Source of the DNA: a virus
Lineage: Duplodnaviria > Heunggongvirae > Uroviricota > Caudoviricetes
Virus record (IMG/VR): IMGVR_UViG_3300042535_000037
Coordinates: 36,031 to 100,030 of that record
Direction: 5' to 3' (one strand)
Length of the DNA stretch: 64,000 nt
The notes beneath the pieces are model-generated. The model did no database searches. It saw only the letters and a program-made list of their open reading frames with translations, and was not told the origin of the DNA. A program made the translations under genes and the position numbers. Positions 1 through 64,000 of this stretch are shown one piece after another. Positions within the stretch are counted from its first letter, which is position 1. Each line of letters starts with the position of its first letter.

Positions 1-698
1 TAGAATGCAGCTTTTTCACCAAGCTTATCCCCTCTCTTGATACTCAAAAGCTTATCATATGTAATTGTAAGTATGTCTGGTGCGTACACTTTTCCACTTG
101 TCATACTCTTGTTTTTCTCTTCCATCATTGTTTTGATGTAGCAATTTTCACAAGTGGAAAATGGTAGAATTGGTAAAAAGAATGTATCATATGCAGGAAT
201 TTCACATTCCTTACAATTCTCACTGAGAATAAAAGGTAACTCCTTGAGTGCCTTATTTGATTCTACCTTAGCCTTAGCCTTACTGCAACCCAACTGGTTA
301 GATGGAATCTGTCTTACAATCTTACTATAGTCACCTGTAGAATCCTGATACAATGAAAGTGCTGTTTTAACCGTTGACCTAGCTATTTCATTAGTAGGCT
401 CCACCACCAATATTCTTTTATTCCTAATCATGGCAGAAATAATGGTATTCGTAGTACAACTGGCTCTTGTCGTTTTAACCATGTTGTAGTACATTTCGAT
501 ATTTTCAGTTGTAATATCAATTATCTTGATGCACTTTGTCAGTTGCTCAACATAAACATGATTCTTTCGTTTTTCATTTCTTTCATCAATCACAATTGAT
601 TCTAAATCGTTATAATGCGCAACCAATTTCTTAAAAATTCCTTCGTCTATGGGCTTTTCCTTTAATGTTTCCATAAATTCGTGAATTTTTGGATGCAT
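1..698 (-). CDS. hypothetical protein, N-terminal 232 aa (gene runs off window start); Cys-rich C..C motifs
   Basis: ATG at 698 on minus strand (MHPKIHEFMETLKEK...), open to position 1; not in ORF track because truncated. Confidence 0.5.
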   Translation of the reverse strand, partial: MHPKIHEFMETLKEKPIDEGIFKKLVAHYNDLESIVIDERNEKRKNHVYVEQLTKCIKIIDITTENIEMYYNMVKTTRASCTTNTIISAMIRNKRILVVEPTNEIARSTVKTALSLYQDSTGDYSKIVRQIPSNQLGCSKAKAKVESNKALKELPFILSENCKECEIPAYDTFFLPILPFSTCENCYIKTMMEEKNKSMTSGKVYAPDILTITYDKLLSIKRGDKLGEKAAF

Positions 699-776
699 AG
701 ACAAGCTATTATGCGATTATCTTATTTTAACCTTTTCAAGAAAACTTCATATATATGAAACACCTATTAGTGACCA

Positions 777-941
777 ATGACCAAACTAGATACTTTCATT
801 CTAGAAAATTGCATTAATGTTTGTGGTCTTTACCATTCTCAAGATGATGGTGTTTTGTGCTTGATAGCAGACCACATTGTTGACGAATCAATAATGGAAA
901 AATGTTCTAAACGTCAAGAAGTACTTAGGAGTATATTTTAA
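777..941 (+). CDS. small Cys-containing protein (54 aa)
   Basis: canonical promoter-leader-like sequence catatatatgaaacacctattagtgacc precedes ATG; TAATG overlap with next gene. Confidence 0.4.
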   Translation: MTKLDTFILENCINVCGLYHSQDDGVLCLIADHIVDESIMEKCSKRQEVLRSIF

Positions 942-1357
942 TGATTGAAGTAGATGGAGTTTTTTGGAACTCAAAAGAGGATTACAGGGCAATACCTACC
1001 AACGCCATGTGCAAGAAAAACGGAAACCTAATCATGGGTGCAGGTACAGCACTCCAAGCATCTCAGAGATGTCCAAAACTTGCTAAAAAATTAGGCGAAC
1101 ACGTCAGGATACATGGGAATATTCCAGCATTCATAGAAGAATACATGATAGTCACTTTTCCTTCAAAACAAAATTGGCAATACCCATCTGACATAGACCT
1201 CATAGAAAAATCAGCAAGATACCTTCAGATGGCTCTACCTGAAGACAAGACCTGTGCAATAACAAGAGTAGGATGTGGCAATGGTGCTCTCCATTGGGAT
1301 ACAGTAAAGGCTCGCATTGCTCCAATCCTAGATGACCGTTTCCGTGTATACAAGTGA
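941..1357 (+). CDS. macro domain-like protein (ADP-ribose binding/processing fold)
   Basis: motifs PTNAM..GNLIMGAGTAL and VGCGNGALHW resemble the macro domain N..GGGV and G.G.G loops; SD AGGAG before ATG. Confidence 0.5.
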   Translation: MIEVDGVFWNSKEDYRAIPTNAMCKKNGNLIMGAGTALQASQRCPKLAKKLGEHVRIHGNIPAFIEEYMIVTFPSKQNWQYPSDIDLIEKSARYLQMALPEDKTCAITRVGCGNGALHWDTVKARIAPILDDRFRVYK

Positions 1358-1361
1358 TACC

Positions 1362-2462
1362 ATGAAAATATGCATGATTGCCGATGCCACATCAATCCAC
1401 TCTTTGAGATGGGCTAACTATTTTGTTTCTCAGGGCGATGAGGTTCACATAATCACATATGAATCGCCAAGAAAAGAAGTTCCAAACATAATATTTCATG
1501 TAGTAAAATCCAGATTTGGAAATCTCTATCTTGACTTTATTCCCCGCCAATTGAAAATTTCATCAATAATAGATGAAATAAAACCAGATATATTACATGC
1601 TCATTTCATCTCTAAGTTCGGCTTTCATGCTGCATTCATCAAACACAAACCAAGAATTATGAGTGCTTGGGGTAGTGATATTCTTGTCCTTCCTAACACA
1701 TCAAAATTCATCAAATTTTTCACTAAGCTTTCTCTCAAGAAAGCAGATGTCATCTATGCTGCATCCCACAACCTTCATGACAAGATAATCTCAGAATACA
1801 ACATCCCAGAATACAAAGTCAAATATGTACCAATTGGAGTAGACATAGACCTATTCCATCCTGAAGAAAAGAAATCCGAAACAATAACAATTCTATCTAA
1901 CAGAAACCTCATGCCTGTATACAACATTGAAACTTTTATCAATTCAATTTCATATGTAGTATATCGCCATCCAGAAGTAAGATTCATCATTGCAGGAAGC
2001 GGGATTCTCGAAGATTCACTAAAAGAAAAAGTAATAACTAAAAAGCTATCAGAATACGTTACATTCGTAGGAAATATAGAAAATATAGACATGCCAAAAC
2101 TTCTTAATGAATGCGACATATATGTTTCAACTTCACTATCAGATGGAACTCCAATTTCCATGATGGAAGCTATGGCTTGTGCTAAACCATGCATAATTTC
2201 AAACGTGGGTGGTACTTCCGAATACATAGAAAATGGAGTCAATGGATTTCTATTTACTCCAAAAAATTATGTAGAGTTAGCAGAAAAAATCAAATACTTG
2301 ATAGAAAACCCATCCATTAGAAAAGAATTTGGAGAAAAAGCTCTCATTACTATTCGTGAAAATGGAGACTTCAACAAACTCATGAAAAACATGAGAAAAA
2401 ACTACCATGAAGCAGACCTTCCCCAAAAGCTCAAAGGAACTCAGCTTTATTCAACGATGTGA
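1362..2462 (+). CDS. GT-B fold glycosyltransferase, family GT4-like
   Basis: C-terminal E-X7-E motif region GTPISMMEAMACAKPCIISNVGGTSEYIENGVNGFL; ORF-track ORF 1332..2462, start moved to MKICMI after the upstream stop. Confidence 0.85.
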   Translation: MKICMIADATSIHSLRWANYFVSQGDEVHIITYESPRKEVPNIIFHVVKSRFGNLYLDFIPRQLKISSIIDEIKPDILHAHFISKFGFHAAFIKHKPRIMSAWGSDILVLPNTSKFIKFFTKLSLKKADVIYAASHNLHDKIISEYNIPEYKVKYVPIGVDIDLFHPEEKKSETITILSNRNLMPVYNIETFINSISYVVYRHPEVRFIIAGSGILEDSLKEKVITKKLSEYVTFVGNIENIDMPKLLNECDIYVSTSLSDGTPISMMEAMACAKPCIISNVGGTSEYIENGVNGFLFTPKNYVELAEKIKYLIENPSIRKEFGEKALITIRENGDFNKLMKNMRKNYHEADLPQKLKGTQLYSTM

Positions 2463-2466
2463 AAAA

Positions 2467-2775
2467 ATGCCAACAATACATGAAGCCGTAAAATGTAAAT
2501 TCATGACTCTTACTGAAAGCAAAAAAGTAGTATGTGGTCAAGCTGATAACCCAGAAGAATATTGTAATTATGAAATTTGCTCCCTTTGGGAACAAAAAGA
2601 AGAAGAAAAAGTAATAGACTCTACATGTACACGTCATCTCGTATGTCCTCACTGTGGATATGAAGACGATGACTCTGAACTAGACGATTCAAGTGAAGAA
2701 TATGAGTGTCCAGTATGTGAAAAAACATTTTCATATGAACGCGAATACTCTGTGACTTACACAAGTTGGAAATAA
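2467..2775 (+). CDS. zinc-ribbon protein
   Basis: CPHCG...CPVCE pairs; internal ATG of track ORF 2407..2775 after the GT stop. Confidence 0.5.
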   Translation: MPTIHEAVKCKFMTLTESKKVVCGQADNPEEYCNYEICSLWEQKEEEKVIDSTCTRHLVCPHCGYEDDDSELDDSSEEYECPVCEKTFSYEREYSVTYTSWK

Positions 2776-2812
2776 CCAACACCTTTTTATATATAAAATT
2801 ATATGTGATATC
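2776..2812 (+). promoter_or_regulatory. promoter-leader cassette (TATA-like TTTTTATATATAAAA, GTGATATC before ATG)
   Basis: member of the window-wide conserved motif. Confidence 0.55.
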
Positions 2813-4351
2813 ATGAAAAAATTAGCCTCATTGATTGAATCCATAATGAATACATCTTCAACTAAAGCAAAGGAAGACCTTCTCGTTAACTTCCTGACAG
2901 AAAATCCATCTCCTGAATATATCCGTTTTCTTGGAAGTGAAATACTTCCGAAGCCTCAACCCTTAAACATAGGGAAAGCTACGGTCTCCAAAGCAATAGA
3001 AAACATTTCAGGTGCAAACATGAAAGAGCTCGTAAAAGAACATGGCTCCGTTTCACTTGCTACTTTCTATGCTTTCCAGAAAAGAAACACTAAGCCATCA
3101 ATATTTGATGACCTTCTGGTTCTTCCTTCCAAAAAATCAATTCTTACTATCCTTGAAAATATATCAAAGAATCAAAAGAAAGATGCTCAAGGAGAATACC
3201 TTTTCTCGATATTCAATGGACAAGACCCTCTATCTGCAATGGCTCTATCCCACTTCATTCTTGAAGACCTTCCCGTAGGCTATAACGACAAAATTCTCAT
3301 AAAAGCGATAGCTAGAGTCAAGTCTGTTCCAGCAGACCAAATAGAACTTGCTTACTACTTTACAAATTCATTTACAAAGTTAATGTATCTCAACAGTGTT
3401 GAGATTTCCTCTCTCATTGAAAAAGGTGCAGTAGTAGGATTTCCTGTAAAGTGTATGCTTTGTGAAACTCTCGAAAGTACATCATATCCTTGTATAACTC
3501 AACGTAAACTTGATGGCAACCGCTTACAAATTCACATTATATCTCCATCAATTTTCAAGTTATACTCCCGTAAGCTTGAAGATGTAACGGCATCACATCC
3601 CGACCTAGAGGAAGCAATCTCCAATTTCTACCATGACAATGTAAGTTACATGCCATGTATCTTAGATGGAGAAGCGATAATAGGTGGCAAGTTTACTGAT
3701 GGAATGACCCGCTTCCGAAGAAAACATGACATTGAAGAATATGCAGAAAAATATCCTGTGACTCTAAACATATTCGATATTATTGTGTGCTCAGGAGCCT
3801 CAATTGATAAAATGCCTCTTAGTGGTAGGATTGAATACCTTTCTACCTTCAAATTTAACGAAAGAATTCAACTAGTACCTCACATCATAACTAACTCTGA
3901 AGTGGAAATGCAGGAGTATTTCTCAATATGTCTTGAGGAAGGTTATGAAGGCATTATCATCAAAGACATAGAATCTCAATACCTCTTCAATTCAAGAGGC
4001 TCTGAATGGCAGAAACTCAAGCCTAAGTACACATACGACCTCATCTGCTACGATGGAAACTATGGAACCAACAAAAACAAAGATGTAATGTCATCCATCA
4101 AGCTTAAATCCTCTGAAGGCTTAGAATTAGGTAACTGCGCAGGTATATCCGAAGAGTCGATGCAGGAAATCACCAAGAGAATTGTTTCAGGTCAACAATT
4201 CGTTGTTGAAGTGGAGTTCGAATCTCTACAGAAAGGTGACACCTCTTCGGGTTACTCTCTTCGCTTCCCTCGCTTCATACGCATCCGTGATGACAAACAG
4301 TTATCTGAAGCAAACTCTATGAAAGACATAACCAAATGCAAGAGGACTTAA
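2813..4351 (+). CDS. lig: ATP-dependent DNA ligase
   Basis: motif I KLDGNR, motif IV EGIIIKD, motif V WQKLKPKY; 512 aa. Confidence 0.85.
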   Translation: MKKLASLIESIMNTSSTKAKEDLLVNFLTENPSPEYIRFLGSEILPKPQPLNIGKATVSKAIENISGANMKELVKEHGSVSLATFYAFQKRNTKPSIFDDLLVLPSKKSILTILENISKNQKKDAQGEYLFSIFNGQDPLSAMALSHFILEDLPVGYNDKILIKAIARVKSVPADQIELAYYFTNSFTKLMYLNSVEISSLIEKGAVVGFPVKCMLCETLESTSYPCITQRKLDGNRLQIHIISPSIFKLYSRKLEDVTASHPDLEEAISNFYHDNVSYMPCILDGEAIIGGKFTDGMTRFRRKHDIEEYAEKYPVTLNIFDIIVCSGASIDKMPLSGRIEYLSTFKFNERIQLVPHIITNSEVEMQEYFSICLEEGYEGIIIKDIESQYLFNSRGSEWQKLKPKYTYDLICYDGNYGTNKNKDVMSSIKLKSSEGLELGNCAGISEESMQEITKRIVSGQQFVVEVEFESLQKGDTSSGYSLRFPRFIRIRDDKQLSEANSMKDITKCKRT

Positions 4352-4352
4352 T

Positions 4353-4685
4353 TTGATATCCAAAGAAATATCAGACACAGACATTTCCTTTTTGGAAGGC
4401 GAATACATGAATACACAGACTGAACAAAATGAAAAGGTCACTAAGACCGACATAATAGACTTCATCAAAGAAAACGGTAATGGTCTCATACTCAGGCTCG
4501 TAGAGACATATGAAGCTGATGAAAAACGTAAATTCTACATGTTTATAGGGAAGACAGTTCTATGTCTCATCATAGCAATTCTTATCTACTTACTTGGAAA
4601 AGCAGCAATAATAACACCCGACAACATAGTAGTACTTCTCGCTTTCATAATAGGAGCACTATTAGGTGGCTATAAAACATCCTAA
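4353..4685 (+). CDS. small membrane protein
   Basis: C-terminal TM helices; ATG 2 nt after ligase stop. Confidence 0.45.
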   Translation: MISKEISDTDISFLEGEYMNTQTEQNEKVTKTDIIDFIKENGNGLILRLVETYEADEKRKFYMFIGKTVLCLIIAILIYLLGKAAIITPDNIVVLLAFIIGALLGGYKTS

Positions 4686-5065
4686 ACAGCCAATACCCCT
4701 GCTTCTATTTTTCCATTTCTAATTTCATAGACAACTGTATCATAAGTTGTCAAATTCCATTTTTCAGAATTTTCTAATTTTCCATCCAAATATACATCTA
4801 TTTGATAAGAATTATCATAAAATATTGTACATGTTTTTGGAGCCTTCACAAACCCATTACTTCCAAGTATATACATTTCAGTTTCATTAATTCCTTTTAT
4901 GTCAACAATTACTTCATGTGTTTCATTATCATTGTTCCTAACCTCATAGAATGACGTTGGAGCACCAGCAAAAACCATGAAAATAATCATATACATCGCT
5001 GTTATAGTAATAATTGTTACTAAACCTACTATCAATTTTGCTTTTCTTTTCATCTCAAGTAACAT
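4682..5065 (-). CDS. secreted/membrane-anchored small protein
   Basis: N-terminal hydrophobic segment; convergent 4-nt overlap with 4353..4685. Confidence 0.45.
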   Translation of the reverse strand: MLLEMKRKAKLIVGLVTIITITAMYMIIFMVFAGAPTSFYEVRNNDNETHEVIVDIKGINETEMYILGSNGFVKAPKTCTIFYDNSYQIDVYLDGKLENSEKWNLTTYDTVVYEIRNGKIEAGVLAV

Positions 5066-5224
5066 ATAACAATCACTATAAGAGCTTTTCTCTATTAAAA
5101 TAGCGAAAAAATTAATACCTATGCCGTCTTTATTTAAACGTTGTGGTAAAAGCTTAAATACTACGCAGCCAATTTACATCATAGAAGTGTAAGACTTCAC
5201 TTGAACAAATATGAGGTAATTCAA

Positions 5225-5620
5225 ATGAGTGAGAAACAGACTAAGAGAACTTTCATTGTATATAACGCTGAAGAATTTGATAACTCCGGTAAACTTGTGC
5301 CACTGAGAGGCGACAAGGGAACAGTCCGTAAGGTAACTGGTCGCTACCCAATCAATGCCGCAAATAAGGTCGCTGCAATGGGTCTCTCAGACATCATAAT
5401 CAGACAGACTCGTATAAGAAACAAGGTCAGGAGATACAAGGGAAGTATTGAGGAAGTCACCCTTGAAGAGAAGAATATTCCTGTATGGGCTATGGGTGCT
5501 GCTACCCTCGATGGTAACGGAAACAAGGTCTATAAGGCAAAGAAGGGCGTTGCAGACTATGTAGGTCTCGTAAAACTTCCAAAAGGAACCCTTCTGGATG
5601 CAACCGAAGACGAAGAGTAA
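5225..5620 (+). CDS. MC1-family archaeal chromatin (architectural DNA-binding) protein homolog
   Basis: VTGRYPINAANKVAAMG / DIIIRQTRIRNKV / PVWAMG match the MC1 motifs FTGKQPRQAALKAANRG / DIIRLRERGTKKV / PAWMP; SD GAGGT before internal ATG (track 5201..5620). Confidence 0.6.
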   Translation: MSEKQTKRTFIVYNAEEFDNSGKLVPLRGDKGTVRKVTGRYPINAANKVAAMGLSDIIIRQTRIRNKVRRYKGSIEEVTLEEKNIPVWAMGAATLDGNGNKVYKAKKGVADYVGLVKLPKGTLLDATEDEE

Positions 5621-5753
5621 CTCTCTTCATCGGTTTTTCTCCAATTACATTAACTAACTTTCTAAAAACCTTTTTATATTTTCGAGTTGACATTAGGTTG
5701 TGCGGTCATTCATCGCTCACTTTGTCAACTCACTCATTCAGGACCGCACTGCC

Positions 5754-6101
5754 TCAACACTGTCTACTTCTAACAGGACAAAAGACTATTTCTTTCATCA
5801 TATACTTGCATTCACAAAAAGAGCATCCACATTTAAAATGTTGGCAAGTCAACTTACTTTCCTCTGAACAGCAAACGCTTTGCATATTCAAAATATCCTG
5901 AGCATATATTGGCTTTATACATCCAATTATCTCTTCAATATTTTCATTTATTCCATACACTAATACTAAAAATGTTTTCATGGACTTTTCAAAAGAAAGT
6001 CCAACAAGGCTCTGGACAAAATACGATGACCTCTTAAAATCATCATACATATTCCTGAACATCTCTTCTTTGAATGACACTTGTGCCATTTGTACCACCA
6101 T
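5754..6101 (-). CDS. Cys-rich zinc-binding protein
   Basis: C-terminal CC..C..C.C.C cluster; canonical promoter on minus strand (tttatatacaataaaacacatt..ATG). Confidence 0.5.
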   Translation of the reverse strand: MVVQMAQVSFKEEMFRNMYDDFKRSSYFVQSLVGLSFEKSMKTFLVLVYGINENIEEIIGCIKPIYAQDILNMQSVCCSEESKLTCQHFKCGCSFCECKYMMKEIVFCPVRSRQC

Positions 6102-6138
6102 TTATATTACAAATGTGTTTTATTGTATATAAATATTA

Positions 6139-6336
6139 TCAATAAACCATTTCAAATCTGTATCTCTTTTTTAGCAATTTTACGCGAGCTCCATTTACTA
6201 AACCCTTTCCTGTATACACTTTCCATTCGTTTTCTGAGACTTGTTCCAACGTTACATTCGAACCATAGAAGAATTTTACAATTGCTCTATGTATCTGCTC
6301 TAATGAGCCTGCACTTGCTATTAACTTTGTTTCCAT
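6139..6336 (-). CDS. hypothetical small protein
   Basis: ORF only. Confidence 0.3.
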   Translation of the reverse strand: METKLIASAGSLEQIHRAIVKFFYGSNVTLEQVSENEWKVYTGKGLVNGARVKLLKKRYRFEMVY

Positions 6337-6424
6337 GTGTAAATACTAATTCTAATGTTATTTGAACTTTCTCATTACTATTTTTCAGATAAACTATATA
6401 TACAAATACATCATTTCCGAATTC

Positions 6425-7117
6425 ATGACTGAATACGTGATTGGAGATATACATGGTCGATACAATGCATTGGAGCAGTGTCTTGAACTATCGCAATTCG
6501 ATGAAAAAAACGACACCCTCATTCTTCTTGGAGACATTGTTGATGGTGGTCGCCAAACATATGAAGTCATAGAACGCTTACTAACGTTGAATACAAAATT
6601 CGTACTAGGAAACCACGATAGCTGGTTCATCAACTACATTAAAAATTCTGTAGAGCTTCCTATATGGACCTCTCAAGGTGGAATCAACACTCTCTATTCA
6701 TATCAGAAAAATAACAAAGGGGTCATTCCTGATTCTCATAAAGAATTCCTTTTTAATCATCTACCCTACTACGAATGTTCAAATGGGAACCCAAATAAAA
6801 TTTCCTACATATTTGTACATGGTGGTTTTGACCCTCTCAAACCAATTCACGAACAACCTATAGAAAAACTTCTTTGGGATAGGAGCCTTCCAGAATTTGC
6901 AAAAAAACAGTTCATACCTAACTACAAAAAAGTCTTCATAGGTCACACCACAACTCAATATCTTAACTCAACAACCCCTGTAAAACTCAACAACCTTATA
7001 ATGATGGATACAGGTGCAGGGTGGAGTGGTCGCCTTTCCATCATGAACATTCGTACTGAAGAATATTGGCAATCCAAAAAGCAAAAACCTTCCCGCTCAA
7101 ATGGTGGATACTGGTAA
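6425..7117 (+). CDS. calcineurin-like metallophosphatase (lambda-phosphatase/ApaH-like)
   Basis: GDIHGRY, GDIVDGG, GNHD motifs; TATA-like box ~30 nt upstream. Confidence 0.8.
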   Translation: MTEYVIGDIHGRYNALEQCLELSQFDEKNDTLILLGDIVDGGRQTYEVIERLLTLNTKFVLGNHDSWFINYIKNSVELPIWTSQGGINTLYSYQKNNKGVIPDSHKEFLFNHLPYYECSNGNPNKISYIFVHGGFDPLKPIHEQPIEKLLWDRSLPEFAKKQFIPNYKKVFIGHTTTQYLNSTTPVKLNNLIMMDTGAGWSGRLSIMNIRTEEYWQSKKQKPSRSNGGYW

Positions 7118-7149
7118 TCTTTAAATATCAAGCCAACCTATTTTCTCAC

Positions 7150-7437
7150 ATGTCAACAAGAATAACTTCAAAAAACTGCGAAGAACAGGTAGCCCGCCTC
7201 GCTCGTATTATGGGTAGACCTGTTCATGCATACAACAGAATGCCGGATGGTAGCTACAGAGCCAACACAGGTGCTCTCAAACTTCATTCATATCAAGGAT
7301 ACTACAGAGTTGTAGAAATTACTGGTGAAGGTGGGGGAGAAAGTGACTTCTTTGGCTCAACTGGTCTGAAAGCAGGCGACTTCTACACAGCTATGAATTG
7401 GGTAATGGAAGCAATTCGTGTTAACAGGAAGGGATAA
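7150..7437 (+). CDS. hypothetical protein, tandem paralog A (GYYR..EGGGxSD..GLKxGDF motif)
   Basis: shares motif block with the next gene. Confidence 0.5.
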   Translation: MSTRITSKNCEEQVARLARIMGRPVHAYNRMPDGSYRANTGALKLHSYQGYYRVVEITGEGGGESDFFGSTGLKAGDFYTAMNWVMEAIRVNRKG

Positions 7438-7438
7438 A

Positions 7439-7693
7439 ATGGCAACGAGAACCTCACAGAAAGACGTAGACCGTATGATACAATACTTCAATGATTCAAT
7501 GGGAACCCCTCAACATGGCAAAGGCTCCTTCACTTATGACATTAACTCAAATGGCTACTACAGGCTCATGCTTCAGACGACTGAAGGTGGCGGTGTATCC
7601 GATGTTGGCGGTGGACTCAAGATAGGAGACTTCTGCTCCGCGCTCAACATGGCTATGAGTGCAAGGAGAGCCAAGGAAAGATACGGCTTTTAA
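7439..7693 (+). CDS. hypothetical protein, tandem paralog B
   Basis: SD AGGAAGGG then ATG 1 nt after upstream stop; NGYYRLMLQTTEGGGVSDVGGGLKIGDF. Confidence 0.5.
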   Translation: MATRTSQKDVDRMIQYFNDSMGTPQHGKGSFTYDINSNGYYRLMLQTTEGGGVSDVGGGLKIGDFCSALNMAMSARRAKERYGF

Positions 7694-7733
7694 ATTAGGT
7701 AAATAAAAAGCCTAATTTTTACAAATTTTTTTC
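7694..7733 (+). terminator. hairpin ttagg..cctaa followed by T-runs
   Basis: immediately after the 7693 stop. Confidence 0.4.
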
Positions 7734-8159
7734 AAAAAACCAACTCTTCTGATAACGATTTTTATTTACTATACAAACACTATTTTCAAAATTACATAAA
7801 TTAAAGTTTGGTAAAAAATAGTATAGAAAAATATCCAAATATATTTAACGCCTTTTTAGTACATTCAAATATAAATTTCTAAATAGCCATTATTTTCACT
7901 TTAGAGCCTATCTTAGATGTCAAGTTATAAGTTTAAGAATTCGATATCTATTTTCAGCCAAGACGTTCTCAGCTCGTTTTGGAGCCTCATAGAAGCCACT
8001 TCTGACTCAGACTTACACCTTTTCATACGAAAGTACAATTAATATTACAAACATATATTACACTACAATTGATTAAATTATCAAATAAATAATCATCAAA
8101 ATTCAATACAGGTACTTTCACAAACCCTTAAATACTAGAAACACGTTTCATCTATCAAG

Positions 8160-8402
8160 TTGATTATTATGGAAGACAAATTAAATCTTGTATCTGAAAT
8201 TTTGGAAAAGCAAATTGCTAGTAACCTAAAGAAACTTGACAAAGCAATGAAGGAGAACGTCTGGAAAGCCACCAGAGTAAACACTGAAGAGTTAATCCGT
8301 CAACTCATGGTCACTAAACAACTCATTGCTCATTACGAAAGTGGAGAAATGGAAGACGATATCGACTCTAACCCAGAGATTGCTTCCCTCTTGGAAGACT
8401 AA
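8160..8402 (+). CDS. small acidic protein
   Basis: ORF with SD-like GTTGATT leader. Confidence 0.45.
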   Translation: MIIMEDKLNLVSEILEKQIASNLKKLDKAMKENVWKATRVNTEELIRQLMVTKQLIAHYESGEMEDDIDSNPEIASLLED

Positions 8403-8443
8403 CCTTCCATCACCTTTTTATACATAAATAACCGTATATATAC

Positions 8444-8539
8444 ATGGAAATTAATATGAGTATAGAAACAATTGTACCATTAATTAATGGAATTGTAACC
8501 TTTGTAATAGGCATTTCATTAATAATAATGATGTTGTGA
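8444..8539 (+). CDS. 31-aa hydrophobic peptide
   Basis: directly after canonical promoter at 8401-8443. Confidence 0.35.
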   Translation: MEINMSIETIVPLINGIVTFVIGISLIIMML

Positions 8540-8545
8540 TGATAA

Positions 8546-8746
8546 ATGTATACAAATATACTAAGAGTAGTTGTATTATTATTCTTCTTTTTACACATAG
8601 TATCTATGTACATTTTACATAGAAAAGTTGTCTTTGAACCAGATGTCAAAGTGATAAGAGAATTTGATTCATCATTCAAGATGACACAAATGTTTTTGAT
8701 GATGATAGCAGCTTACATAGCATTAAATAATTTTTTGTGTGTCTAA
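8546..8746 (+). CDS. small membrane protein
   Basis: hydrophobic 66 aa. Confidence 0.35.
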   Translation: MYTNILRVVVLLFFFLHIVSMYILHRKVVFEPDVKVIREFDSSFKMTQMFLMMIAAYIALNNFLCV

Positions 8747-8785
8747 CCTTCCATCACCTTTTTATACATAAATATCATTCTATTT

Positions 8786-9046
8786 TTGATGACACATACC
8801 ATCAGAGCATACAATAAATGGGCTAGAAGAGTATTTCATCCATACAAATATTTTTCCCATCCTTGGAAGCAGATTTGTATGGGTAAATGCCATCATTGCA
8901 GAGCTGATGAAGATGACTATCAACTCACTAGAAAAAGAAACCACATCTTGTTAAAAACTAAGAAATTTGATATCTTAGGAGAGGACATTCCAGAAGAATC
9001 TACACAAACCATAGCAGAAATCCTAGATGAGCAAGATTGGTCGTAA
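8786..9046 (+). CDS. small zinc-binding protein (C..C..HHC)
   Basis: second copy of the 30-bp promoter repeat (8745-8775) upstream. Confidence 0.45.
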   Translation: MMTHTIRAYNKWARRVFHPYKYFSHPWKQICMGKCHHCRADEDDYQLTRKRNHILLKTKKFDILGEDIPEESTQTIAEILDEQDWS

Positions 9047-9085
9047 CCTTTATATATACAAAACACCATTACTATATTGCTGGCA
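9047..9085 (+). promoter_or_regulatory. promoter cassette upstream of tRNA
   Basis: cctttatatatacaaaacaccattactatat. Confidence 0.45.
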
Positions 9086-9141
9086 TAAACAGCATAACAT
9101 GTCTTGTAAAGCGGGGAGTTATCAACCCCGCACCTCCTAAA

Positions 9142-9216
9142 GAGTCCGTAGCTCAGTTGGTAGTTAGCGTCTGACTGTTAATCAGAAGGTCGTAGGTTCG
9201 AACCCTGCCGGATTCG
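9142..9216 (+). tRNA. tRNA-Asn (GTT)
   Basis: cloverleaf: acceptor GAGTCCG/CGGATTC, U8, GG in D-loop, anticodon loop CUGUUAA, T-loop TTCGAAC, discriminator G; D-stem only 3 bp (TT insertion). Confidence 0.7.
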
Positions 9217-9267
9217 TAATATTTTTATACAGTTATCTTTTTATACTATATTCTCTTTTCTCCTTTT

Positions 9268-10560
9268 ATGAAAAAACTCGTAATAATTATGATAGCGTTA
9301 ATGCTAGTTCTCATACCAGTTTCAGCCAAGGCTCACGGTGAAGAGGAAACAGGCTCAAAGTGGGATGGTTTATTTGGTGGAGAAGACACTGTAGAGGAAA
9401 ATTCTACAGATGTTGTTGAAGAATCAACAGAAGATGTTTCTCAGGATGAAGAAGTAGAAGATATAAATTCTACAGAAGTAGAAGATGTAGAAGTTACAAG
9501 TGAAGGAAATGTATCTGAAGTTGAAGATATTCTTGAAGAAACAGAGGTAATAAAGTCTAGTGTACCAGTTGCTAATGAAAATTCCAGTGCTAAGAAGCTA
9601 CTTTTTATCTATGTTCTTAAAGATATAGATACCGATGCCAATACATTAATTCAAAATGTAGAAGGAATTCAACTTAAAAGCTACACAGATGAAGGTATCA
9701 CGGCTATAGTTCCAGAGTCACAATTTGATACACTTACAACTCTTGGGTTTACTTTCCTTACGAAAGAAGACTACAACAGATTAATTGCTAAAGAAAAGAC
9801 AATAATAGACTATGGAACCCGCGATATGAACAGAAAACAGCAGGAACTTTCATATAGCGAACTCCAAGCTGCCGAAGAATTAGCAGCCAAGGAGCTAGAA
9901 GAAGCAGGTGAAATCTATTCAAATCCATATACCTATTACTTCATGGATACAGCAGACCTTCCAGATGTATCAAATCCTTCAGCAGCATACAAAGAAGCAT
10001 CTGCAATAGTCTATGTCTCAGATGATGAACTTTGGCAAACATCAGAAAAGTGGGTCTCTCCAAACAATGTATATGCAATTACCCCATCACTTTCAAGTAA
10101 TCCAACTAATGATGATGAACCTGTTTCTGACTGTGAAGAACATGCAATGACTTTCGTACAGCTTTGTCGTCAAGCAGGGGTCAAAGCAACTGATGTTCGT
10201 GTAGTTACAGGTTATGTAGAAATTAACAATGAAAAATATGGTCATGCATGGGCGCAACTTAAAGTAGATGGAGAATGGGTCAATATTGAACCTACTTCCG
10301 GCTCATACTATGAAGATGGTAAAATCTATAGAGTAGACCCTATGGACATGTATTTCTATCAAGACCTTACCTATCCAGCAGTAGAAATTTGGTCATATTT
10401 CAATGACGAATATTATGTTTCCGCTAATGGTAGAGATGCACCCGATGATTGGATTATATCAGATACAGCATATTCCGCAGGAACAACCGACACTAGCTTT
10501 GCAGGATTTATTCAATACTGCATTAGTTACATAGAAAAGGAGTTATACAAGGTCTTGTGA
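9268..10560 (+). CDS. secreted transglutaminase-like cysteine protease with acidic repeat region
   Basis: signal peptide; C-terminal CEEHAMTF...GYVEIN..YGHAWAQL..EPTSG resembles Cys-His-Asp transglutaminase-like core. Confidence 0.55.
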   Translation: MKKLVIIMIALMLVLIPVSAKAHGEEETGSKWDGLFGGEDTVEENSTDVVEESTEDVSQDEEVEDINSTEVEDVEVTSEGNVSEVEDILEETEVIKSSVPVANENSSAKKLLFIYVLKDIDTDANTLIQNVEGIQLKSYTDEGITAIVPESQFDTLTTLGFTFLTKEDYNRLIAKEKTIIDYGTRDMNRKQQELSYSELQAAEELAAKELEEAGEIYSNPYTYYFMDTADLPDVSNPSAAYKEASAIVYVSDDELWQTSEKWVSPNNVYAITPSLSSNPTNDDEPVSDCEEHAMTFVQLCRQAGVKATDVRVVTGYVEINNEKYGHAWAQLKVDGEWVNIEPTSGSYYEDGKIYRVDPMDMYFYQDLTYPAVEIWSYFNDEYYVSANGRDAPDDWIISDTAYSAGTTDTSFAGFIQYCISYIEKELYKVL

Positions 10561-11019
10561 CCTTAATTTCTCCAACAAATTTTTCACTCTTGTTAATTTC
10601 TCTTTTCTTTCCCTCATAATAATGTCTATTTCTTCGGTTTCTCTTTCAATGTTCTTCTCTATTCTTTCGTAACCTAAAAGGATACATCTTTTCATGGCTC
10701 CAATCATTTCATCATATTGTTTTTGTACATTTTCCTCATTCTCATTCGACAATTCATGAGTCCATGACTTGAAATTCATGTGAGGAATATACAAAGTTTT
10801 CAACATTAGAAATGCTTCATCGGCAACAAAAGTTTCCATGTGAATTCCAATTACTTTTCCATTATTCAAACGTGCATAAGTATTTACGACACAATCTATT
10901 CCAATAATTTGTGTCAAATACTGGTTTCCAAGTAAAACATCCTTTCCACATGGAACAAAATGAGAATCTACTAAATCTTTGATTTCCATGAAAATATAAA
11001 AGGTGTTAAAGTATATCAA
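10543..11019 (-). CDS. hypothetical protein
   Basis: ATGA overlap with upstream minus-strand gene. Confidence 0.45.
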   Translation of the reverse strand: MIYFNTFYIFMEIKDLVDSHFVPCGKDVLLGNQYLTQIIGIDCVVNTYARLNNGKVIGIHMETFVADEAFLMLKTLYIPHMNFKSWTHELSNENEENVQKQYDEMIGAMKRCILLGYERIEKNIERETEEIDIIMRERKEKLTRVKNLLEKLRSQDLV

Positions 11020-11438
11020 ATTTTCGCTAACTCTTTTACTCTTTTCAAAATCTCCATATCATTATTCATATTTTCAATCTTTATAGGAGAAATTACACAT
11101 TTTCCACTGAAAACAGAATAATTGACCTTTCTTTTCAATTCGTCAATTGTATCGTCAATTGCATCTTCAAAATCATCATCTGTTTCTTTTAGAATTCTTT
11201 TTTTGTCTTTTTCAGAAAGACCTATCAAATTTATGCTTTTTGCATACAGTGGAGTTCTATTGATAACACAATGCTTATCAATCAACTTATTAATATCTTC
11301 GTCAACAATAGAAGAAATATACCAAATAGAATCCAACATTCCTTGCTCATTTTTAATACCAGCTATCCATTTTTTGCACTTAATTCCTCTTATCTCAAAG
11401 AACTCTTCGTTTTGACTTACTACTTCATTTAGTGCCAT
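11016..11438 (-). CDS. hypothetical protein
   Basis: ORF. Confidence 0.45.
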   Translation of the reverse strand: MALNEVVSQNEEFFEIRGIKCKKWIAGIKNEQGMLDSIWYISSIVDEDINKLIDKHCVINRTPLYAKSINLIGLSEKDKKRILKETDDDFEDAIDDTIDELKRKVNYSVFSGKCVISPIKIENMNNDMEILKRVKELAKI

Positions 11439-11513
11439 GTTCTTGTATATCTAATTTTCATTATATAAACCCTTTCACAAAGACTTATATACCACAAAAC
11501 CATTCTTCTCAAC

Positions 11514-12734
11514 ATGAAAAGTGTTTACATCGTATTATTGTTGCTATTAGCTATGGTAATTCCCGCGTGTGCTTCAGACGAAGAGTTGAAGCCTGCAAGA
11601 ATATCAGAGGTATACTTCTCTGACATATCTCAATATTTGTTCAATGATAACCCTACATACACATACGAAGTTGGACAACCTGTTAACATTCGTATATCCA
11701 TAGAAAATCAGTATCCAGAGTTTAGAACTTTTAACTATGCTGTTCATAAAAAGACGCTATCTAATGGAAAAACATATTGGGGTTCATCAGGAGCTACATA
11801 CCCAGAATGGAAATTTAGGCTCGGTCCTAACCAAATAAAAACTCAATACGTAACCATAAACCCACCAACTGAAGTAGGTCTTTACGAATATAGAATTGAA
11901 ACAGAAAAGAGAACAACTAGTAGTTCAGATTGGAAGAGTGACGAATACAGATACTTTAAAATTAATGTGATAAACCCTGTACAAGCTACCACTGACACTT
12001 CCGATTCATCAAGCACTACAGACTCTACTCCTACTGTTCAGGAACCAACTACAGCTTCACTTACTGTAAAAGCAAATGTACAAGACTTCTATGTAGCTTG
12101 CGAAAATGCCAAGTACTACGCTACAGGAAGTAACACTGTTACTGTATCAAATTTCAAAAAGAATTCAAACTATGTAATCGCTGTTTGTAAAGATGGATAC
12201 GATACAGTTACATTCCCTGCTTATCTTTCACAAGATACCAGTACAGAAGTTACATTAACTGAAACTCAGAAAGCTACGATTGTAGACTCCAATGAAGATG
12301 ATAGTGGAGAAGTAAATGCATCTGTTGACGTTGAAATTACAAAATCAGACACTATTGCACTAAAAGTTCTTGTACAAGATATGGATGAAAATTACTTACC
12401 ATATGCTCTCATTAACGTAGACGGTGCAGAACTTAAATCATCTAAACTAGGTTCAACCTTCTATCTTACAGATGGAGACTTCGATGTAGTAGTTACTAAG
12501 GAAGGCTATAACGCTGTAATTGAGTCATACTCAATCAAGGAAGATACAGAACTCATAATCACAATGGAAGAGACTGTAGAATCAGATGACTTACTTACAA
12601 CCAACGCAAATATAGAACTAATTAGTCCTACTATAACAAATAACTCAACATCTTCTACAACATACCTCTATGTAATCGCAACTATAGTGCTTTTAGTAAT
12701 GGGATTCCTAGTATATAAAATTAGGAAATCTTAA
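11514..12734 (+). CDS. cell-surface protein (signal peptide, Thr/Ser linker, C-terminal TM anchor)
   Basis: N-terminal MKSVYIVLLLLLAMV..A; C-terminal hydrophobic helix + KIRKS. Confidence 0.6.
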   Translation: MKSVYIVLLLLLAMVIPACASDEELKPARISEVYFSDISQYLFNDNPTYTYEVGQPVNIRISIENQYPEFRTFNYAVHKKTLSNGKTYWGSSGATYPEWKFRLGPNQIKTQYVTINPPTEVGLYEYRIETEKRTTSSSDWKSDEYRYFKINVINPVQATTDTSDSSSTTDSTPTVQEPTTASLTVKANVQDFYVACENAKYYATGSNTVTVSNFKKNSNYVIAVCKDGYDTVTFPAYLSQDTSTEVTLTETQKATIVDSNEDDSGEVNASVDVEITKSDTIALKVLVQDMDENYLPYALINVDGAELKSSKLGSTFYLTDGDFDVVVTKEGYNAVIESYSIKEDTELIITMEETVESDDLLTTNANIELISPTITNNSTSSTTYLYVIATIVLLVMGFLVYKIRKS

Positions 12735-12801
12735 TGAACTAAAACACTTTTCTTTTTCATTTAGAAACATTTATATACTCTGAAGTCTTTTTAGACAAAG
12801 T

Positions 12802-15800
12802 ATGAACCTTAAAAGCCTACTGATATTCCTATTCGTATTTCTTTTAACCATCAACGTAGGTTCCGCAGCTACACCGCCAATTGTGTACGTTGCTACTGAC
12901 GGAACAGGCGACTACAACTGTGATGGAACTGCCGACCAAGTACAATTAAACGATGCGTTATTATTTGCCTATAATAACAGAGCATCTGGATACACTACAG
13001 TCTACCTAAGAAGTGGAACTTACTGGATAGACTCTCAGATATTTCTCACCAACAACATAATTCTTACAGGTGATTCTACAGCTAAAATTAAGCTTATAGA
13101 CGACTGTCCTTGGCAAAGAACGTACACAGGTGCATTGGCATATTCATCTTCTGGTACTCAAACCTTGCCTATGATAATGGCTCGTAGTGGTCATAATACA
13201 GGTTTCACTATCACTAACATCATTATTGATGGAAACTCTCAAGGAAACACAGATGTACCATTTGGTCAGGGATGGTATAACCTCTTAAACTTCTACCAGT
13301 GTACACATGTTTCACTGGACCATGTTACGTTACAGTATGGTAAATCAGACGGATTTAAATTTCAGTCAGGCTCATACGCTTCAATGACAAACTGTAATGT
13401 CAACAAAATAGGTCACGATGCAGGGTATTTCCTATACTCAAACTACATAACGTTTACAAATAATACTGTATTTACTCGTACAAACTCTGCATGTCGTATC
13501 AGTAGCGGTGCTCACATAGTTATTGCTCACAACCATATTTACTCAGGAACCATTACCACTGCCGATGGTGGCGGCTCTTCAACCGGACCCGGAATTGAAA
13601 TAGATTTAGATGGCTCTGAATACTGTTATGATTGTGAAATATATGACAACGTAATTCATGACCTTAGAGGTTCAGGCATATGGATGACATCATCTAATGC
13701 AGATGGTGGAAGAGATGTTCACATCTATAACAATATAATTTATAATGTTGGTAAATATACTTACTTTAATGGTTACTCTATGGGTGGAATAACGCTCTTC
13801 CAATTCAACAATTCAATCATAGAGAACAATGTTTTTAATGAAGCAGGAGTGGGAGCACTCATTTACGCTGAAGGAACTGATTCTCCTACAGGTGGAAGCA
13901 AGCTTTATCATACTACTTTCAGAAACAACATAGTCATTAACACAAATGACCAACTACCAACTACTTCAGGTGGTTCAACTTACATATATGCAGTTCCAAT
14001 AATGAATCATGATGGAACTTACAGTAGAATCCATGCTTACAACAATGACTTCTACAACAACTACAACAACCTTGTCTACAAATCACACGTAGCTACAGAC
14101 TCTAACAACCTAGCAGTGGACCCTCAATTCGTAGATGCAACAAATCATAACTACCATCTAAAATCAACTGCTGGTCACTATAACAACGGAAATTGGGTAA
14201 TAGACGCTGTATCTTCATCACTCATAGATGCAGGTCTCTCTACTTCAGACTATTCCGATGAACCTGAACCCAACGGTAATCGCATCAACATAGATGCATA
14301 TGGAAATACTGCTCAGGCATCTAAATCTCCAACTGAGACAACACCTACCCCAGACCCAGACCCCGTTAATCCTGAGCCTGAACCTGTAGTAGTAGAGATA
14401 CAAGACCCTGTAGACAACCGCTTGCGCTCTCTATCTCCAACAACAGTATACTCTTCATCTACATACATAGATGCAGGAAATATAGCTTCTACGAGCTCTA
14501 CGGTGCGTGACCTGATTTGGTACGACCTAACAAATTACAACGATTCAAGCCAAGTAACTAGTGCCGAACTCAAATTGTTCTGGTATTATCAAACATCACG
14601 TACTTCAGATACAATCATAGAAATCTATAGACCTGCTGCAACATGGAGTACATCAACTGCAACATGGAACAATGCTAACACATGGTATGATGCTAACGGA
14701 GTGCTTGGTGGTTCAACACCATACGATTCAATCACATTCCCATCAACACAATCTCCAACAAACAGTTACTACTCATTTGATGTAACTGACCTTGTACAAG
14801 CATATGCAGAAGGAACCTACACTAACACAGGTTTCCTCATCAAAACACGTACAGAAAACAATGACTACGTTGCTTTCTACTCTCTAGACAACGGAAACTC
14901 TTCAAGGGTTCCAGTATTAGACATAAGTAGCACAGCAGTAAATATTGAAGCGTACTCTCCTACATCAAATCCAACGAAAACAGTAGGACAGTCACAAATT
15001 TTTACTACTCAATTAACTGCTACAGGAGATGTAGAATGGTCAGTTGATGGTATAATTAAGGAATATGACCTTAATACTCAACATGCATCATACACCTTCA
15101 CACCAACTGCTGCAAGAACCTATACGATAAGAGCAGAGACACCAACTGCTTACAAGTCTTGGTCTCTCACAGCTACATCAAATTCAACATCTAACCCTGC
15201 ATCTAACGTGACTACCTCAGTCTCAGGTATAGCCTACGTTGCTACTACAGGCTCCGACACTACAGGTAATGGTTCAATTTCTCTACCATATGCCACAATC
15301 ACAAAAGCCCTAACAACAACTGCACCTACAATCATGGTTAAAGGTGGTAACTATAACCTAGCTACCCCAATAACCCGTAGTAATGTAATAATTAAGGGAT
15401 ATAACGGCAATGCAGTATTTGACCATTCCGATGATACAGGAACAGCCTTCACGGTTACAGGTAGAACAAACATTACTCTACAGAATCTCATAATTCGTAA
15501 CTATGAATATGGTGTCTATGGAACAACTTCACTAACAAACTTGATAGTAGAGAACTGTTCAATCACAAATAATGCTCAGGACTCAATCTGGCTCGACCAG
15601 ATAAACGCCAACGGAATATACCTATATAACTCTACATTTGCAGACAATGAATATCACGGTGTCCATCTATCTAACCAAGAAGTAGGAAAACTAATCCAAA
15701 ATGTAGTCATAGAAAACAATGATTTCTATGATTGTCCAAGTAATCTATTGGACTTCCGTTCCAACGTTACGGATGTTACTTGCTCTGAAAATTATTACTA

Positions 15801-16824
15801 CTTCAACTCAGATGAAATCCAGCAGGTAGGAGTATATATCCACAATAACAACTTGGAGACATTTAGTTTCACTAATGAAGAATTCTATAACTGTGCTAGA
15901 CCTATGGAAATACTCAACGGTCAATCAGTTACAGTTACAAGTTCTCACTGGAACAATATTCACGATGCAACTGCACCACCAGTCTACGTCAATGGAGTTG
16001 AATTCCCTGTTACAGCTTCAGGTAGAGCAATTCTCTTCGGTGGTAACTCTCCAACTAACGAAGGAACTACATATACAGGATACAACAATGTATTCACTGA
16101 TATAGAGCAAACTCTATTTCCAACATACTCTGAAGCAGTAGGAACACCAGTTACAGTGCGTGAATATAACGCTACACTATCAAATGTATCTAAAATATTC
16201 TCTACTTCATCCTGCATAGAAAATATTGCAATACAAACATACCATAATTCACCAGTTAAAACCTTTGAATTTACAAATGCAAATGCTTTGACTTGGAAAT
16301 GGTATGTTAACAATACTTTGGTAGAAACAGACACTAATACGTACTTCCCATCACGTATTCAGAGCGGAATGACAACTGGAACCAATGTCTCAGCAATATG
16401 CACAGACAACGGTGATACACTCCGCATGACTTGGATTAGAGGAAATGGAACAGAAGTTAACGGTGTAATCTACACTAGATACCCGTATACAAGTTCTCCA
16501 AAGCAACTGAAGGGCAATGATGTTTCATTCTCTCTTACTCTCAATGGAAATGCAGACACAAAATGGTATGTAGATAATGTTCTTGTGGAAACAGATTCTT
16601 CCTCAAGTCCAACTTACATATACAATGCCACTGTATCTGGAACACATGTAGTAAAAGCAGTGACATCAGAAGAGACATACACTTGGAATCTTAACGTAGA
16701 AAACCCACAGCAAAAGTTCTACGTAGGTGTAATCACAAGAATAGGTCAAGTGCTATCTTGGGATACAAGAAAACCAACATATGACGACCAAGTTGTAGAC
16801 GGGTTCACCATAATTACAAGGTGA
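12802..16824 (+). CDS. giant secreted right-handed beta-helix (pectin-lyase-fold) repeat protein, adhesin/receptor-binding-like
   Basis: signal peptide; repeated NxxxxN/beta-helix turns (NNTVFTRTN, IAHNHIYSG, DNVIHDLRGSGIWM, ITNNAQDSIWLD); Pro/Thr linker. Confidence 0.75.
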   Translation: MNLKSLLIFLFVFLLTINVGSAATPPIVYVATDGTGDYNCDGTADQVQLNDALLFAYNNRASGYTTVYLRSGTYWIDSQIFLTNNIILTGDSTAKIKLIDDCPWQRTYTGALAYSSSGTQTLPMIMARSGHNTGFTITNIIIDGNSQGNTDVPFGQGWYNLLNFYQCTHVSLDHVTLQYGKSDGFKFQSGSYASMTNCNVNKIGHDAGYFLYSNYITFTNNTVFTRTNSACRISSGAHIVIAHNHIYSGTITTADGGGSSTGPGIEIDLDGSEYCYDCEIYDNVIHDLRGSGIWMTSSNADGGRDVHIYNNIIYNVGKYTYFNGYSMGGITLFQFNNSIIENNVFNEAGVGALIYAEGTDSPTGGSKLYHTTFRNNIVINTNDQLPTTSGGSTYIYAVPIMNHDGTYSRIHAYNNDFYNNYNNLVYKSHVATDSNNLAVDPQFVDATNHNYHLKSTAGHYNNGNWVIDAVSSSLIDAGLSTSDYSDEPEPNGNRINIDAYGNTAQASKSPTETTPTPDPDPVNPEPEPVVVEIQDPVDNRLRSLSPTTVYSSSTYIDAGNIASTSSTVRDLIWYDLTNYNDSSQVTSAELKLFWYYQTSRTSDTIIEIYRPAATWSTSTATWNNANTWYDANGVLGGSTPYDSITFPSTQSPTNSYYSFDVTDLVQAYAEGTYTNTGFLIKTRTENNDYVAFYSLDNGNSSRVPVLDISSTAVNIEAYSPTSNPTKTVGQSQIFTTQLTATGDVEWSVDGIIKEYDLNTQHASYTFTPTAARTYTIRAETPTAYKSWSLTATSNSTSNPASNVTTSVSGIAYVATTGSDTTGNGSISLPYATITKALTTTAPTIMVKGGNYNLATPITRSNVIIKGYNGNAVFDHSDDTGTAFTVTGRTNITLQNLIIRNYEYGVYGTTSLTNLIVENCSITNNAQDSIWLDQINANGIYLYNSTFADNEYHGVHLSNQEVGKLIQNVVIENNDFYDCPSNLLDFRSNVTDVTCSENYYYFNSDEIQQVGVYIHNNNLETFSFTNEEFYNCARPMEILNGQSVTVTSSHWNNIHDATAPPVYVNGVEFPVTASGRAILFGGNSPTNEGTTYTGYNNVFTDIEQTLFPTYSEAVGTPVTVREYNATLSNVSKIFSTSSCIENIAIQTYHNSPVKTFEFTNANALTWKWYVNNTLVETDTNTYFPSRIQSGMTTGTNVSAICTDNGDTLRMTWIRGNGTEVNGVIYTRYPYTSSPKQLKGNDVSFSLTLNGNADTKWYVDNVLVETDSSSSPTYIYNATVSGTHVVKAVTSEETYTWNLNVENPQQKFYVGVITRIGQVLSWDTRKPTYDDQVVDGFTIITR

Positions 16825-16837
16825 ACCAACACTTTTT

Positions 16838-17095
16838 TATATATGAAAGTACTATTACTACTTACTTGGAAAATGCATCCAAGTTGCCATAGTAAAAAAC
16901 TCCTCTAAGAAAACCTCGGTGTACAATCCACCGAGGTTCAACGAATCCCACAAGCATCAAGGCGATGCAACACAACTGGCGATGATGGAACGATGAGCGA
17001 AAGCATGTCCTAGCTGGTAAGTAGGCAAGTGCGCATAACCGAAATACCGTGTGTCCTTTGCAAAGGGCTTGGTTCAATTCCAAGGTGGGATACTT
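16838..17095 (+). ncRNA. candidate structured ncRNA driven by a canonical promoter
   Basis: promoter+leader then only an 11-codon ORF; ~50% GC segment with 10-bp hairpin (16911-16938), GAAA-loop helix, tRNA-T-arm-like hairpin cttggTTCAATTccaag, and a 7-nt pairing ATCCCAC(16945)/GTGGGAT(17086). Confidence 0.35.
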
Positions 17096-17124
17096 TTTTA
17101 TACATAAACCACTATTACTACAGC

Positions 17125-17460
17125 ATGGAAGAAAAAATAGTGGATTTCTCAGACCTTCTTTCTCCCGAAGCAAAACAGAAATTTGAAGAAGTTAAACTCG
17201 TTGAAAAAAAGATGGGTAAGCTTCACGAAGAACTTGCAGTCCTTTCCTCAGTAAGACTATCTCTTCAGGAGCAATATAGAGCTTTATGTCCACCACTCGT
17301 TGTTATGGTAGAAACAAAGCTCAAGTGTAGAGAATGTGAAAAATTTATAAGCATAAAAGGGCTTCATGTTAACTCAGAAATAACTTGCCCGCACTGCTCT
17401 GCAAAATTCGGAATCAGAGTAAGAGCAGATAAACCTTACTTTATGTTATACAGGTGGTAA
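17125..17460 (+). CDS. coiled-coil zinc-ribbon protein
   Basis: canonical promoter at 17088-17124; CRECEKF...CPHCSAKF. Confidence 0.55.
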   Translation: MEEKIVDFSDLLSPEAKQKFEEVKLVEKKMGKLHEELAVLSSVRLSLQEQYRALCPPLVVMVETKLKCRECEKFISIKGLHVNSEITCPHCSAKFGIRVRADKPYFMLYRW

Positions 17461-17463
17461 ATA

Positions 17464-17676
17464 GTGACTATAAACATTGATATTTTACTTAGAAGAGCAG
17501 CAGTAACCATAGTAGCAGGAACAGTTCTTCTCTTCATAATATCCATTTTCTACTACATTGGAACATGGATTGTAACCTTCAAATATGGAATTCAGGCAAT
17601 AGTAGCCTTCCTTGCAATTATCTACTACTTAGGCATTTTTGACTTAACGGGAAAGATGGGAAAAATTAAGGAGTAA
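17464..17676 (+). CDS. small membrane protein
   Basis: two TM helices. Confidence 0.45.
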   Translation: MTINIDILLRRAAVTIVAGTVLLFIISIFYYIGTWIVTFKYGIQAIVAFLAIIYYLGIFDLTGKMGKIKE

Positions 17677-17718
17677 CTTTTTATACATAAAACTCCTTTA
17701 TTCTTTTGGTGATTCAAA

Positions 17719-18252
17719 ATGACTATTGTACAAGATTATTTAGCTGCACAGGCAAAAATAAGCGAATATAAAAAACTATTCTCAGATATAGTAGTGTCTG
17801 CTCATCAAATCGTACAAAGTGAGTGCTCTACAGTTTTCGAGAGAAAATCATATACAATTAAGCAGATTGCTAAGGATGGAGCATCCAATGTATGTGTACT
17901 TGAAGATGATAATGACAAAATATGGATTTCAGTTGACTCCAATGATGCTTTTGATGAAGACGGAAATCTAGAACTTACAATTAAATCAAATCTAGTAGAT
18001 GCCTTCTTATATAATAAAGATGCTTTTAAAGCTGCAATTCTTTCTCAGTTCGAAGATGAAATCAAGGCTGCAAGAGAACTGGAAAAAATTCGTGAAGAAA
18101 GACATCAAGAATCTCTGAAGAGAAAGAAAAAAGAAGAACTTGCTGACCTAATCCTTAAAATTCAGAAGTACGAAAAGGAGTATGGTGTACTGGTATGTCA
18201 CGGACTAGAAGAACTTGGTTCTTTAATAGAAGAGGAAAATTCAGATACGTAG
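17719..18252 (+). CDS. hypothetical coiled-coil protein
   Basis: canonical promoter-leader (ggtgattcaaaATG). Confidence 0.55.
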   Translation: MTIVQDYLAAQAKISEYKKLFSDIVVSAHQIVQSECSTVFERKSYTIKQIAKDGASNVCVLEDDNDKIWISVDSNDAFDEDGNLELTIKSNLVDAFLYNKDAFKAAILSQFEDEIKAARELEKIREERHQESLKRKKKEELADLILKIQKYEKEYGVLVCHGLEELGSLIEEENSDT

Positions 18253-18434
18253 AAGGAAATAAAATCTACGCAACCGACAAGAAGCACGTTTCATGCATTC
18301 GAAAAGAAAGGTATATAAGAAAAGTATACCGTCATAAAATCAGAGCACATAACCGTATCAATGCTGCTAAAGGTCGTTATGACTATATGATTGCAAACTT
18401 CAACCAGACATCGGAGACTGAGTACTTTGACTAA
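18195..18434 (+). CDS. highly basic small protein (possible nucleic-acid binding)
   Basis: ORF overlapping previous gene end by 58 nt in another frame. Confidence 0.3.
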   Translation: MSRTRRTWFFNRRGKFRYVEGNKIYATDKKHVSCIRKERYIRKVYRHKIRAHNRINAAKGRYDYMIANFNQTSETEYFD

Positions 18435-18542
18435 AGAAGAGAAATACATAGAAAAGGAAGAATCTGAAATCATCAACATCGATTTATATACAATGGGAAC
18501 CCTAAACTTCAGACCTAGGGAAAATCATGGGTTCAGGATACT

Positions 18543-19223
18543 ATGAGTAGGAAATACTTGAAAATAGATACCCTCTGGAAGAGAAGAGAAGGAAAGAAAG
18601 GAGCAGTAATTCCAAATGACTACTCCAATCCAGTTTTTCCAAACATAAAAATGTGGATTGCCACAGAAAAAATCAATGGAGAAAACATTCGTATTATGTA
18701 CGATGGCTCTACAAAGACAGTTTCATATGCTGGAAAAACTGATGATGCAGAAATATTTCCAGAGATAATGGATTATCTTCAGGAAAAATTCAGCATAGAG
18801 AAATTCAGAGCTCTTGATAATTTTGACGAAGATACCGACATAACAATTTTCGCTGAGGCTTGCCATAAAAGAATATTAGATTCATATGTATATTTAAAAT
18901 CAGACGAAGTTGCCAAGGTCATCATTTTTGATGTTAAAATAGGCAAGTGGTGGCTGGAACACAACAATGTAATTTCAATTGCAACACATTTTGTTGTTGA
19001 TAATGCACCAGTTCGCTACATAGGAACCATTGAAGAATTGATTAAATTTGTAGTTAAGGAGCAGCAAAGTGTACTTACATATCCTAAAGAAGTAACATTC
19101 GAAGGAATTGTTTGTACTCCACATCCAATGGTGCTCAATCGTGACGGAACTCCCGTTAAGTTCAAGCTAAAGGTTGAAGATTTCCGCAAGCTAAAAGCCA
19201 TAGGCGAAGAATACAAGGTGTAA
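18543..19223 (+). CDS. minimal RNA-ligase-like nucleotidyltransferase (Rnl2-like core)
   Basis: motif I KINGEN, motif III FAEACH, motif IV EGIVC, motif V KFKLK. Confidence 0.55.
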   Translation: MSRKYLKIDTLWKRREGKKGAVIPNDYSNPVFPNIKMWIATEKINGENIRIMYDGSTKTVSYAGKTDDAEIFPEIMDYLQEKFSIEKFRALDNFDEDTDITIFAEACHKRILDSYVYLKSDEVAKVIIFDVKIGKWWLEHNNVISIATHFVVDNAPVRYIGTIEELIKFVVKEQQSVLTYPKEVTFEGIVCTPHPMVLNRDGTPVKFKLKVEDFRKLKAIGEEYKV

Positions 19224-19225
19224 AA

Positions 19226-19771
19226 ATGGTAATCGGATTTACAGGAACTCATTGTACAGGAAAGAGTACTCTTGTTAGACAATTAACTAAAATTGGCTAC
19301 CGCGAAGTATCAAACTCAATTCGTGACTATATAGCTAAGTTCCCGCAATATCAGGAACAATTCTTCAAGGGAGATGAGGCTCTTCAGTTTCACTTCTTAC
19401 ATCAACATATAAACAGAACATGTGCTCCCCATTATCCTTCAGCTTCAGACCGCACCTCAATAGACTATCTTGCTTACTACATGCGTCTACCCGAACAAAA
19501 GTTCCCTGAAATGTATAAGGAGCTCGCTATGTCTGCTCTCATCAACTACGATGTAATTTTCTATACTCCAATAGAGTTTGAATTCATAGATGATAATCTA
19601 CGATTTAAAGACGATTCGCGTGTTCAGGTAGATGAAAACATCTGCTCAATAATTCGTGAGATAAAAAAGGATGATACATACGTAGACATAATACCAGTGA
19701 CAGGCTCCATTCAAGAACGAATGAACACAATTGCAGATACTCTTAGAGAAATGAGAATGGTCATTCACTGA
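19226..19771 (+). CDS. P-loop kinase (polynucleotide/nucleotide kinase-like)
   Basis: Walker A GFTGTHCTGKST; starts 2 nt after ligase-like gene. Confidence 0.55.
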   Translation: MVIGFTGTHCTGKSTLVRQLTKIGYREVSNSIRDYIAKFPQYQEQFFKGDEALQFHFLHQHINRTCAPHYPSASDRTSIDYLAYYMRLPEQKFPEMYKELAMSALINYDVIFYTPIEFEFIDDNLRFKDDSRVQVDENICSIIREIKKDDTYVDIIPVTGSIQERMNTIADTLREMRMVIH

Positions 19772-20208
19772 CCACTCTTTTTACCCCATTTTCTAGCCCA
19801 ATATTCCTCAAATTCTCCTGTAGTGGGTTTATAACCTTTTATAACGGCTACAGGAACCAAAGTATTTCCTAATTTTCCATTATCAATTAACCATTTTACA
19901 GCCATTACTCTATGTCTTCCTTCCTGACCATTTCTATCATAATCAAGAATTGCAATAGGAAAAATGCTACCTTTTTGCATCTCTAAAGCATATTTTTCAA
20001 TAAGCTTTCCATTAAGCATAGCCATTTCTCTACTTATATTTCCTTTATGTACCTTAGAGCTCTCAATCAAATAAGAGTTAGGAGTCATATGCTTAATTTC
20101 AAGCACCCTTCCCTTTTCATACTTGAAATATTCCGGCTTCTCCAACATATCTTCTATGTCATAACCTGTACCAGTTATCTTGAAAAATTTATCTCCTTGA
20201 TATTCCAA
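19765..20208 (-). CDS. ParB/sulfiredoxin-fold (ParB-like nuclease domain) protein, paralog 1
   Basis: QEGRHRVMAV motif; paralog of 55707..56084. Confidence 0.55.
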   Translation of the reverse strand: MEYQGDKFFKITGTGYDIEDMLEKPEYFKYEKGRVLEIKHMTPNSYLIESSKVHKGNISREMAMLNGKLIEKYALEMQKGSIFPIAILDYDRNGQEGRHRVMAVKWLIDNGKLGNTLVPVAVIKGYKPTTGEFEEYWARKWGKKSGQ

Positions 20209-20209
20209 A

Positions 20210-20455
20210 TTACCACCTGAAAACTGCTTTTATGAACACTCTTGTCAAGACAATAATTGTTGAAACCATTATTAAAATAATGATTATAAAAATAACTATT
20301 CCCATTGGCAACCATAACGGAGAAAACACCCATATCCAGCTTATATCGGTGTACCCCATTATTTTTAACACCACTAACGCAATTGTCAAAAGTCCAAGGA
20401 ACCCTATTCCCTCTCTTTTGACGATAGTTCTTTCTATTATCGTGGTTTCAGTCAT
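20210..20455 (-). CDS. small membrane protein
   Basis: hydrophobic. Confidence 0.4.
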   Translation of the reverse strand: MTETTIIERTIVKREGIGFLGLLTIALVVLKIMGYTDISWIWVFSPLWLPMGIVIFIIIILIMVSTIIVLTRVFIKAVFRW

Positions 20456-20527
20456 AACAACAAATCATCAACCATGCTTATAAATCTTTCTAATAAGCTT
20501 TATATATCAAAAAATCAATTATTAACT

Positions 20528-20641
20528 ATGATGGAAATAGTATATTGTGAAAATTGTAAAAAGGTTAGGTTTGTATCAGTTTCAGGAAATAAATACCAAT
20601 GTACTGAATGTGGAAACATCTTTGAAATAAAAGACCAATAA
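20528..20641 (+). CDS. 37-aa zinc-ribbon mini-protein
   Basis: CENC...CTEC. Confidence 0.35.
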   Translation: MMEIVYCENCKKVRFVSVSGNKYQCTECGNIFEIKDQ

Positions 20642-20680
20642 TTTTTTATACATAAAACACCATTATTCATTGTGATTTAG

Positions 20681-21169
20681 ATGACATTTAATATAACTCA
20701 TTTTTTTTCAAAAATTCCTCATGATAAGGAAAGTGAGATAGAGTATCTCGGAGAAAAATGTACCTTACAAATAGATGGTTCAAAAAAGCCCATTGTATAT
20801 GTCAACGTAACTTCATTTCAAGGATTTGGATTTGCTAATCATGTTTATGCCACTTTGAGAGTACCTAGACTAATTTGTAACTCTAAATTAATAAGAGTTT
20901 ACAAAGAATTCAAAATGGATGTAAAATATCCCGCACCTAGATTAATAAAACATGGTAATAAAGTTGATGTGACAAAAGGTTCATTAACATCAAGATTCGA
21001 CTCAATAGAATCCCTAATTATTGCTGTGGAATCTCATTTTAATCAAATTTTCGGAGAGCCTTGGGAACTACAATCATACGATAACTATTTTAGGTATACA
21101 GATTTAGAAACATGGGAAACTACAAAATCATTACTTAGAAGCATATACGGTGAGACAGATGAACTTTGA
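20681..21169 (+). CDS. hypothetical protein
   Basis: canonical promoter at 20641-20680. Confidence 0.55.
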   Translation: MTFNITHFFSKIPHDKESEIEYLGEKCTLQIDGSKKPIVYVNVTSFQGFGFANHVYATLRVPRLICNSKLIRVYKEFKMDVKYPAPRLIKHGNKVDVTKGSLTSRFDSIESLIIAVESHFNQIFGEPWELQSYDNYFRYTDLETWETTKSLLRSIYGETDEL

Positions 21170-21815
21170 AAAAGAAATACCTAAATTTTTACACTCTACT
21201 GTTCAAAACTCAGATTTACGAACTAAAACAGTAGTTCAAACCCTGAGAGTAGGAAATTCCAACCTAGTTTTGTTTGGAAATATAGAAATGAAAACATATA
21301 ACCATATCAATGTTTTATCGGAGATAACCTACTCAGTAGTTCCCGCTAACTTCTTGGTAATTCCATACCAATATGTAATGGAAGCTAAAAAACCCATCTT
21401 ATTCAAGACACCAAATCTTGCTCACTTTCTCAACAGAGACATGCAAAAATTAATAGATGAAACACTTCTTGATTCTTCAAGATTCTTCATTGGTGTCATT
21501 GAAAAACTTCTCGTAAAAATCGATGAAGACTTAGTTGATGCAGAAAACTCAATTATCATTATAGGAAATGAACTTGATATTAAACTTGATGAAATGAGAA
21601 ATGATGAGTATATACCAAAAAGTATTTTAGGTGAAGTACAAGGTATAGAAATATGTGCTAGAAATAGTGATGCTATGACCCATAAAATTAGAATTGAAAA
21701 GCTAACGACCTTCAAAGACGCATTAAAGGAAAATCTGAATACTCTCAGGTCAAATTTCATAATTATAGAGTCTGAACAGGAGCATCTAACTAATGTTAGA
21801 AAAACTATTTCCTAA
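21150..21815 (+). CDS. hypothetical protein
   Basis: ORF overlapping upstream gene end. Confidence 0.45.
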   Translation: MRQMNFEKEIPKFLHSTVQNSDLRTKTVVQTLRVGNSNLVLFGNIEMKTYNHINVLSEITYSVVPANFLVIPYQYVMEAKKPILFKTPNLAHFLNRDMQKLIDETLLDSSRFFIGVIEKLLVKIDEDLVDAENSIIIIGNELDIKLDEMRNDEYIPKSILGEVQGIEICARNSDAMTHKIRIEKLTTFKDALKENLNTLRSNFIIIESEQEHLTNVRKTIS

Positions 21816-22032
21816 TAACGATGTGAAAGAAGAGGATGTTCTCTTCTTTGCAAACATATTACTTTTTGTAGCATCAATTATCTACAAAATTAGATATCAG
21901 ACCTTCCCAATAGTTGAATTCATAATTGTATACACTTCATACCAGTTTTACATAAAACACTATAAGAAAAACGTTATATACCTTTCACTCACAGCTATAT
22001 CTATAGTAATAATTACCCTACTACCATATTAA
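21793..22032 (+). CDS. small membrane protein
   Basis: hydrophobic. Confidence 0.4.
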   Translation: MLEKLFPNNDVKEEDVLFFANILLFVASIIYKIRYQTFPIVEFIIVYTSYQFYIKHYKKNVIYLSLTAISIVIITLLPY

Positions 22033-22704
22033 GTGATTATCATGACAAAAATTGTAGAAATTGAACGTGAAAACGGATGCATCGAATGTGTTTCTCATAG
22101 AGCAGTTAATGGAAATCCTCTTACTATTCTCGAAGATGGTAAAAGAATTAAGTACTCTGAACTAAAATGGAAAATGGAAAAAGGAGAGATACCAGCCGAT
22201 ATGTCTATTTCTTACTTATGTGGAAATCCTAATTGTGGAAATCCAGACCATATGACCCTTATTACTAAAAAAGAAAAATATAACTTCTTCTCAAGAAATG
22301 GTATAGACTTCTATATTGGAAAATCAAATCTCACTCCCGAAATAATCAGATACATCTATGTTGCACCAGCAGAAATGAGCAATAAAGATGTTTCTCAAGA
22401 CGTATTCTTCAAATTCGAAAGAAGAATAAAGACAGATACAATATCTGGAATTCGTAAAGGAAAGAGGTTTGTAGAAATGACTCAAGACCTTGAATCTCCA
22501 ATTCTAGGCAAAGGAATCCGTAGCGAGATGTCAACTGGTAAAAGTAAAAAGAAATTTAGAATTACGGTTGACCAATTAACTCCTGAGCAAATAGAAAAAA
22601 TCAAAGTAGAAGATGCTGTAATTAACCACTTCACCTCAAAATTCAATGTTTCCAAAAAAACCATTAAAGCTATTCGTAGTGGAAAATACTCAGTATCATT
22701 ATGA
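22033..22704 (+). CDS. HNH-like (HNH_3-type) endonuclease-related protein
   Basis: SHRAVNG...YLCGNPNCGNPDHM...resembles HNH_3 HR..DH.NG..N motifs. Confidence 0.4.
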   Translation: MIIMTKIVEIERENGCIECVSHRAVNGNPLTILEDGKRIKYSELKWKMEKGEIPADMSISYLCGNPNCGNPDHMTLITKKEKYNFFSRNGIDFYIGKSNLTPEIIRYIYVAPAEMSNKDVSQDVFFKFERRIKTDTISGIRKGKRFVEMTQDLESPILGKGIRSEMSTGKSKKKFRITVDQLTPEQIEKIKVEDAVINHFTSKFNVSKKTIKAIRSGKYSVSL

Positions 22705-23095
22705 TGAGATAAAACTCATCAACATCTTTTTATATGTATTTTTTCATTTTACCACTATGTTCATACAAAAAATCAAGTATCTAATATTATTCTACGTCAT
22801 CGGAGATTTAGCAACCACAATATACGCCATCAACAACGGTTTAGCGTATGAGGGAAACCCGCTAATGGCTCCATTGGTAGATTATTCAATATACCTTGCT
22901 CCACTTGCAGCAAAGATATTCATAATTGGACTGTTGTATGCTTGCTATATTTATACAACAAACGAACCTGTAACAAAACTTGGAAAGAAGACTTATACCA
23001 CTAAATCATTCTTTAATGGTGCAGTAGTAATAATAACAGTTATAGGTATCCTTGTCACCCTGAATAATATCATGGTGATATTCGACATCCTATAA
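22646..23095 (+). CDS. multi-pass membrane protein
   Basis: several TM helices. Confidence 0.4.
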   Translation: MFPKKPLKLFVVENTQYHYDEIKLINIFLYVFFHFTTMFIQKIKYLILFYVIGDLATTIYAINNGLAYEGNPLMAPLVDYSIYLAPLAAKIFIIGLLYACYIYTTNEPVTKLGKKTYTTKSFFNGAVVIITVIGILVTLNNIMVIFDIL

Positions 23096-23126
23096 CCTTT
23101 TATACTTCCTTTTCCTTCTCTTCTTC

Positions 23127-23273
23127 ATGGCAACACGAAGAAAAATTCAGCATGATTACAAACCTATCAAAACAAGAAACTCCCCTATGATTCCAGTAAT
23201 TGCAGGTGTAGTTTTTACGCTTATTTTCATTGGAATTATTTCAGTATTTATTTACATTATGGGTAATGTATAG
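23127..23273 (+). CDS. 48-aa membrane peptide
   Basis: single TM. Confidence 0.3.
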   Translation: MATRRKIQHDYKPIKTRNSPMIPVIAGVVFTLIFIGIISVFIYIMGNV

Positions 23274-23318
23274 TAAATTTTATATACTTTGAGCACCATT
23301 ACTCATATGGTGATTCAA

Positions 23319-24281
23319 ATGTCAAAGATTGTATCAATAATTGCAGTTTTAGTAATCGGAATGATTGCTGGAATTGCAGGATTCTATCTTTCTTCAAACT
23401 ATCAAATTGTACAGACTTCCGAACAACCAACAACTACAGTTACAACTTCAACTCCGGTAGTGAACACTCCCGAAGTAGTGGTTCCAGCAGTAGATGTAAC
23501 TGAGAATAGGGAATATGTAAATGAGCAGGATGATGTCTTCGGAAAGATTGAGGACTCAGAGCCAGTAATTGTAACTCCATCATATAAGACTGCATACATC
23601 GTAGACTCAGAAAAGGAGATTACAACCTACCTCGCAAGAAATCTCTACCCAACTGAGACATTCATATACTCAATCAATTACAACTCAACAACCTCTAAGT
23701 CAAACATTGCAGAATCATACAAGATTCTGATATTCAAGGAAATAGACTACGTGGATTGGAACCTCTCATCAAATGAGGAATACATATACAGTGACCAGTA
23801 TGTAGAATACATGTGCTCACAGAAAGACCTTGAGAGATATAAGAACCAGAAGACTACAACAAAGATTGTATACGTTGAGACCCCTGTATATGTCTCAACA
23901 GATGTAGCAACCCCACCGGAAGTAGGAGATGTAAGTGTTCCTACTACATCAATGCCAGCAGAGTTTGATGTATCATACTCTACTTGGTATAGTGTATACC
24001 CTGAAACCTCAGATGGAACATGTAAGATGGATGTGTATGTAGAATATGTCATAACAAATAGTGGTGACTCATTCGGAACTTATACATTTACATCGGACCT
24101 GATTACATACTCAATGGATGGATTCTCTCTAGGAATGGGAGACAAGATTATCAGTGTAGATTGCTACGGACATGAGTCTGTAACAACGATAAGTACATTC
24201 GAGGTATATGTGACTTCAGAGTCAGTAAGTGATTATGATTCTGGATTCAGAGGATTTAATGTAATAAACGAGGAAATCTAA
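23319..24281 (+). CDS. membrane-anchored Thr-rich protein, paralog 1
   Basis: canonical promoter (ccattactcatatggtgattcaaATG); N-terminal TM; paralog of 24399..25238. Confidence 0.55.
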   Translation: MSKIVSIIAVLVIGMIAGIAGFYLSSNYQIVQTSEQPTTTVTTSTPVVNTPEVVVPAVDVTENREYVNEQDDVFGKIEDSEPVIVTPSYKTAYIVDSEKEITTYLARNLYPTETFIYSINYNSTTSKSNIAESYKILIFKEIDYVDWNLSSNEEYIYSDQYVEYMCSQKDLERYKNQKTTTKIVYVETPVYVSTDVATPPEVGDVSVPTTSMPAEFDVSYSTWYSVYPETSDGTCKMDVYVEYVITNSGDSFGTYTFTSDLITYSMDGFSLGMGDKIISVDCYGHESVTTISTFEVYVTSESVSDYDSGFRGFNVINEEI

Positions 24282-24398
24282 ATGTTGAACCTGAGAATTT
24301 TCTTAGTGGGAATTCTCTTCACTCTTTTTCTTTGTGGAGTAGGATTCCTTAGCATACTTTTAAATACATAAAACACATACTTTATGTAGGTGACTTAA

Positions 24399-25238
24399 AT
24401 GTCCGAGGAAATAAATGATATAATTGACCTTAGAAGAGTTCCTAAGAAGAAGTCAAATTTACCATATACATTAGTAATGGTTATACTTGGCTTTGTACTT
24501 GGAGCAGGAGCCTTTTACATAGCATCTGACTACAATACAGTTGTGCCAATAAGCAGCCCTGTAGTGACTCAGACAGTAGATGACCTTGGAATAGTTTCAG
24601 GTAACGCAAATGTAATAACCAAGAGCGTTAACCAAGCCTATAATGTAGCTTACGTGGCTCCATCTATGGTTGATGTAACAGACTATCTATCCAGAAGTCT
24701 TGACTCTTCAGAGATATATATCCCATCAAGTTCATATACACAAGCAACCGCTCAGGCAAATCTTACGGTCCAATACAACATTATAATAACTGACCCTTCA
24801 GATGCGCCATCGTGGGTACTCGCGCCCAATGAGCAACTTTTGTATACAAATATTGACAACAACATAATTGGAACACAAGAATCTGAAACATCAGTAGAGC
24901 CTAACTTCATGGTTCTAACGGACCTGAAGTACTCTCAAGCACTTGATGTTGAACCATCTATGGAAGACAAGGTTCCAATTTACATCACAGTAACATACAA
25001 AATCAATAACTTGGGAGAAACAACTGACAGTTGTGTATTCTCATCAACAATTGATTATGTAAACGTTAACGATGGAGTTAGAAGTACAATGTATGATGAC
25101 TCCGTTGTAGTAAAAGACTTAGAATCTGACAAGATTAGAACAAAGGAAGTCACTTATAAGGGAGAAATGACCCTTCATGAGTGGGAATGCATACAAAATA
25201 ATCTTGCCACATTCGAGGTTACAACAGCGATGTTGTAA
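24399..25238 (+). CDS. membrane-anchored protein, paralog 2
   Basis: N-terminal TM, shared blocks with 23319..24281. Confidence 0.55.
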   Translation: MSEEINDIIDLRRVPKKKSNLPYTLVMVILGFVLGAGAFYIASDYNTVVPISSPVVTQTVDDLGIVSGNANVITKSVNQAYNVAYVAPSMVDVTDYLSRSLDSSEIYIPSSSYTQATAQANLTVQYNIIITDPSDAPSWVLAPNEQLLYTNIDNNIIGTQESETSVEPNFMVLTDLKYSQALDVEPSMEDKVPIYITVTYKINNLGETTDSCVFSSTIDYVNVNDGVRSTMYDDSVVVKDLESDKIRTKEVTYKGEMTLHEWECIQNNLATFEVTTAML

Positions 25239-25282
25239 CCAAAGCTTTTTATATATAAAACACCTTTTTAGTGTGGTGAACC

Positions 25283-26053
25283 ATGTTAGAAATCCAGCCA
25301 ATTGTATCTATCAATGCTCAGACATTCTCTGAAGCATACATGAAGGTTCTATGGAACATTAAAGAAGTTGGCGTAGAACACAAACCAGATTACAACGTTT
25401 CAACAAAAAGAATTTATCTTGCACTCTTTGTAAAAGACGTAAACTCTGACCAGTTAAGTCCAATCTGTCCTCTTAAAGAGGAATCTCTCAAGCTCTACAA
25501 AGATGAGCTTAAAGAAGAGTATGCAGAATGGTATGTCTCCCTTCCAGATGATGACAAACGCAAGTTTGACTATTGCTACGCCAAGCAGCTCTACAAGTTT
25601 GGTACAGAAGACATGAATACTCTCAGGATGAACCTTCTCAGTCTTCGCGTAGGCTCCCGAAGACATGCAGCCGCTCTATGGGATAACCGTCTTCACATCG
25701 AAAAATATGAAGACCAGCCATGTTGGGTCTTCTACAAGTTGGAGCTCCTGAGCGAAACAGACCTTCTCGTCTACATTACATATCGTTCATGGGATGCCTT
25801 TGGTGGACTTCCATTTAACCTTCCTGCAATTACTCATGGAATCCAAGACACCATTAAGAAACTCAACCTACCCTACAACATAGTTGGTTTCTTTGCAAAT
25901 GGCTACGATACTCACATATATGAAACTGACCAGAAGCAGGCATTTGATGGTCTCAAGAACTACTCCCCATGTTCAAAATGTGGAGAACCAACCCTTAAAT
26001 CACAAATGACCTTTAATTCAAAGGGTCTTTGTTGTAAAAGCTGCCTGAAGTGA
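25283..26053 (+). CDS. divergent thymidylate synthase (ThyA) family enzyme with C-terminal zinc ribbon; TS or pyrimidine hydroxymethylase
   Basis: SRRHAAALWD, PCWVFYKLEL (catalytic Cys), YITYRSWDAFGGLPFNLP (RS..D...N), GYDTHIY (H,Y) match ThyA cores; N-terminal third diverged; CSKCG...CCKSC tail. Confidence 0.7.
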   Translation: MLEIQPIVSINAQTFSEAYMKVLWNIKEVGVEHKPDYNVSTKRIYLALFVKDVNSDQLSPICPLKEESLKLYKDELKEEYAEWYVSLPDDDKRKFDYCYAKQLYKFGTEDMNTLRMNLLSLRVGSRRHAAALWDNRLHIEKYEDQPCWVFYKLELLSETDLLVYITYRSWDAFGGLPFNLPAITHGIQDTIKKLNLPYNIVGFFANGYDTHIYETDQKQAFDGLKNYSPCSKCGEPTLKSQMTFNSKGLCCKSCLK

Positions 26054-26081
26054 TAACATAGAAGTAGCCAAACGAAGTAAT

Positions 26082-26438
26082 ATGAAGGCAAATTATGACC
26101 TTCTTGATTTAATTTATAATATCAAGAAAAATCATAAGGACTTATCTATGCATAAGTCTTTTACATTTCAAGACCTAGTAAAAAATGAATGGATAAGAGA
26201 AAAGTTCACAGATGGCAAACTACGTGGAAAACTAATCCACTTGACACATACAGGCGTTTTAGACATTAAAAAAGAAAAATGTGTAAACTATTATAGTGTC
26301 AATGGTCACGTACATGCCTATTATGTAGAACATCGTGGAGTTAAATCATGTCAGACAACATCGAAGAGCAATTTGACGAATCAGGAGATTCCGAATCAGG
26401 AAAGAAAGAATCCAGAATCTCCCCACCAATCCATGTGA
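26082..26438 (+). CDS. hypothetical protein
   Basis: ORF; overlaps next. Confidence 0.35.
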   Translation: MKANYDLLDLIYNIKKNHKDLSMHKSFTFQDLVKNEWIREKFTDGKLRGKLIHLTHTGVLDIKKEKCVNYYSVNGHVHAYYVEHRGVKSCQTTSKSNLTNQEIPNQERKNPESPHQSM

Positions 26439-26872
26439 TAGATGCATATTGGATTGTAATAGCAGACAGGGAATTCAATGTACTCATCAAAAAAGATGAC
26501 AAGTTCATAACTACTTGGCATTACATAGAACCAGTTACAGCATTCAAAGCAATTCACCGCGAAATGCTCAAAGCTGCAATCCGCAATCATGCTCTTCAGA
26601 ATAAGAACGATACCCTACTCGGACTCATCCACATGATAAACAATTTCAATGAAAAATATCTCAATGAAGTTGTAAGCAGGATTGATACCCCAGAGTTCAG
26701 GGATACTTTTGCCGAACTCAACAAAGAACGCCTCGCCAGAGAAGCTATTCGTATCAAAGACTTAGAGGATACTAAGAAAAGTAAGAAGCGCGGAAAAGCG
26801 AAAGATATATCTGATGCTGACTTCATAGGTGTTACTGAGGAACCTGAAGAGCCTGAAGAGGACTCGGAGTAA
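26348..26872 (+). CDS. hypothetical acidic protein
   Basis: ORF. Confidence 0.45.
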   Translation: MSDNIEEQFDESGDSESGKKESRISPPIHVIDAYWIVIADREFNVLIKKDDKFITTWHYIEPVTAFKAIHREMLKAAIRNHALQNKNDTLLGLIHMINNFNEKYLNEVVSRIDTPEFRDTFAELNKERLAREAIRIKDLEDTKKSKKRGKAKDISDADFIGVTEEPEEPEEDSE

Positions 26873-26876
26873 TTTC

Positions 26877-27626
26877 ATGCAAAATACCCAAAGTATCATA
26901 GATTGTTGTGGTCACTGCGGAAATAAAATCAATGAGGATGCCTTCAATCGTGGCATCTTCAAACAACTATACGATGTACTTCCAGAATTCAAAAAAGACG
27001 AAGTTGACATCCAAAGAGAAGGAATTTGCCTAGATTGTTTCATGGAAATTTCTGAATTTTTCACGGATGTAGAAGTAGATGAAACAACAAACGAAGACCT
27101 TCTTATTCAGTTTGAAGAATCAGAGATTCTTGCAGGTGGATACCGCCTTTTTAATCAAGTGTTAGTTGGCTTGGGAGACAACCCATTTCCAATTATAGAC
27201 AAAATGCTTGAAATTCTAGAAAATAAATTTGGAGATTATGGTTACATATACCTATTTAACTCTACTCCAATTGGAAATCTAATTTCAATATCATTGTACT
27301 GTAAACCAGAGCAACCAATCATTCTTGATAACTACAAGAATGCTCACATAAAACTTCGTATGAAACTCCGTGAAATAAAAAATAATTATGGAGTTGAACT
27401 CAAATCAATAATTAATGGCAACAGAATAGAACTTCACATATTATCACCTATTAATACAATTATTTGCACTGCTGATTTCTTCCAAATCACGAACATAGAA
27501 AATCATATATTCTACTCAGAATTCTACACAGAAAAAGAAAAAACTGAAATTCTAAGTGGAATGCTCCAAATTAAAATCAACGACATTAACGAAGAAATCT
27601 ACGAAATCATAATGCAGCAAGTATAA
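26877..27626 (+). CDS. protein with N-terminal zinc ribbon
   Basis: CCGHCG...CLDC. Confidence 0.5.
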   Translation: MQNTQSIIDCCGHCGNKINEDAFNRGIFKQLYDVLPEFKKDEVDIQREGICLDCFMEISEFFTDVEVDETTNEDLLIQFEESEILAGGYRLFNQVLVGLGDNPFPIIDKMLEILENKFGDYGYIYLFNSTPIGNLISISLYCKPEQPIILDNYKNAHIKLRMKLREIKNNYGVELKSIINGNRIELHILSPINTIICTADFFQITNIENHIFYSEFYTEKEKTEILSGMLQIKINDINEEIYEIIMQQV

Positions 27627-27650
27627 ATACTTCTTTCTCTATTTCTATTT

Positions 27651-28529
27651 ATGCAGATTCCTGACTCATTTCCTAAAATTCCAGACTCCATCTCACACTT
27701 ACCTAGTTCTATCTCTAATTCAATTCCAAACCCATTTTCTCACGAAGACCCTGCTGACAAGTCCAGACGTATTAACAATGACTATGACTACTACTTAAAA
27801 CAACTAGCTCTTCATGAACATAACGCATTTTACGCAACGGATGACTCTAAAAAAGAGCAAATAATCAAAGAAATTAAACAAATGATTTATACTCCTAGAG
27901 AAGTTCCAGAGGAAAAACCAGTAGAGCGTGTACCAATTCCTCATGACACAACATATAATCCAAAAGAAGAGCAGAAGCTTCCTCAACCAATGACTTTCCG
28001 CCTAGATGATGCAACATATAAAAAGCTTAATGCCTACGGAATAGCCATAAAATCAATAAATAAAGGAAGAAAATATATGCTAACTTCCGTTGATGACCCA
28101 GATAAGCTCTCAAATATCCCAATATGGAGAAATGCATCTGTATCAGTTAGAGATGAAGGTACTAATTACATGATTATCCTCAATGTACCCGAAGTAAACT
28201 CTGACTCTATAAGGGTTCCTAAGCCAAAAGCACCAGTGACAATAGTCAAAGATTCCAACCCTACTCCTGTCATAACCTCTATACCTTCCATACAAGTACC
28301 TCAAGAGCCTTCTGCTATCAAGCAGGCTATACAAGCCTCACTTGAACCTTTACCTTCTCCTGAGACTCCCGCACAGACTCCACAAGAGCCAATTAAAGAA
28401 CCTAAAAAAGAAAAGGTTAGAGAGCTCAAGGTAAAACAACCACAACCCATTATATCTTCTGACATACCAGTTCAAAAACCTAAAAAGCAAAAAATACCTA
28501 AACTAGACTTCGCTAATCAAAAACCTTAA
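27651..28529 (+). CDS. Pro-rich hypothetical protein
   Basis: ORF. Confidence 0.45.
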   Translation: MQIPDSFPKIPDSISHLPSSISNSIPNPFSHEDPADKSRRINNDYDYYLKQLALHEHNAFYATDDSKKEQIIKEIKQMIYTPREVPEEKPVERVPIPHDTTYNPKEEQKLPQPMTFRLDDATYKKLNAYGIAIKSINKGRKYMLTSVDDPDKLSNIPIWRNASVSVRDEGTNYMIILNVPEVNSDSIRVPKPKAPVTIVKDSNPTPVITSIPSIQVPQEPSAIKQAIQASLEPLPSPETPAQTPQEPIKEPKKEKVRELKVKQPQPIISSDIPVQKPKKQKIPKLDFANQKP

Positions 28530-28562
28530 ATATATTCCCACCTATTAATCAAGTGATTATAT

Positions 28563-29204
28563 ATGAAGATTTCAGATACAGATATTAAATTAATCAAAGA
28601 TTTCGCAATAAGTGAATTACTTGCAAGCGAAAGGAAAGGGATTGAAAATCTCGTTGACTTCATGAATTCAAATGATTATTTTGATGCACCTGCATCTAAA
28701 GGACATCACCACAATTATGAAAATGGTCTTCTTATTCATTCTTATGATGTTCACATTAACTTCACTGTAAACTTATCCAAGTTTGGATTTGACCCATCAA
28801 GAATAAATCCAGCTATAGTGGCTTATGGTCATGATATCTGTAAACATAAACAATATCAGTTCCAATATGGTAATATAGCCTACAACAATGTTGAACTCGA
28901 TAAGGGTCATGGTAAATATTCAGTAGAAATACTTGAAAAATTCATCAAACTTACGTATGCAGAAAAAGCAATAATTCAATTTCATATGGGAGATTTCTAT
29001 ACTTCAGAACTTAATACTGAACATGGAGAATACCCAAGAAAGCTATTAAGCGCAACCCTTGGAGTACACCCAGAACTACTAACTTTCATATATGCAGATG
29101 TAAAATCTACTGGCGAAGTAAATAGAGAGATGCAAAATCATCTTAACTTACTACATGCAAACACTGAATCCACAGTTGAGGATTTCACCTTTATTGGAGA
29201 GTAA
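28563..29204 (+). CDS. HD-domain phosphohydrolase
   Basis: GHHHNYENGLLIHSYDV ... AYGHDICKH (H..HD..D). Confidence 0.55.
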   Translation: MKISDTDIKLIKDFAISELLASERKGIENLVDFMNSNDYFDAPASKGHHHNYENGLLIHSYDVHINFTVNLSKFGFDPSRINPAIVAYGHDICKHKQYQFQYGNIAYNNVELDKGHGKYSVEILEKFIKLTYAEKAIIQFHMGDFYTSELNTEHGEYPRKLLSATLGVHPELLTFIYADVKSTGEVNREMQNHLNLLHANTESTVEDFTFIGE

Positions 29205-30140
29205 ATGTTCCTTGCTACATGTGAGGTTTTCACAAAAAACGGATGGAAACTTCTACCCGAAGAACCTTGTTCTATCCCAGATGTATTTACATTTGACCCT
29301 AATTCTGGAAAGATAGAACTAGGAAAATTCACCTACAAAACAACTGAGTATGTAGGAAAAGTAGTTACTATTCAAAATCGTTTACTTGACTTGGTATTTC
29401 CAGAATTATCCATGTTCCTTACTAACCAGCAAGAAAAAATCAATTGTTATTGCCGTTTTCCAGTATATGCAATAAACAAAAAAAGTACTACATCTCTTCC
29501 AGTATCGGGATACTATGAAGGCTCGGAAATAGAAGACCCTTTACTTTTGTACTTGGTTGGTATCATCATTTCAAAAGGAAGACTATCTTCAGAAAACATA
29601 GAATTATTTATAGAAATGGAAGACTTAGCAGACCATATCTCCGATGTATTAACTGAATTAAGCATCTCTCATAAAAAGAATTCAATCCAAATAGGAGATA
29701 CAACTGCAACAGCCTTTAAGATTCAAAATTACAAGCAGTACGAATTTTCTAAATACTTCAACAATTCACTTCATCCAAATTCTATGCTACTTGAAATATC
29801 TATTCCAGAGAGACTAGCAATTATAGAAGCAATTATGGATACATGTTCATCTAAACGTGACCGTTTCATATTTACACATCCCGATAAACAAATTCATGAA
29901 TTCATAAGAGACCTGCTAACACTTAGCGGGATGAACTCTTATTACGTGAAAACTATGTACTCAGGTCTATCTTTATCAATAAAGCCTGAGCCATTCGCTA
30001 CCGTTCACCACTCAAATTTCGACAACTCAATATCAAAAGCCGAAATGAACAGCAAGTTTATAAGTGGTAAAAATAAGTTCAATACAGTAGTTGTGAAATG
30101 CGCAGACAAAATTTGCGTTGTTCATACAGACAATCCATGA
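29205..30140 (+). CDS. hypothetical protein (weak Hint/LAGLIDADG-like features, not supported)
   Basis: same frame as HD gene across a single TAA. Confidence 0.45.
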   Translation: MFLATCEVFTKNGWKLLPEEPCSIPDVFTFDPNSGKIELGKFTYKTTEYVGKVVTIQNRLLDLVFPELSMFLTNQQEKINCYCRFPVYAINKKSTTSLPVSGYYEGSEIEDPLLLYLVGIIISKGRLSSENIELFIEMEDLADHISDVLTELSISHKKNSIQIGDTTATAFKIQNYKQYEFSKYFNNSLHPNSMLLEISIPERLAIIEAIMDTCSSKRDRFIFTHPDKQIHEFIRDLLTLSGMNSYYVKTMYSGLSLSIKPEPFATVHHSNFDNSISKAEMNSKFISGKNKFNTVVVKCADKICVVHTDNP

Positions 30141-30150
30141 GGAAAATAAA

Positions 30151-30444
30151 ATGTTCAAACAAACATCTGCAAATGTAAAAGTTCTACATAAAGAACAAGC
30201 AGACCCTAAGACACCGGAACCTTTTCTGGTAAACATAGCAACACTGAAAACCATTTTGCCAAAACTTTCAGGAACTCTTGACATATCATACGAATTACTT
30301 CGTGAAAATACAAAGCTGAAAGACCTATGCCTTCTTTCTACACACTCACAAGTGAGTTTAATTCATGACAACCCTGAAGACGAAGAAAGAGCTTTTCAAA
30401 TTGCAGAGCTCATTCAGCATATGGTAAAAGAGAATGCCTACTAA
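30151..30444 (+). CDS. hypothetical protein
   Basis: SD GAGGAAAA before ATG. Confidence 0.45.
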   Translation: MFKQTSANVKVLHKEQADPKTPEPFLVNIATLKTILPKLSGTLDISYELLRENTKLKDLCLLSTHSQVSLIHDNPEDEERAFQIAELIQHMVKENAY

Positions 30445-30481
30445 GGCATTCTTTATATACTAAAAACTCTTTTTCTTAACT

Positions 30482-30826
30482 ATGAAGTCTACAATCATTC
30501 CATTCGTGGAATTACTGCTAGAAACACGCAAAAACGTGAAAGTAACGCTTAGGACCAAAGATAATCCATGTACTTTTTATCACATGTTATTTTTCAAAAA
30601 TAACAAACATGTAGGAATGTTCACCTGTATCACAAAAATACCAAGTATTACACCCGAAGATGCATTCTCATTAGCTTCAGATAATGCTTGTTGCTCAGTA
30701 GATGGCTTTCCAGTAAATGTAGTAGTACATGAAGTTAGTGGAAAACAATTTGAATTACCAAAGGATATTTCCTTCGACAGTATCTATAAAATTGACTACT
30801 CAAAACATGAAATAGTAAAAATCTAA
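30482..30826 (+). CDS. hypothetical protein
   Basis: ORF. Confidence 0.45.
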   Translation: MKSTIIPFVELLLETRKNVKVTLRTKDNPCTFYHMLFFKNNKHVGMFTCITKIPSITPEDAFSLASDNACCSVDGFPVNVVVHEVSGKQFELPKDISFDSIYKIDYSKHEIVKI

Positions 30827-31044
30827 TTTTTGCATTCTGAAGACTTGACGTTTAAAACACGTTCAGTTTTCAAATATTTTCTCATTCTAGGTATCTTGTT
30901 ATCTTCAACAAGAACAATAAATCCCCTAACCCTCAAGCTATCTGCTGTATGTGCGGAAACCTCAGAAGTCACTATCTTTGGTTCTGTAAAACTTAAACTC
31001 ATCAATGCCTTTCTTTGCGCTTCACTCAAAGAGATTTGACTCAT
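30823..31044 (-). CDS. small minus-strand protein (possible DNA-binding regulator)
   Basis: isolated minus-strand ORF in a plus-strand block. Confidence 0.35.
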   Translation of the reverse strand: MSQISLSEAQRKALMSLSFTEPKIVTSEVSAHTADSLRVRGFIVLVEDNKIPRMRKYLKTERVLNVKSSECKN

Positions 31045-31136
31045 TGCTTAATAATAGATTTCCATATATATAAAGGATTTCCTACAAGCATTAACGTTAA
31101 ATACTTAATCAACACTATCATAATAGTGGTTCATTT

Positions 31137-31340
31137 ATGGAAAAATTCAAGATGAAGTCCATTGATGAAAAGGAAATTGTCTTATCTAATTGTGGCGAAT
31201 TAGACAAAATGTATTCGCTCATAGTGAAAGATGAACCTTTCATAGCAGACTTTGGAGATGGAAAAGCCAAAGTAATTGTATCGAGTCTTTTGTCATCGAG
31301 AGTAAAATCAGGTGACATAGCAATAAGAGCAGAGGAATAA
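31137..31340 (+). CDS. small protein upstream of SPFH gene (possible NfeD-like beta-barrel)
   Basis: abuts SPFH gene start; weak similarity only. Confidence 0.35.
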   Translation: MEKFKMKSIDEKEIVLSNCGELDKMYSLIVKDEPFIADFGDGKAKVIVSSLLSSRVKSGDIAIRAEE

Positions 31341-32663
31341 ATGTTAGACACAATAATGAATCTAGCTTTAGGCTTGTTACCAAGCTTCGTACAGATGTTG
31401 CTTATAATAATTCTTATCATCTTAATTGGTGCTAATTTCTACGTAATTGTGGATGTATCTGAAGCACATGTAGTAGTCACACCAAAAGGGAAAATGATTA
31501 TATCTTCAGACCCCAATATTTCTAGTAAAAATTGGTATATAAGGATACCAAAAAGAATACCTTTTATTGGGCGTTCGGTAAGGATTATAGATGTTTCTGT
31601 ACATGAAACAATCATTGAACAGGAAACATATGAAAAAGAGCAAGCGCGTTACCTCGTTAAGTCTTCTACAAAATACAGAGTAGTAGATGTAGCAGTAGCA
31701 GCAGAGACCTTCCGTACCCCAAAAGAACTCGAAGCTATGCTTTTTGAAATTATCCAATCTGCTGTTCGTGCAGTTACAGTAAAGTACGAAATTACTACAG
31801 CCAGAGCGGAAAAAAGTAAAATAGAATCTGATATTTGTGCTGAAATGTCCGATGATTTCAAAAAGTACGGTCTAGAAATCTACAACTTTAACTTAGTAGA
31901 CTTCAAAGATACACCACAAAGTAAAGCCGTGTCTTCAATATCAGAGAGGCGTGAAGCACAAATCACATCAGACACAGCTATTGAGGTTGCAGGTCGCCTA
32001 CAAGCTTCCAGAGTTAAGCAAGCTGAAGCAGACCAAACGGCTTCTCTACGTGAAACTGAAGCAAATCAAATCAAAGAACAGCGTGTCCAAGAGTCTGAAA
32101 TGTACATACAAAAGAAGAGAGCCGAATCAGAAAAGGCTAGACTAGAAGTAGTACAGGTTCAAACTATAATGCAGCAAAATATAGACAAGGAAAAAGCTAT
32201 AATTCTTGCTGAACAAGAAAAGGTTATCGCTGAAATCAATAAAGATAAACTTAGAGAAGAGGGTGCAGGTCAACGCCTTAAACTTGAAGAAATCGCAAAA
32301 GGTGAAGCTGCTGCAATCCGTGAAAACTTAGTAGCAGAAGCAGAAGGTAAACAAAGACTTCAGGAAGCTCTCTCTAAGTTCACACCAGAAGCAATCAACG
32401 CAATGGTAGCACCACAAGTCGTTGAAGCCTATAAACTCATTGGAGTAGCTTCTGCTGAAGCCCTGAAGACCGCAGACTTCCGTGTATTTGCTGGTAGTGG
32501 TGGAGAATCTGGATTTGACATTGGAAAAGTAATCTCAGCAACTATGGTTTCAAATGAAGAAACCGCAGGTGCTATTCTCAATAGAATCTCAAAACCACAT
32601 GACCTTGGCATTGGTTCAGTTAAAGTTGATAAACAAACCTTAGCTGAAAAATTGGAAGGGTAA
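31341..32663 (+). CDS. SPFH/band-7 (flotillin/stomatin-like) membrane protein with long coiled coil
   Basis: N-terminal TM, SPFH-like core, Ala/Glu/Gln-rich coiled coil. Confidence 0.6.
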   Translation: MLDTIMNLALGLLPSFVQMLLIIILIILIGANFYVIVDVSEAHVVVTPKGKMIISSDPNISSKNWYIRIPKRIPFIGRSVRIIDVSVHETIIEQETYEKEQARYLVKSSTKYRVVDVAVAAETFRTPKELEAMLFEIIQSAVRAVTVKYEITTARAEKSKIESDICAEMSDDFKKYGLEIYNFNLVDFKDTPQSKAVSSISERREAQITSDTAIEVAGRLQASRVKQAEADQTASLRETEANQIKEQRVQESEMYIQKKRAESEKARLEVVQVQTIMQQNIDKEKAIILAEQEKVIAEINKDKLREEGAGQRLKLEEIAKGEAAAIRENLVAEAEGKQRLQEALSKFTPEAINAMVAPQVVEAYKLIGVASAEALKTADFRVFAGSGGESGFDIGKVISATMVSNEETAGAILNRISKPHDLGIGSVKVDKQTLAEKLEG

Positions 32664-32705
32664 TCCTTCCAATACCTTTTTATACTTTAATGCTAAGTAA
32701 ATGTT

Positions 32706-34694
32706 GTGATGGTTATGAAAAAATACTTTATTTTATTTTTACTCCTACTCATATCAACGGCAAGTGCAGTTGATGTGAACCCACCCTTAGTATTTGCGGG
32801 TAATACAACTTCAGTTACTCTCAATTACTCAACTACAGTTGATGCCTTAACATTCTATTCTCAAAACAATACCCTAGTAATGGATGATATATCTCATCAG
32901 TTTACTACTACAGGAACGATGAATGTTACTTTCAACGGTTTATTAGAGCTTACTCATACAGGTAGCACAGGTACTTGGACCGTTGGCGGGCTACAGGATG
33001 GAAACTATTCTCTATACATAGACGACTCCTTCTATGAAACAATTTCAAATGGAGATGCTGTATCCCTTAATTCTATAGCAAAATATGAAATTCAACCAGC
33101 AGACGATGTTATGACTTTGAACATGACTTATTGGGAACCTCTCAATGAAACATGTGCTAAATTCACCATCTCAAATGTCTATACAGCATGGTATCCACAG
33201 CTTTCATACACAGTAGCAGACCATACATATTTCCTTTACCGTGACTCAACAGGAACTCTCCTTGCAACTAACGCTACTACATCAACAAACCAAACCATCA
33301 CACTTATAGGAGACTCCATACTTACTTCAGGAAATTATACCATCACTCACATTTTAACATCACTTGTAGGAGTAACTGTTCCAGAAATTACATCATACTC
33401 ACCATCTACACCATCATTCTCAATATTACCAAGTGGTCAAACATCTCAGAGAACATTTACAATTTCATCTGCCAATGACCCCAACTTAGACGTAAAATGG
33501 TATTATGGTGACAAATTCTACAGTTCATACGCCAATGATGAAAATTACATATCTACTTATGGATATACATTAGTAGACACTGTAGAAGTCAATTCTACAT
33601 CAACAACACATACATTCACAACTGATGAACCTGAAACAATAGGTGTAATTGCTCGTCTTATGAATGAGTCAAGTGGTCTCTATGAAGACAAAATCTGGAA
33701 TTGGGTAGTTCAGGAACCAGACTTTGATGAATCTATGGAATATAGTAGTGTTCCTACAGAGAAACCAAACACTATCATCCTTACATCTTCAAATGAGCAC
33801 ATATCAAGTGTAATCTTAGAGTATGAAATTGATGGGGAATACACTAACGTAACAATGGAATCTACATACTCTAATTATGAATATGGAGAAACCATTAACA
33901 ATGAAACTTCATACACATATACTGAAATATTTGAATGTGAAATTAACCCAATGGAAGAAGGAACCTATAACATTGCATCATACTATGTAACTCAGGATGG
34001 AGTTCAATACTCTATAGATGGAAATCTTGAGTTTACAGCAGCAGTAGATGGTTCCACAGTTCAATATACAACTCGTTCTTCCGGTGGCTCATCTTCCGGT
34101 GGTAGTGGTGGAAGTTCAAAGACAACTCAGACCCAAGAAATCATAGAAAAACTCGTAGTTAAAGATGGAGTGGAAACATTCAAGAAGACTTCAGAACACT
34201 CTCTATATTCAGTTTCATCATCAGATGAATCATTTACTGTGCTTGTAAAAGATATAGACAGTGAATTAGAAGATGAATCCGTCTACAAAGAAATGGACAT
34301 TTCAACAACTGAAAACGAAACAGTTGACATAACATTCCTTGTAGATACCTCTTGGCTTAACGAAAATGGCGGCTCTGTAAAACTCCTTCATTATACAAAC
34401 GATGAATGGGTAGAAGTTCCAGTAAAGATGCTCTCAAAGACAGATGACTATGTTAAATATGGAGCAACATTAACTTCATACTCTCCATATGCAATCGTGG
34501 CATCCAACGCCAACGTAGGAACCTCTACGAGCGACTCAGACGTAGGAACCTACATTATCATAGCAGTACTTGTAATAGGAGCTCTAGCGTACCTAAGATT
34601 CAAGCCAAGGTCAAAGAAACCCTTTAGTCTTAAATCCCTAAACAAGACTAAACAAAAATCAAAGCCAAAAAAGAGAAATTGGACAGAATTATGA
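32706..34694 (+). CDS. cell-surface protein (signal peptide, Gly/Ser linker, C-terminal TM + basic tail)
   Basis: canonical promoter; S/T-rich. Confidence 0.6.
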   Translation: MMVMKKYFILFLLLLISTASAVDVNPPLVFAGNTTSVTLNYSTTVDALTFYSQNNTLVMDDISHQFTTTGTMNVTFNGLLELTHTGSTGTWTVGGLQDGNYSLYIDDSFYETISNGDAVSLNSIAKYEIQPADDVMTLNMTYWEPLNETCAKFTISNVYTAWYPQLSYTVADHTYFLYRDSTGTLLATNATTSTNQTITLIGDSILTSGNYTITHILTSLVGVTVPEITSYSPSTPSFSILPSGQTSQRTFTISSANDPNLDVKWYYGDKFYSSYANDENYISTYGYTLVDTVEVNSTSTTHTFTTDEPETIGVIARLMNESSGLYEDKIWNWVVQEPDFDESMEYSSVPTEKPNTIILTSSNEHISSVILEYEIDGEYTNVTMESTYSNYEYGETINNETSYTYTEIFECEINPMEEGTYNIASYYVTQDGVQYSIDGNLEFTAAVDGSTVQYTTRSSGGSSSGGSGGSSKTTQTQEIIEKLVVKDGVETFKKTSEHSLYSVSSSDESFTVLVKDIDSELEDESVYKEMDISTTENETVDITFLVDTSWLNENGGSVKLLHYTNDEWVEVPVKMLSKTDDYVKYGATLTSYSPYAIVASNANVGTSTSDSDVGTYIIIAVLVIGALAYLRFKPRSKKPFSLKSLNKTKQKSKPKKRNWTEL

Positions 34695-36860
34695 TTCTGT
34701 CTCATACATATTTCTTATTTCAATAATATTCTTGTGACAAATATATGGCATCTTTTCTTTCTTTCTTAATAGCCATCCATAGAACTCATTGTCTTCCTTC
34801 GTGAACAACTTATTCTCATGAACACTTCTACTCTTCTTTAATTTGTGAGCAACATCTCTAGCCTTCTTCCATCTCCTATAATACGCGCCCTTGATTTTTA
34901 CCATCTTTCCTTCTGCATCCTCAAGGACATAACCTTCAATGTACTCTCCGTTCCTCTTGAATTCCATAGCAGTAGACTCTTCTACAAACTTAGTGAATTC
35001 ATTGGAATCATTAATTTCCCCATCATACTCCTTTACTTCTGCTCCAATCAACTTTCCAAGACTAACCAACTGTTCATATGGTAATCTCTCAAGCTTGAAG
35101 TCATTCTTTACTACATCGAGTAAAATTACTTCCTTTCTTTCATACTCTATTATATGTGGGTCATTTTCAGGGTCAAGAACCTCAAACACAAAGGTTACAT
35201 TGAAGTCCTTGATATATTGCTCAAGTGCATCTATGTTAAGACTCTTGGTTGCAATATGCTTGAACCAATCCGCGTATATACCTTCGGTAGTACTCTTACT
35301 TGCATAAAGCATTCCCAACTCTTCATCTCTTCCTATAAGCCCTAGGAACCCATTATACTTCACGAACTTATGTATCGGGTACTTAGCATTTACACTTATC
35401 TTTTGGAACGATGCAGACTCATTTTCATCAATATTAAAGAACTTCTCATAAGCTCTCATGACTATCTTGCCTGTTTGGACATTGACAAATAATCCTCTTG
35501 CCTTGATTGTCTGCTCATTCCAAATCTTCTTCCTAAATACCTCTCTGTCAAAATTATAGCTTACAATCTTGCCATCACACATGAAAACCTTGTTTATATT
35601 GTCATTTGCGTTCAGCTTTTCAAGCATTTCTCCCTCTGGAAGAACCTTTTCTTCATATTGCCTGAATACCGTATTAACTGTATAAACAAAGTCATATCCA
35701 TTTTCACTAATCTCAAATGCCCTGAGATTATCTCCCTTTTCTACTTCAGAATCTACTATGAAGCATCTTTCATTCATTACGGGTAACTTTGCTATATTTC
35801 TATGACCAAATACCTGATAATGATTCTCAGGAGCATTTTCATTGAAGGACTTAACTACTTCTCCTATTGACTTGTACTGACCGACACCATTTATCATCTG
35901 CTCAGTACTAATCAAAGCCAAGAACTGCGGAATATTGCTTAATCCACCGTGAGTACAAAGGAACCTTTCTCCATTATATTCATAATAGAAACACTCAAGC
36001 AGCTTCCTACACAACATTCTGACCTGCTTCTTAGTAACCCCATTAGGTTCCAAGTCCTTTGGCAAAGTCCTGTAAGTAAACTCCCTGCTCTGACAACTAA
36101 ATGGTACATTATCAGGTGAATTTCCCCACAACCAGAGCCATCTCTCATGGTTTCCTTCTAGCAAAACTACGTTCTTCTTTTCTGCAATTTCACAAAGGAA
36201 CTTAACGACCTTGGCATTCTCGATGCCTCTATCAATATAATCCCCTGTGAATATATAGAATTCATCATCTCTGATTTCACCATCTAGATACTCCATCAAT
36301 GCAGTGTGACATCCATGAATATCTCCGATATGGTGAATCTTCTTATATCCATTCAAATTTACACAAATATTCTTAACTTCTCCAAAGAAGTTATCCTTGT
36401 CAATAAACTTGACATACTTCTGTGTTTCAAAGTTATCGAATCTTGAGTACATCCTGTCAATTACATCTTCAGGCACGAACTTGTATGCATCTCTACTTCT
36501 ATTCCTTTCCTTGCAAATTTCAATTGGAACATCTGTAAAGTCAACACATCTCAATCTGTACCTATACTTTTCACAAAGAGTCTTATATCTGGTGAAATCT
36601 GTTCTCTTGCTATGGGTAGCATCAATTACTATAAAGTCTCCCCTATCCATTCTCTTCTCAAGAATCTCGAACATTAAATCCCAAACGTAATTATCATTCC
36701 TCTGGCTAATTCCCATATTTCCTTCAGCCGTAAGTTCAGGACTCTGACACAGGAGCCTTATATCATCAAGACAAATAGTATATGGCTCTAATCCATTCTC
36801 CCTAATCCAAGTGCTCTTTCCACTTGCAGGGCTACCTCTTGTAACTATTAAATATCTCAT
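34689..36860 (-). CDS. pnkp: polynucleotide kinase-phosphatase-ligase (bacterial Pnkp-like trifunctional end-healing/sealing enzyme)
   Basis: N-terminal P-loop GSPASGKST; central GDIHGCH, GDYIDRG, GNHE phosphoesterase; C-terminal nucleotidyltransferase motif I KYNGF. Confidence 0.7.
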   Translation of the reverse strand: MRYLIVTRGSPASGKSTWIRENGLEPYTICLDDIRLLCQSPELTAEGNMGISQRNDNYVWDLMFEILEKRMDRGDFIVIDATHSKRTDFTRYKTLCEKYRYRLRCVDFTDVPIEICKERNRSRDAYKFVPEDVIDRMYSRFDNFETQKYVKFIDKDNFFGEVKNICVNLNGYKKIHHIGDIHGCHTALMEYLDGEIRDDEFYIFTGDYIDRGIENAKVVKFLCEIAEKKNVVLLEGNHERWLWLWGNSPDNVPFSCQSREFTYRTLPKDLEPNGVTKKQVRMLCRKLLECFYYEYNGERFLCTHGGLSNIPQFLALISTEQMINGVGQYKSIGEVVKSFNENAPENHYQVFGHRNIAKLPVMNERCFIVDSEVEKGDNLRAFEISENGYDFVYTVNTVFRQYEEKVLPEGEMLEKLNANDNINKVFMCDGKIVSYNFDREVFRKKIWNEQTIKARGLFVNVQTGKIVMRAYEKFFNIDENESASFQKISVNAKYPIHKFVKYNGFLGLIGRDEELGMLYASKSTTEGIYADWFKHIATKSLNIDALEQYIKDFNVTFVFEVLDPENDPHIIEYERKEVILLDVVKNDFKLERLPYEQLVSLGKLIGAEVKEYDGEINDSNEFTKFVEESTAMEFKRNGEYIEGYVLEDAEGKMVKIKGAYYRRWKKARDVAHKLKKSRSVHENKLFTKEDNEFYGWLLRKKEKMPYICHKNIIEIRNMYETES

Positions 36861-36909
36861 CTAAATCACAAGAGGTTTTATAGGTACTACACCTATATAA
36901 CCTTTGTTA

Positions 36910-37143
36910 TCAAAAAATCATCACGTTTTCTACAACACTAACAGGGTTGTAGTAGCACCACTGACTAATCAGAGTATCAACTTCTTCCTTATTCCAAGAT
37001 GGAATAACCAGCTTTACATACAAAAATTCACCATCATTACCTTCTTCACAGTCAACATCCAAATCTTCTAACTCCGATATCATAGCCTTGTAGCTATCTC
37101 TCATCATCTCTCCATCTACTTTTAGGAACGTTGTTTTCTTCAT
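36910..37143 (-). CDS. small acidic protein
   Basis: ORF. Confidence 0.4.
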   Translation of the reverse strand: MKKTTFLKVDGEMMRDSYKAMISELEDLDVDCEEGNDGEFLYVKLVIPSWNKEEVDTLISQWCYYNPVSVVENVMIF

Positions 37144-37227
37144 GCTTTTATTAATGTAATTTTTTATATATCAATGTTTCCCACCAACCTTATATACTAA
37201 AAACCCATCCTCTCACTGAGGAACATC

Positions 37228-40200
37228 ATGAAAACTATTTCGTTTGTATTGCTTTTACTTCTAATATCAGGAGTAGCTTCTGCTATGACAGACTACAAAG
37301 GTATTATTGAACTGAATAACGCTGACCCTACACGTATTAATCAAACTTTAAAGCTTGCTATTCCTTATTCTACTGGAATGGACTCAGACTTTTCAAACGT
37401 AGCTTTTTACGATGATAGCGGTACGCTTCTAAAAGCATTCAGAATGGAATATACTGCCTCTTCTACTGCAACTTATTATGTTCAGGTTCCAGAGGTAAAA
37501 CATGGTTATAGTAAAATTTACATCGCATTAGATGAGTCTTTGTCAACATCTTACGCAACCGATGACTCCGTATTTATTTTCTATGACCCACTTATTGCAA
37601 ATACTACTACATTTACTCAGTACACTGCATCTGGTTCTAACTCAGTTTCATATGATACAAACGGAATGTATATTACTGGTTCTGGCAAGTCCTTGTTCCT
37701 CACGTCAGTAGACCTTAATTCCTCAGTACCAATGGTCCTAGAAGTAGAAGCAAAATCAACAGACGAAACAAATAGAATGTATACACAAGACCTATATTTA
37801 ACACCATTTTATCTAAACACTACTGCATACAGAAGTTTCCCTGCGTTGTTCGGAGACTATAATGATGCCGTAACCTTAGCTTACGGTAGTGCTCGTTCAA
37901 ATGACAAGCAAATTACAGAAATAGATATGACAAATGGAGTAGACGTATCTCTCAAGCCATTATCATACATAGATAACCTCGAAGATGTGAGTCATGACCT
38001 CATGGAAGTATACGAACCCACCTCTCCAAATGGTAACTACTATGGTATATATTCAGGCTCCGCTACTGGTGTACACTACGCTTTCAATACAAATCAATAT
38101 CTATTGACAGATTGGGCTACATCATCAGGTGATATCAATGATGCCACTCAGTATGGATACCTAACATGTACAAATGAATGGAGTAAGTATGGAGATTCAA
38201 TATACTTTAATGGTATAAATGGATTTACTCAAACTACTTACAAGTTTGACCCCTATGATGCAGGAACAGATATAAGTTTCTGGATTAATCCATCTTTATC
38301 TACATATTCATCAGATATAATTTTCTACGGTGTCAACTCTACCTCTGGAAGTCGCCTAGCTGTACAAATCAACTCCAATACCTTATCTTTATATGGTAAA
38401 AATAGTACAGGCTCAACATTTACTTCATCCACAACTACATTTAGCCCAAAAACAGAATACTTCATCCAAGTAAAAACAGTTAGTGAAAGTGGTCAAAATC
38501 ACATGAAGTTCTACGTCAACAACGTACTCATAGATGACGATGTAGTAGTAGGAGATGCTACTCTTGACTACTTCAGACTTGGATATGGACTATCATCTAA
38601 CACAAACTACAATGGTTTCATGGATGAGCTTAGAATCAACTATAAGGTTCCTACCCAAAATGCTTATCTCATGGCAACTGATTGTTCAGGAGCCTATTCA
38701 ACTCCTTCACTTACAGCATATGTAGATAATGTATATCTTGGAACAATAGGATTACGTGACCAATCAAAGCTTTCAAACAATGAAATAGGATTCCTGTCAA
38801 AAGGTCTTCCAACAAAGTACAAGAATCTCATAGTTACAAAGTACAACTTCAACAATGTAGACTACGATGTAACTTACTTTACAGTAGATACGGATGAAGT
38901 CTTGTTCCCTGAAGTATCTACGACCCTTAACTTCAGCGAAGCACATGACTCTTACGTTGTAAGAACTACAATTCCAAAGACATCCAACATAGATAGTGAC
39001 TTCTCTAATGTCAAAATAACAAATGGTGCAGGCGTTAGTTTACCATTTTATGTTGAATCCACAAGCACAAATTCTGCAATAATTAACGTAAAACTTACCA
39101 ACGTAGCAGAAGGAGAAAACCAAATCTATGTCTATGCTGGTGACTCTTCAATGAGTTCAGAATCAAGTGCTCTTAAAACATATGACTTTTATGATGAATT
39201 TAGCGAATTAAGTACTGTTAAATGGGATTATCCAACAGAAGATGTCTCAGTATCAGAAGGTCAACTATGTTTAGCAGAAGATGGTGTATATGCCACATCT
39301 AAATATAGAACAAATGAAAGTAATGAATTAACTACATATATTGAATTCAATGATGATTATTTCCTTACTCATAGCTTTGGTATGACTAGATACTTAGGCG
39401 ATGTAACAGAAATTACAGGATATTCATCATCTTCATTCCCATATTCGTTTAGAATGGTAGAATTTGAGATGGCTATTGGAGAAGATGTTAGAGATATAAT
39501 TCCATATTTAAGAGCAGGTGGAGATACATACAACTCAGCTACAGGTACTCAGAAAAATGCATATACATTAGAAAATGCCAAGTATAATATTACATATAAT
39601 TATACTTCTAATGTTTTAATAGCAGACTCTTCAAGTGGAAATTTTGTAGTTTCACAACTTTCAAATAATCTAAATAGTCAAGAAGTATCTCCTTTCTTTG
39701 CTTCAAAATCAAATACTCAACCTACACGAATTAACTATGTATATGTAAGAGCTCTTACTGATGAACCTACAGTTTCATCATCTACTGACTTGGTAACTCT
39801 TACATCTGAAGACATAGCAGACGATACAATAGTCATAGGAAACTATGCTCACGTAGCTGTAGAACTTGGAGATGTACCTACAGACTTCGACATATCTTCT
39901 GTCAAAATCAATATTACAACTCCATCAACTACAACATTATATCCAATGGAAGAAGACTCAAACACTGAATGGGCGTTATGGATTCCATATCAAACATCTG
40001 GTGACTATACAATTAATGGATATGTAATCAACGATGACAAAGAATTGTCATCCAACATAACTTTTAAGATAGCACTAGCAGGTGGCTCAGGTGGCGGCTC
40101 TTCAGGCGGCTCTTCTTCCGGTGGTTCATCTAGTGATGACGAATCAACTGATACAACTTCAGAAGAGGAAACTGAAGCATCTGCTTCAGAAGAAACGGTT

Positions 40201-40749
40201 AAGACAGAACTTTTAGATGGTCAAGCTGTAGCAGAATTCACAAACTACGATGAGACAGGTCTCTCAAAAGCGACTATAGATTCAAATCTTATCTATAGTA
40301 TAACTGCATATGAGTATTCACCTACAATTGAGAACTACCTAGTATACAAAGGTTTCAAATTAGAGTCTAATAGGGAAGTCACAGAGCCAATAACTCTAGA
40401 GCTCAAGGTACTAAAGTCATGGGTAGAAGCAAATAACGCCAAAGAGCCTGTAATTCAATCCTATAGCTCAGGAATATGGACCGCGTTAGAAATTACCTCT
40501 TCTTCAGAAACCAGCGAGTACTATGTCTATGAAGTCCAAATAGACAATATTGATAATCCAATTGCAATTACGTACTCTCAGGGCGGTTGGTCTCAATACA
40601 TACCATCCATAGACACAAGTGCATTACCTGAAGCTATAACAGGTTCATTCTTGGCTCAATTTGCAATTGCAGGAGCAGTTTTCATAGGAGCAATAGTTCT
40701 CCTTACCAGAAAACCAAAAAAGAAAGGTAAAAAGAACGTCAACTTCTGA
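37228..40749 (+). CDS. giant cell-surface protein with LamG/concanavalin-like domain, Gly/Ser linker and C-terminal TM anchor
   Basis: signal peptide; YFRLGYG...NGFMDELRI LamG-like; GGSGGGSSGGSSSGGSSS linker. Confidence 0.7.
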   Translation: MKTISFVLLLLLISGVASAMTDYKGIIELNNADPTRINQTLKLAIPYSTGMDSDFSNVAFYDDSGTLLKAFRMEYTASSTATYYVQVPEVKHGYSKIYIALDESLSTSYATDDSVFIFYDPLIANTTTFTQYTASGSNSVSYDTNGMYITGSGKSLFLTSVDLNSSVPMVLEVEAKSTDETNRMYTQDLYLTPFYLNTTAYRSFPALFGDYNDAVTLAYGSARSNDKQITEIDMTNGVDVSLKPLSYIDNLEDVSHDLMEVYEPTSPNGNYYGIYSGSATGVHYAFNTNQYLLTDWATSSGDINDATQYGYLTCTNEWSKYGDSIYFNGINGFTQTTYKFDPYDAGTDISFWINPSLSTYSSDIIFYGVNSTSGSRLAVQINSNTLSLYGKNSTGSTFTSSTTTFSPKTEYFIQVKTVSESGQNHMKFYVNNVLIDDDVVVGDATLDYFRLGYGLSSNTNYNGFMDELRINYKVPTQNAYLMATDCSGAYSTPSLTAYVDNVYLGTIGLRDQSKLSNNEIGFLSKGLPTKYKNLIVTKYNFNNVDYDVTYFTVDTDEVLFPEVSTTLNFSEAHDSYVVRTTIPKTSNIDSDFSNVKITNGAGVSLPFYVESTSTNSAIINVKLTNVAEGENQIYVYAGDSSMSSESSALKTYDFYDEFSELSTVKWDYPTEDVSVSEGQLCLAEDGVYATSKYRTNESNELTTYIEFNDDYFLTHSFGMTRYLGDVTEITGYSSSSFPYSFRMVEFEMAIGEDVRDIIPYLRAGGDTYNSATGTQKNAYTLENAKYNITYNYTSNVLIADSSSGNFVVSQLSNNLNSQEVSPFFASKSNTQPTRINYVYVRALTDEPTVSSSTDLVTLTSEDIADDTIVIGNYAHVAVELGDVPTDFDISSVKINITTPSTTTLYPMEEDSNTEWALWIPYQTSGDYTINGYVINDDKELSSNITFKIALAGGSGGGSSGGSSSGGSSSDDESTDTTSEEETEASASEETVKTELLDGQAVAEFTNYDETGLSKATIDSNLIYSITAYEYSPTIENYLVYKGFKLESNREVTEPITLELKVLKSWVEANNAKEPVIQSYSSGIWTALEITSSSETSEYYVYEVQIDNIDNPIAITYSQGGWSQYIPSIDTSALPEAITGSFLAQFAIAGAVFIGAIVLLTRKPKKKGKKNVNF

Positions 40750-40785
40750 CGTTACCTTTTTATACACTCCTTGCCTTCTCTTTTT

Positions 40786-40974
40786 ATGTCAAAACAAAAA
40801 TGCCCTGAATGTGTTATTGGCGTATTGACAAAACTTTCTCCCGAAGAAACGGGAAATTCTAACCAAACTCAACCACAATATATTTGTGAGAATTGCGGTT
40901 GTATTTGCGTGGCATCAAAAATCAAAAAAGTCTACTCGACTATAAACATAAAAGGCTTTAACCTGCACCAGTGA
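40786..40974 (+). CDS. zinc-ribbon protein
   Basis: CPEC...CENCGC; promoter 40750-40785. Confidence 0.45.
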   Translation: MSKQKCPECVIGVLTKLSPEETGNSNQTQPQYICENCGCICVASKIKKVYSTINIKGFNLHQ

Positions 40975-40979
40975 TATAA

Positions 40980-41216
40980 ATGGAACCCATAAAATGTCCA
41001 TCCCCAAAATGTAGAAAAGGAATACTCTCACCATGCAACGATAGAGAGTATAGACAATTCCAATATTCAAAAGACATTACATCTGACAAAGTTGTTCAAT
41101 CCAGCAACGGATTTTTCAACACACTGCTCTTTACACATCTTGCAGATGAAATACTCGTTGCCTGCAATTGCTGTACACATCACCATGTAGTAAAAAAATC
41201 AAGGATTGGATTATGA
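40980..41216 (+). CDS. zinc-ribbon protein
   Basis: CPSPKC...CNCC. Confidence 0.45.
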   Translation: MEPIKCPSPKCRKGILSPCNDREYRQFQYSKDITSDKVVQSSNGFFNTLLFTHLADEILVACNCCTHHHVVKKSRIGL

Positions 41217-41572
41217 CCATCTTCAAGCAAATCAAAGAAGACCTTCAAGATGTCTTCTTTATTTTACAAAATCCACACCTCTATTATGACCATATGCCTT
41301 CAGAAATAGTAGACTTTACAGATACTCAAATGACTTTCCACTTGAATTCAACGGTGGGAAAGTATCTTTCTGCTATGAAAATTCCCATAATAAAAACAGA
41401 TTTAGATGTCTTTAAGGTTTCTGACCTTTATGCCTTCCTTGCATCAGAAGAAAACATGAAAAAATTATCTGTTTTTTACGAACGCATTGACCTAGTTGAT
41501 TCAGGCTTGGAGAAGGAAATCAAAAGCTACACCGAGAATATGCACAAAATACTTCTCTCAATAATGTTTTAA
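41168..41572 (+). CDS. hypothetical protein
   Basis: ORF. Confidence 0.45.
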   Translation: MLYTSPCSKKIKDWIMTIFKQIKEDLQDVFFILQNPHLYYDHMPSEIVDFTDTQMTFHLNSTVGKYLSAMKIPIIKTDLDVFKVSDLYAFLASEENMKKLSVFYERIDLVDSGLEKEIKSYTENMHKILLSIMF

Positions 41573-41793
41573 CATATGCAAACAACATCGGTATACACAA
41601 ATTAACTTTGTAAACAGTCTAAAGAACCTCGCCTAAAAAATCTCGGTTTTTTCGTTATCTAGCTAAACTGTGTATATACCTTAATTTTCTTTTTTAAAAA
41701 ACTTATTCGTTATGCATCGGCAACTGTATAAACCAAAATCCTGAGAAATTGCCTATAATAGTATATCTGAAAGATAACTCAAAATATACTATT

Positions 41794-41882
41794 TTTTCTT
41801 ATTTTCATAAGTAATCTCTATTCTACTATATAAATACTATCTAATTTTTTATTTTTTTCTTATTTTCATAAGTAATCTCTAT
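41794..41882 (-). repeat. two copies of a 28-bp repeat carrying minus-oriented leader motif ATTACTTATG + ATG start fragment (orphan promoter/gene-start copies)
   Basis: ttcttattttcataagtaatctcta x2, 60 bp apart; no ORF follows. Confidence 0.5.
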
Positions 41883-41973
41883 ACATGTATATAACTATTA
41901 TCTAACCTCAAAAAACACACAAAAACTAAAAACACTATCTGTAAAGAACATTGCAAATAAAAGTCCTGAAAAA

Positions 41974-42696
41974 TTACTTACAATTAGACTCACGTATAAA
42001 CTTCAAGGTCTCTTCGTGACCAAGATAAGTCCTGAATCCAGTTATATCATCAAGATTTCTTCCTTGCATAACAAGTTGATATCTACTCTTCTCAGTTCTT
42101 CCAAACTTATGTAGCTTATCACCATATTTTCTATGTATACTCTTCATCTGTTTCCCGCCAGCATACACTAGGTACTTGTCTCCACATTTCCTACATATCC
42201 CTTCAGCTATAGGAAAGTCCATTATTGTTTCAAAAATTAATGAACTAAAATTAACTTTCTCTTCATTTAGCTTTTTGCAAAGATTTGTAGCACATTCATT
42301 TGAATAAAATGCCTTACTTCCCTTGTAAGCACAATCCATTTCTATTTTTGTGAAATAGCCAAACCCTCTTACATAATTAGCAGAATAATTTGATTCTCCC
42401 AAGATAGAATCCCAAGCTACGATGAACTCATCCTTTAGAGAACACACAATTATTTCATACAACTTTTCATCTTCAGCCTCTTCCTTCATCATTCTCTTTG
42501 CTTCTACAACAATCTCTTCTCCTACTAACTGAGGCTCCATCTCTTCTACTATCTCTATATAAGTTTCAAGAGTCATAGGTTCAGCTACTTCTTCACCATT
42601 ACCAGTATAATTGTGTCCAAATTCCTTTAAAGCAGCTTTATCATCATTAGTATAATCTGTTTCCTTTTCTTCTTCGTATGAATGCTTATAAACCAT
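41974..42696 (-). CDS. hypothetical protein with C-terminal Cys/His cluster
   Basis: minus-strand canonical promoter at 42697-42760. Confidence 0.55.
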   Translation of the reverse strand: MVYKHSYEEEKETDYTNDDKAALKEFGHNYTGNGEEVAEPMTLETYIEIVEEMEPQLVGEEIVVEAKRMMKEEAEDEKLYEIIVCSLKDEFIVAWDSILGESNYSANYVRGFGYFTKIEMDCAYKGSKAFYSNECATNLCKKLNEEKVNFSSLIFETIMDFPIAEGICRKCGDKYLVYAGGKQMKSIHRKYGDKLHKFGRTEKSRYQLVMQGRNLDDITGFRTYLGHEETLKFIRESNCK

Positions 42697-42811
42697 GTAA
42701 TCACTTAATTTTAATTTTTACATAAGTAATAGCTATTCAAATATTTAAAACTTTGTATACAAAAATGCCTCAAAAATAAGTAATCGCTAAAAAAGTATAA
42801 AAAGGTTTTCT

Positions 42812-42955
42812 TTAGAGCATATTTGCTGCTTGCTCCACTAAGTTTTCCTTATTCTCTTTCTTAGTAAAGAACTGCTTTCTATCTCTAATTGCTATATATC
42901 CAATTACCATCACAAAAATTGTGACACTAAACCAGAAGAATTCTATTGAATCCAT
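42812..42955 (-). CDS. 47-aa membrane peptide
   Basis: minus-oriented canonical promoter at 42960-43010. Confidence 0.35.
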   Translation of the reverse strand: MDSIEFFWFSVTIFVMVIGYIAIRDRKQFFTKKENKENLVEQAANML

Positions 42956-43020
42956 TTTCTATTCTCCAAATAAGTAATAGTTATTTAAATATTTAAGCTT
43001 ATCCATAAGTGCGAAACACT

Positions 43021-43330
43021 TATATATGCTAAAACACATTACTTACTATTGGTACGAAATGAGCATTCGTACTACGGCTCTTGAGTGAGTTACAGACTGC
43101 TCACCCAATATAAACATACATTGTATATTTTCTATATACTTTGCATGTAAGTCTGACAGGAAACGCCACTGGTAGACCACAGTAAAATCTCGGTGCAGAC
43201 CGCGCCAGCTATTATTTAGCAACGATGAGATAAATTGAGCAACCAAGTGCATTGCGTACAGAGGGGTTAAGTAGTGAAATGGTCGAACTTCACATAAATC
43301 TTACACAACTCAGGCGTTTCCTGTAAACCA
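43021..43330 (+). ncRNA. candidate structured ncRNA driven by canonical promoter
   Basis: promoter-leader then 9-codon ORF only; GC-rich segment with several hairpins (gtacg..cgtac, gtgag..ctcac); antisense ORF looks spurious. Confidence 0.35.
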
Positions 43331-43365
43331 TAACTTTTTTATACATAAAACACCTATTAACCTTC

Positions 43366-43977
43366 ATGTCATCAATTTCAGAGTTAGCATCTTACTTTCA
43401 CGCTCAGGTGCTAAGAATCCCACACGAAGGAACTAACCCAACTAAACGCTTCCTCACAGAAGACCAAATCTTAAAGCTCTTCACTGGAACCGTTTCTATC
43501 CAAGAAAAAGTAGATGGTAAGCTTTGCTTCCGTGAAGCTTTTGACTACGAATTCTCAGGAAAGGGTAAATTAGCTTTTATGTGGGAAGACTTCAATGCAA
43601 AAAAGTCTGTACACACTCACATAAAAAGTTACAACAGACCACCAGTAAATCTAAGAGTTTACTTAGATGCAGTTCTTGAAGTAGAGGGTTATACACCTTT
43701 CATAATTCCACATACAGATAAAGACCTTACAATTGCAACTATAAAGTTCAATGAGCCAAACATTGATGACATATACACAATACTAGAAAAACTTGCTAAT
43801 CGCAAATCCATCTACGGAGACACTAAAATAGAGGGTCTTGTAATAAAGAACTTTGGAGTCATCAACAATGTTTCAATACAAGAAATAATCCGTACTCCAC
43901 ACCTATTTCCATCCCGCCCTCTCTTCGGAAAGTACATAAACACAGAATTTGAGGATGCTTTACATGAACGAGTATAA
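43366..43977 (+). CDS. minimal covalent nucleotidyltransferase (RNA/DNA ligase-like core)
   Basis: motif I EKVDGKL, motif IV EGLVIKN, motif V FGKY. Confidence 0.5.
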   Translation: MSSISELASYFHAQVLRIPHEGTNPTKRFLTEDQILKLFTGTVSIQEKVDGKLCFREAFDYEFSGKGKLAFMWEDFNAKKSVHTHIKSYNRPPVNLRVYLDAVLEVEGYTPFIIPHTDKDLTIATIKFNEPNIDDIYTILEKLANRKSIYGDTKIEGLVIKNFGVINNVSIQEIIRTPHLFPSRPLFGKYINTEFEDALHERV

Positions 43978-44332
43978 AGAAATTACCAAGACCTTATCAT
44001 TTGAAGACTTCAAAAACATTATCTACCGTTCTAAAATGAACGGTGCTACTTTTTCAGTTGAAACAGATTTTGAAGATGCTCCAATAGAAGATGAATTAGA
44101 CTTAGAACTCCACAACGAATTCTCAGAAGTTATCCATAGAAACAACATATTTGAAATTATAGGTTTCCTTTACATTGAAGGTATAGAAATTCGTAACCTT
44201 AGTGTTCAAGTTAAACCATTCGGAACAGTAACATTCTTCAAAAATCACATTTACTACAACACAGAATCAAAAATAGAAACTCTTCTTCGCATTTGTGGCT
44301 ACATGCCTACCATAATCAAGGAGTCAACATGA
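43949..44332 (+). CDS. hypothetical protein
   Basis: ORF. Confidence 0.45.
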   Translation: MRMLYMNEYKEITKTLSFEDFKNIIYRSKMNGATFSVETDFEDAPIEDELDLELHNEFSEVIHRNNIFEIIGFLYIEGIEIRNLSVQVKPFGTVTFFKNHIYYNTESKIETLLRICGYMPTIIKEST

Positions 44333-44787
44333 GACCATCTCAAGATGAATACTACATGAACATCGCAAAGGTCGTAGCGACCCGCTCAACATGCGTTCGT
44401 AGACAAATAGGTACAGTACTTGTCCGTTACAATTCAATCCTTGCTACAGGCTACAACGGAGCTCCCAGAGGCTTACCACACTGCATAGATGTAGGCTGTA
44501 TCCGTGAACAACTCAATATCCCCTCTGGAACCCAACATGAGCGTTGCCAAGCTATTCACAGTGAAGTTAATGCAATTTTACAATGTGCTCTTCATGGAAT
44601 CTCTACAAAAGGAGCTATCCTCTATTGTACAAATCAACCATGCTCAATTTGTGCTCGCATAATTATTAATGCAGGTATCTCAAGAATCATCTATGAAGGT
44701 TCCTATCCCGATGAAGCAACTATAAATCTCTTCAAACAAGCCAACATTCCTCTTGTAAAAATGCAAGTAAAACCTTTTATACATTAA
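44329..44787 (+). CDS. dCMP deaminase (cytidine/deoxycytidylate deaminase family)
   Basis: HSEVNAI and PCSICA zinc motifs; SD AAGGAGT. Confidence 0.85.
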   Translation: MRPSQDEYYMNIAKVVATRSTCVRRQIGTVLVRYNSILATGYNGAPRGLPHCIDVGCIREQLNIPSGTQHERCQAIHSEVNAILQCALHGISTKGAILYCTNQPCSICARIIINAGISRIIYEGSYPDEATINLFKQANIPLVKMQVKPFIH

Positions 44788-44803
44788 CCACCTTTAATCT
44801 TTC

Positions 44804-45004
44804 ATGTTTGAAGAAATAAGATTCTACATAAAATACTGTAATGATAAAGGAATTCCAGTTACAAAAAATTCCATAATCAAGGAGTTCAACTTATTTCCGG
44901 TACAATTTCAAACACTAATAGATAAACTATATTCCTCAAACTCACTTTCCCAATCTTGGGATAGAATAGATAATCAACTACAACAGTGCTTCTACATAAG
45001 ATAA
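44804..45004 (+). CDS. hypothetical small protein
   Basis: ORF. Confidence 0.4.
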   Translation: MFEEIRFYIKYCNDKGIPVTKNSIIKEFNLFPVQFQTLIDKLYSSNSLSQSWDRIDNQLQQCFYIR

Positions 45005-45315
45005 ACATGTCATACGATATTGAATTAGTTTGTCCTTGCTGTGGAACTTCCATAGAAGGAACCCACGTTAAGGAAACATTTAACAGACATAAAATCTATT
45101 ACGACAAACTTGACAAAGAACAAGGAATTCGTTGGCTCTACGGAAAATCCTATGCTCAAATAAAAGACCGTTGCCATTATTTCATCAAAGAAGTAGGAAC
45201 TGACATAAACGGTTATTTCTACGATGGTGAAGATGTAGGCTATGCAGGCATAATTATCCAAAAAATTCTTACATACGCAAAGGAATATCCATTCGCTGTA
45301 ATCAAAGGTGACTAA
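44986..45315 (+). CDS. zinc-ribbon protein
   Basis: CPCCG. Confidence 0.45.
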   Translation: MLLHKINMSYDIELVCPCCGTSIEGTHVKETFNRHKIYYDKLDKEQGIRWLYGKSYAQIKDRCHYFIKEVGTDINGYFYDGEDVGYAGIIIQKILTYAKEYPFAVIKGD

Positions 45316-45640
45316 ATTGACTAAACTCTCCCGCAACTTAATTACACGTTTTGACAACATGAGAAACGTTCGTATTGCCATAAATCACAACTTTATTCAA
45401 TGTGAAGAAACAACAGAAGGCTTCTCAATCTTTGCAGGTGAACGTGAATCTTACGTACAACTCTCTTTTAATAAGCGTTGGGAACCCACATTTTATAACA
45501 TAATAGGTGTTCCACTACCCATCGCTAAGTACTGCTATGCCACATCTCCAAATTTCCAGCAATACTTAGAGAAAATCGAAGAGTACGTTCTCGAAAAATA
45601 CAACATAATAAAATCAGATGCACAAACCCTATTAAAATGA
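45308..45640 (+). CDS. hypothetical protein
   Basis: ORF. Confidence 0.45.
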   Translation: MTKLTKLSRNLITRFDNMRNVRIAINHNFIQCEETTEGFSIFAGERESYVQLSFNKRWEPTFYNIIGVPLPIAKYCYATSPNFQQYLEKIEEYVLEKYNIIKSDAQTLLK

Positions 45641-45996
45641 TTCAAAAATCAAGACCCAAACAAATAATAAATTTGACACCTTCATTATCTCCTGAACTAA
45701 AATCTCTTGGAGTCGTAGACATACCTGCTCTTTCAAAGCAAATTCTACCTCTTCTTTTATTTACATCTCTACCTACAGAAAAGATACTTACAGTAAGAGC
45801 AAATGACATAGTTTCCCTTCTCAACCAACAATTCTCAAAAGAAACAGGAGAAATCTACGTTCTTATCTCGGCTCCACAATTCTTTACTCCATTTCTTCAA
45901 GAAACCCTCATTCGTCATTGTTATCATCCCCTCTATTCCTACACAGTAAAAACATCCGAAGGTTTCAAACATAAAGGCTTCATTGACCCAATGTAA
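45637..45996 (+). CDS. hypothetical protein
   Basis: ATGA coupling. Confidence 0.45.
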   Translation: MIQKSRPKQIINLTPSLSPELKSLGVVDIPALSKQILPLLLFTSLPTEKILTVRANDIVSLLNQQFSKETGEIYVLISAPQFFTPFLQETLIRHCYHPLYSYTVKTSEGFKHKGFIDPM

Positions 45997-46028
45997 CCTT
46001 TTTATACATCTTTTTCCTTTTATTTATC

Positions 46029-46625
46029 ATGAAAATTAAATTAATAAACGTACTTGCAGCACTAGTTTCACTTATAATCATCTACCTAATAGGAAAACCG
46101 ATATATCAATCATTAATGGACTTTACTTTATTCTCAGTTACATCCATTACTCTTTACGTTATAGTTATAGCATTATCAATTAAGTTCTTCTATAAACCAA
46201 CAAGAGCTTCTCCCAAAGATGCATCCATCATCTCCAAGTTCCTAGAATCTGAAGTTCAACTCCGTTACGGTATCAATAAAATCGAAAAAGACTATCAGCA
46301 AGACCTTGAACAAGCCCTGCTTTTACTCAAGGAACGTCACAAATACCAAATCAAATATGAATCTACCCACAACGATAACCGCATAGACTTTCTCATAAAC
46401 AATAAAATTGGCATAGAGATGAAACTCCACAAAGGCGGCTCCCACACTCGCAGAGAGCTTTACTCTCAAGTCACTGAGTACTCCCGTTACTGTTCTTTCA
46501 TCATATGTCTCGTAATAAATGTCACTGAAGAAGACAACCTTGCCCTCAAAACATCAATACTTGAACAACTTTCCCATCAACACGCCACTAGAAACTACAA
46601 AGTAATAGTAGTTTCTACTATCTAA
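46029..46625 (+). CDS. membrane-anchored protein with PD-(D/E)xK-like motif
   Basis: two N-terminal TM helices; E...IDFLINNKIGIEMK. Confidence 0.35.
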   Translation: MKIKLINVLAALVSLIIIYLIGKPIYQSLMDFTLFSVTSITLYVIVIALSIKFFYKPTRASPKDASIISKFLESEVQLRYGINKIEKDYQQDLEQALLLLKERHKYQIKYESTHNDNRIDFLINNKIGIEMKLHKGGSHTRRELYSQVTEYSRYCSFIICLVINVTEEDNLALKTSILEQLSHQHATRNYKVIVVSTI

Positions 46626-46747
46626 TTTCACAATTTATTCCTTTTTTGGTCATTCAATTGACAACTCATTTATATACCCATTGTCAAAGCCTTGACAAGA
46701 CCTTAATTTTACATAAACTATAAATATAATTACAACATTTCCTCTTC

Positions 46748-46930
46748 ATGAAACTTAGTGTAATAATCATATTCTCTTTTCTATTTGCTTTCACTTTCCT
46801 ATATCTCAATCCCGTTATTCCAATTCTTCTAAAACTAAAACCTCTTCTCTACACATTCTCCCTAGTTTACATTATCTTCTGCTACATGATTTACATCTCG
46901 CTTACTCAAAAACCAACCAAAAAGAAATAG
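46748..46930 (+). CDS. small membrane protein
   Basis: hydrophobic. Confidence 0.4.
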   Translation: MKLSVIIIFSFLFAFTFLYLNPVIPILLKLKPLLYTFSLVYIIFCYMIYISLTQKPTKKK

Positions 46931-46951
46931 CCTTTTATACCAAAACAACAT

Positions 46952-47074
46952 CATTATTAACATGACAAAATCAGTTAAGAAAAATAAATATGAAAATATC
47001 ATGGGTATAGATATCCAAGATGCAATATTTGGTATAATTTTAGGTTTATTATTAATTATAATGTGGAAAGCTAC
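46952..47074 (+). CDS. 40-aa membrane peptide
   Basis: hydrophobic. Confidence 0.3.
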
Positions 47075-47087
47075 AATGGGGTAAAAG

Positions 47088-47435
47088 ATGAATAAAAATA
47101 GAGTATTCTACCCAAAAGAAGTAAATAATACTAAAAGATTCTTAACTATTGGTTTTATAGCATGTACTATGCTTGTTTTGTTTTTAATTTTTAATAAATT
47201 AAATAATATAGATTTTGCATATAAAGCAACTTTTCTCATTGTATCTATCTTTATAGTGATTTCAGCTTCTTATACAAAACCAGACTCTAATAATGAGAAG
47301 TTTGAAATACTCACAAGAACCATAGAAACAATAATGTTATTATTTGGTGGTTATATTTTATGGAAAGAATTTGTTTTAGACCATAACCTAACTGCTTCTG
47401 TAATACAAACTATTGCATCAATTATTAACTTCTAA
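47088..47435 (+). CDS. membrane protein
   Basis: TM helices. Confidence 0.45.
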   Translation: MNKNRVFYPKEVNNTKRFLTIGFIACTMLVLFLIFNKLNNIDFAYKATFLIVSIFIVISASYTKPDSNNEKFEILTRTIETIMLLFGGYILWKEFVLDHNLTASVIQTIASIINF

Positions 47436-47454
47436 CTTTTATTTTTGAGGCATT

Positions 47455-48267
47455 ATGAAGAAAATTATATTAATACTTATAATTATATCTATATCAGGTT
47501 GTATAGAACTCGAAGAGCCTACCGAACCAGCATTTAAATCCAACGGAGAACTCCTAACTATGTACGTTTTAGACGTAGGTCAAGGAGATTCTATCATTCT
47601 TCATTCACAAAATTCTACAGCTCTTATAGATGCAGGCGACACCAATAAATATCCAATCATATCTTCAAAACTCGAAGAACTCAACGTAGGAGAACTTGAT
47701 TACATCTTCTTAACTCATCATCATCAGGACCATTTAGGTTCCATGCGACCCGTTCTTACTGATTACAAAGTAAACCTTTTCGTAGACACTGCATCATTCT
47801 ACTCAACTAAATCCTATGAAACTCTCATGGATACAGTTTCCGAAGAAAATATTCCCTATCGCATAACTTCCACAGGTGAAACCTACAAATTCGACAAAAA
47901 CATCCTCATTACAGTTCTCAATCCTTCAGAACCAAACTCCAACCCAAACGATGACTCCATAGTCCTGAAAATCCAAGCAGGAGACCAAGTATTCCTACTT
48001 ATGGGTGACTACGAAAATGAAGAAACCATCTCAGTAGATTGTGACGTTCTAAAAGTAGGTCATCATGGCTCTCGAAACGCCAACTCTAAAGACTTCCTCA
48101 TAACATCTTCCCCAGACATCTCTATCATCTCACTTTCATCCGACAACTCCTACGGACTCCCTGACGAAGAAGTAGTAGGCTACCTAGACCTAAATTCTGA
48201 CCTCTACCAAACTACATCAGGTACTATCACAGTAGTCACCGATGGTTCTACCTCATGGGTAGAATAA
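47455..48267 (+). CDS. secreted lipoprotein, ComEC/Rec2-type metallo-beta-lactamase-fold hydrolase
   Basis: lipobox ISISGC; HHHQDHLG and VGHHGS motifs. Confidence 0.75.
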   Translation: MKKIILILIIISISGCIELEEPTEPAFKSNGELLTMYVLDVGQGDSIILHSQNSTALIDAGDTNKYPIISSKLEELNVGELDYIFLTHHHQDHLGSMRPVLTDYKVNLFVDTASFYSTKSYETLMDTVSEENIPYRITSTGETYKFDKNILITVLNPSEPNSNPNDDSIVLKIQAGDQVFLLMGDYENEETISVDCDVLKVGHHGSRNANSKDFLITSSPDISIISLSSDNSYGLPDEEVVGYLDLNSDLYQTTSGTITVVTDGSTSWVE

Positions 48268-48307
48268 CTTTTTATACATAAACCACTATTACTCATCTAG
48301 TGATTAC

Positions 48308-48919
48308 ATGGACTTCAAAAAACTTTTCCACAAAAAAGAGCCTATTGCACAAAAAGAAGAAATCATAATTCCATACGACATTTCTTCAAAACTCATAGAA
48401 GTAAACTATCTTCTTGAATATCTTAACGACCTATCTCGTTTAGATGACTCCCTAGAAGAAGATTTAAGCGACTTAACAAAAGCCCTAATGCAAAACATAC
48501 AATCACTAAATAGTGGTGCTCAAATTCTCGTAAACATTGGACAATACCCAGAAACATACAAACTACTAAGTGACGAACTTAGCAGAATAAACAGAAACAA
48601 TGTAAAACTCCACAAAGACATTGAATCTCTCCGCACAAAAATAGATGCAAACGCAGACCACCTCAAGTTATGTCTTCACATTTTCGAGCATCTTCCTGAC
48701 TTAAAAATCAAAAAATCAATTATAAACAAAACCAGAGATGCTGACTATCAAACTTACAGCATCGAATTCTACTCATATCGCATATACAAAAATGAAGTCT
48801 ACCACAATAAAAACCTCAATCCAATTTGCCATATCAATTCTCTCAGAGAAAAATTCTACTGCATAAACCTCGAAAAAACCCTAATAAAATATGACTTCCC
48901 AATCCCACCAGAAACTTAA
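48308..48919 (+). CDS. hypothetical protein
   Basis: canonical promoter. Confidence 0.5.
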   Translation: MDFKKLFHKKEPIAQKEEIIIPYDISSKLIEVNYLLEYLNDLSRLDDSLEEDLSDLTKALMQNIQSLNSGAQILVNIGQYPETYKLLSDELSRINRNNVKLHKDIESLRTKIDANADHLKLCLHIFEHLPDLKIKKSIINKTRDADYQTYSIEFYSYRIYKNEVYHNKNLNPICHINSLREKFYCINLEKTLIKYDFPIPPET

Positions 48920-48946
48920 TATACAATCCCAACTATTACTTATCTG

Positions 48947-49240
48947 GTGATTCAAATGGAATTCGAAAAGTTCAGCAGAGTGCCAGAAGAGCTTATTAAG
49001 GAACTAGTTTCCTTCTGTAACGCCCACTCCGACAACGATTGTGCATCTTGCCAACACAGAAACGGTGGTAGGTGCGTTATCTCAAAAATCATAGGAATAG
49101 GCTTCAAGGCTCCTTCCGAATGTCAATATTGTGACCACTACATACTTGACCTATGTGATGGATATGTTTGCATGGAAAGAGATAACATTCCAGTAAAAGC
49201 AACATTCTCCTGCAAGAAATTCACTCCAAGGGTAGATTAA
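48947..49240 (+). CDS. Cys-rich small protein
   Basis: canonical promoter; CASCQHRNGGRC. Confidence 0.5.
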   Translation: MIQMEFEKFSRVPEELIKELVSFCNAHSDNDCASCQHRNGGRCVISKIIGIGFKAPSECQYCDHYILDLCDGYVCMERDNIPVKATFSCKKFTPRVD

Positions 49241-49265
49241 CCCTTAACATTTTTCAAGTGATATT

Positions 49266-49910
49266 ATGCCTTCATATACAGAAATTTTCAAAGACATCCC
49301 AACTTCCGATGTCAACAAAATGACCAAAGAATACCTAACCGAAATGTCAAAATTCTATCACATCTCGGAGCTCTCAAAACTAACATCTCTTTTCAAGTGT
49401 CCACCATCTTGTACACATTGCTGTAAGACCCTTCGCCCTAACGTAACATACTTTGATGTTCGTAACATAGAACTGCAAAATCCATCAGTAATACCCAAAG
49501 TAACTGCTCTCAGGGTAGGCAAAGATACCCGTATCTCTCTCGATTCTCCCTGTATCTTCCTAAAAGACAACTGCTCAATCTATCCAGACCGCCCTTTTGT
49601 TTGTCAAACCTACCCATTTGTCTTCCGTGATTCAATTCCAGACCACATCCAATTGATGCCTTGCCCTCTTGGAATCCAAATAATCAACCACATAATGCCT
49701 ACTGTTATCTCAGAGTACACTAAAATACTCCATTTGAACACATCTTCACAATCAACCATAGATAACTTCGTTTCAGCTACAAACCAACTCCAAGAAAAGC
49801 TTAATTCCTACCATGAATCCGGCAAATTCTTCCATGAAAAATACGGCTCAAGAATAATTTGCCTACAATTCCAGAAATCCATTATTTCATCCCTTGTACC
49901 AAAAACTTGA
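49266..49910 (+). CDS. Cys-cluster protein (CxxxCxxCC, YkgJ-like?)
   Basis: CPPSCTHCCK. Confidence 0.4.
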   Translation: MPSYTEIFKDIPTSDVNKMTKEYLTEMSKFYHISELSKLTSLFKCPPSCTHCCKTLRPNVTYFDVRNIELQNPSVIPKVTALRVGKDTRISLDSPCIFLKDNCSIYPDRPFVCQTYPFVFRDSIPDHIQLMPCPLGIQIINHIMPTVISEYTKILHLNTSSQSTIDNFVSATNQLQEKLNSYHESGKFFHEKYGSRIICLQFQKSIISSLVPKT

Positions 49911-49942
49911 TATACAATCAAACACATTACTCATGTGGTACT

Positions 49943-50686
49943 ATGTATACAAAAATAGTCTCAATCCTCATGCTTGCCTTAATGGTAAGCACCGCATCGG
50001 CAGCAGAAAACGATGTCAACGGCTCCATCGAAAACACTCTCCCCGTTATAGAAGGCTTCACAGTGTCTTCCAACTCATCTCAATCCGGTTCAACAATCTC
50101 ATTTGATGCTCGCATCAGAGATGACAATGGAGCACCAACCATCAACAATATTCAATTCACTGTAATCCAAGAGTCTCCAAATGATGACGCACCTGAAGAA
50201 ATCCTCACTCGCGTATTCTCATCTTGGTCTACAATCGCACCCCTCGCATCTCTCCGTGATTCATCATCCTTTGACTTCAACTCTCCATCTTACTCTATAC
50301 CAGCAGGAACATACCTTTGCTCCCTGAATGTCTACGACAACACAGGTGCTAACGCCTACACAGACGTTAAAAACTTTGTAGTCTCACCATACGTAGATTA
50401 TTCCGTGACACCTGTATCATTCCCAAAGACAAAGGTAACTCAAACAGTCTCATCGACCTTCACAGTAACCAACCCTTCAACCTCACCATGTCGCGTGACC
50501 TCAATAACCTTCACAAACCTTCGTGTGGGTTCACAATCCATTCCAGACACATCAATCACAGCAGACTCTCTCCCCACTATTCCAGCAGGAGCATCCTCAA
50601 CAATAACTTGCCACCTGACCGTACCTTCCGGCATTAGTGCGGGAACCCTTACAGGAACAGGAGTAGTTAACATTGAAGCTGCTTAA
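49943..50686 (+). CDS. secreted protein, module copy 1
   Basis: canonical promoter; signal peptide; paralog of 51139..51930. Confidence 0.55.
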   Translation: MYTKIVSILMLALMVSTASAAENDVNGSIENTLPVIEGFTVSSNSSQSGSTISFDARIRDDNGAPTINNIQFTVIQESPNDDAPEEILTRVFSSWSTIAPLASLRDSSSFDFNSPSYSIPAGTYLCSLNVYDNTGANAYTDVKNFVVSPYVDYSVTPVSFPKTKVTQTVSSTFTVTNPSTSPCRVTSITFTNLRVGSQSIPDTSITADSLPTIPAGASSTITCHLTVPSGISAGTLTGTGVVNIEAA

Positions 50687-51083
50687 CCTCTTAGCAATCT
50701 TCATATTGCTTGTATCGCCAGTAGCAGCCCAAACCATCACCTTTAACATCTCCGGTGAAGTTGCAAAATCTTCATCTTCATCAGGCGGTGGGGGTGGTGG
50801 CGGAAGCTGGTCTTCCTACTATACAAAAACATCATCTGCTGTCACAACAGTCATAACCAACCTTACAAACTCAACAAATTCAACAAACGTAACTCCATCA
50901 GTACTCTCAACTCTACTTGCCAACTCTACTCCAATGGATGCAGACATTAGTCTTGAGATAATACCGGATACAAAGGAAAGTAGATTCACAATCTACACTT
51001 TCCTAATTCCAGCAATTGTCTTGGCTTTCTTATTCGTAGGGCGTAATCTCTACAAGAAAGAACCAAAGGAAGAGGAAAAGTAA
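50673..51083 (+). CDS. small Ser/Gly/Thr-rich secreted protein with C-terminal TM, module copy 1
   Basis: signal peptide + TM + KKEPKEEEK. Confidence 0.5.
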   Translation: MKLLNLLAIFILLVSPVAAQTITFNISGEVAKSSSSSGGGGGGGSWSSYYTKTSSAVTTVITNLTNSTNSTNVTPSVLSTLLANSTPMDADISLEIIPDTKESRFTIYTFLIPAIVLAFLFVGRNLYKKEPKEEEK

Positions 51084-51138
51084 TTCCTCAACCAATCCCT
51101 TTTTATACTCAAAAAACTATCTATCTACAGGTGAAACC

Positions 51139-51930
51139 ATGAAAGCAGTAACTATATTCATAGCTATCTTTCTCTTAGTGGGTACAGCCTTTGCTTGCAG
51201 CGCAACCACAAATGACACTCCCTCTGGTGGAATATCCGGTGGAGTAGTATCAGGTGGTTCTAAAAACTCTGCTCCATGCATCGAAATAACCCCAATTTCA
51301 GACTCCAACTTCAAGCTCGTAAACGGGAAGAACGTAACCTTCTCCTACAAAGTTGTAGTAACTGATGACAACGGTATAGACACTCTCGACAACATACAGC
51401 TCTATTATCAGGGTCCATCTCCTTCAACAACCAAGAAGGACTCAATAGTCCTAACCCTCAAAGAAATTCTTGGCTTTGACGGAACCATCATAGATAACTG
51501 TACCTATGAATTCGAGGTAGACTCAAAGACCCCTATCACATCTACAGGAACATACTACTTCTATGGAGTAGTCCAAGATGCAAACGGTGGTTCTGACTCA
51601 GACTCATACAACATCAAGGTATCAGAAACAGATGGTCTCTTCACAGTTTCAAACATAGCATTCTCCTATGTAAAGCCAAAAGAGACTTCAACTGCAACAT
51701 TCACCATAAAGAATGTAGCAGGTTCTCCATGTGTCATAAAGTCAATAACCTTCGCTGACCTCAAGATAGGAACAGACAGCATACCCTCATCCCTCATGAA
51801 TGTCACGTTCCCAACTACAACCCTTAAAGTAGGCGAAACTGCCACCATCAAAGCTTCTTACGTAGTTCCAGCAGGAACCCAAGTAGGAGCGTTGACAGGG
51901 AAATGTATAATAACGTTGGAAGACGTATAA
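51139..51930 (+). CDS. secreted protein, module copy 2
   Basis: shared blocks SPC.V.SITF..L..G..SIP. Confidence 0.55.
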   Translation: MKAVTIFIAIFLLVGTAFACSATTNDTPSGGISGGVVSGGSKNSAPCIEITPISDSNFKLVNGKNVTFSYKVVVTDDNGIDTLDNIQLYYQGPSPSTTKKDSIVLTLKEILGFDGTIIDNCTYEFEVDSKTPITSTGTYYFYGVVQDANGGSDSDSYNIKVSETDGLFTVSNIAFSYVKPKETSTATFTIKNVAGSPCVIKSITFADLKIGTDSIPSSLMNVTFPTTTLKVGETATIKASYVVPAGTQVGALTGKCIITLEDV

Positions 51931-51931
51931 G

Positions 51932-52486
51932 GTGATTACCATGAAATCCCTTACACTTCTTCTTATTTTATTAGTGCTCATCTCACCCGTTTCCGCAGGA
52001 ACATACACCGTAGTTGTAGACTTTGATGACAATTCAACCACTTCAGACACTTACACAAGCGTAGACGATGACGATTCATCCTCTTCAGGCTCATCCGGTA
52101 ATTCCGGCACAGGCTCCGCAAAAGTCGTAACATCATCATCCTCATCAGATGACTCCGATGAAACATATGAAGAATTCCTTGCCTCATCAACTGACTACGA
52201 AGAAGAATCAAAATACGAATATGACGAAACTCCAACAGCAGAAGTGACATCCACTACATTAACAGCAGATGAAACAACTGTCTCCGAAACTTCATCAAAA
52301 TTCAATACATCCTACCTTTACATCGGTGCAGCAGTACTCTTGTTAGTAGGCTTATATTACATGAATAATAAACCAAAGTCCAAGCCAAAAACTTCATCTA
52401 AGGCTCGTTCTTCAACCCGTAAAACAAAAGCATCATTCGACATGCCAACTAAATCCAAACCCCGCAAACCTAAATTCGAATATTGA
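51932..52486 (+). CDS. small Ser/Asp-rich secreted protein with C-terminal TM and basic tail, module copy 2
   Basis: signal peptide + TM. Confidence 0.5.
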   Translation: MITMKSLTLLLILLVLISPVSAGTYTVVVDFDDNSTTSDTYTSVDDDDSSSSGSSGNSGTGSAKVVTSSSSSDDSDETYEEFLASSTDYEEESKYEYDETPTAEVTSTTLTADETTVSETSSKFNTSYLYIGAAVLLLVGLYYMNNKPKSKPKTSSKARSSTRKTKASFDMPTKSKPRKPKFEY

Positions 52487-52523
52487 GAGTTACCTTTTTA
52501 TCCTCTCAATCCTTCTTTTCTTC

Positions 52524-52658
52524 ATGGCATGTAAATTCTTCAAACGCTGTCCTAACAAAGACCCTGACTCCGAAACCTGTATCACAGGTCTTACTTCAGA
52601 AAAAGGCTTCGCATATTGTGGAACATACAGACACCTTAGAGGCATCAAATATGTTTAG
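52524..52658 (+). CDS. 44-aa Cys-rich small protein
   Basis: promoter at 52490; replaces the first part of track ORF 52483..52950. Confidence 0.4.
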   Translation: MACKFFKRCPNKDPDSETCITGLTSEKGFAYCGTYRHLRGIKYV

Positions 52659-52950
52659 ATGGCGAAATGTTGACCCCGTTGAAACAAACCTCATCTATCT
52701 AATTTTCCACTGTAATCAATCCAATACTCCCATCTATCTCTCCAAAATTATCTCTTGTCCTAACTCAACTCCTTCTCGCCTCTCCCAAGCTATAGACTCT
52801 CTTCTCTCAATGCAAATCATAACCCCTCATCCTCAACTCATCTCCAACCACTACGAAACATGCTTCCTTCTCCGTCAAAACTACATAGACTACATCTCAA
52901 CAAAAAATGCCATCCCTGCAACTTCAACCCTTACCTACGCAACCCTCTAA
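52651..52950 (+). CDS. hypothetical protein (99 aa)
   Basis: TATGTTTAG stop-start overlap. Confidence 0.35.
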   Translation: MFRWRNVDPVETNLIYLIFHCNQSNTPIYLSKIISCPNSTPSRLSQAIDSLLSMQIITPHPQLISNHYETCFLLRQNYIDYISTKNAIPATSTLTYATL

Positions 52951-52961
52951 AAAGTGATAAA

Positions 52962-53045
52962 ATGGATAAATCTCGATTCATAATTCTAATGTTAACATTT
53001 ATGATTATGTTAACTTTTACAATAATAAAAATAATTTTAAAATAA
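52962..53045 (+). CDS. 27-aa membrane peptide
   Basis: hydrophobic. Confidence 0.3.
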   Translation: MDKSRFIILMLTFMIMLTFTIIKIILK

Positions 53046-53048
53046 AAA

Positions 53049-53378
53049 TTAGGCATTTGGCGCAAAACCAAACGCTACATTCTCTTTTTCATAAAAAGCA
53101 AACATGATAAAATCATCAGTATAAATCATACTGTCAGGAATTCTCATCTTAGTATTATTTCTAAACTTCTTGAAACTATGATACCTTCTCTCCATAGGAG
53201 CAGCCTTATATTCCGCTCTTAAAGTCTTATGATAATACGAACTTACTCTGTCCATCACTCTTTTCATCTGAGGAACAGTACCCTGCATCACAGTACCATA
53301 GTCATTAACCAAAATATCTTCCCCATGAAAACTAAGAGGCTTACTTGGAGTTATCATACTCTTTGCTGAATTTTCCAT
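53049..53378 (-). CDS. hypothetical protein
   Basis: divergent 75-bp promoter region shared with 53453. Confidence 0.45.
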   Translation of the reverse strand: MENSAKSMITPSKPLSFHGEDILVNDYGTVMQGTVPQMKRVMDRVSSYYHKTLRAEYKAAPMERRYHSFKKFRNNTKMRIPDSMIYTDDFIMFAFYEKENVAFGFAPNA

Positions 53379-53452
53379 ACCACTTCATTCTCTTTTACCC
53401 ATAAAAGCCTTTCTCCAACACCTTTTTATATCTCCATCCCCTTCTTTCCTCT

Positions 53453-53698
53453 ATGACTTGGAAAAAGACAATGAATGCACCCATCAAACAAGTATGGAAA
53501 CAAGGCGAAGACCTTATCGTATTACTCTCAGGTTCTCAAAAAACCAAAGCCGGAGACCATAAATATGAAGTCCTATACGTCAGCAATGGCACTTTAAAGA
53601 TGCGTGGTAAACACAACACCAAAAAAGACGCAACTGACACCGTATCTGTCTTTAAAAAGATAGACCCTTCAGTAGTCTCAAAAATGCCTAACCTGTGA
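53453..53698 (+). CDS. hypothetical small protein
   Basis: promoter cacctttttatatctcc. Confidence 0.5.
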   Translation: MTWKKTMNAPIKQVWKQGEDLIVLLSGSQKTKAGDHKYEVLYVSNGTLKMRGKHNTKKDATDTVSVFKKIDPSVVSKMPNL

Positions 53699-53755
53699 TT
53701 ACCCAATCACAACTTTTTTATACATTGAACACCTTTATACTCTTGGTGATTCAAA

Positions 53756-54037
53756 ATGAATGTTAATTCATTGAAAAACATTAACTTAGAAGAATTCACA
53801 GAAACATGTATTAATGGAGAAAATAAGAAATTCGTAGACTTTGCTAGTAATTACTTTGGAATAGAAAAGTCGTATGTTATTAAATGTATTTTTGAACATA
53901 TTGAATATTTATTTGCACTAGATAAAACTATGACAATGGAACGGTTAGTTGAGAACTCTAAAAATTCCACTATAGTTAAACTACATAACATAAATATCAT
54001 TAATAATTTTAACGATGAATTCGAAAAGAGTAGATAA
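53756..54037 (+). CDS. hypothetical protein
   Basis: canonical promoter. Confidence 0.5.
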   Translation: MNVNSLKNINLEEFTETCINGENKKFVDFASNYFGIEKSYVIKCIFEHIEYLFALDKTMTMERLVENSKNSTIVKLHNINIINNFNDEFEKSR

Positions 54038-54039
54038 CC

Positions 54040-54639
54040 ATGTACTCCGAATACAAAGTATCTATCCCTTCCGGCACTTCAGGCAAGTGGTCAGTCTCTC
54101 CACTCATAGTCTCTCATGAAAACTCAATACGTGACCATCTTTTCTCCAAGGATGGTCGCTATACACCTGAAGGAACCTATACAGTCCTAAAGTGTGGTTC
54201 AGAAATCATCATGTCTGACACTCCTGACGAAATACGTGACCACCTTCACTTCATCCGTCAAGCCCAAGGCGACATCCTCATCAATGGTCTAGGTCTTGGT
54301 ATGGTCGCAAAAGCCTGTCTCTCCAAGCCCTCAGTAACTTCCGTTACAGTCATAGAGCTCTCCCCAGATGTCATCTCCCTAGTCGCTCCACACATCGCAG
54401 ACCCTCGTCTTACCATCATTCAAGCAGATGCCTTCACCTACAAACCAACACGCCATTACGACTCAGTTTGGCACGATATTTGGTCTTACATCTGCACAGA
54501 TAACCTTCCAGAGATGACAAAACTCCACAGAAAATACGGCAAGTTCACCAATTATCAAGATTCTTGGTCTCGCTCAGAATGTCTACGCCACCGCAGAGAA
54601 GAAAAGCGTGATGAATCCCGCTTCAGACTCTTCCATTAA
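54040..54639 (+). CDS. spermidine-synthase-fold (class I SAM/dcSAM-dependent transferase) protein
   Basis: DILINGLGLGMVAK, VIELSPDV, ADPRLTIIQADAF, YDSVWHDIW match the aminopropyltransferase core; GGGDGG Asp absent. Confidence 0.5.
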   Translation: MYSEYKVSIPSGTSGKWSVSPLIVSHENSIRDHLFSKDGRYTPEGTYTVLKCGSEIIMSDTPDEIRDHLHFIRQAQGDILINGLGLGMVAKACLSKPSVTSVTVIELSPDVISLVAPHIADPRLTIIQADAFTYKPTRHYDSVWHDIWSYICTDNLPEMTKLHRKYGKFTNYQDSWSRSECLRHRREEKRDESRFRLFH

Positions 54640-54670
54640 CCTTTTATATCATCTCTTCCTTCTTTTTTCT

Positions 54671-54955
54671 ATGACAGACAAACCATTCGAAATAATAACT
54701 GGTAAAACTTCAGGTTTAGGAATAAGTATCGTTGAACCTATTTCTCAAACAGCGATGATAAAATACGCAAAACAATTACTCAAACTTAACAAAGAATTAG
54801 GTGTAGACATAGAACTTAAAGCAAAAGACCTTGATAATCCAATGAATGCATGGGGTTACATTCTAACATACGGAAAAGGCATAGATATAGGTCATATGTG
54901 GAGACAATCAAACGGAAAATACATATATTTAGGAACGAGAGGTTACAGGCAATGA
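54671..54955 (+). CDS. hypothetical protein
   Basis: promoter at 54640. Confidence 0.45.
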   Translation: MTDKPFEIITGKTSGLGISIVEPISQTAMIKYAKQLLKLNKELGVDIELKAKDLDNPMNAWGYILTYGKGIDIGHMWRQSNGKYIYLGTRGYRQ

Positions 54956-55037
54956 GTTACAGGCAATGAGTCTCGCTTCAGACTCTTCTACTAACTTTTT
55001 AGTTAACTTTATATATCATCATTTCTTATCTATTCAC

Positions 55038-55292
55038 ATGAGTAAAGAAACATTTTGGATAAGTGTACCTTCGGCTATGAACGAGGTTGACGCATCGGGA
55101 GTACTTAGAAAGCTTAGAGAACAAGGTATCAAAGTAGAAGGATACCTAAGAATAAAAACTGTATATTACAAATGTACAGGCGAGAAAGAAGTAGCAAGGC
55201 AAATAATCAATAGATATGATAAATTTGGTCACTATAAGTTCCTGAAAAATAGACCAGATGTAAACAAATTTGACAGAAGATATAGCATGTAA
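55038..55292 (+). CDS. hypothetical protein
   Basis: promoter-like tatatatcatcatttc. Confidence 0.45.
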   Translation: MSKETFWISVPSAMNEVDASGVLRKLREQGIKVEGYLRIKTVYYKCTGEKEVARQIINRYDKFGHYKFLKNRPDVNKFDRRYSM

Positions 55293-55306
55293 TTTTTTGA
55301 AAGATT

Positions 55307-55325
55307 AGTCAGCAATTTGCTGACT
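55307..55325. terminator. perfect palindrome agtcagcaa-t-ttgctgact between convergent genes
   Basis: 9-bp stem. Confidence 0.4.
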
Positions 55326-55579
55326 CAATCAACTCTTAATTCACAAATTGGAAAACTATTATCATTTAATTCAACATACATATTTCCACCTATTTCTCCA
55401 TCAACTCTTGCTTCAATCATTCCCTGAATAAAACCAACATTAATTAACTTCAAAATAATAACATCATCGTCATCTTTTTCATCTATATCAATTCTCATTC
55501 CTGTATCAAAATTATCATTTACAGTAAACCCTTCTTCCTCGTTTCCCCAAACATCTAAACTTCTTACTTGATACAACAT
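55325..55579 (-). CDS. acidic small protein
   Basis: ORF. Confidence 0.4.
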   Translation of the reverse strand: MLYQVRSLDVWGNEEEGFTVNDNFDTGMRIDIDEKDDDDVIILKLINVGFIQGMIEARVDGEIGGNMYVELNDNSFPICELRVD

Positions 55580-55706
55580 TTAATATACCTCTTTGACATT
55601 CTTTAATTATGCCTCAATGGATTTTCGACAACTCATGGATATTTCTCTGTATCGTTATCTTAGCAATTCTCTCTATGTTCATGCATTGGCTCTTAGAGAA
55701 AAACAA

Positions 55707-56084
55707 TTAAGCCTCTTTTATTATCGCAACTGGCACAAGTGTAGGTTCTATCCACTGCATTTCAATCATATAAAAAACCGCCCTAACTCTATACCTACCT
55801 TCCTGCTGCTTATTTTTATAATCTAACCAAGGTAATCCAACCATTCTTCCATCATACATCACTTCAGCATATCTTTTTACCTTAGCCTTATCAATTAACA
55901 TAGTTTCCCTTATTACCGTACTTCCATGTATCTTAGCACTCTCTTTCAAGTAAGTCTCAGGAGTCATATGTACAATTTCACATTTCACCCCACCTTTCAT
56001 TCTATAATGCTCAGGATTCTTCAGCATATGCGTAATAAAAGTAGGGTCTTCAAAATTAAAGAACTCATCGCCACGATAACGCAT
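55707..56084 (-). CDS. ParB/sulfiredoxin-fold protein, paralog 2
   Basis: QEGRYRVRAV; shared blocks with 19765..20208. Confidence 0.55.
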   Translation of the reverse strand: MRYRGDEFFNFEDPTFITHMLKNPEHYRMKGGVKCEIVHMTPETYLKESAKIHGSTVIRETMLIDKAKVKRYAEVMYDGRMVGLPWLDYKNKQQEGRYRVRAVFYMIEMQWIEPTLVPVAIIKEA

Positions 56085-56150
56085 ACATTACTATAATCCC
56101 TTCTCATATATAACCATTACTTTTTTATACCCAAACCACTATTATTAATC

Positions 56151-56510
56151 ATGGACCCCGAAACAAAACAAGCTCTAACAGCAGAACTCCTTATTGGTCT
56201 TAACATTTACGAAATCACCGTCATCCAAAACTCTCAAGTCTGCTTCTCGGACCTCGTTACTCTCTTAAAACCTGACCTAACTCGTCATCAAATTAACCTC
56301 ACGATAGACCGTATGTTTGATATGAGAATGATTTACGGTGAATGGGAAATATGTAAAAAAGAAGGTGGATGGATGCGATGTCTTTATCTATCAAGGATAT
56401 TCAAAGATTACTTCGCTCAAATCTACTCCAAAATTAAACCACTCTCTCCTTCAGCAAGTCAAACCTCTGATGACCCCATTGTTCCAATTGCTCATTGCGG
56501 TAGAATTTAA
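56151..56510 (+). CDS. hypothetical protein
   Basis: canonical promoter. Confidence 0.5.
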   Translation: MDPETKQALTAELLIGLNIYEITVIQNSQVCFSDLVTLLKPDLTRHQINLTIDRMFDMRMIYGEWEICKKEGGWMRCLYLSRIFKDYFAQIYSKIKPLSPSASQTSDDPIVPIAHCGRI

Positions 56511-56652
56511 AAGCTCTCGGATAACCCATTGGTGCTAAAGGCAACTTTTCAATATACACCAATGCATCTTTTTTTCTATCAAAACTTTTAGCATCATATA
56601 AATGCCTACTATCGACTCCGCTCAATACGGAATACCAAACTTTCTTTGCCAT
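56434..56652 (-). CDS. hypothetical small protein (uncertain)
   Basis: convergent overlap with 56151..56510. Confidence 0.3.
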   Translation of the reverse strand: MAKKVWYSVLSGVDSRHLYDAKSFDRKKDALVYIEKLPLAPMGYPRAFKFYRNEQLEQWGHQRFDLLKERVV

Positions 56653-56723
56653 ATTTATTAATTCACTCCATCCTATAAAAACCTATCAAAATCTTTTTAT
56701 ATATAAAATTCCATCACTCATTT

Positions 56724-57020
56724 ATGCAATTGAATTTACATGGACCCGAAGGCTACAATCTATACAAGCGTAGCCTAGAACTAGAACGTGAACACATCTC
56801 AAAACACATCATCTCAGACCTCTTCTCATTCATGATGGCTTGGAGTATTAGCGGTCTCCTTCTTTATGCCGCTCTCCCATCTCAAACAACTTTCGTGGGT
56901 CTCTTTCTCTCACTAACCCTAATAATAGCCCTCTCCCACACCTACTACATCCTCGATAAAGGTCACACTCACTACAAAACCCACCAGTACTACCTTAACC
57001 AGTACAAGAAAAATCAATGA
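56724..57020 (+). CDS. membrane protein
   Basis: promoter; TM helices. Confidence 0.5.
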   Translation: MQLNLHGPEGYNLYKRSLELEREHISKHIISDLFSFMMAWSISGLLLYAALPSQTTFVGLFLSLTLIIALSHTYYILDKGHTHYKTHQYYLNQYKKNQ

Positions 57021-57274
57021 GGAATAACATGACTCATGAACTAGTAAAAACGGCACTATTAGGTAAATGGGAAGTATCTAAAGTAGGAAAAGATGGATTG
57101 ATTTCTCAACATGGAAAAGAAATTTCTGATTTACAAATGCAAGAAATATGTTTTGATTTCCTATCTAAAAAGCTAAAAGAAATGCCAGATGGTTTCAAAG
57201 TTAAGCCAACAGGTTATCACATGGTAATCATTGTCAATCAATTTGATTTAGAGGTAACAAAATGCAAAAAATAA
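57017..57274 (+). CDS. hypothetical small protein
   Basis: ATGA coupling. Confidence 0.45.
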   Translation: MRNNMTHELVKTALLGKWEVSKVGKDGLISQHGKEISDLQMQEICFDFLSKKLKEMPDGFKVKPTGYHMVIIVNQFDLEVTKCKK

Positions 57275-57423
57275 TCTTCGGAACCCACCTCTCCGAACAA
57301 TCAGCACTTTTCATCTATGATGACAAAATCATCAGCACAGAACACACTTACATCGACAATAAACCCGCCACCATCGTTAAAACCACCGACTAATTTTTAT
57401 ACCATCACATCTTTTTTCTTTTC

Positions 57424-57663
57424 ATGACAATGGCAAAAGAGTCAACCCTCAAGGGTTACAAATCAAAAATAAAATGGACCACCGACAAAACACTCCCGAT
57501 GATGCAAGGAATGGCTATCAACGAGGTCATTAAAAGATACAACATCCCTGCTAAATCATGGGGTTATTCCGGCTCCATCATTGGTGTCGAAACTTCCAAA
57601 CAATACCTCTTCTGGAAAGACCTAGGTTCCCACTTAGAATTCAAGGGCATTCTTGACAAATGA
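57424..57663 (+). CDS. hypothetical small protein
   Basis: promoter at 57390. Confidence 0.5.
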   Translation: MTMAKESTLKGYKSKIKWTTDKTLPMMQGMAINEVIKRYNIPAKSWGYSGSIIGVETSKQYLFWKDLGSHLEFKGILDK

Positions 57664-57709
57664 CCCATTACTTTTTTATACATTAAAGTCCTTTTATCAT
57701 TGTGATTAC

Positions 57710-59257
57710 ATGGAATACTCAGAATATCAACTCAAAATTTTCGATTTCATAAAAAATAAAAATGGCAATGCAATTATAGAAGCAGTCGCGGGGTCTGGAA
57801 AAACTACAACTGTAGTAACTTCTTTAGAAATGATTCCACCCACAAAAAGAGCAGTCTTCTTAGCATTCAATGTTCACATAGCAGAGCATCTCAAGACAAA
57901 GGTTCCAAAAGGTGTAGATGTTATGACTCTCCATTCTCTAGGTAGACGCATCCTTGTCCAAAACAAATTCATAACCTTTGATAACAAAGCCGACTCATTA
58001 AAAGTATTCAGAATAGTCGATGCAGTACTTCAATCAAAAAATACTTCCCAAGGTATTCCTTTTCAATCTCAATTTATAAGAAAGGAAGACAAAGCCAATC
58101 TTAGAAAATTCAAATCATCAATTGTTAAAATAGTTGAAAAACTAAAGAGTAGTATGATTCTACCCAATTCTCCATCTTTCTCTAAAGAAGTAATGCATTT
58201 AATCGATTTCTATGAAATAGAACTAGCAGGTTTTCTAAACAAGAATCCGACATCAATGCAGTTCTCAGAAGAAGAATTAATTTCCATAGTAAAAAACACA
58301 TATCTCCAATCATCCCTACAGAAATCCATAATCAATTTTGATGACATGATTTTCATGCCATCTCTCTATAATCTTAAACCATCAAAACTTTATGATTACG
58401 TTTTCGTAGATGAAGTCCAAGACTTAAATAAGTGTCAATCCCACTTACTCAGAAACATCCTCTCTACCACAGGTCGCATAATTGTAGTAGGCGACACAAA
58501 TCAAGCCATCATGGGCTTCGCAGGAGCCAACACAGAGTCTATGAAGTACCTCTCTGAAATGTTCTCTGCTCAATCACTCGAATTATCCATATGCTATAGA
58601 TGTCCAAAATCCCACATCTCTCTAGCACAAACCATAGTTCCTAGAATTAAAGCCCGCGAAAATGCACCCGAAGGCATTATAGAAGACATAAATACATCTC
58701 AAGCGGTACATCTAGCCCAAGATAAAGACCTTATAATTTGTCGTAATAACTCACCTCTAATTTCCATGTGCTTAAAGTTCATCTCATCTGGTAGAAAAGC
58801 TAACATCAGAGGAACTGACCTAGCTACAACCCTTATCTCTCTCATTGAAGACTTCAACGTTCGTAATATTGAAGACCTTCGTGAATCCCTCATAATTTGG
58901 AAAAAGAAAGAGGTAGAAAATTGTAAAGATTTCAACATAAATCCTCAACCAATTATTGACCGTTATGAATGTATTATGTGCCTCATAAATGAGTCAGGAG
59001 CCTCTACATCAATTGAATTAATCCAAACCATTAAACATATCTTCTCAGATGAGAATGGCTCAGGAGTTACCTTATCTTCAATCCATAAAGCTAAAGGACT
59101 TGAAGCAAACTCTGTCTTCATCCTTCAACCCCACTTAATGCCATCTATCTATGCAACAAAAGATTGGGAAATGGAGCAAGAGAAAAACCTTATGTATGTA
59201 GCATACACTCGTTCAAAGAACGCTCTTTATTTCATCCATTCGGAGAAAATACAATGA
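57710..59257 (+). CDS. UvrD/Rep/PcrA-like superfamily 1 DNA helicase
   Basis: AVAGSGKTTT, VFVDEVQDLN, VVGDTNQAI, YVAYTRSKN; canonical promoter. Confidence 0.85.
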   Translation: MEYSEYQLKIFDFIKNKNGNAIIEAVAGSGKTTTVVTSLEMIPPTKRAVFLAFNVHIAEHLKTKVPKGVDVMTLHSLGRRILVQNKFITFDNKADSLKVFRIVDAVLQSKNTSQGIPFQSQFIRKEDKANLRKFKSSIVKIVEKLKSSMILPNSPSFSKEVMHLIDFYEIELAGFLNKNPTSMQFSEEELISIVKNTYLQSSLQKSIINFDDMIFMPSLYNLKPSKLYDYVFVDEVQDLNKCQSHLLRNILSTTGRIIVVGDTNQAIMGFAGANTESMKYLSEMFSAQSLELSICYRCPKSHISLAQTIVPRIKARENAPEGIIEDINTSQAVHLAQDKDLIICRNNSPLISMCLKFISSGRKANIRGTDLATTLISLIEDFNVRNIEDLRESLIIWKKKEVENCKDFNINPQPIIDRYECIMCLINESGASTSIELIQTIKHIFSDENGSGVTLSSIHKAKGLEANSVFILQPHLMPSIYATKDWEMEQEKNLMYVAYTRSKNALYFIHSEKIQ

Positions 59258-59370
59258 GATACTCAAACGAAAAATCCCCAAAAAACCTTTCAGCCAAAAA
59301 GCTACTCGAAGACCACGACAAAAACTGCAAAGAAACCCCTATTGACTTAATCCCTCGGAGAATTAAATGA
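59254..59370 (+). CDS. 38-aa basic peptide
   Basis: ATGA overlap with helicase stop. Confidence 0.3.
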   Translation: MRYSNEKSPKNLSAKKLLEDHDKNCKETPIDLIPRRIK

Positions 59371-59621
59371 TAAAAAATTCACTTCGTAGAATTTCATTCC
59401 TATCATTTTTAATAGGTTTCGTTGACTCAATCACAGGCTACCATATCTACAATTACATGCTAACAATATTCTCATCCACAACTATATTCCTATTCTTTGC
59501 ATTCCTAATGCTCTTCTCACTACTAGACATGTTTTCCAAACCTGTTCCACAAATAAACGGAACTCCTGTACCAGAAATCCTCGCATTCTCCCGCGACCTT
59601 TACAACAATCCAAGGAAGTAA
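59367..59621 (+). CDS. membrane protein
   Basis: TM helices. Confidence 0.45.
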   Translation: MIKNSLRRISFLSFLIGFVDSITGYHIYNYMLTIFSSTTIFLFFAFLMLFSLLDMFSKPVPQINGTPVPEILAFSRDLYNNPRK

Positions 59622-59624
59622 ATC

Positions 59625-59837
59625 ATGCGCACAATCATAACTAACGGCATAATCGAAGCATCGTGTCTCGAAAAAACAATCCAAATCAAAGACGTTGTAA
59701 ATAAAACCTACATAGGTCTTTCCACTGAAGAGTTCATCTCCATTATGAAACTTGCAGTAGACTCCCTCTCCAATGACCCAGAATTTGATTCCGGTATGAA
59801 AGAAGTCATATCCCGCTACCTAAAATCCAAAATCTGA
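59625..59837 (+). CDS. hypothetical small protein
   Basis: ORF. Confidence 0.45.
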   Translation: MRTIITNGIIEASCLEKTIQIKDVVNKTYIGLSTEEFISIMKLAVDSLSNDPEFDSGMKEVISRYLKSKI

Positions 59838-59841
59838 TACC

Positions 59842-60021
59842 ATGTTCGAAATTACAGAAGATTCAGAAAACGTAACAATTGTACATGACTCAGGCTCCAT
59901 AAAACTAACTAAATCCGAAGCCATAAAATTAGCAGACTACTTCATAAATGATTATTTATCAGAAGAATGTCCTGAGTGCGGCATGAAAACGAACCCAAAT
60001 GTAGACCATGAGTGTTTATAA
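59842..60021 (+). CDS. 59-aa zinc-ribbon protein
   Basis: CPECG...HEC. Confidence 0.4.
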   Translation: MFEITEDSENVTIVHDSGSIKLTKSEAIKLADYFINDYLSEECPECGMKTNPNVDHECL

Positions 60022-60371
60022 TGTTCACCCACAAAACCACAGAACCCACCCTCTGCCTTGTCAAACACAAGTGCGGAGACATATTCATAGGTCACATCTC
60101 ATTCCCAACTTCAAAATTTACCATAGAAGAATACGAAGTTTGGGAAAATCAATCCACTCCAAACATGCTATGCCTCACAGATAAATACCCACCTGAAGCC
60201 ATAAACCATTACAACATGATTGAAATAGCATTTCTTCAATCAACTGCAAAACTCTACTCAGGAATAGACTTCCGTAAACTCCTTTCAATCATATTTGCCC
60301 TCAACTCTAAAGACTTCTACGTTATAAAACATGCAGCAGAAGACTACATAAAACAATTCGAGGAACCATGA
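60021..60371 (+). CDS. hypothetical protein
   Basis: TAATG coupling. Confidence 0.45.
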   Translation: MFTHKTTEPTLCLVKHKCGDIFIGHISFPTSKFTIEEYEVWENQSTPNMLCLTDKYPPEAINHYNMIEIAFLQSTAKLYSGIDFRKLLSIIFALNSKDFYVIKHAAEDYIKQFEEP

Positions 60372-60943
60372 TTCAAATAGACTACAAGAACATTCATCCC
60401 CTTTCCGACTCTGAACTCGAAGAAATGTTCTCACAACCTCACACTATAGAACTTCTTCACACAAGCGCATCTATGATTTCCGACATGCACCCACAAACAA
60501 AAGAAACCATCATCACTCAATTCAAAAAATCCTTCCAATTCATCTGGAATGACCTATCCAAGTACACAACCACTTTCCACGATGAAAAACTATTAGGCGA
60601 CTTCATTACCTTCACCGTTCGCTATAGTTGCCTCAAGCTCGTCTTAGCATTCACTCTCAACTCTCCTGAAATTCCTCTTCCAATCATCATCCCTAAAGAA
60701 ATAGTGAAAAAAGCAATAACAAAAGTAGAACAACCAAAATATTGTAACTACGATGTAAATGTCATAATAGACATGTTCACTTCAGACATAACATCTGTAT
60801 CTCAAGACATTTCAAACAACAACCTAACAATAGAAGCATTATATCTAGAAATCGTCATGAAATTCATCGAAGACTACTCAAACTTTAAATTCAGCATTAT
60901 AACTTGTAGAGGAACGCAATTTAACGCGCAACTCTTCTCATAA
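60368..60943 (+). CDS. hypothetical protein
   Basis: ATGA coupling. Confidence 0.45.
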   Translation: MIQIDYKNIHPLSDSELEEMFSQPHTIELLHTSASMISDMHPQTKETIITQFKKSFQFIWNDLSKYTTTFHDEKLLGDFITFTVRYSCLKLVLAFTLNSPEIPLPIIIPKEIVKKAITKVEQPKYCNYDVNVIIDMFTSDITSVSQDISNNNLTIEALYLEIVMKFIEDYSNFKFSIITCRGTQFNAQLFS

Positions 60944-60975
60944 CCTTTTTATACATTCAATTCATTTTTTATTAC

Positions 60976-61491
60976 ATGAAAATTAACAACTCCAATATTT
61001 CTCAATCTGACTTCATAAAAGTACTAAAGGACCATAAATCTAAAAACTTATTTCTCTACCTAAGTTTCAATCCTGTAGAAGTCACAGTCAAAGAAATAAA
61101 TGGAAACGTTGTTAAAAAATACATTATCCAAGAGCCTGTATCCGACTCATTTTTCTCAAAGTTAGAATCTACCTGCAAAAACAAAACCACATTAACTCTT
61201 CAAGAATTTACAACACTCTATGACCAAACTCCAAAAAACTATTCCATAGGGAACCTTGACCCTAAAGCCAATTTCTATCCATCAGTAATAAAAGAATACA
61301 TGCTAATGCCAGTTTTCAACTTAACTCCTGAAGAAAAACAACATGAAAGAGCCTTACACCATTTCGTTAAAATCCAGAGCTCTAACTTTCCACAATTAAC
61401 TCAAACATACGAAAATCTTCTCTACAAAAGCTCAACAGACAAGCAAAAAGAAACAATTCTCTTCAGAGTAGAAGTCACCTCTATCACATAA
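60976..61491 (+). CDS. hypothetical protein
   Basis: canonical promoter. Confidence 0.5.
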   Translation: MKINNSNISQSDFIKVLKDHKSKNLFLYLSFNPVEVTVKEINGNVVKKYIIQEPVSDSFFSKLESTCKNKTTLTLQEFTTLYDQTPKNYSIGNLDPKANFYPSVIKEYMLMPVFNLTPEEKQHERALHHFVKIQSSNFPQLTQTYENLLYKSSTDKQKETILFRVEVTSIT

Positions 61492-61523
61492 CATTTTTAT
61501 ACTCATTTTTACAATCTATATTC

Positions 61524-61685
61524 ATGGATAAACAACAATTAATAATGTATCCAATTAAAGCAGCTTCAAGTGTAAAAATGATAACAGACCCACACGAAAA
61601 GTACGAAAGTGATAAAAAAGCAGGCAAAACAACCTTCTGGCAACGCCTAAAATATGAATACATTCCATACCTCTACTCCCTATAA
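61524..61685 (+). CDS. 53-aa hypothetical protein
   Basis: promoter at 61490. Confidence 0.35.
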   Translation: MDKQQLIMYPIKAASSVKMITDPHEKYESDKKAGKTTFWQRLKYEYIPYLYSL

Positions 61686-61716
61686 CTTTTTATACCACTT
61701 CATCCTTCTATCAATC

Positions 61717-61953
61717 ATGACAATAAAAAATTGGAAGAAAACTTCCGACAGACCTAACTTTGAAGCATGGCACAACAAAGAATTAGGTATCCTCATGACC
61801 CTAAACAAACAAATGCCCTTTGCCGGAAAACACAAAGAATATCTTGTTCAAGTCCGTTTCGAAAACTCCACAAGACCCATAGATAACGAATACACAAGAA
61901 AAGAAGATGCTCAAAAATTCATCTCCACCTTCCAAAACCACAACATTGAGTAA
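61717..61953 (+). CDS. hypothetical protein
   Basis: promoter at 61680. Confidence 0.5.
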   Translation: MTIKNWKKTSDRPNFEAWHNKELGILMTLNKQMPFAGKHKEYLVQVRFENSTRPIDNEYTRKEDAQKFISTFQNHNIE

Positions 61954-62010
61954 CTTACCCACTGGTAAGCTACCACTATCTTTTTATACATAAAACACCA
62001 TTACTTATCT

Positions 62011-62217
62011 ATGCAACAAATAATATACAAATTACGTTCGGCTAGAATGATGACCCTCTTAGCAGTCTCAGTATTCATAGGACTCCTTTGCGACATTGAA
62101 TACTACGCCAAGCAAACAACAAAAAAGTCTGCTACCCTCATGGCATACCCTATCGCAGCCATCTTCACGCTTTTCTTCATGCTCTCCCTTCCTATATCTA
62201 TAAATACCAAGAAGTGA
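62011..62217 (+). CDS. small membrane protein
   Basis: canonical promoter. Confidence 0.5.
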   Translation: MQQIIYKLRSARMMTLLAVSVFIGLLCDIEYYAKQTTKKSATLMAYPIAAIFTLFFMLSLPISINTKK

Positions 62218-62227
62218 ATCTTTCATC

Positions 62228-62407
62228 ATGCAAGGAAGTTTAATAGGCAAAGATGGCGAAATGGTTCGCATACAAGGATATTCGTACATAATTACTTGTG
62301 GAACAGACTCTTTTTTCTATATGGGAAATAAGACAGGTCTCAAGGAAGCACTCAGGAGAGCAGATGCCCTCTCACCCGGAAGCAAAGTTCGCTACAAGAG
62401 CGTCTAA
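62228..62407 (+). CDS. 59-aa hypothetical protein
   Basis: ORF. Confidence 0.35.
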   Translation: MQGSLIGKDGEMVRIQGYSYIITCGTDSFFYMGNKTGLKEALRRADALSPGSKVRYKSV

Positions 62408-62448
62408 CCTTCCACAACTTTTTTATACATAAAACTCCATTACTTACT

Positions 62449-62748
62449 ATGCAATTTAAAATAGGTATCCATATATACCCAAATCTTCCACCTTCTATAA
62501 TTACCATAGTAAACAATCAAATTATGGATAATTTTCTATCTAAATTCGAAACACTAAATCCACACCTAATAGTAGAAGCATCCTTCAAATTTACAGATGT
62601 ATTCACTGGATTTTACGTATTCACGGTAGACATACAACCAATTCATGAAACACCAATTAATTCTATGTCAATTAACATCACTAAAGGCGTAAATAGAGCC
62701 TTAGCATCATTCAACTCATCAAACTACGAAGTAGTAAAAATAGCTTAA
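62449..62748 (+). CDS. hypothetical protein
   Basis: canonical promoter. Confidence 0.5.
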   Translation: MQFKIGIHIYPNLPPSIITIVNNQIMDNFLSKFETLNPHLIVEASFKFTDVFTGFYVFTVDIQPIHETPINSMSINITKGVNRALASFNSSNYEVVKIA

Positions 62749-62749
62749 C

Positions 62750-62890
62750 ATGTACAAAATTACCATCCTTAACTCAGAGGGTAGACAAATCAATGTCTAC
62801 TCATGTGAACATCTTCTCGAAGACGAAATCACATACACATTGAAAAAAACAACACCACTATTTCAATCCCAAAATCCCTCTTTATCGTAG
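62750..62890 (+). CDS. 46-aa hypothetical protein
   Basis: ORF. Confidence 0.3.
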   Translation: MYKITILNSEGRQINVYSCEHLLEDEITYTLKKTTPLFQSQNPSLS

Positions 62891-62951
62891 AAATAGAAAA
62901 AATTGAGTAAATTTTATATACTATCCCAACTATTACTTATTTTGTGATTAT

Positions 62952-63374
62952 ATGTTACCCCAAGAATTTGAAAAACTAACACACTTTCAACACAACTTTG
63001 ACCCATCCCTTATTCAAAATCGTGCAGACCGCACCCTTTTATATGGCTACGACTTCGAACGCAATTCTATTCATCTTTTCATGTACAAAGGAGAAGTCCA
63101 TCTCTTACGCTACTCACATGAGGTAGAAACCATCATAGATGGTGTCAGGTTCATCAGCAACTACATGAAACATATTCACATAGACAAACCAATTTCATAT
63201 GATGAAATAGTTCCTTCAAAGCGTCTTTATCCAGAATCATGTGACTTCGAGACCTGCAATCTCATAATCACTGCCGGAGAATCCCTTTCATTCACAAAGT
63301 TCGACCTAGACCGCATGAGCATGTCATCAAACAAAAAGTTCCAAGGATGTTTACCATCATGCCTGAACTACTAA
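62952..63374 (+). CDS. hypothetical protein
   Basis: canonical promoter. Confidence 0.5.
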   Translation: MLPQEFEKLTHFQHNFDPSLIQNRADRTLLYGYDFERNSIHLFMYKGEVHLLRYSHEVETIIDGVRFISNYMKHIHIDKPISYDEIVPSKRLYPESCDFETCNLIITAGESLSFTKFDLDRMSMSSNKKFQGCLPSCLNY

Positions 63375-63682
63375 AATCCCTTCCAGATAACACTCCCATC
63401 TCTTTAGGTGAAATTCGCATAGTCAAGGACATCTCACCTGAAGGAACAGTCCTAATTTACGAACAAGACATGCTGATGTACTCCATAGTCTACGAAGATT
63501 TCAAACCCATTCTTTGTTCAATGGAAACCTACGAAGAAAAGAATGGCTACAGGGTCATCAAAAAATACTCAGAATTCAGCCCATCCAACCCAGACTTCAA
63601 AAACATGGTCTCAACTCTTGAAAACATCATCAAGAACGCCCTCATCATCATCAAGGACACCATCTCAAAAATAGAGGTCTAA
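63347..63682 (+). CDS. hypothetical protein
   Basis: ORF. Confidence 0.45.
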   Translation: MFTIMPELLKSLPDNTPISLGEIRIVKDISPEGTVLIYEQDMLMYSIVYEDFKPILCSMETYEEKNGYRVIKKYSEFSPSNPDFKNMVSTLENIIKNALIIIKDTISKIEV

Positions 63683-63684
63683 CA

Positions 63685-64000
63685 ATGTACATACGCACAG
63701 AAAAACAAGAATCAGTCTCTCAATCCAAAGGCAAGAAGATAACTACAATTACAGAAATGGATGTTCACTCATGCGACATCTGTAAAGATGAAGTCTTCAC
63801 TATCTACAATTGCAAACTTTGTAACAAAGAGCTCTGTGGAAACTGCATCAAGTACAACTATTGCCCTGAGTGCTTCTCTTCAAATTCAATTGCAGCAGAG
63901 GTTATCTCCTTCATAAACACCCGCGAAGTCCAATGTGGTTACTCCTGTCGTGATGAAAAGTTCAAAGACTACAAACTTGAATTTGACGAATACAAATACT
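63685..64000 (+). CDS. Cys-rich zinc-finger protein, N-terminal part (runs off window end)
   Basis: CDICKD...CKLCNKELCGNC...CPEC; open to 64000. Confidence 0.45.
   Translation, partial: MYIRTEKQESVSQSKGKKITTITEMDVHSCDICKDEVFTIYNCKLCNKELCGNCIKYNYCPECFSSNSIAAEVISFINTREVQCGYSCRDEKFKDYKLEFDEYKY

What the first reader, a model, noticed from the sequence alone, without database searches (positions are those of the whole stretch)
16838..17095. Promoter-driven GC-rich ORF-less segment: candidate structured ncRNA A
A canonical promoter-leader is followed by an 11-codon ORF, then ~210 nt at ~50% GC in a 37% GC genome. It contains a perfect 10-bp hairpin, a GAAA-loop helix, a tRNA T-arm-like hairpin (cttgg-TTCAATT-ccaag), and a 7-nt terminal pairing ATCCCAC/GTGGGAT that places the T-arm-like hairpin right next to a 3' acceptor-like strand. 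The antisense 103-aa ORF has junk-like composition. Possible tRNA-like or other structured RNA; a complete cloverleaf could not be folded by eye.
Basis: seen in the sequence. Interest (0 to 1): 0.6.

Follow-up and report, generated by a model that had tools for sequence, protein, structure and literature searches.

The report
Virus tRNA-like gene with interrupted anticodon arm
The flagged segment is a separately transcribed gene of an archaeal virus for an RNA with a complete tRNA shape, except that 66 extra bases, lacking the normal archaeal splicing signal, interrupt its anticodon arm, so it is either an unusually spliced tRNA or a tRNA mimic.

Summary
Window 16831-17099 is one promoter-to-terminator unit. 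It has the virus's consensus archaeal-type promoter, an ~80-nt leader with two hairpins, then a 148-nt tRNA-shaped RNA (16945-17092).

- 7-bp acceptor stem
- D arm with GG in the loop
- anticodon stem ACACA(A)/(U)UGUGU
- 4-bp variable arm
- canonical T arm and discriminator A

A 66-nt purine-rich, poorly structured insertion (16984-17049) follows an anticodon-like loop CUGGCGA. ARAGORN calls a tRNA only after that segment is deleted. None of 2000 control sequences did so.

No bulge-helix-bulge motif exists, Rfam finds nothing, and no homolog was found in any collection.

The same viral genome, just outside the window, holds a second intact tRNA body with an over-long anticodon arm and a cluster of decayed copies. 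One of these shares part of the insertion.

My best reading is a tRNA-derived, non-decoding tRNA mimic (0.4). Rivals are a tRNA spliced by a non-canonical route (0.25) and a decaying chimeric tRNA gene (0.2). RNA ligase and end-healing genes lie nearby. This is a new variant of a known kind, of moderate interest.

The parts
16831..16861 (+). Archaeal-type consensus promoter (T-run/TATA-like TTTTTTATATAT plus conserved downstream ACTATTACTAC). The transcription start is inferred at about 16862-16864.
   Evidence: The start site is inferred from the 30-31 nt motif-to-ATG spacing of leaderless genes.
16864..16884 (+). Leader hairpin 1 (ACUUGGA-AAAUGCA-UCCAAGU) at the inferred 5' end of the transcript.
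   Evidence: The leader as a whole has z = -4.68.
16873..16908 (+). 11-codon ORF (MHPSCHSKKLL*) in the leader. Translation is untested.
16912..16938 (+). Leader hairpin 2: perfect 10-bp stem with a 7-nt loop, ending 6 nt before the tRNA-like 5' end.
   Evidence: The tRNA-Asn unit has an analogous hairpin before the tRNA.
16945..16951 (+). Acceptor stem, 5' strand (ATCCCAC).
16954..16968 (+). D arm GCATC-AAGGC-GATGC (4-5 bp, GG in the loop).
16970..16975 (+). Anticodon-stem 5' strand (ACACAA).
16976..16983 (+). Anticodon-like loop CTGGCGA (C32 U33 GGC G37 A38), plus T16983, which can pair with A16975.
16984..17049 (+). 66-nt insertion: 50% GC, 64% purine, no significant fold, no BHB. It begins with a D-arm-like motif, GATGGAACG.
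16992..17009 (+). A counterpart with different inner pairs exists in paralog B4.
   Evidence: Read from the sequence. A-B4 alignment (p about 0.03). Not part of the MFE fold.
17050..17054 (+). Anticodon-stem 3' strand (TGTGT).
17055..17066 (+). Long variable arm CCTT-TGCA-AAGG (class II type).
17068..17084 (+). T arm CTTGG-TTCAATT-CCAAG (G53:C61, T54, C56 and A58 present).
17085..17092 (+). Acceptor stem 3' strand GTGGGAT plus discriminator A. No CCA is encoded.
17094..17099 (+). T-run (TTTTTT). Inferred archaeal terminator, overlapping the promoter of the next gene (ATG 17125).
   Evidence: The terminator role is inferred.

Best explanation
This is an independently transcribed, tRNA-derived gene of an archaeal (methanogen-type) tailed virus.

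Shown:
- A consensus viral promoter, an ~80-nt leader with two hairpins, and a T-run terminator bracket the unit.
- Between them lies a 148-nt RNA with every element of a class-II-like tRNA body: a 7-bp acceptor stem, a D arm with GG, a variable arm, a canonical T arm and a discriminator A.
- The anticodon arm carries a 66-nt insertion directly after an anticodon-like loop.
- The insertion has no bulge-helix-bulge motif.

Inferred:
- The intact acceptor/T/D body forms regardless of the insertion, so the transcript is matured like a tRNA. RNase P would cut before A16945, the 3' end would be trimmed after A17092, and CCA would be added.
- As transcribed it cannot decode on the ribosome.
- It most likely acts as a stable tRNA mimic. 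It could be a decoy or substrate in the conflict over tRNA cleavage and repair, for which the virus carries a kinase-phosphatase-ligase fusion and a second RNA ligase 1.4 kb downstream.
- It arose by duplication and recombination among the virus's own tRNA-like genes.
For: Transcription unit.

Cloverleaf: it is recovered by the MFE fold in the 156-nt and the 236-nt context.

ARAGORN: it calls a tRNA only after the insertion is deleted (5 of 713 variants, all with anticodon GGC). The null gave 0/1000 shuffles and 0/1000 genomic windows.

Stem quality: read from the sequence, all 27 pairs in the five stems are Watson-Crick. GC is 49% against 36% for the window.

No BHB: the script and junction-by-junction checking found none. 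The motif geometry was confirmed from PMC4090602.

Parallel with the real tRNA: the tRNA-Asn unit has the same layout of promoter, a 5' hairpin, and a strong hairpin 6-10 nt before the tRNA.

A second intact unit: unit C (L084 19825-19922) is a second tRNA body with an over-long anticodon arm. A 7-bp stem encloses 31 nt, and I found neither a BHB motif nor a canonical anticodon loop next to the outer stem.

Decayed paralogs: one shares A's T arm and acceptor (20/23 nt). Another, B4, shares motifs of the insertion (p about 0.03).

Origin of the insertion: it starts with a D-arm-like motif, GGCGATGATGGAACG, compared with unit C's D arm GGCGAATGGAACG.

RNA repair genes. Homologs of the PF09414 ligase sit next to tRNA genes or clusters in about 20 of 53 IMG/VR loci.
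Against: - The insertion has no significant fold of its own (z +0.56 and +0.97), which is odd for a functional domain.
- A canonical anticodon-loop pattern (C32 U33 NNN R37 A38) sits right after the 5' stem strand in both A and B4. Removing exactly 66 nt restores a perfect 6-bp stem, which is what an intron would look like.
- No function for such a mimic is demonstrated anywhere.
- No homologs, so no covariation test.
- No expression data.
Confidence: 0.4

Rival explanations
1. It is an interrupted but functional tRNA gene. The 66-nt insertion (after position 38 or 39) is an intervening sequence removed by a route that does not use the bulge-helix-bulge motif. One candidate route is a virus- or host-encoded nuclease followed by the virus's end-healing and ligase enzymes. 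The product would be an 83-nt class-II tRNA with anticodon GGC.
For: - Deleting 16984-17049 gives a 6-bp anticodon stem, the loop CUGGCGA with U33 and G37, and an ARAGORN tRNA call. The spliced form folds as a cloverleaf with z = -3.0.
- Paralog B4 has CUCAGAA at the same place. Its CAG triplet (Leu) fits a long variable region (read from L084).
- The insertion is unstructured, as many introns are.
- The virus encodes a Pnkp-like kinase-phosphatase-Rnl1 fusion and a PF09414 ligase next to a P-loop kinase.
- The literature has proposed Rnl2 ligases of the archaeal virus HGTV-1 for tRNA intron removal (PMC8651126). One HGTV-1 tRNA gene has an intron (PMC13532342).
Against: - No BHB, hBH or HBh' motif at any junction that gives a valid tRNA.
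- The position is 38/39 or 39/40. Euryarchaeal endonucleases are described as strict for BHB at 37/38 (PMC4090602).
- Anticodon GGC (Ala) does not fit the body: there is no G3:U70, and the arm and A73 are Leu-like.
- A8 replaces U8.
- For unit C I could find no single excision that gives a canonical anticodon arm (and inspection).
- No splicing endonuclease domain was seen among the about 30 window proteins scanned one by one or the top 25 of 38 families in the batch scan.
Confidence: 0.25
2. It is a decaying, chimeric tRNA gene. Recombination or duplication between tRNA genes put tRNA-derived sequence into the anticodon arm, and the locus is no longer functional.
For: - The same genome has a 480-nt ORF-less stretch (unit B) full of degenerate T arms and tRNA fragments.
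- The insertion begins with a D-arm-like motif, and GGCGATG occurs twice in A (and the sequence).
- The anticodon and the body disagree.
- HGTV-1 also carries tRNA pseudogenes (PMC13532342).
Against: - All stems of A are perfect Watson-Crick, while the B copies have mismatches.
- GC is 49% in a 36% genome, including the insertion.
- The locus keeps a perfect consensus promoter and a terminator.
- The insertion seems older than the A/B4 split, yet A stayed intact.
Confidence: 0.2
3. It is not a stand-alone RNA gene. It could be a cis element: a leader or attenuator with an 11-codon ORF for the downstream zinc-ribbon gene, or a tRNA-like attachment site for integration.
For: - The mini-ORF's ATG lies at the spacing used by real genes.
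- Archaeal proviruses often integrate in tRNA genes (PMC8651126).
Against: - The downstream gene has its own perfect promoter 31 nt before its ATG, and a T-run separates the two units.
- Attachment sites carry one part of a tRNA, not both halves with all stems.
- No integrase domain turned up in the window proteins scanned. The batch scan listed only the top 25 of 38 families.
Confidence: 0.05
4. It is a chance resemblance, or the region is protein-coding on either strand.
For: A 103-aa antisense ORF and an in-frame GTG extension of the downstream gene exist.
Against: - No Pfam match.
- The ORFs run through two promoters.
- The statistical controls argue against chance.
Confidence: 0.02

Closest known systems
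Archaeal intron-containing pre-tRNAs (bulge-helix-bulge introns), including the intron-bearing tRNA gene of the haloarchaeal virus HGTV-1
   Same: A tRNA gene with an extra segment in the anticodon arm. The length is within the known range of 11-129 nt (PMC4090602). The context is an archaeal tailed virus that also encodes RNA ligases (PMC8651126 and PMC13532342).
   Different: There is no BHB or relaxed BHB. The insertion lies after position 38/39 and not at 37/38. The host appears to be a euryarchaeon, whose endonuclease is strict. The anticodon does not fit the body.
Class II tRNAs (Leu/Ser type)
   Same: A long variable arm with a 4-bp stem, a 7/5 acceptor/T arrangement, A73 as in archaeal tRNA-Leu (from my own knowledge), and G37.
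   Different: The D loop is short (5-7 nt), position 8 is A, the first pair is A1:U72, and the anticodon-like triplet GGC is neither Leu nor Ser. The anticodon arm is interrupted. Neither Rfam nor ARAGORN calls it on the genomic sequence.
Euryarchaeal tRNA-Trp intron that carries a box C/D small RNA
   Same: A long (~65-100 nt) segment in a tRNA anticodon arm. GAUGAUGG and CGAUGAG look like C boxes. There was a weak snoZ30 hit (E = 4.1).
   Different: There is no CUGA D box, the box spacing is wrong, and no K-turn can be drawn. The BHB motif that flanks the Trp intron is absent here.
Non-decoding tRNA mimics of bacteria and viruses: YrlA/Y-RNA-like RNAs, the tmRNA tRNA-like domain, and the small stable RNAs in the phage T4 tRNA cluster (from my own knowledge)
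   Same: A tRNA body (acceptor/T/D elbow) joined to a non-tRNA extension where the anticodon arm would be. These RNAs are encoded near RNA repair genes or tRNA clusters.
   Different: - There is no Rfam match to YrlA or tmRNA, and ARAGORN finds no tmRNA.
- The RNA ends are at the acceptor stem, whereas in YrlA they are at the opposite end.
- There is no G3:U70.
- No Ro60 or SmpB homolog appeared in the window proteins scanned.
Group I introns in bacterial and phage tRNA genes
   Same: The 5' exon would end in U and the insertion ends in G.
   Different: 66 nt is far too short for a group I ribozyme, and there is no Rfam match.

Membership tests
tRNA (Rfam RF00005 / ARAGORN) | 7-bp acceptor stem with the T stem stacked directly on it, plus a discriminator base | tested here: met
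   ATCCCAC/GTGGGAT, T arm directly adjacent, A17092.
tRNA (Rfam RF00005 / ARAGORN) | T arm with 5 bp, G53:C61 and a loop T54-T55-C56-R57-A58 | tested here: met
   CTTGG-TTCAATT-CCAAG. The T-loop pattern occurs only here and in tRNA-Asn in the window.
tRNA (Rfam RF00005 / ARAGORN) | D arm two nucleotides after the acceptor, with G18 G19 in the loop, plus U8 and A14 | tested here: inconclusive
   The D stem and GG are present. However, position 8 is A and the loop is only 5-7 nt (read from the sequence).
tRNA (Rfam RF00005 / ARAGORN) | Anticodon arm of 5 bp plus a 7-nt loop in the gene or after removal of a recognised intron | tested here: not met
   75 nt lie between ACACA and TGTGT. The arm is regular only after an arbitrary 66-nt deletion.
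tRNA (Rfam RF00005 / ARAGORN) | Detected by the family model on the genomic sequence | tested here: not met
   No RF00005 hit at E<=10 in 16700-17300. ARAGORN finds nothing, with or without the intron option, at the default threshold.
Archaeal BHB-intron pre-tRNA | Two 3-nt bulges on opposite strands separated by a 4-bp helix at the exon-intron junctions | tested here: not met
   Exhaustive script with bulges of 2-4 nt, plus a check of each junction that gives a valid tRNA. Geometry from PMC4090602.
Archaeal BHB-intron pre-tRNA | Intron at 37/38 (the only position reported for Euryarchaeota) | tested here: not met
   The only deletions that give a tRNA start after position 39 or 40 in ARAGORN's count.
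Archaeal BHB-intron pre-tRNA | Actual excision and ligation in vivo | not testable with these tools
   No transcript data.
Box C/D small RNA in a tRNA intron | C (RUGAUGA) and D (CUGA) boxes forming a K-turn, with C'/D' boxes and 10-12 nt guides | tested here: not met
   There is no CUGA. The C-like boxes are 3 nt apart. No K-turn can be drawn (by hand). snoZ30 scored 15.5 bits against a gathering score of 50.
tmRNA | tRNA-like domain with G3:U70, a tag reading frame and pseudoknots | tested here: not met
   ARAGORN -m found nothing. Position 3:70 is C:G. No Rfam hit.
YrlA / Y-RNA-like tRNA mimic | Match to the family model, a Ro-binding stem formed by the RNA ends, and an adjacent Ro60 homolog | tested here: not met
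   No Rfam hit. The RNA ends are at the acceptor stem. No TROVE domain appeared in the per-protein Pfam scans or the top 25 of 38 families of the batch scan.
Group I intron in tRNA | Catalytic core P3-P9 (at least ~200 nt) | tested here: not met
   The insertion is 66 nt and has no Rfam hit.

The most novel reading that the evidence does not exclude
The virus uses a tRNA splicing route that does not depend on the bulge-helix-bulge motif. Insertions placed just 3' of the anticodon loop would be cut out and the halves rejoined by virus-encoded end-healing and ligase enzymes. This would make production of a class-II (Leu-identity: A73, long arm) tRNA with an alanine anticodon (GGC) depend on infection. 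That would amount to programmed Ala-to-Leu mistranslation, or a private decoding resource.
Probability: 0.1. Interest if true: 0.9.

Novelty: new variant of a known kind. Interest (0 to 1): 0.55.

Why it matters
If the RNA is made and stays unspliced, it is a family of archaeal-virus tRNA mimics. I know of no such family in archaeal viruses. It sits next to RNA repair genes and is relevant to how viruses and hosts fight over tRNA integrity.

If it is spliced, archaeal tRNA splicing is not limited to the bulge-helix-bulge rule, and a virus can gate a tRNA by its own enzymes.

Either way, standard tRNA finders and Rfam miss these genes, so viral tRNA inventories are incomplete. The element is small and sharply bounded, so it can be tested directly by small-RNA sequencing or in vitro processing.

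Tried and rejected
Family and motif searches on the element:
- Rfam at gathering and E-value thresholds found only tRNA-Asn.
- ARAGORN with introns and in tmRNA mode found nothing at the default threshold. At lowered thresholds it gave only implausible calls, such as tRNA-His using part of the insertion.
- BHB search, strict and relaxed, found nothing relevant. The single 3-4-3 hit would cut inside the T arm and gives no tRNA.
- Box C/D, K-turn, hammerhead and group I readings of the insertion were rejected by hand.
- A tmRNA-like tag ORF: stop codons in all three frames lie within 14 nt of the insertion. I judged this unremarkable.
- Complementarity of the insertion to the rest of the window: none.

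Homolog searches:
- IMG/VR: T-arm pattern, promoter pattern, and three neighbouring proteins as single queries. All found nothing.
- Metagenome contigs: a loop-anchored pattern gave 7 hits, all chance matches in coding DNA.
- GTDB genomes: an 18-mer of the T arm and acceptor gave 16 hits, about the number I estimated by chance, and none was in a tRNA.
- 'phages' blastn: no match.
- The nearest RNA ligase homologs (38-50% identity) lie on contigs with no tRNA and no shared gene order.

Other checks:
- I could not reach more of the 183-kb source contig. Only Logan contigs of the same virus were returned.
- Codon usage gives no hint. GCT and GCC together make 48% of Ala codons.
- A relaxed structural scan of the window is at noise level.

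Full report
**What the window is.** The window is 36% GC. It carries a strongly over-represented motif, (C/T)TTTTTATA(C/T)ATAAA, with 36 matches against 4.06 expected. The motif extends to a ~30-nt consensus. It lies 30-31 nt before gene ATGs (leaderless) or 38-42 nt before them (short leader). That is the behaviour of an archaeal TATA-type promoter.

The gene content agrees with an archaeal virus:
- The 1340-aa ORF upstream of the finding has Disaggregatase domains.
- A 662-aa protein has a PGF-pre-PGF domain.
- Just upstream of the window, the same virus encodes a family B DNA polymerase, an XPD-like helicase and an RFC-like ATPase.
- The polymerase's listed (best-ranked, near-full-length) matches in the phage collection are all haloarchaeal tailed viruses, at 24% identity.

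I therefore treat this as a tailed virus of a methanogen-type euryarchaeon. The host assignment is an inference. Its proteins have almost no close relatives in the 5.8-billion-protein collection. An independent Logan assembly is identical over the element.

**Checking the observation.** All listed features are present (details in the observation check). The promoter at 16833 is a perfect copy of the consensus. A T-run at 17094-17099 ends the unit and overlaps the promoter of the next gene (ATG 17125). Of the GC peaks I checked against the ORF list, only this region and the tRNA-Asn gene (9142-9216) lie outside long ORFs.

**What it is.** RNAfold of 16940-17095 and of the whole inferred transcript 16864-17099 gives the same picture. 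The features, in order, are:
- two leader hairpins (16864-16884 and the perfect 10-bp hairpin 16912-16938; leader z = -4.7)
- six unpaired nucleotides
- a cloverleaf body:
  - acceptor ATCCCAC/GTGGGAT
  - two nucleotides
  - D arm GCATC-AAGGC-GATGC
  - stem ACACA/TGTGT
  - variable arm CCTT-TGCA-AAGG
  - one nucleotide
  - T arm CTTGG-TTCAATT-CCAAG stacked on the acceptor
  - discriminator A

The spacing between arms is exactly that of a tRNA. The only anomaly is that 75 nt, instead of 7, lie between the two strands of the anticodon stem.

I deleted every internal segment that left 70-100 nt (713 variants) and ran ARAGORN at default settings. That gave 5 tRNA calls, all with the loop CTGGCGA (anticodon GGC) and a 5' junction after T16983 or G16984. 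Removing 16984-17049 (66 nt) gives a perfect 6-bp anticodon stem and a cloverleaf MFE with z = -3.0. The same scan gave no call in 1000 dinucleotide shuffles or in 1000 other windows of this genome. The tRNA derivation is therefore solid, at about 0.9.

**Is the insertion an archaeal intron?** The archaeal splicing endonuclease needs a 4-bp helix flanked by two 3-nt bulges. Part of the anticodon pairs with the intron, and Euryarchaeota are reported to have only strict motifs at 37/38 (PMC4090602).
- An exhaustive search with bulges of 2-4 nt found no such motif at any junction that yields a valid tRNA.
- Checking the five ARAGORN-valid junctions by hand also fails.
- The insertion lies after position 38 or 39.
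- It is 50% GC and, counted from the sequence, 64% purine. It folds no better than shuffles (z +0.56; whole arm +0.97).
- Box C/D, K-turn, hammerhead, group I and tmRNA readings were each examined and rejected. Rfam reports only insignificant hits.

**The mature form would also be odd.** The anticodon-like triplet is GGC (Ala), but there is no G3:U70. The body has a long variable arm and A73, which I recall as the archaeal Leu identity set. Position 8 is A, and the D loop is short.

**Relatives.** No homolog of the RNA was found in IMG/VR, JGI metagenome contigs, GTDB genomes or GenBank phages. Covariation therefore cannot be tested. However, the same viral genome supplies paralogs 3.6-7 kb beyond the right end of the window. 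These are on L084, where position x corresponds to window-equivalent position x+50975.

*Unit C* (L084 19825-19922) has these features:
- a 7-bp acceptor
- a D arm GCG-AATGGAA-CGC
- a 5-nt variable loop
- a perfect T arm and a discriminator A
- in the anticodon position, a 7-bp stem enclosing 31 nt

Its MFE is a cloverleaf. It has no BHB motif, and by inspection no canonical loop next to the outer stem. ARAGORN calls tRNAs for 28 of its deletion variants, but with many inconsistent anticodons. I could find no single excision that gives a standard anticodon arm.

A strict structural scan of 80.5 kb finds exactly three units: tRNA-Asn, A and C. Twenty shuffled genomes gave three such hits in total.

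*Unit B* (L084 ~16625-17085) is a promoter-driven 480-nt stretch with four degenerate T arms.
- One copy has a T arm plus acceptor strand that is 20/23 identical to A's.
- The last copy, B4, has the same order of parts as A:
  - an acceptor starting AT
  - a stem AGUGCU/AGUAACU in the anticodon position (MFE)
  - a heptamer CUCAGAA right after its 5' strand
  - an insertion that begins UGUAACG (A: UGAUGGAACG)
  - shared motifs AGCGAAA..CAUGUC..UAG..GUAA (local alignment p about 0.03)
  - a variable region related to A's (read from the sequences)

So the insertion appears to predate the A/B4 duplication. A has kept every stem perfect, while the B copies have decayed. The insertion also starts with a D-arm-like motif (GGCGATGATGGAACG, against unit C's D arm GGCGAATGGAACG). 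This points to an origin by duplication or recombination among tRNA-like genes.

**Context.** The true tRNA-Asn gene has the same unit layout as A: a consensus promoter, a hairpin at the 5' end, and a strong hairpin 6-10 nt before the tRNA. This supports tRNA-type processing of A.
- The virus encodes a kinase-phosphatase-Rnl1 ligase fusion (34689-36860, minus strand). It resembles the fusion found in many Firmicutes phages at ~39% identity.
- 1.4 kb downstream of A lies a PF09414 RNA ligase next to a P-loop kinase.
- Distant homologs of that ligase sit beside tRNA genes or clusters in about 20 of 53 IMG/VR loci.
- For the archaeal virus HGTV-1, Rnl2 ligases have been proposed to act in tRNA intron removal, and one of its tRNA genes has an intron (PMC8651126; PMC13532342).

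**Interpretation.** What is shown is a separately transcribed, tRNA-derived gene with an intact tRNA body and a non-BHB insertion in the anticodon arm, belonging to a small family within one virus. What is inferred is its fate.

I give 0.4 to a non-decoding tRNA mimic that is matured by RNase P, 3' trimming and CCA addition. The supporting points are:
- unit C, for which I found no single excision that restores a standard anticodon arm
- the body/anticodon mismatch
- A8
- the retained GC and sequence motifs of the insertion

I give 0.25 to a tRNA that is spliced by a non-canonical route. The supporting points are:
- the anticodon-loop pattern in both A and B4
- the exact restoration of the stem
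- the unstructured insertion
- the neighbouring ligases

I give 0.2 to a decaying chimeric tRNA gene. The rest goes to cis-element or chance explanations.

**Verdict.** It is not a member of any curated RNA family, and it fails the defining test for an archaeal intron-containing tRNA. It is best filed as a new variant of a known kind: virus-encoded interrupted tRNA or tRNA mimic. Interest is moderate. It could rise sharply if junction reads show BHB-independent splicing.

Noticed in passing
L084 19690-20165 (window-equivalent ~70665-71140; tRNA-like body at L084 19825-19922): A second promoter-driven ORF-less unit in the same virus (unit C). It has a perfect tRNA body with a 7-bp 'anticodon' stem enclosing 31 nt, and no BHB. 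ARAGORN and Rfam do not call it. The whole transcript folds with z = -4.1.
   Followed up: partly
L084 16600-17090 (window-equivalent ~67575-68065): A 480-nt promoter-driven ORF-less stretch (unit B) with four degenerate T-arm hairpins and tRNA fragments. One copy is 87% identical to A's T arm plus acceptor. Another shares motifs of A's insertion. It looks like tandemly duplicated, decaying copies, including a degenerate terminator/promoter junction (CATCTATTACTTCTT).
   Followed up: partly
window 9049-9225: The tRNA-Asn(GTT) gene has its own consensus promoter and a ~62-nt leader with two hairpins. The leader holds a 13-codon ORF ending 2 nt before the tRNA, and it contains CACCTCCT, which matches the 3' end of 16S rRNA.
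   Followed up: partly
window 34689-36860 (-), 18543-19223 (+), 19226-19771 (+): There are two RNA repair modules. One is a kinase / metallophosphatase / Rnl1-type ligase fusion (phrog_8238, E = 9e-193; ~39% identical to proteins of SPbeta, Twort and A9 phages). The other is a PF09414 ligase next to an AAA_28 P-loop kinase.
   Followed up: partly
window, 36 sites (e.g. 2783, 8414, 17094, 43335, 62419): A ~30-nt promoter consensus, ACTTTTTTATACATAAA(A/C)CAC(T/C)ATTACT. Motif-to-ATG distances fall in two classes, 30-31 nt (leaderless) and 38-42 nt (short leader with a GGTG-like motif).
   Followed up: yes
whole window / source contig: The protein database lists the source contig as 183,084 bp. 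A 2026 paper calls HGTV-1, at 143,855 bp, the largest archaeal virus genome. If this contig is one viral genome, it would be larger. It has no close relatives in IMG/VR or in the protein collections.
   Followed up: no
L037 5340-5560 (IMGVR_UViG_3300008490_000092): A phage tRNA-Leu-like gene (perfect acceptor, D arm and T arm) has a ~130-nt insertion in the anticodon region. Rfam does not match it to any family, including group I introns. It lies ~2.5 kb downstream of a homolog of the PF09414 RNA ligase (match at 2158-2826).
   Followed up: partly
L059 13594-13698 (IMGVR_UViG_3300028888_000045, a 335-kb contig): A 105-nt tRNA-shaped element with an 8-bp anticodon-position stem, a 6-nt loop and an extra hairpin in the D region. 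ARAGORN does not call it on the genomic sequence.
   Followed up: no
L014-L066 (53 IMG/VR loci): Distant homologs of the PF09414 RNA ligase lie next to tRNA genes or large tRNA clusters in about 20 of the 53 loci (e.g. L015, L016, L022, L024, L055, L061).
   Followed up: partly
window 22033-22704: An HNH homing-type endonuclease ORF (PF13392, E = 7e-7) lies among genes of unknown function.
   Followed up: no

Follow-up and report, generated by a model that had tools for sequence, protein, structure and literature searches.

A zinc-ribbon ThyA protein encoded by a large mobile element of archaea: most likely a thymidylate synthase of the ordinary kind

Results

The ThyA locus and its product

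The stretch of DNA analysed here (the window, 64,000 nucleotides) carries at 25283..26053, on the plus strand, a genuine and intact open reading frame that starts with ATG and encodes a ThyA-like protein of 256 residues. Profiles, alignment and an AlphaFold2 (AF2) model delimit a ThyA catalytic domain of residues 1–225 (25283..25957, +), while four cysteines and AF2-modelled strands mark out a zinc-ribbon-like tail of residues 226–256 which, with the stop codon, occupies 25958..26053 (+). Upstream of the ATG, at 25246..25279 (+), candidate archaeal expression signals can be read from the sequence; these comprise a TATA-like A/T-rich box, TTTATATA, at 25248–25255 and a GGTGA at 25275–25279, and may direct expression of the gene.

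A first-pass annotation had described the product as a divergent ThyA-family enzyme, and this description holds. The Pfam profile PF00303 (Thymidylat_synt) matches residues 82–225 with an E-value of 1.8e-8 and 34.3 bits, above its gathering cut-off of 24.3 bits; PHROG 160, ‘thymidylate synthase’, matches residues 9–226 (2.2e-11), and the PDB sequence matches are T4 td and E. coli thymidylate synthase (TS). An AF2 model, for which 12 family sequences were the input, has a pLDDT of 84 and a pTM of 0.84, and Foldseek matches it to TS-superfamily structures with a probability of 1.00 and a TM-score of about 0.60. Sequence and modelled fold both place the protein in the ThyA superfamily (PF00303). 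The top structural match is a tie between MilA and E. coli TS (TM-score 0.60 each), and in fold searches of the PDB and BFVD the MilA, gp42-like and TS structures all score about 0.6. Fold similarity was dropped as a means of telling a synthase from a hydroxymethylase, since the three groups score alike.

The conserved residues named in the first-pass annotation, namely the catalytic Cys of PCW, the Arg-Ser pair, the Asp, the Asn of PFNLP and the His and Tyr of DTHIY, can all be located, as PC147W, R168-S169, D171, PFN179LP and DTH211IY213, together with the motif S125-R126-R127. Cys147 occupies the position of the nucleophile. In alignment with E. coli ThyA, for which we used a reference sequence identical to wild-type PDB entries, Y99 corresponds to Y94, E75 to E58 and Asn179 to N177. 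Asn179 is invariant across the zinc-ribbon family; C147, R126/R127, R168/S169, D171, H211, Y99 and E75 are invariant or nearly so, and Y213 is nearly invariant.

The tail has the pattern C230-x2-C233-x17-C251-x2-C254 and is modelled as short β-strands with a pLDDT of about 90. Its four cysteines are invariant in the family alignment, and the CxxC-x17-CxxC spacing is present in 40 of the 42 family members. From this pattern the tail is predicted to bind metal. In canonical ThyA its place is taken by the C-terminal segment.

A zinc-ribbon subfamily with chromosomal orthologs in methanogens

A search of 5.8 billion proteins returned 15 relatives of the window ThyA in total, mostly of 252–258 residues and 43–65% identical to it, with the full-length metagenome homologs giving 96–100% coverage. 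Every relative that extends to the C-terminus has the Cys-rich tail. When 1.84 billion cluster representatives were searched exhaustively with a profile, four full-length ones scored above 260 bits, and the next score tier, at about 80 bits, consists of short archaeal-type ThyA proteins. Since the scores fall so steeply, the subfamily is evidently small and sharply delimited.

Chromosomal orthologs are found in 34 species-level genomes (one genome per species was scanned), with 45–52% identity to the window ThyA and with the same length and ribbon. Most of these genomes are Methanolobus (M. profundi, M. halotolerans, M. psychrotolerans, M. vulcani, M. bombayensis and others), three of them with complete chromosomes; the remainder are Methanomethylovorans, one Methanococcoides-labelled MAG and unclassified Methanosarcinales. 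The genes flanking ThyA are kept in 21–32 of the 34 loci, in the order RFC large subunit, methanogenesis marker protein 4/MtxX, ThyA, a gene of ~730 amino acids and ilvD. Because these flanks are conserved, the zinc-ribbon ThyA appears to be a vertically inherited core housekeeping gene of the Methanolobus group. An ORFan-rich upstream flank had suggested that the Methanolobus copy might lie in a provirus; this was ruled out by the synteny across the 34 genomes and by the identification of the neighbours as RFC large subunit (751 bits) and methanogenesis marker protein 4/MtxX (242 bits). The window ORFs share no homolog with the cellular loci except ThyA itself, and the RFC/MtxX/ilvD synteny is absent from the window.

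These orthologs bear directly on the ribbon, which the first-pass annotation had seen as appended to the enzyme. A C-terminal four-Cys ribbon is certainly present, but the idea of an appended fusion has to be given up, because chromosomal orthologs in 34 methanogen genomes carry the same tail and the ribbon is thus a family-wide trait. From the distribution of the sequences it appears to be an ancestral structural feature of the subfamily, with no element-specific fusion.

NCBI annotates the chromosomal ortholog as thymidylate synthase. Hardly any archaeal ThyA, and no member of the zinc-ribbon subfamily, has been biochemically characterised (PMC9012536, PMC9931769), and the label is for this reason itself a prediction. 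Three kinds of search were aimed at a second TS in these hosts. A profile of TIGR03283-like proteins gave matches in Methanococcales only, cluster look-ups led to CPR bacteria or to proteins without a name, and a viral ThyX query had no Methanosarcinales among its matches.

Relation to methanogen-type and canonical synthases

The profile for methanogen-type TS, TIGR03283, aligns to the window ThyA over model positions 2–200 of 201. The window ThyA scores 45.1 bits and the Methanolobus ortholog 83.3 bits, where the equivalog cut-off is 174.55 bits; both fall well short of it, and on these scores the zinc-ribbon subfamily would be a sister of the TIGR03283 equivalog and no member of it. Comparison by hhalign with named Methanococcales TS gave a probability of 98.5% and an E-value of 3.7e-15 over 205 columns (residues 6–225); comparison with E. 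coli ThyA gave 1.7e-7, over residues 122–223 only. The canonical ThyA profile, TIGR03284, scores 19.1 bits against a cut-off of 108.35 bits. By profile comparison, the closest known family is thus methanogen-type TS.

The first-pass annotation had also drawn a link to phage dCMP and dUMP hydroxymethylases. This finds no support in the alignments: hhalign detected no specific similarity either to T4 gp42, the dCMP hydroxymethylase (E 0.46, with a reference sequence identical to GenBank records), or to SPO1 gp29, the dUMP hydroxymethylase (probability 0.75%, E 0.075). The N-terminal third, which had been singled out as diverged, does differ from canonical ThyA, as the narrow extent of the E. coli alignment indicates. 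Proteins that are genuine methanogen TS (P0036 from Methanocaldococcus, 263 bits, and P0048, 215 bits) nevertheless have no R21 loop, W80/W83 helix or long C-terminal segment. Such divergence appears to be the usual state of archaeal and methanogen-type ThyA and, because it is normal there, is no sign of new chemistry. Clustering with canonical synthases, complete with every folate-binding residue, had been named as an outcome that would speak against an unusual activity. The protein does cluster with cellular, TS-type genes of methanogens, but these are themselves without the canonical folate-contact residues.

Positions diagnostic of substrate and chemistry

Published rules attach meaning to three positions (PMC13326640, PMC8670742). 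At N177, Asn points to dUMP and Asp to dCMP, D169 versus Asn marks the 5-hydroxy-dCMP synthases, and L143 versus Asp/Glu corresponds to water exclusion versus hydroxymethylation. At the first two, the window ThyA has the TS/dUMP states, N179 and D171. It carries neither the Asp at the N177 position that is typical of T4 gp42 nor the combination of Asn at D169 and Asp at N177 that is typical of the 5-hydroxy-dCMP synthase RB69 gp48. These residues weigh on the idea that the enzyme has another substrate or product altogether, whether by methylation or hydroxymethylation of dCMP, by 5-hydroxylation, or by acting on a ribonucleotide as MilA does. Such activities have evolved repeatedly in the ThyA superfamily (PMC13326640, PMC8670742), and MilA stands level with E. 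coli TS as top structural match. Equal TM-scores do not discriminate, however, Asn179 in place of Asp argues against cytosine substrates, and Asp171 stands where the signature of a 5-hydroxy-dCMP synthase would call for Asn (PMC13326640). We consider another substrate or product very improbable.

At the third position the equivalent of L143 is Asp144, in the motif EDQPCW, as in the KDRPC of SPO1 and the SDFMC of T4. The residue pair of SPO1 gp29, Asn at N177 and an acid at L143, is present in the window ThyA and in the cellular orthologs alike. This raises the alternative that the element ThyA is a dUMP hydroxymethylase, in which the methylene intermediate would be hydrated to give 5-hydroxymethyl-dUMP; the element's P-loop kinase would phosphorylate this product, the HD protein would deplete dTTP/dTMP, and the DNA would contain hmU, possibly decorated. 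Asn179, specifying dUMP, and Asp144, at the ‘water-excluding’ L143 position as in SPO1 gp29 and T4 gp42 (rule in PMC13326640), are what such an enzyme should have, and the W80 equivalent and C-terminal lid are absent, so that canonical hydride-transfer determinants are missing throughout this branch. The same breadth tells against it. Asp144 and the absence of the W80 helix and the lid are common to chromosomal orthologs in at least 30 methanogen species, and an acidic residue or Ser at the L143 position is found also in proteins above the methanogen-TS cut-off, which have Ser or Glu there. We rejected a hydroxymethylase call based on the L143-to-Asp and W80 markers, since cellular orthologs and genuine methanogen TS share these states or are without the residues; for the same reason the markers do not discriminate in the archaeal branch. 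To this must be added that no profile similarity to known hydroxymethylases is seen with gp42 or gp29.

Nor does comparison of element and host copies reveal any substitution in the catalytic site. We counted a column as host-invariant if its invariance reached 97% or more across 33 syntenic cellular sequences (the non-syntenic L036 being left out). Of 129 such columns, 76 are unchanged throughout the three element copies; the changes in the others are mostly conservative, and none affects a catalytic or dUMP-binding residue.

The element and the gene neighbourhood of ThyA

The source contig is 183 kb long. The G+C content of the window is about 35%, almost all of its genes lie on a single strand, and archaeal signatures are present in the form of disaggregatase-related repeats, a PGF-pre-PGF domain and DUF2341. 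Its phage-like genes encode an ATP-dependent DNA ligase, a kinase–phosphatase–RNA ligase fusion resembling T4 Pnk plus Rnl1, a second RNA ligase, a UvrD-type helicase, an HNH endonuclease and a tRNA-Asn. An MBL-fold protein gives a weak anti-Pycsar match. The window ORFs scanned gave no match to a capsid, terminase or portal protein, megablast gave no DNA match to the element among 50,697 phage records, and IMG/VR yielded neither an exact match to the element nor any relatives of the Pnkp-like gene. The element does not resemble a Borg, as there are only four tandem repeats, all trivial. We take the element, which is at least 183 kb in size, to be probably a large archaeal virus, and possibly a plasmid.

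ThyA belongs to a conserved module, which is collinear between the window and a 202-kb contig (L002) that carries the ThyA relative P0004 (52% identity). One member is a DUF5658 protein recognised by Pfam (22646..23095, +), with a 30% identical homolog in L002. A second is a P-loop kinase of the thymidylate-kinase-like AAA_28 family (19226..19771, +; Pfam AAA_28 5e-14, PHROG 2107 ‘thymidylate kinase’ 4.4e-15), whose L002 homolog is 41% identical and adjoins ThyA there; a PDB sequence search told nothing further about it. The third is an HD-type metal-dependent phosphohydrolase (28563..29204, +), identified by PHROG 28876 only (4.4e-17) and with no match in Pfam, NCBIfam or PDB; its 39% identical L002 homolog has a weak Pfam HD match. 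Beside the HD gene lies a 311-residue protein with no family match (29205..30140, +), corresponding to a protein of ~320 residues in the module (25% identity, E 6e-7 to L002). Outside the module, a ComEB-like dCMP deaminase 18 kb downstream of ThyA (44329..44787, +; Pfam dCMP_cyt_deam_1 6.6e-23, NCBIfam ComEB 2.4e-34 but under its cut-off) is a plausible supplier of dUMP, and a GT4 glycosyltransferase resembling polysaccharide/glycolipid transferases lies 23 kb upstream of ThyA, at about 1332–2462. We saw neither a DHFR-like gene nor one for a dihydropterin reductase in the window.

The deaminase, HD protein, kinase and GT4 genes that the first-pass annotation had named are therefore all there, but its proposal that they form a set for modified-pyrimidine synthesis is not supported. 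The genes are scattered, the GT4 gene by 23 kb and the deaminase gene by 18 kb, and none of the hypermodification enzymes sought (5-HMUDK, aGPT-Pplase and DNA glycosyltransferase-type) was found among the roughly 60 window ORFs scanned. For ordinary dTTP synthesis the combination of deaminase, TS and Tmk-like kinase is no less suitable. The neighbourhood is nevertheless the other place from which the hydroxymethylase alternative draws. Two elements that are only distant relatives have both conserved the kinase and HD genes alongside ThyA, and with the dCMP deaminase these make up, on paper, the list of pre-replicative enzymes of SPO1 type (PMC8989533). The missing hypermodification enzymes, together with the distance and transferase type of the GT4 protein, count on the opposite side.

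In a neighbour-joining tree the window ThyA, P0002 and P0004 form a long-branched group, which lies within the zinc-ribbon family and outside the tight cellular clade. A further related element, L042, encodes a zinc-ribbon ThyA (P0014), a ThyX and a second ThyA with the dCMP-specifying Asp (‘LRNDIW’), and in addition an NT5C deoxynucleotidase and PolB; its three TS-like genes suggest non-redundant roles, or a division of labour, in that element. Both observations lend something to the hydroxymethylase alternative, the first because the element copies form a long-branch, fast-evolving clade and the second because a family member coexists there with ThyX. Taking the evidence from residues, profiles and neighbourhood together, we regard a hydroxymethylase as unlikely. 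A more specific version, in which the mobile clade (the window ThyA, P0002, P0004 and perhaps P0014 of L042) switched to hydration and now works with kinase and HD protein in a thymine-replacement pathway, we regard as distinctly unlikely.

Long branches could also mean decay, and another relative, P0003, contains a degenerate extra half-copy that has no catalytic Cys. It might be argued from this that the window ThyA is itself a decaying or inactive copy, kept for some non-enzymatic role such as a scaffold or nucleic-acid binding by the ribbon. The open reading frame is intact and full length, all catalytic residues are kept, more than half of the host-invariant columns (the 76 noted above) are unchanged in every element copy, and the AF2 model is confident; we find this explanation barely credible.

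Discussion

We conclude that the window ThyA is an auxiliary thymidylate synthase, of the type found in the presumed host lineage, carried by a large archaeal virus or plasmid; we put the probability of this reading at roughly 0.7. An ordinary thymidylate synthase is the most likely identity of the protein, which by its sequence would be a new, mobile-element-borne member of an already known methanogen ThyA subfamily. N179 favours dUMP over dCMP as substrate, and D171 argues against the 5-hydroxy-dCMP synthase type. A role in dTTP synthesis fits because the element also carries a dCMP deaminase and a Tmk-like kinase.

On this reading Cys147 would attack C6 of dUMP, with R126/R127, R168/S169 and N179 holding the nucleotide. 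A reduced pterin, either methylene-tetrahydrosarcinapterin or methylene-tetrahydrofolate, would then supply a methylene unit, and hydride transfer would complete dTMP. Nyce and White (1996), as cited in PMC9931769, are the source for the use of tetrahydrosarcinapterin in Methanosarcina extracts; for the ThyA cluster of Methanosarcinaceae type, comparative genomics has suggested folate (PMC9012536). The dCMP deaminase would feed ThyA by converting dCMP to dUMP and the Tmk-like kinase would take dTMP to dTDP, so that the three enzymes together could raise the supply of dTTP while the A+T-rich element replicates. A comparable interpretation, a boost to thymidine synthesis, has been given for ANME-1 viruses, which encode the TS type of their hosts (PMC9894754).

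Several observations were counted against a thymidylate synthase. The residue at the L143 position is Asp144, and the W80 helix and C-terminal lid needed for hydride transfer by canonical TS are missing. Both the window protein and the Methanolobus ortholog are below the TIGR03283 cut-off, the branches are long, and L042 has ThyX and a dCMP-type ThyA as well. The window is also without a DHFR-like or dihydropterin reductase gene.

What had looked like a lead towards DNA modification, a zinc ribbon and a diverged N-terminus, can now be set aside, as both appear to be lineage traits of a methanogen ThyA subfamily. In its place we document a large archaeal mobile element with a ThyA of host-lineage type inside a conserved kinase/HD module, and draw attention to a cellular ThyA subfamily that has a zinc-ribbon tail and falls below the curated methanogen-TS cut-off. 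The L143 and W80 rules for distinguishing hydroxymethylase from synthase, derived as they are from bacteria and phages, do not appear to be transferable to archaeal-type ThyA. Should the mobile clade prove to have switched to hydration, this would be the first hmU-type, ThyA-initiated replacement of a DNA base in an archaeal virus or plasmid.

How does the window ThyA compare with known systems? Its nearest counterparts are the zinc-ribbon ThyA proteins of the Methanolobus group, such as that of Methanolobus sp. WCC5 (P0009, CP146981), which have 254–258 residues, full-length identities of 45–52%, the CxxC-x17-CxxC tail, the catalytic residues and the EDQPCW and YRSWD motifs. These differ in being encoded by a syntenic core gene, whereas the window copy lies on a mobile element among unrelated neighbours, and for 53 of the 129 host-invariant columns one or more of the element copies have a different residue. 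The TIGR03283 synthases, such as the ThyA proteins of Methanocaldococcus and Methanococcus, align end to end with the catalytic domain and are likewise without the canonical W80/W83 helix, R21 loop and long C-terminal segment. The zinc-ribbon subfamily has two features that TIGR03283 members do not, an extra ‘EEYAEWYVSLPDDD’ segment and the ribbon.

With canonical ThyA (E. coli ThyA, T4 td; TIGR03284) the window protein has in common the core that runs from the SRR motif up to DTHxY, with its Cys, Arg, Asp, Asn, His and Tyr. It departs from this type in having Asp for L143, Trp for H147, no conserved equivalent of W80, and the ribbon instead of the C-terminal lid. T4 gp42 and SPO1 gp29 share with it the superfamily fold and an acid at the third position ahead of the catalytic Cys; gp29 shares also the Asn at the base-specifying position. 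In contrast, the N177 position of gp42 is occupied by Asp, and the ribbon is absent from both hydroxymethylases. Finally, the ANME-1 viruses (PMC9894754) are, like the window element, archaeal mobile DNA with the TS type of the presumed host lineage. The element, itself a probable virus, is much larger than these viruses, and where they have mostly ThyX, it has the zinc-ribbon form of ThyA that characterises the Methanolobus group.

Accessory genes of the window

The Ser/Thr phosphatase encoded at 6362-7117 (+) is NinI-like (PHROG 246, 8.9e-54), and a methyltransferase-like protein is encoded at 54040-54639 (+; PHROG 15480, 7.6e-48). Between them on the same strand, at 47455-48267, lies the gene for a metallo-beta-lactamase-fold protein, which matches PHROG 14556 strongly and, in a precomputed search, the anti-Pycsar Apyc1 family weakly; this protein may be an anti-defence nuclease directed against cyclic nucleotides. 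Two proteins are very large. The first, of 1340 residues (12802-16824, +), combines a right-handed beta-helix with disaggregatase-related domains and CBM96, and the second, of 1173 residues (37228-40749, +), carries DUF2341. Both are possibly receptor-binding proteins or depolymerases whose target is a cell envelope of the Methanosarcinales type. An open reading frame at 32706-34694 contains a PGF-pre-PGF domain.

An HNH endonuclease gene (22033-22704, +) is located between the kinase and ThyA genes. No HNH gene is found at the matching position of the related element L002, a 202-kb contig, implying that the endonuclease gene probably inserted into the nucleotide-metabolism module as a mobile element of the homing type.

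A 723-residue fusion protein (34689-36860, -) joins a P-loop kinase, a calcineurin-like phosphoesterase and a T4 Rnl1-type RNA ligase in a Pnkp-plus-ligase architecture. Taken together with a second RNA ligase-like gene (18543-19223, +) and a tRNA-Asn(GTT) (9142-9216, +), it looks like part of an RNA (tRNA) repair kit, by analogy with those that phages deploy against anticodon nucleases.

GC skew is negative across the whole window (1-64000) and becomes markedly stronger past ~34 kb, most clearly past 42 kb; in 2-kb bins it is ~-0.22 to -0.39 from 42 kb onward, compared with ~0 to -0.21 upstream of 34 kb. There is also a local rise in G+C content, to 43% at 50-52 kb.

Zinc-ribbon ThyA and other ThyA-family genes

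In the chromosome of Methanolobus sp. WCC5 (L001/L030:9099-10774) the zinc-ribbon thyA gene lies directly 3' of the gene for methanogenesis marker protein 4 (Mmp4/MtxX). The gene for the RFC large subunit is also adjacent, and this arrangement is kept in ~30 cellular genomes.

P0003, a 447-residue member of the zinc-ribbon family encoded on a 3-kb JGI contig, has a partial additional ThyA copy at its N-terminus, followed by a complete zinc-ribbon ThyA. The N-terminal copy has no catalytic Cys, reading YQPN where DQPC is otherwise found, and P0003 looks like a tandem duplication in which the first copy is degenerate. A ThyA-like protein of 264 residues is encoded by a 98.5-kb viral contig (L004:8675-10258; IMGVR_UViG_3300037011_000200). 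Its CxxC...CxxC element is placed inside the domain, directly N-terminal of the catalytic Cys, whereas that of the zinc-ribbon ThyA family is at the C-terminus. The gene is adjoined by a QueC-like gene, and close to it are a ligase gene and a dCMP deaminase gene whose product shares 44% identity with the window deaminase.

The related element L042 (1485-7782; Logan SRR13298156_24675, 19.8 kb) holds three thymidylate synthase-like genes within 6 kb: the zinc-ribbon ThyA P0014 (1485-2243), a second ThyA-family gene (4340-5062) and ThyX (5095-6087). Further genes encode an NT5C deoxynucleotidase, an RFC-like ATPase, PolB and NrdD/NrdG. We consider this element a promising candidate for an archaeal virus that modifies pyrimidines (cytosine). 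The second ThyA-family protein has Asp at the position of E. coli ThyA N177, in the motif LRNDIW, and this residue predicts an enzyme that is dCMP-specific, like T4 gp42.

Follow-up and report, generated by a model that had tools for sequence, protein, structure and literature searches.

Immediately upstream of the promoter of an RNA-ligase-like gene, at positions 43021-43330 of the window (the whole stretch of viral DNA analysed here, 64,000 nucleotides in length), lies a segment in which a promoter is followed by structured sequence with no plausible gene. Does this segment, termed B, specify an RNA of its own, does it act on the gene beside it, or is it spacer? A sequence-only reading had proposed a candidate non-coding RNA, or else a leader regulated by a tiny upstream ORF, and had grouped the segment with a second locus of similar appearance, candidate A. 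All of the anatomy described there was recovered in our analysis. The upstream promoter is present at 43020-43049, as a variant of the recurrent motif AACCAnnACTTTTTTATACATAAAACAC with a 1-nt difference in spacing, and the 9-codon ORF lies at 43059-43088. The segment is indeed GC-rich, with a GC content of 0.397 (43021-43330) and 0.45 in its core (43156-43324), compared with 0.36 in the window and 0.25 in the spacer at 42956-43019. It stops at the promoter of the ligase-like gene (43326-43353), ahead of the ATG at 43366. Its sole long ORF is the antisense frame of 68 aa (43046-43252) that had been judged implausible; this frame was not conserved in the only relative we located, metagenomic contig L001, and a six-frame comparison of segment B with L001 yielded no conserved ORF.

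Source element and transcription signals

The window has a GC content of 36% and carries nearly all of its genes on the plus strand. Its source contig has a length of 183 kb, and we infer that it belongs to a virus or extrachromosomal element of large size whose host is a methanogen-type archaeon. The main clue to a Methanosarcina-like archaeal host is a 1340-aa protein with disaggregatase domains (Table 1), a domain family that we take to be typical of Methanosarcina. The region containing segment B is identical on an independent SRA-derived contig (L002), and the segment is therefore no assembly artefact.

Approximately 21 plus-strand copies of the 28-nt motif AACCAnnACTTTTTTATACATAAAACAC occur in the window, located 11-23 nt 5' of start codons and often accompanied by a GGTGA Shine-Dalgarno sequence. 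The copies are strongly conserved and lead into a (C)ATTACTTAC initiator region. Given its TATA-like box, its A/C-rich upstream part, and leaders that are short or absent, the motif is read here as a predicted archaeal promoter. The T5-6 run within the copies probably also terminates the preceding gene, so that each copy would be a terminator and a promoter together. On the opposite strand, a partly palindromic 25-mer, AAGTAATAGYTATTYAAATATTTAA, was found in two copies (42724-42748 and 42972-42996), approximately 16-27 nt 5' of the starts of two genes on the minus strand, which encode 240 aa and 47 aa; these copies are probably the promoters of the two genes, in an opposite-strand variant.

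The promoter of segment B contains a TATA-like part (TTATATATGC) and an initiator-like part (ATTACTTACTAT). Its alignment with the remaining promoters of the element is good, and it scores under the PWM cut-off used because its spacing differs by 1 nt. The exact variant, TTATATATRY(T)AAAACAC(C)ATTACT, was found at only two sites in the window, at segment B and upstream of the tRNA-Asn gene, and its counterpart in L001 is CTTATATATTTAAAATACAC (5704-5723). Judged from these motifs, transcription would start at approximately 43040-43050. Oligo-T tracts are terminators for archaeal RNA polymerase, and the T6 run at 43335-43340 would accordingly be the putative terminator of the RNA; the same run also falls within the TATA region of the promoter that follows (43326-43353), which is the top-scoring promoter of the window (36-37 bits) and the point at which segment B stops. 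The PWM scan detected no minus-strand promoter able to read segment B.

A fold kept without sequence conservation in a distant relative

The multiple hairpins claimed for the segment were borne out by folding. The minimum free energy (MFE) of 43021-43340 was -82.2 kcal/mol (z = -3.4 against dinucleotide shuffles, with 0 of 100 shuffles equalling it), and the z-scores ranged from -3.4 to -3.8 across shuffle tests. A perfect 12-bp inverted repeat (43156-43167 / 43313-43324) encloses 145 bp. In the predicted core this repeat would form the terminal helix P1, which closes a four-way junction bearing a hairpin (P2), a branched arm (P3), and a long P4-P5 arm whose end loop would pair with the loop of P2 (Table 1). 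The two strands are indistinguishable by folding energy. In a hand alignment with L001, 5 G-U cells against 1 A-C cell were counted on the plus strand, and these G-U pairs, together with the upstream plus-strand promoter and the downstream T-run, point to an RNA read from the plus strand.

Table 1 Features of segment B, its surroundings, and other loci of the window that are discussed in the text
Feature	Position	Strand	Description
Promoter variant of segment B	43020..43049	+	TTATATATGC 43020-43029, TAAAACAC 43030-37, ATTACTTACTAT 43038-49
5' leader (predicted)	43050..43155	+	Three hairpins; contains the 9-codon ORF
Leader hairpins	43051-58/43066-73; 43085-89/43100-04; 43123-28/43134-39	+	From the fold
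9-codon ORF	ATG 43059 to TGA 43088	+	MSIRTTALE
Structured core (predicted)	43156..43324	+	169 nt, four-way junction P1-P5; MFE and constrained folds, L001 comparison
P1	43156-67/43313-24	+	12 bp, perfect
P2	43168-71/43180-83	+	4 bp, loop 6-8 nt; no linker from P1
P3	43187-91/43227-31	+	4-5 bp; A-rich linker from P2
P3a; P3b	43192-96/43202-06; 43208-11/43217-20	+	Small hairpins enclosed by P3
P4 (UGAG/CUCA)	43236-39/43309-12	+	Abuts P1 3' strand; 4-5-nt linker from P3
Window-specific hairpin	43247-50/43256-59	+	Extra compared with L001
P5a; P5b	43265-68/43297-300; 43274-78/43289-93	+	Continuation of P4
P2 loop GACCA with P5 loop UGGUC	43175..43179 with 43280-43284	+	Proposed 5-bp pairing
Junction block AAUUGAGCA	43233..43241	+	J3/4 and P4 5' strand; identical in L001; unique in window
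T-run CTTTTTTATACA	43334..43345	+	T6 run 43335-43340, approximately 10 nt 3' of P1
RNA-ligase-type nucleotidyltransferase	43366..43977	+	Minimal, 203 aa; KxDG motif QEKVDGK
AACCAnnACTTTTTTATACATAAAACAC sites (examples)	2774, 8405, 20633, 43326, 61971, 62410	+	
ATP-dependent DNA ligase	2813-4351		
tRNA-Asn(GUU)	Gene 9142-9216, promoter at 9050	+	Promoter TTATATATAC AAAACACCATTACT, same rare variant as segment B
1340-aa protein	12802-16824		Beta-helix, disaggregatase-associated and disaggregatase-repeat domains
Probable candidate A	16824-17100; promoter 16824, RNA 16944-17094	+	
Second RNA ligase	18543-19223		phrog_548
Kinase-phosphatase-Rnl1 fusion	34689-36860	-	39% identical to SPbeta-like/Twort-like phage proteins

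In L001, the counterpart lies at 5814-5959 in a syntenic intergenic region of 409 nt, which shows near-random sequence divergence from the window. Synteny extends over both flanks, with small zinc-ribbon genes and a minus-strand membrane protein of 44-47 aa, and the downstream genes encode, in this order, the ligase, a protein homologous to the 127-aa protein, and dCMP deaminase. An insertion in L001 has placed one additional gene beyond the intergenic region, on the side away from the ligase, and the adjacency to the ligase is kept. A comparison by nhmmer aligned the promoter-proximal end only (E=0.12), and a sequence-only model of the window copy gave no match at 5814-5959, whereas a single-sequence covariance model (CM) built from the window copy and its structure matched this interval end to end (23.3 bits, E=3.2e-5). 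The similarity is therefore carried by secondary structure.

Compensatory changes were found at 11 of the 39 model pairs in the model-fitted alignment of the two sequences, against 0-2 in slid-partner controls. An unfitted alignment (MAFFT and RNAalifold) recovered P1, P3, and P5b with 9 compensatory pairs and aligned the UGGUN loops. A hand tally of 48 pairs, made with a pairing model that is partly hand-aligned and post hoc for a family of two sequences, comprised 19 compensatory, 4 one-sided, and 21 identical pairs, and 4 that were broken in one sequence. Two members are too few for covariation statistics of the R-scape type, and P4 and the junction blocks, being invariant, carry no covariation signal. 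Both RNAs can adopt the shared architecture at an energy within 3-4 kcal/mol of their MFE. The fold has been kept between the window copy and L001 without conservation of sequence, and structural conservation in a related genome, which had been proposed as a check on the candidate, thus lends support to the non-coding RNA reading.

Only three longer blocks are identical between the two copies, namely GU(U)AAAAU (43182-43188), AAUUGAGCA, and CUCAGGCG (43309-43316). All three cluster at the four-way junction, in contrast to the co-varying arms, and on this basis we consider the junction core to be the functional site. The complementary loops of P2 and P5 read CACCG and UGGUG in L001, with one G-C pair swapped to C-G relative to the window. 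A run of at least 5 bp in both loop pairs occurred in 0.6% of loop shuffles, a figure that belongs to a post hoc observation. In the model, this pairing might act within one molecule as a loop-loop tertiary contact, or join two molecules as a kissing contact.

The exact complement of AAUUGAGCA was also seen in the dCMP deaminase gene (9 nt at 44641-44649 of the window and 8 nt at 7818-7825 of L001), where it falls on the codons of the zinc-binding PCSIC motif in both genomes. As a 9-mer is expected approximately 0.4 times per window, this is probably a coincidence; the PCSIC site is a possible antisense target.

Given the small number of sequences, we asked how far the structure and covariation might be products of chance and selective alignment in a functionless spacer or decayed gene remnant. 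The promoter, a partial Shine-Dalgarno sequence (GGTA), the ATG, and the 9-codon ORF do resemble a dead gene start, and the account draws further support from a model that is partly hand-made and a family of two. It has difficulty, however, in explaining why the CM match (E=3e-5) fell at the exact syntenic site where the sequence-only model was blank, why the unfitted alignment still contained compensatory pairs, and why the fold departs so far from shuffled sequences; moreover, no protein-level similarity to L001 is left in any frame. We regard it as quite improbable.

A function of the DNA itself, whether as a site of recombination or packaging, as an origin, or as a MITE bounded by the inverted repeat, appears highly improbable. 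The perfect terminal repeats and the divergent intergenic location would suit such an element. The segment is, however, present as a single copy, both in the window and across all loci fetched, its flanks are without target-site duplication, and it occupies the same syntenic position in a genome that has diverged to 58% protein identity. A MITE or transposon remnant was rejected on the first two of these grounds. Further, the internal helices co-vary and contain G-U pairs, for which the opposite strand would have A-C, and the GC skew is without an inflection.

Searches for further copies ended with these two members. In the window, blastn, nhmmer, and the CM with filters off found no second copy of segment B, only its 3'-flanking promoter being repeated. 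JGI metagenome loci were fetched around 48 ligase relatives, and 22 were CM-searched with default filters. The CM-searched loci were L005-L021, L024, L025, L028, L035, L038, L045, and L048-L052, with filters off for L005-L011; no homologue was detected among them, nor any beyond L001 in approximately 1.2 Mb of fetched loci. Likewise, none was found in phage GenBank by blastn, in IMG/VR by peptide and DNA patterns, or by searches with two proteins encoded nearby, of 78 aa and 1173 aa. A pattern search of GTDB genomes returned 8 chance matches, all of which were rejected by the CM.

The leader, the ligase gene, and regulation in cis

Neither the leader sequence nor the 9-codon ORF has a counterpart in L001, where the first ATG past the promoter, as read from the sequence, gives a 2-codon ORF. 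Because the short ORF is absent from L001, being conserved neither in position nor in peptide, and because the ligase has a promoter of its own, a leader regulated by an upstream ORF is unlikely, and this part of the earlier proposal was abandoned.

Regulation in cis can be conceived more broadly, with segment B as a riboswitch or attenuator for the ligase, the 127-aa protein, and dCMP deaminase, in which a ligand or protein at the junction and the stability of P1 would set the choice between stopping at the T6 run and reading through. The same block of genes, whose products handle nucleotides, lies directly downstream in both genomes, the T-run is only approximately 10 nt from P1, and the conserved nucleotides cluster in a P1-closed multi-helix junction, as in many aptamers. 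The likeness to SAM-I- and lysine-type riboswitch aptamers includes the P1-closed junction, the loop-loop contact, and the conservation at the junction; the differences are the separate promoter before the ORF, the long leader, the lack of an Rfam match, and the archaeal context. Against such regulation stands the fact that the top-scoring promoter of the window sits between the structure and the ATG of the ligase, as does its equivalent in L001 (5961-88), so that the structure is not the leader of the ligase, which has its own, nearly leaderless start. A riboswitch or 5' leader of the ligase gene is disfavoured on this basis, read-through being possible. Furthermore, a leader of 110 nt before an aptamer would be atypical, the promoter variant is that of a tRNA gene, no Rfam riboswitch matched, and riboswitches are rare in archaea. 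We consider regulation in cis distinctly unlikely.

The ligase gene adjoins the predicted RNA in both the window and L001. The 203-aa protein has one close relative (58% identity, in L001) and approximately 30 distant ones. Members of this family (homologues P0002-P0034) are approximately 180-210 aa in length, consist of an adenylyltransferase domain only, and are without a Pfam domain; they were found on archaeal or viral metagenomic contigs, sometimes beside RlaP and intein-containing RtcB genes. Six distant homologues are packed against upstream ORFs with gaps of at most 160 nt, and a general coupling of the ligase family to an upstream RNA was rejected accordingly. Since these homologues have no room upstream and the RNA was not detected in their loci, the adjacency of RNA and ligase is limited to the lineage of the window and L001 and may be plain synteny.

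The set of ligation and repair genes in the element is unusually large. The element has three RNA-ligase-type genes, together with a polynucleotide kinase-phosphatase, a tRNA gene, and an intron-bearing tRNA-like gene, which we group as its RNA-centred programme, and the window also encodes a UvrD-type helicase, dCMP deaminase, and a thymidylate-synthase-like protein besides the DNA ligase in Table 1. The kinase-phosphatase-Rnl1 fusion is adjoined by a Band-7/flotillin protein and an uncharacterised protein of 662 aa. Between this minus-strand gene (Pnkp-Rnl) and that of the 1173-aa protein, the sequence at 36861-37227 folds better than its shuffles (z = -2.9) and contains a strong, imperfect 14-bp hairpin at approximately 36871-36905.

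Known RNAs, the tRNA-type genes, and a proposed function

At gathering score, no family in Rfam 15, which covers RNase P, SRP, Y RNA, pRNA, C/D sRNAs, riboswitches, ribozymes, and ROOL/GOLLD, matched segment B, and the Infernal/Rfam check suggested with the original candidate thus led to no known family. The sub-threshold matches at E<=10 were unrelated and were discordant between the window and L001. At the same cut-off, no tRNA match was obtained for 42700-43450 or 43140-43345. ARAGORN, intron mode included, predicted only the tRNA-Asn at 9142 and nothing at segment B, and lowering the thresholds produced noise. With both ARAGORN and the Rfam tRNA model (RF00005) silent, a tRNA was rejected. 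An archaeal C/D-box sRNA was rejected as well, since CGAUGAG at 43222-43228 of the window corresponds to CUAUGGA in L001 and there is no conserved CUGA partner. Resemblances by eye to RNase P CR-I and to CRISPR repeats involved motifs that are unconserved in L001 and were dropped for this reason. Neither P3 nor the lower end of P1 showed any BHB splice motif.

Nevertheless, the modelled core has several features reminiscent of a tRNA. It has four helices at one junction. The terminal helix is directly followed by a 4-bp hairpin resembling a D arm, then by a 5-bp arm and a linker of 4-5 nt that recalls the variable loop, and the arm after this linker stacks on the terminal helix; the 'D-like' arm pairs through its end loop with that of the 'T-like' arm, and the promoter variant and gene layout are the same as those of the tRNA-Asn gene of the element. 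It differs from a tRNA in that P1 has 12 bp instead of 7 and the arms are expanded, for a total of 169 nt; it also lacks a T-loop sequence, an anticodon loop of 7 nt, and a linker of 2 nt behind P1.

Two other known RNAs offer partial parallels. The pRNA of the phi29 family is approximately 120-174 nt in length and transcribed from its own promoter; its ends are paired in a long helix, and its loops pair between molecules. Segment B would resemble it (RF00044) as a viral RNA with its own promoter, paired ends, a central junction, and complementary, co-varying loops. It differs in its four-way junction, compared with three-way in pRNA, in having no RF00044 match, and in belonging to a large archaeal virus-like genome in which neither a motor nor a terminal protein of phi29 type was identified. 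YrlA, a class of Y-RNA-like RNAs in bacteria and phages, is structured, with paired ends and a tRNA-like module, and occurs at Rsr/RtcB RNA-repair loci. Segment B shares with it the predicted structure with paired 5' and 3' ends and the position beside an RNA ligase gene, but has no Rfam match, and the adjoining ligase is of the ATP-type Rnl kind and not RtcB. No Ro/TROVE protein was found among the window proteins scanned.

A closer comparison is available within the element itself. The promoter of the locus that is probably candidate A is canonical, and the locus also contains an 11-codon ORF and a leader of approximately 90 nt with a 9-bp hairpin. Its RNA folds into a cloverleaf whose acceptor stem has 7 bp (AUCCCAC/GUGGGAU); a D arm is present, the variable arm is long, and the T arm (CUUGGUUCAAUUCCAAG) is canonical. 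Only when an insert of 64 nt in the anticodon loop (16984-17047) is left out does ARAGORN recognise a tRNA, with anticodon GGC and a length of 85 nt. According to this modelled fold, candidate A is a tRNA-like gene with a 64-nt insertion and is not of the same family as segment B. The insert carries C/D-box-like GAUGA motifs, and it is odd that this gene joins a type-II (Ser/Leu-like) body to an Ala anticodon while lacking G3:U70. The tRNA-Asn gene has a leader of 75 nt with a GC hairpin. A layout of promoter, 75-110-nt hairpin leader, structured RNA, and T-run of the next promoter is common to candidate A, segment B, and tRNA-Asn. The common architecture that the sequence-only reading saw in A and B therefore holds for the gene layout and fails for the RNAs, which are of different kinds. 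The further suggestion of one RNA class does not hold, as candidate A is tRNA-like and the window contains no further match to the CM of segment B.

In sum, segment B has compensatory structure, no ORF, a promoter, and a T-run, as expected of a structured non-coding RNA gene, and its transcription is predicted from these signals. Our preferred reading, to which we assign a probability of roughly two in three, is that segment B is an independent plus-strand gene for a small structured non-coding RNA; that this RNA acts in trans in an RNA-centred programme is proposed with low confidence. Transcription would begin at the tRNA-gene-type promoter variant, as suggested by motif similarity, and the transcript would span the hairpin leader of approximately 110 nt and the 169-nt core before ending at the T6 run. 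The leader might then be cut off, leaving a stable particle of approximately 170-190 nt with paired ends; its removal is expected by analogy, because the tRNA-Asn and tRNA-like genes have the same layout. The compact fold would be held by the loop-loop contact, and the conserved junction would offer a working surface, most likely for a protein. Given the tRNA-type promoter, the loose cloverleaf likeness, and the three RNA-ligase-type genes with end-healing enzymes, we speculate, again with low confidence, that a trans-acting, protein-binding RNA might serve a tRNA or RNA-repair programme as a tRNA-shaped decoy, a scaffold, or a ligase substrate. A bolder and on the whole unlikely extension is that segment B founds a new class of RNAs in archaeal viruses, as a particle that is shaped like a tRNA without being one and whose paired ends and co-varying, complementary loops serve a novel mechanism. 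Such a particle might be a decoy or scaffold that shields the tRNA/RNA-repair programme of the element from RNA-targeting defences of the host, or it might be circularised or form a pRNA-like multimer with the help of the adjacent ligase.

As the family has two members and transcription is predicted from sequence signals, segment B is a well-supported candidate rather than a discovery. To our knowledge, very few structured non-coding RNAs from archaeal viruses or extrachromosomal elements have been described, and the architecture seen here has no equivalent among Rfam families. If expressed, segment B would represent a new RNA family with a compact, probably protein-binding fold, and it would provide a testable entry into how such elements handle or manipulate the RNA metabolism of their hosts.
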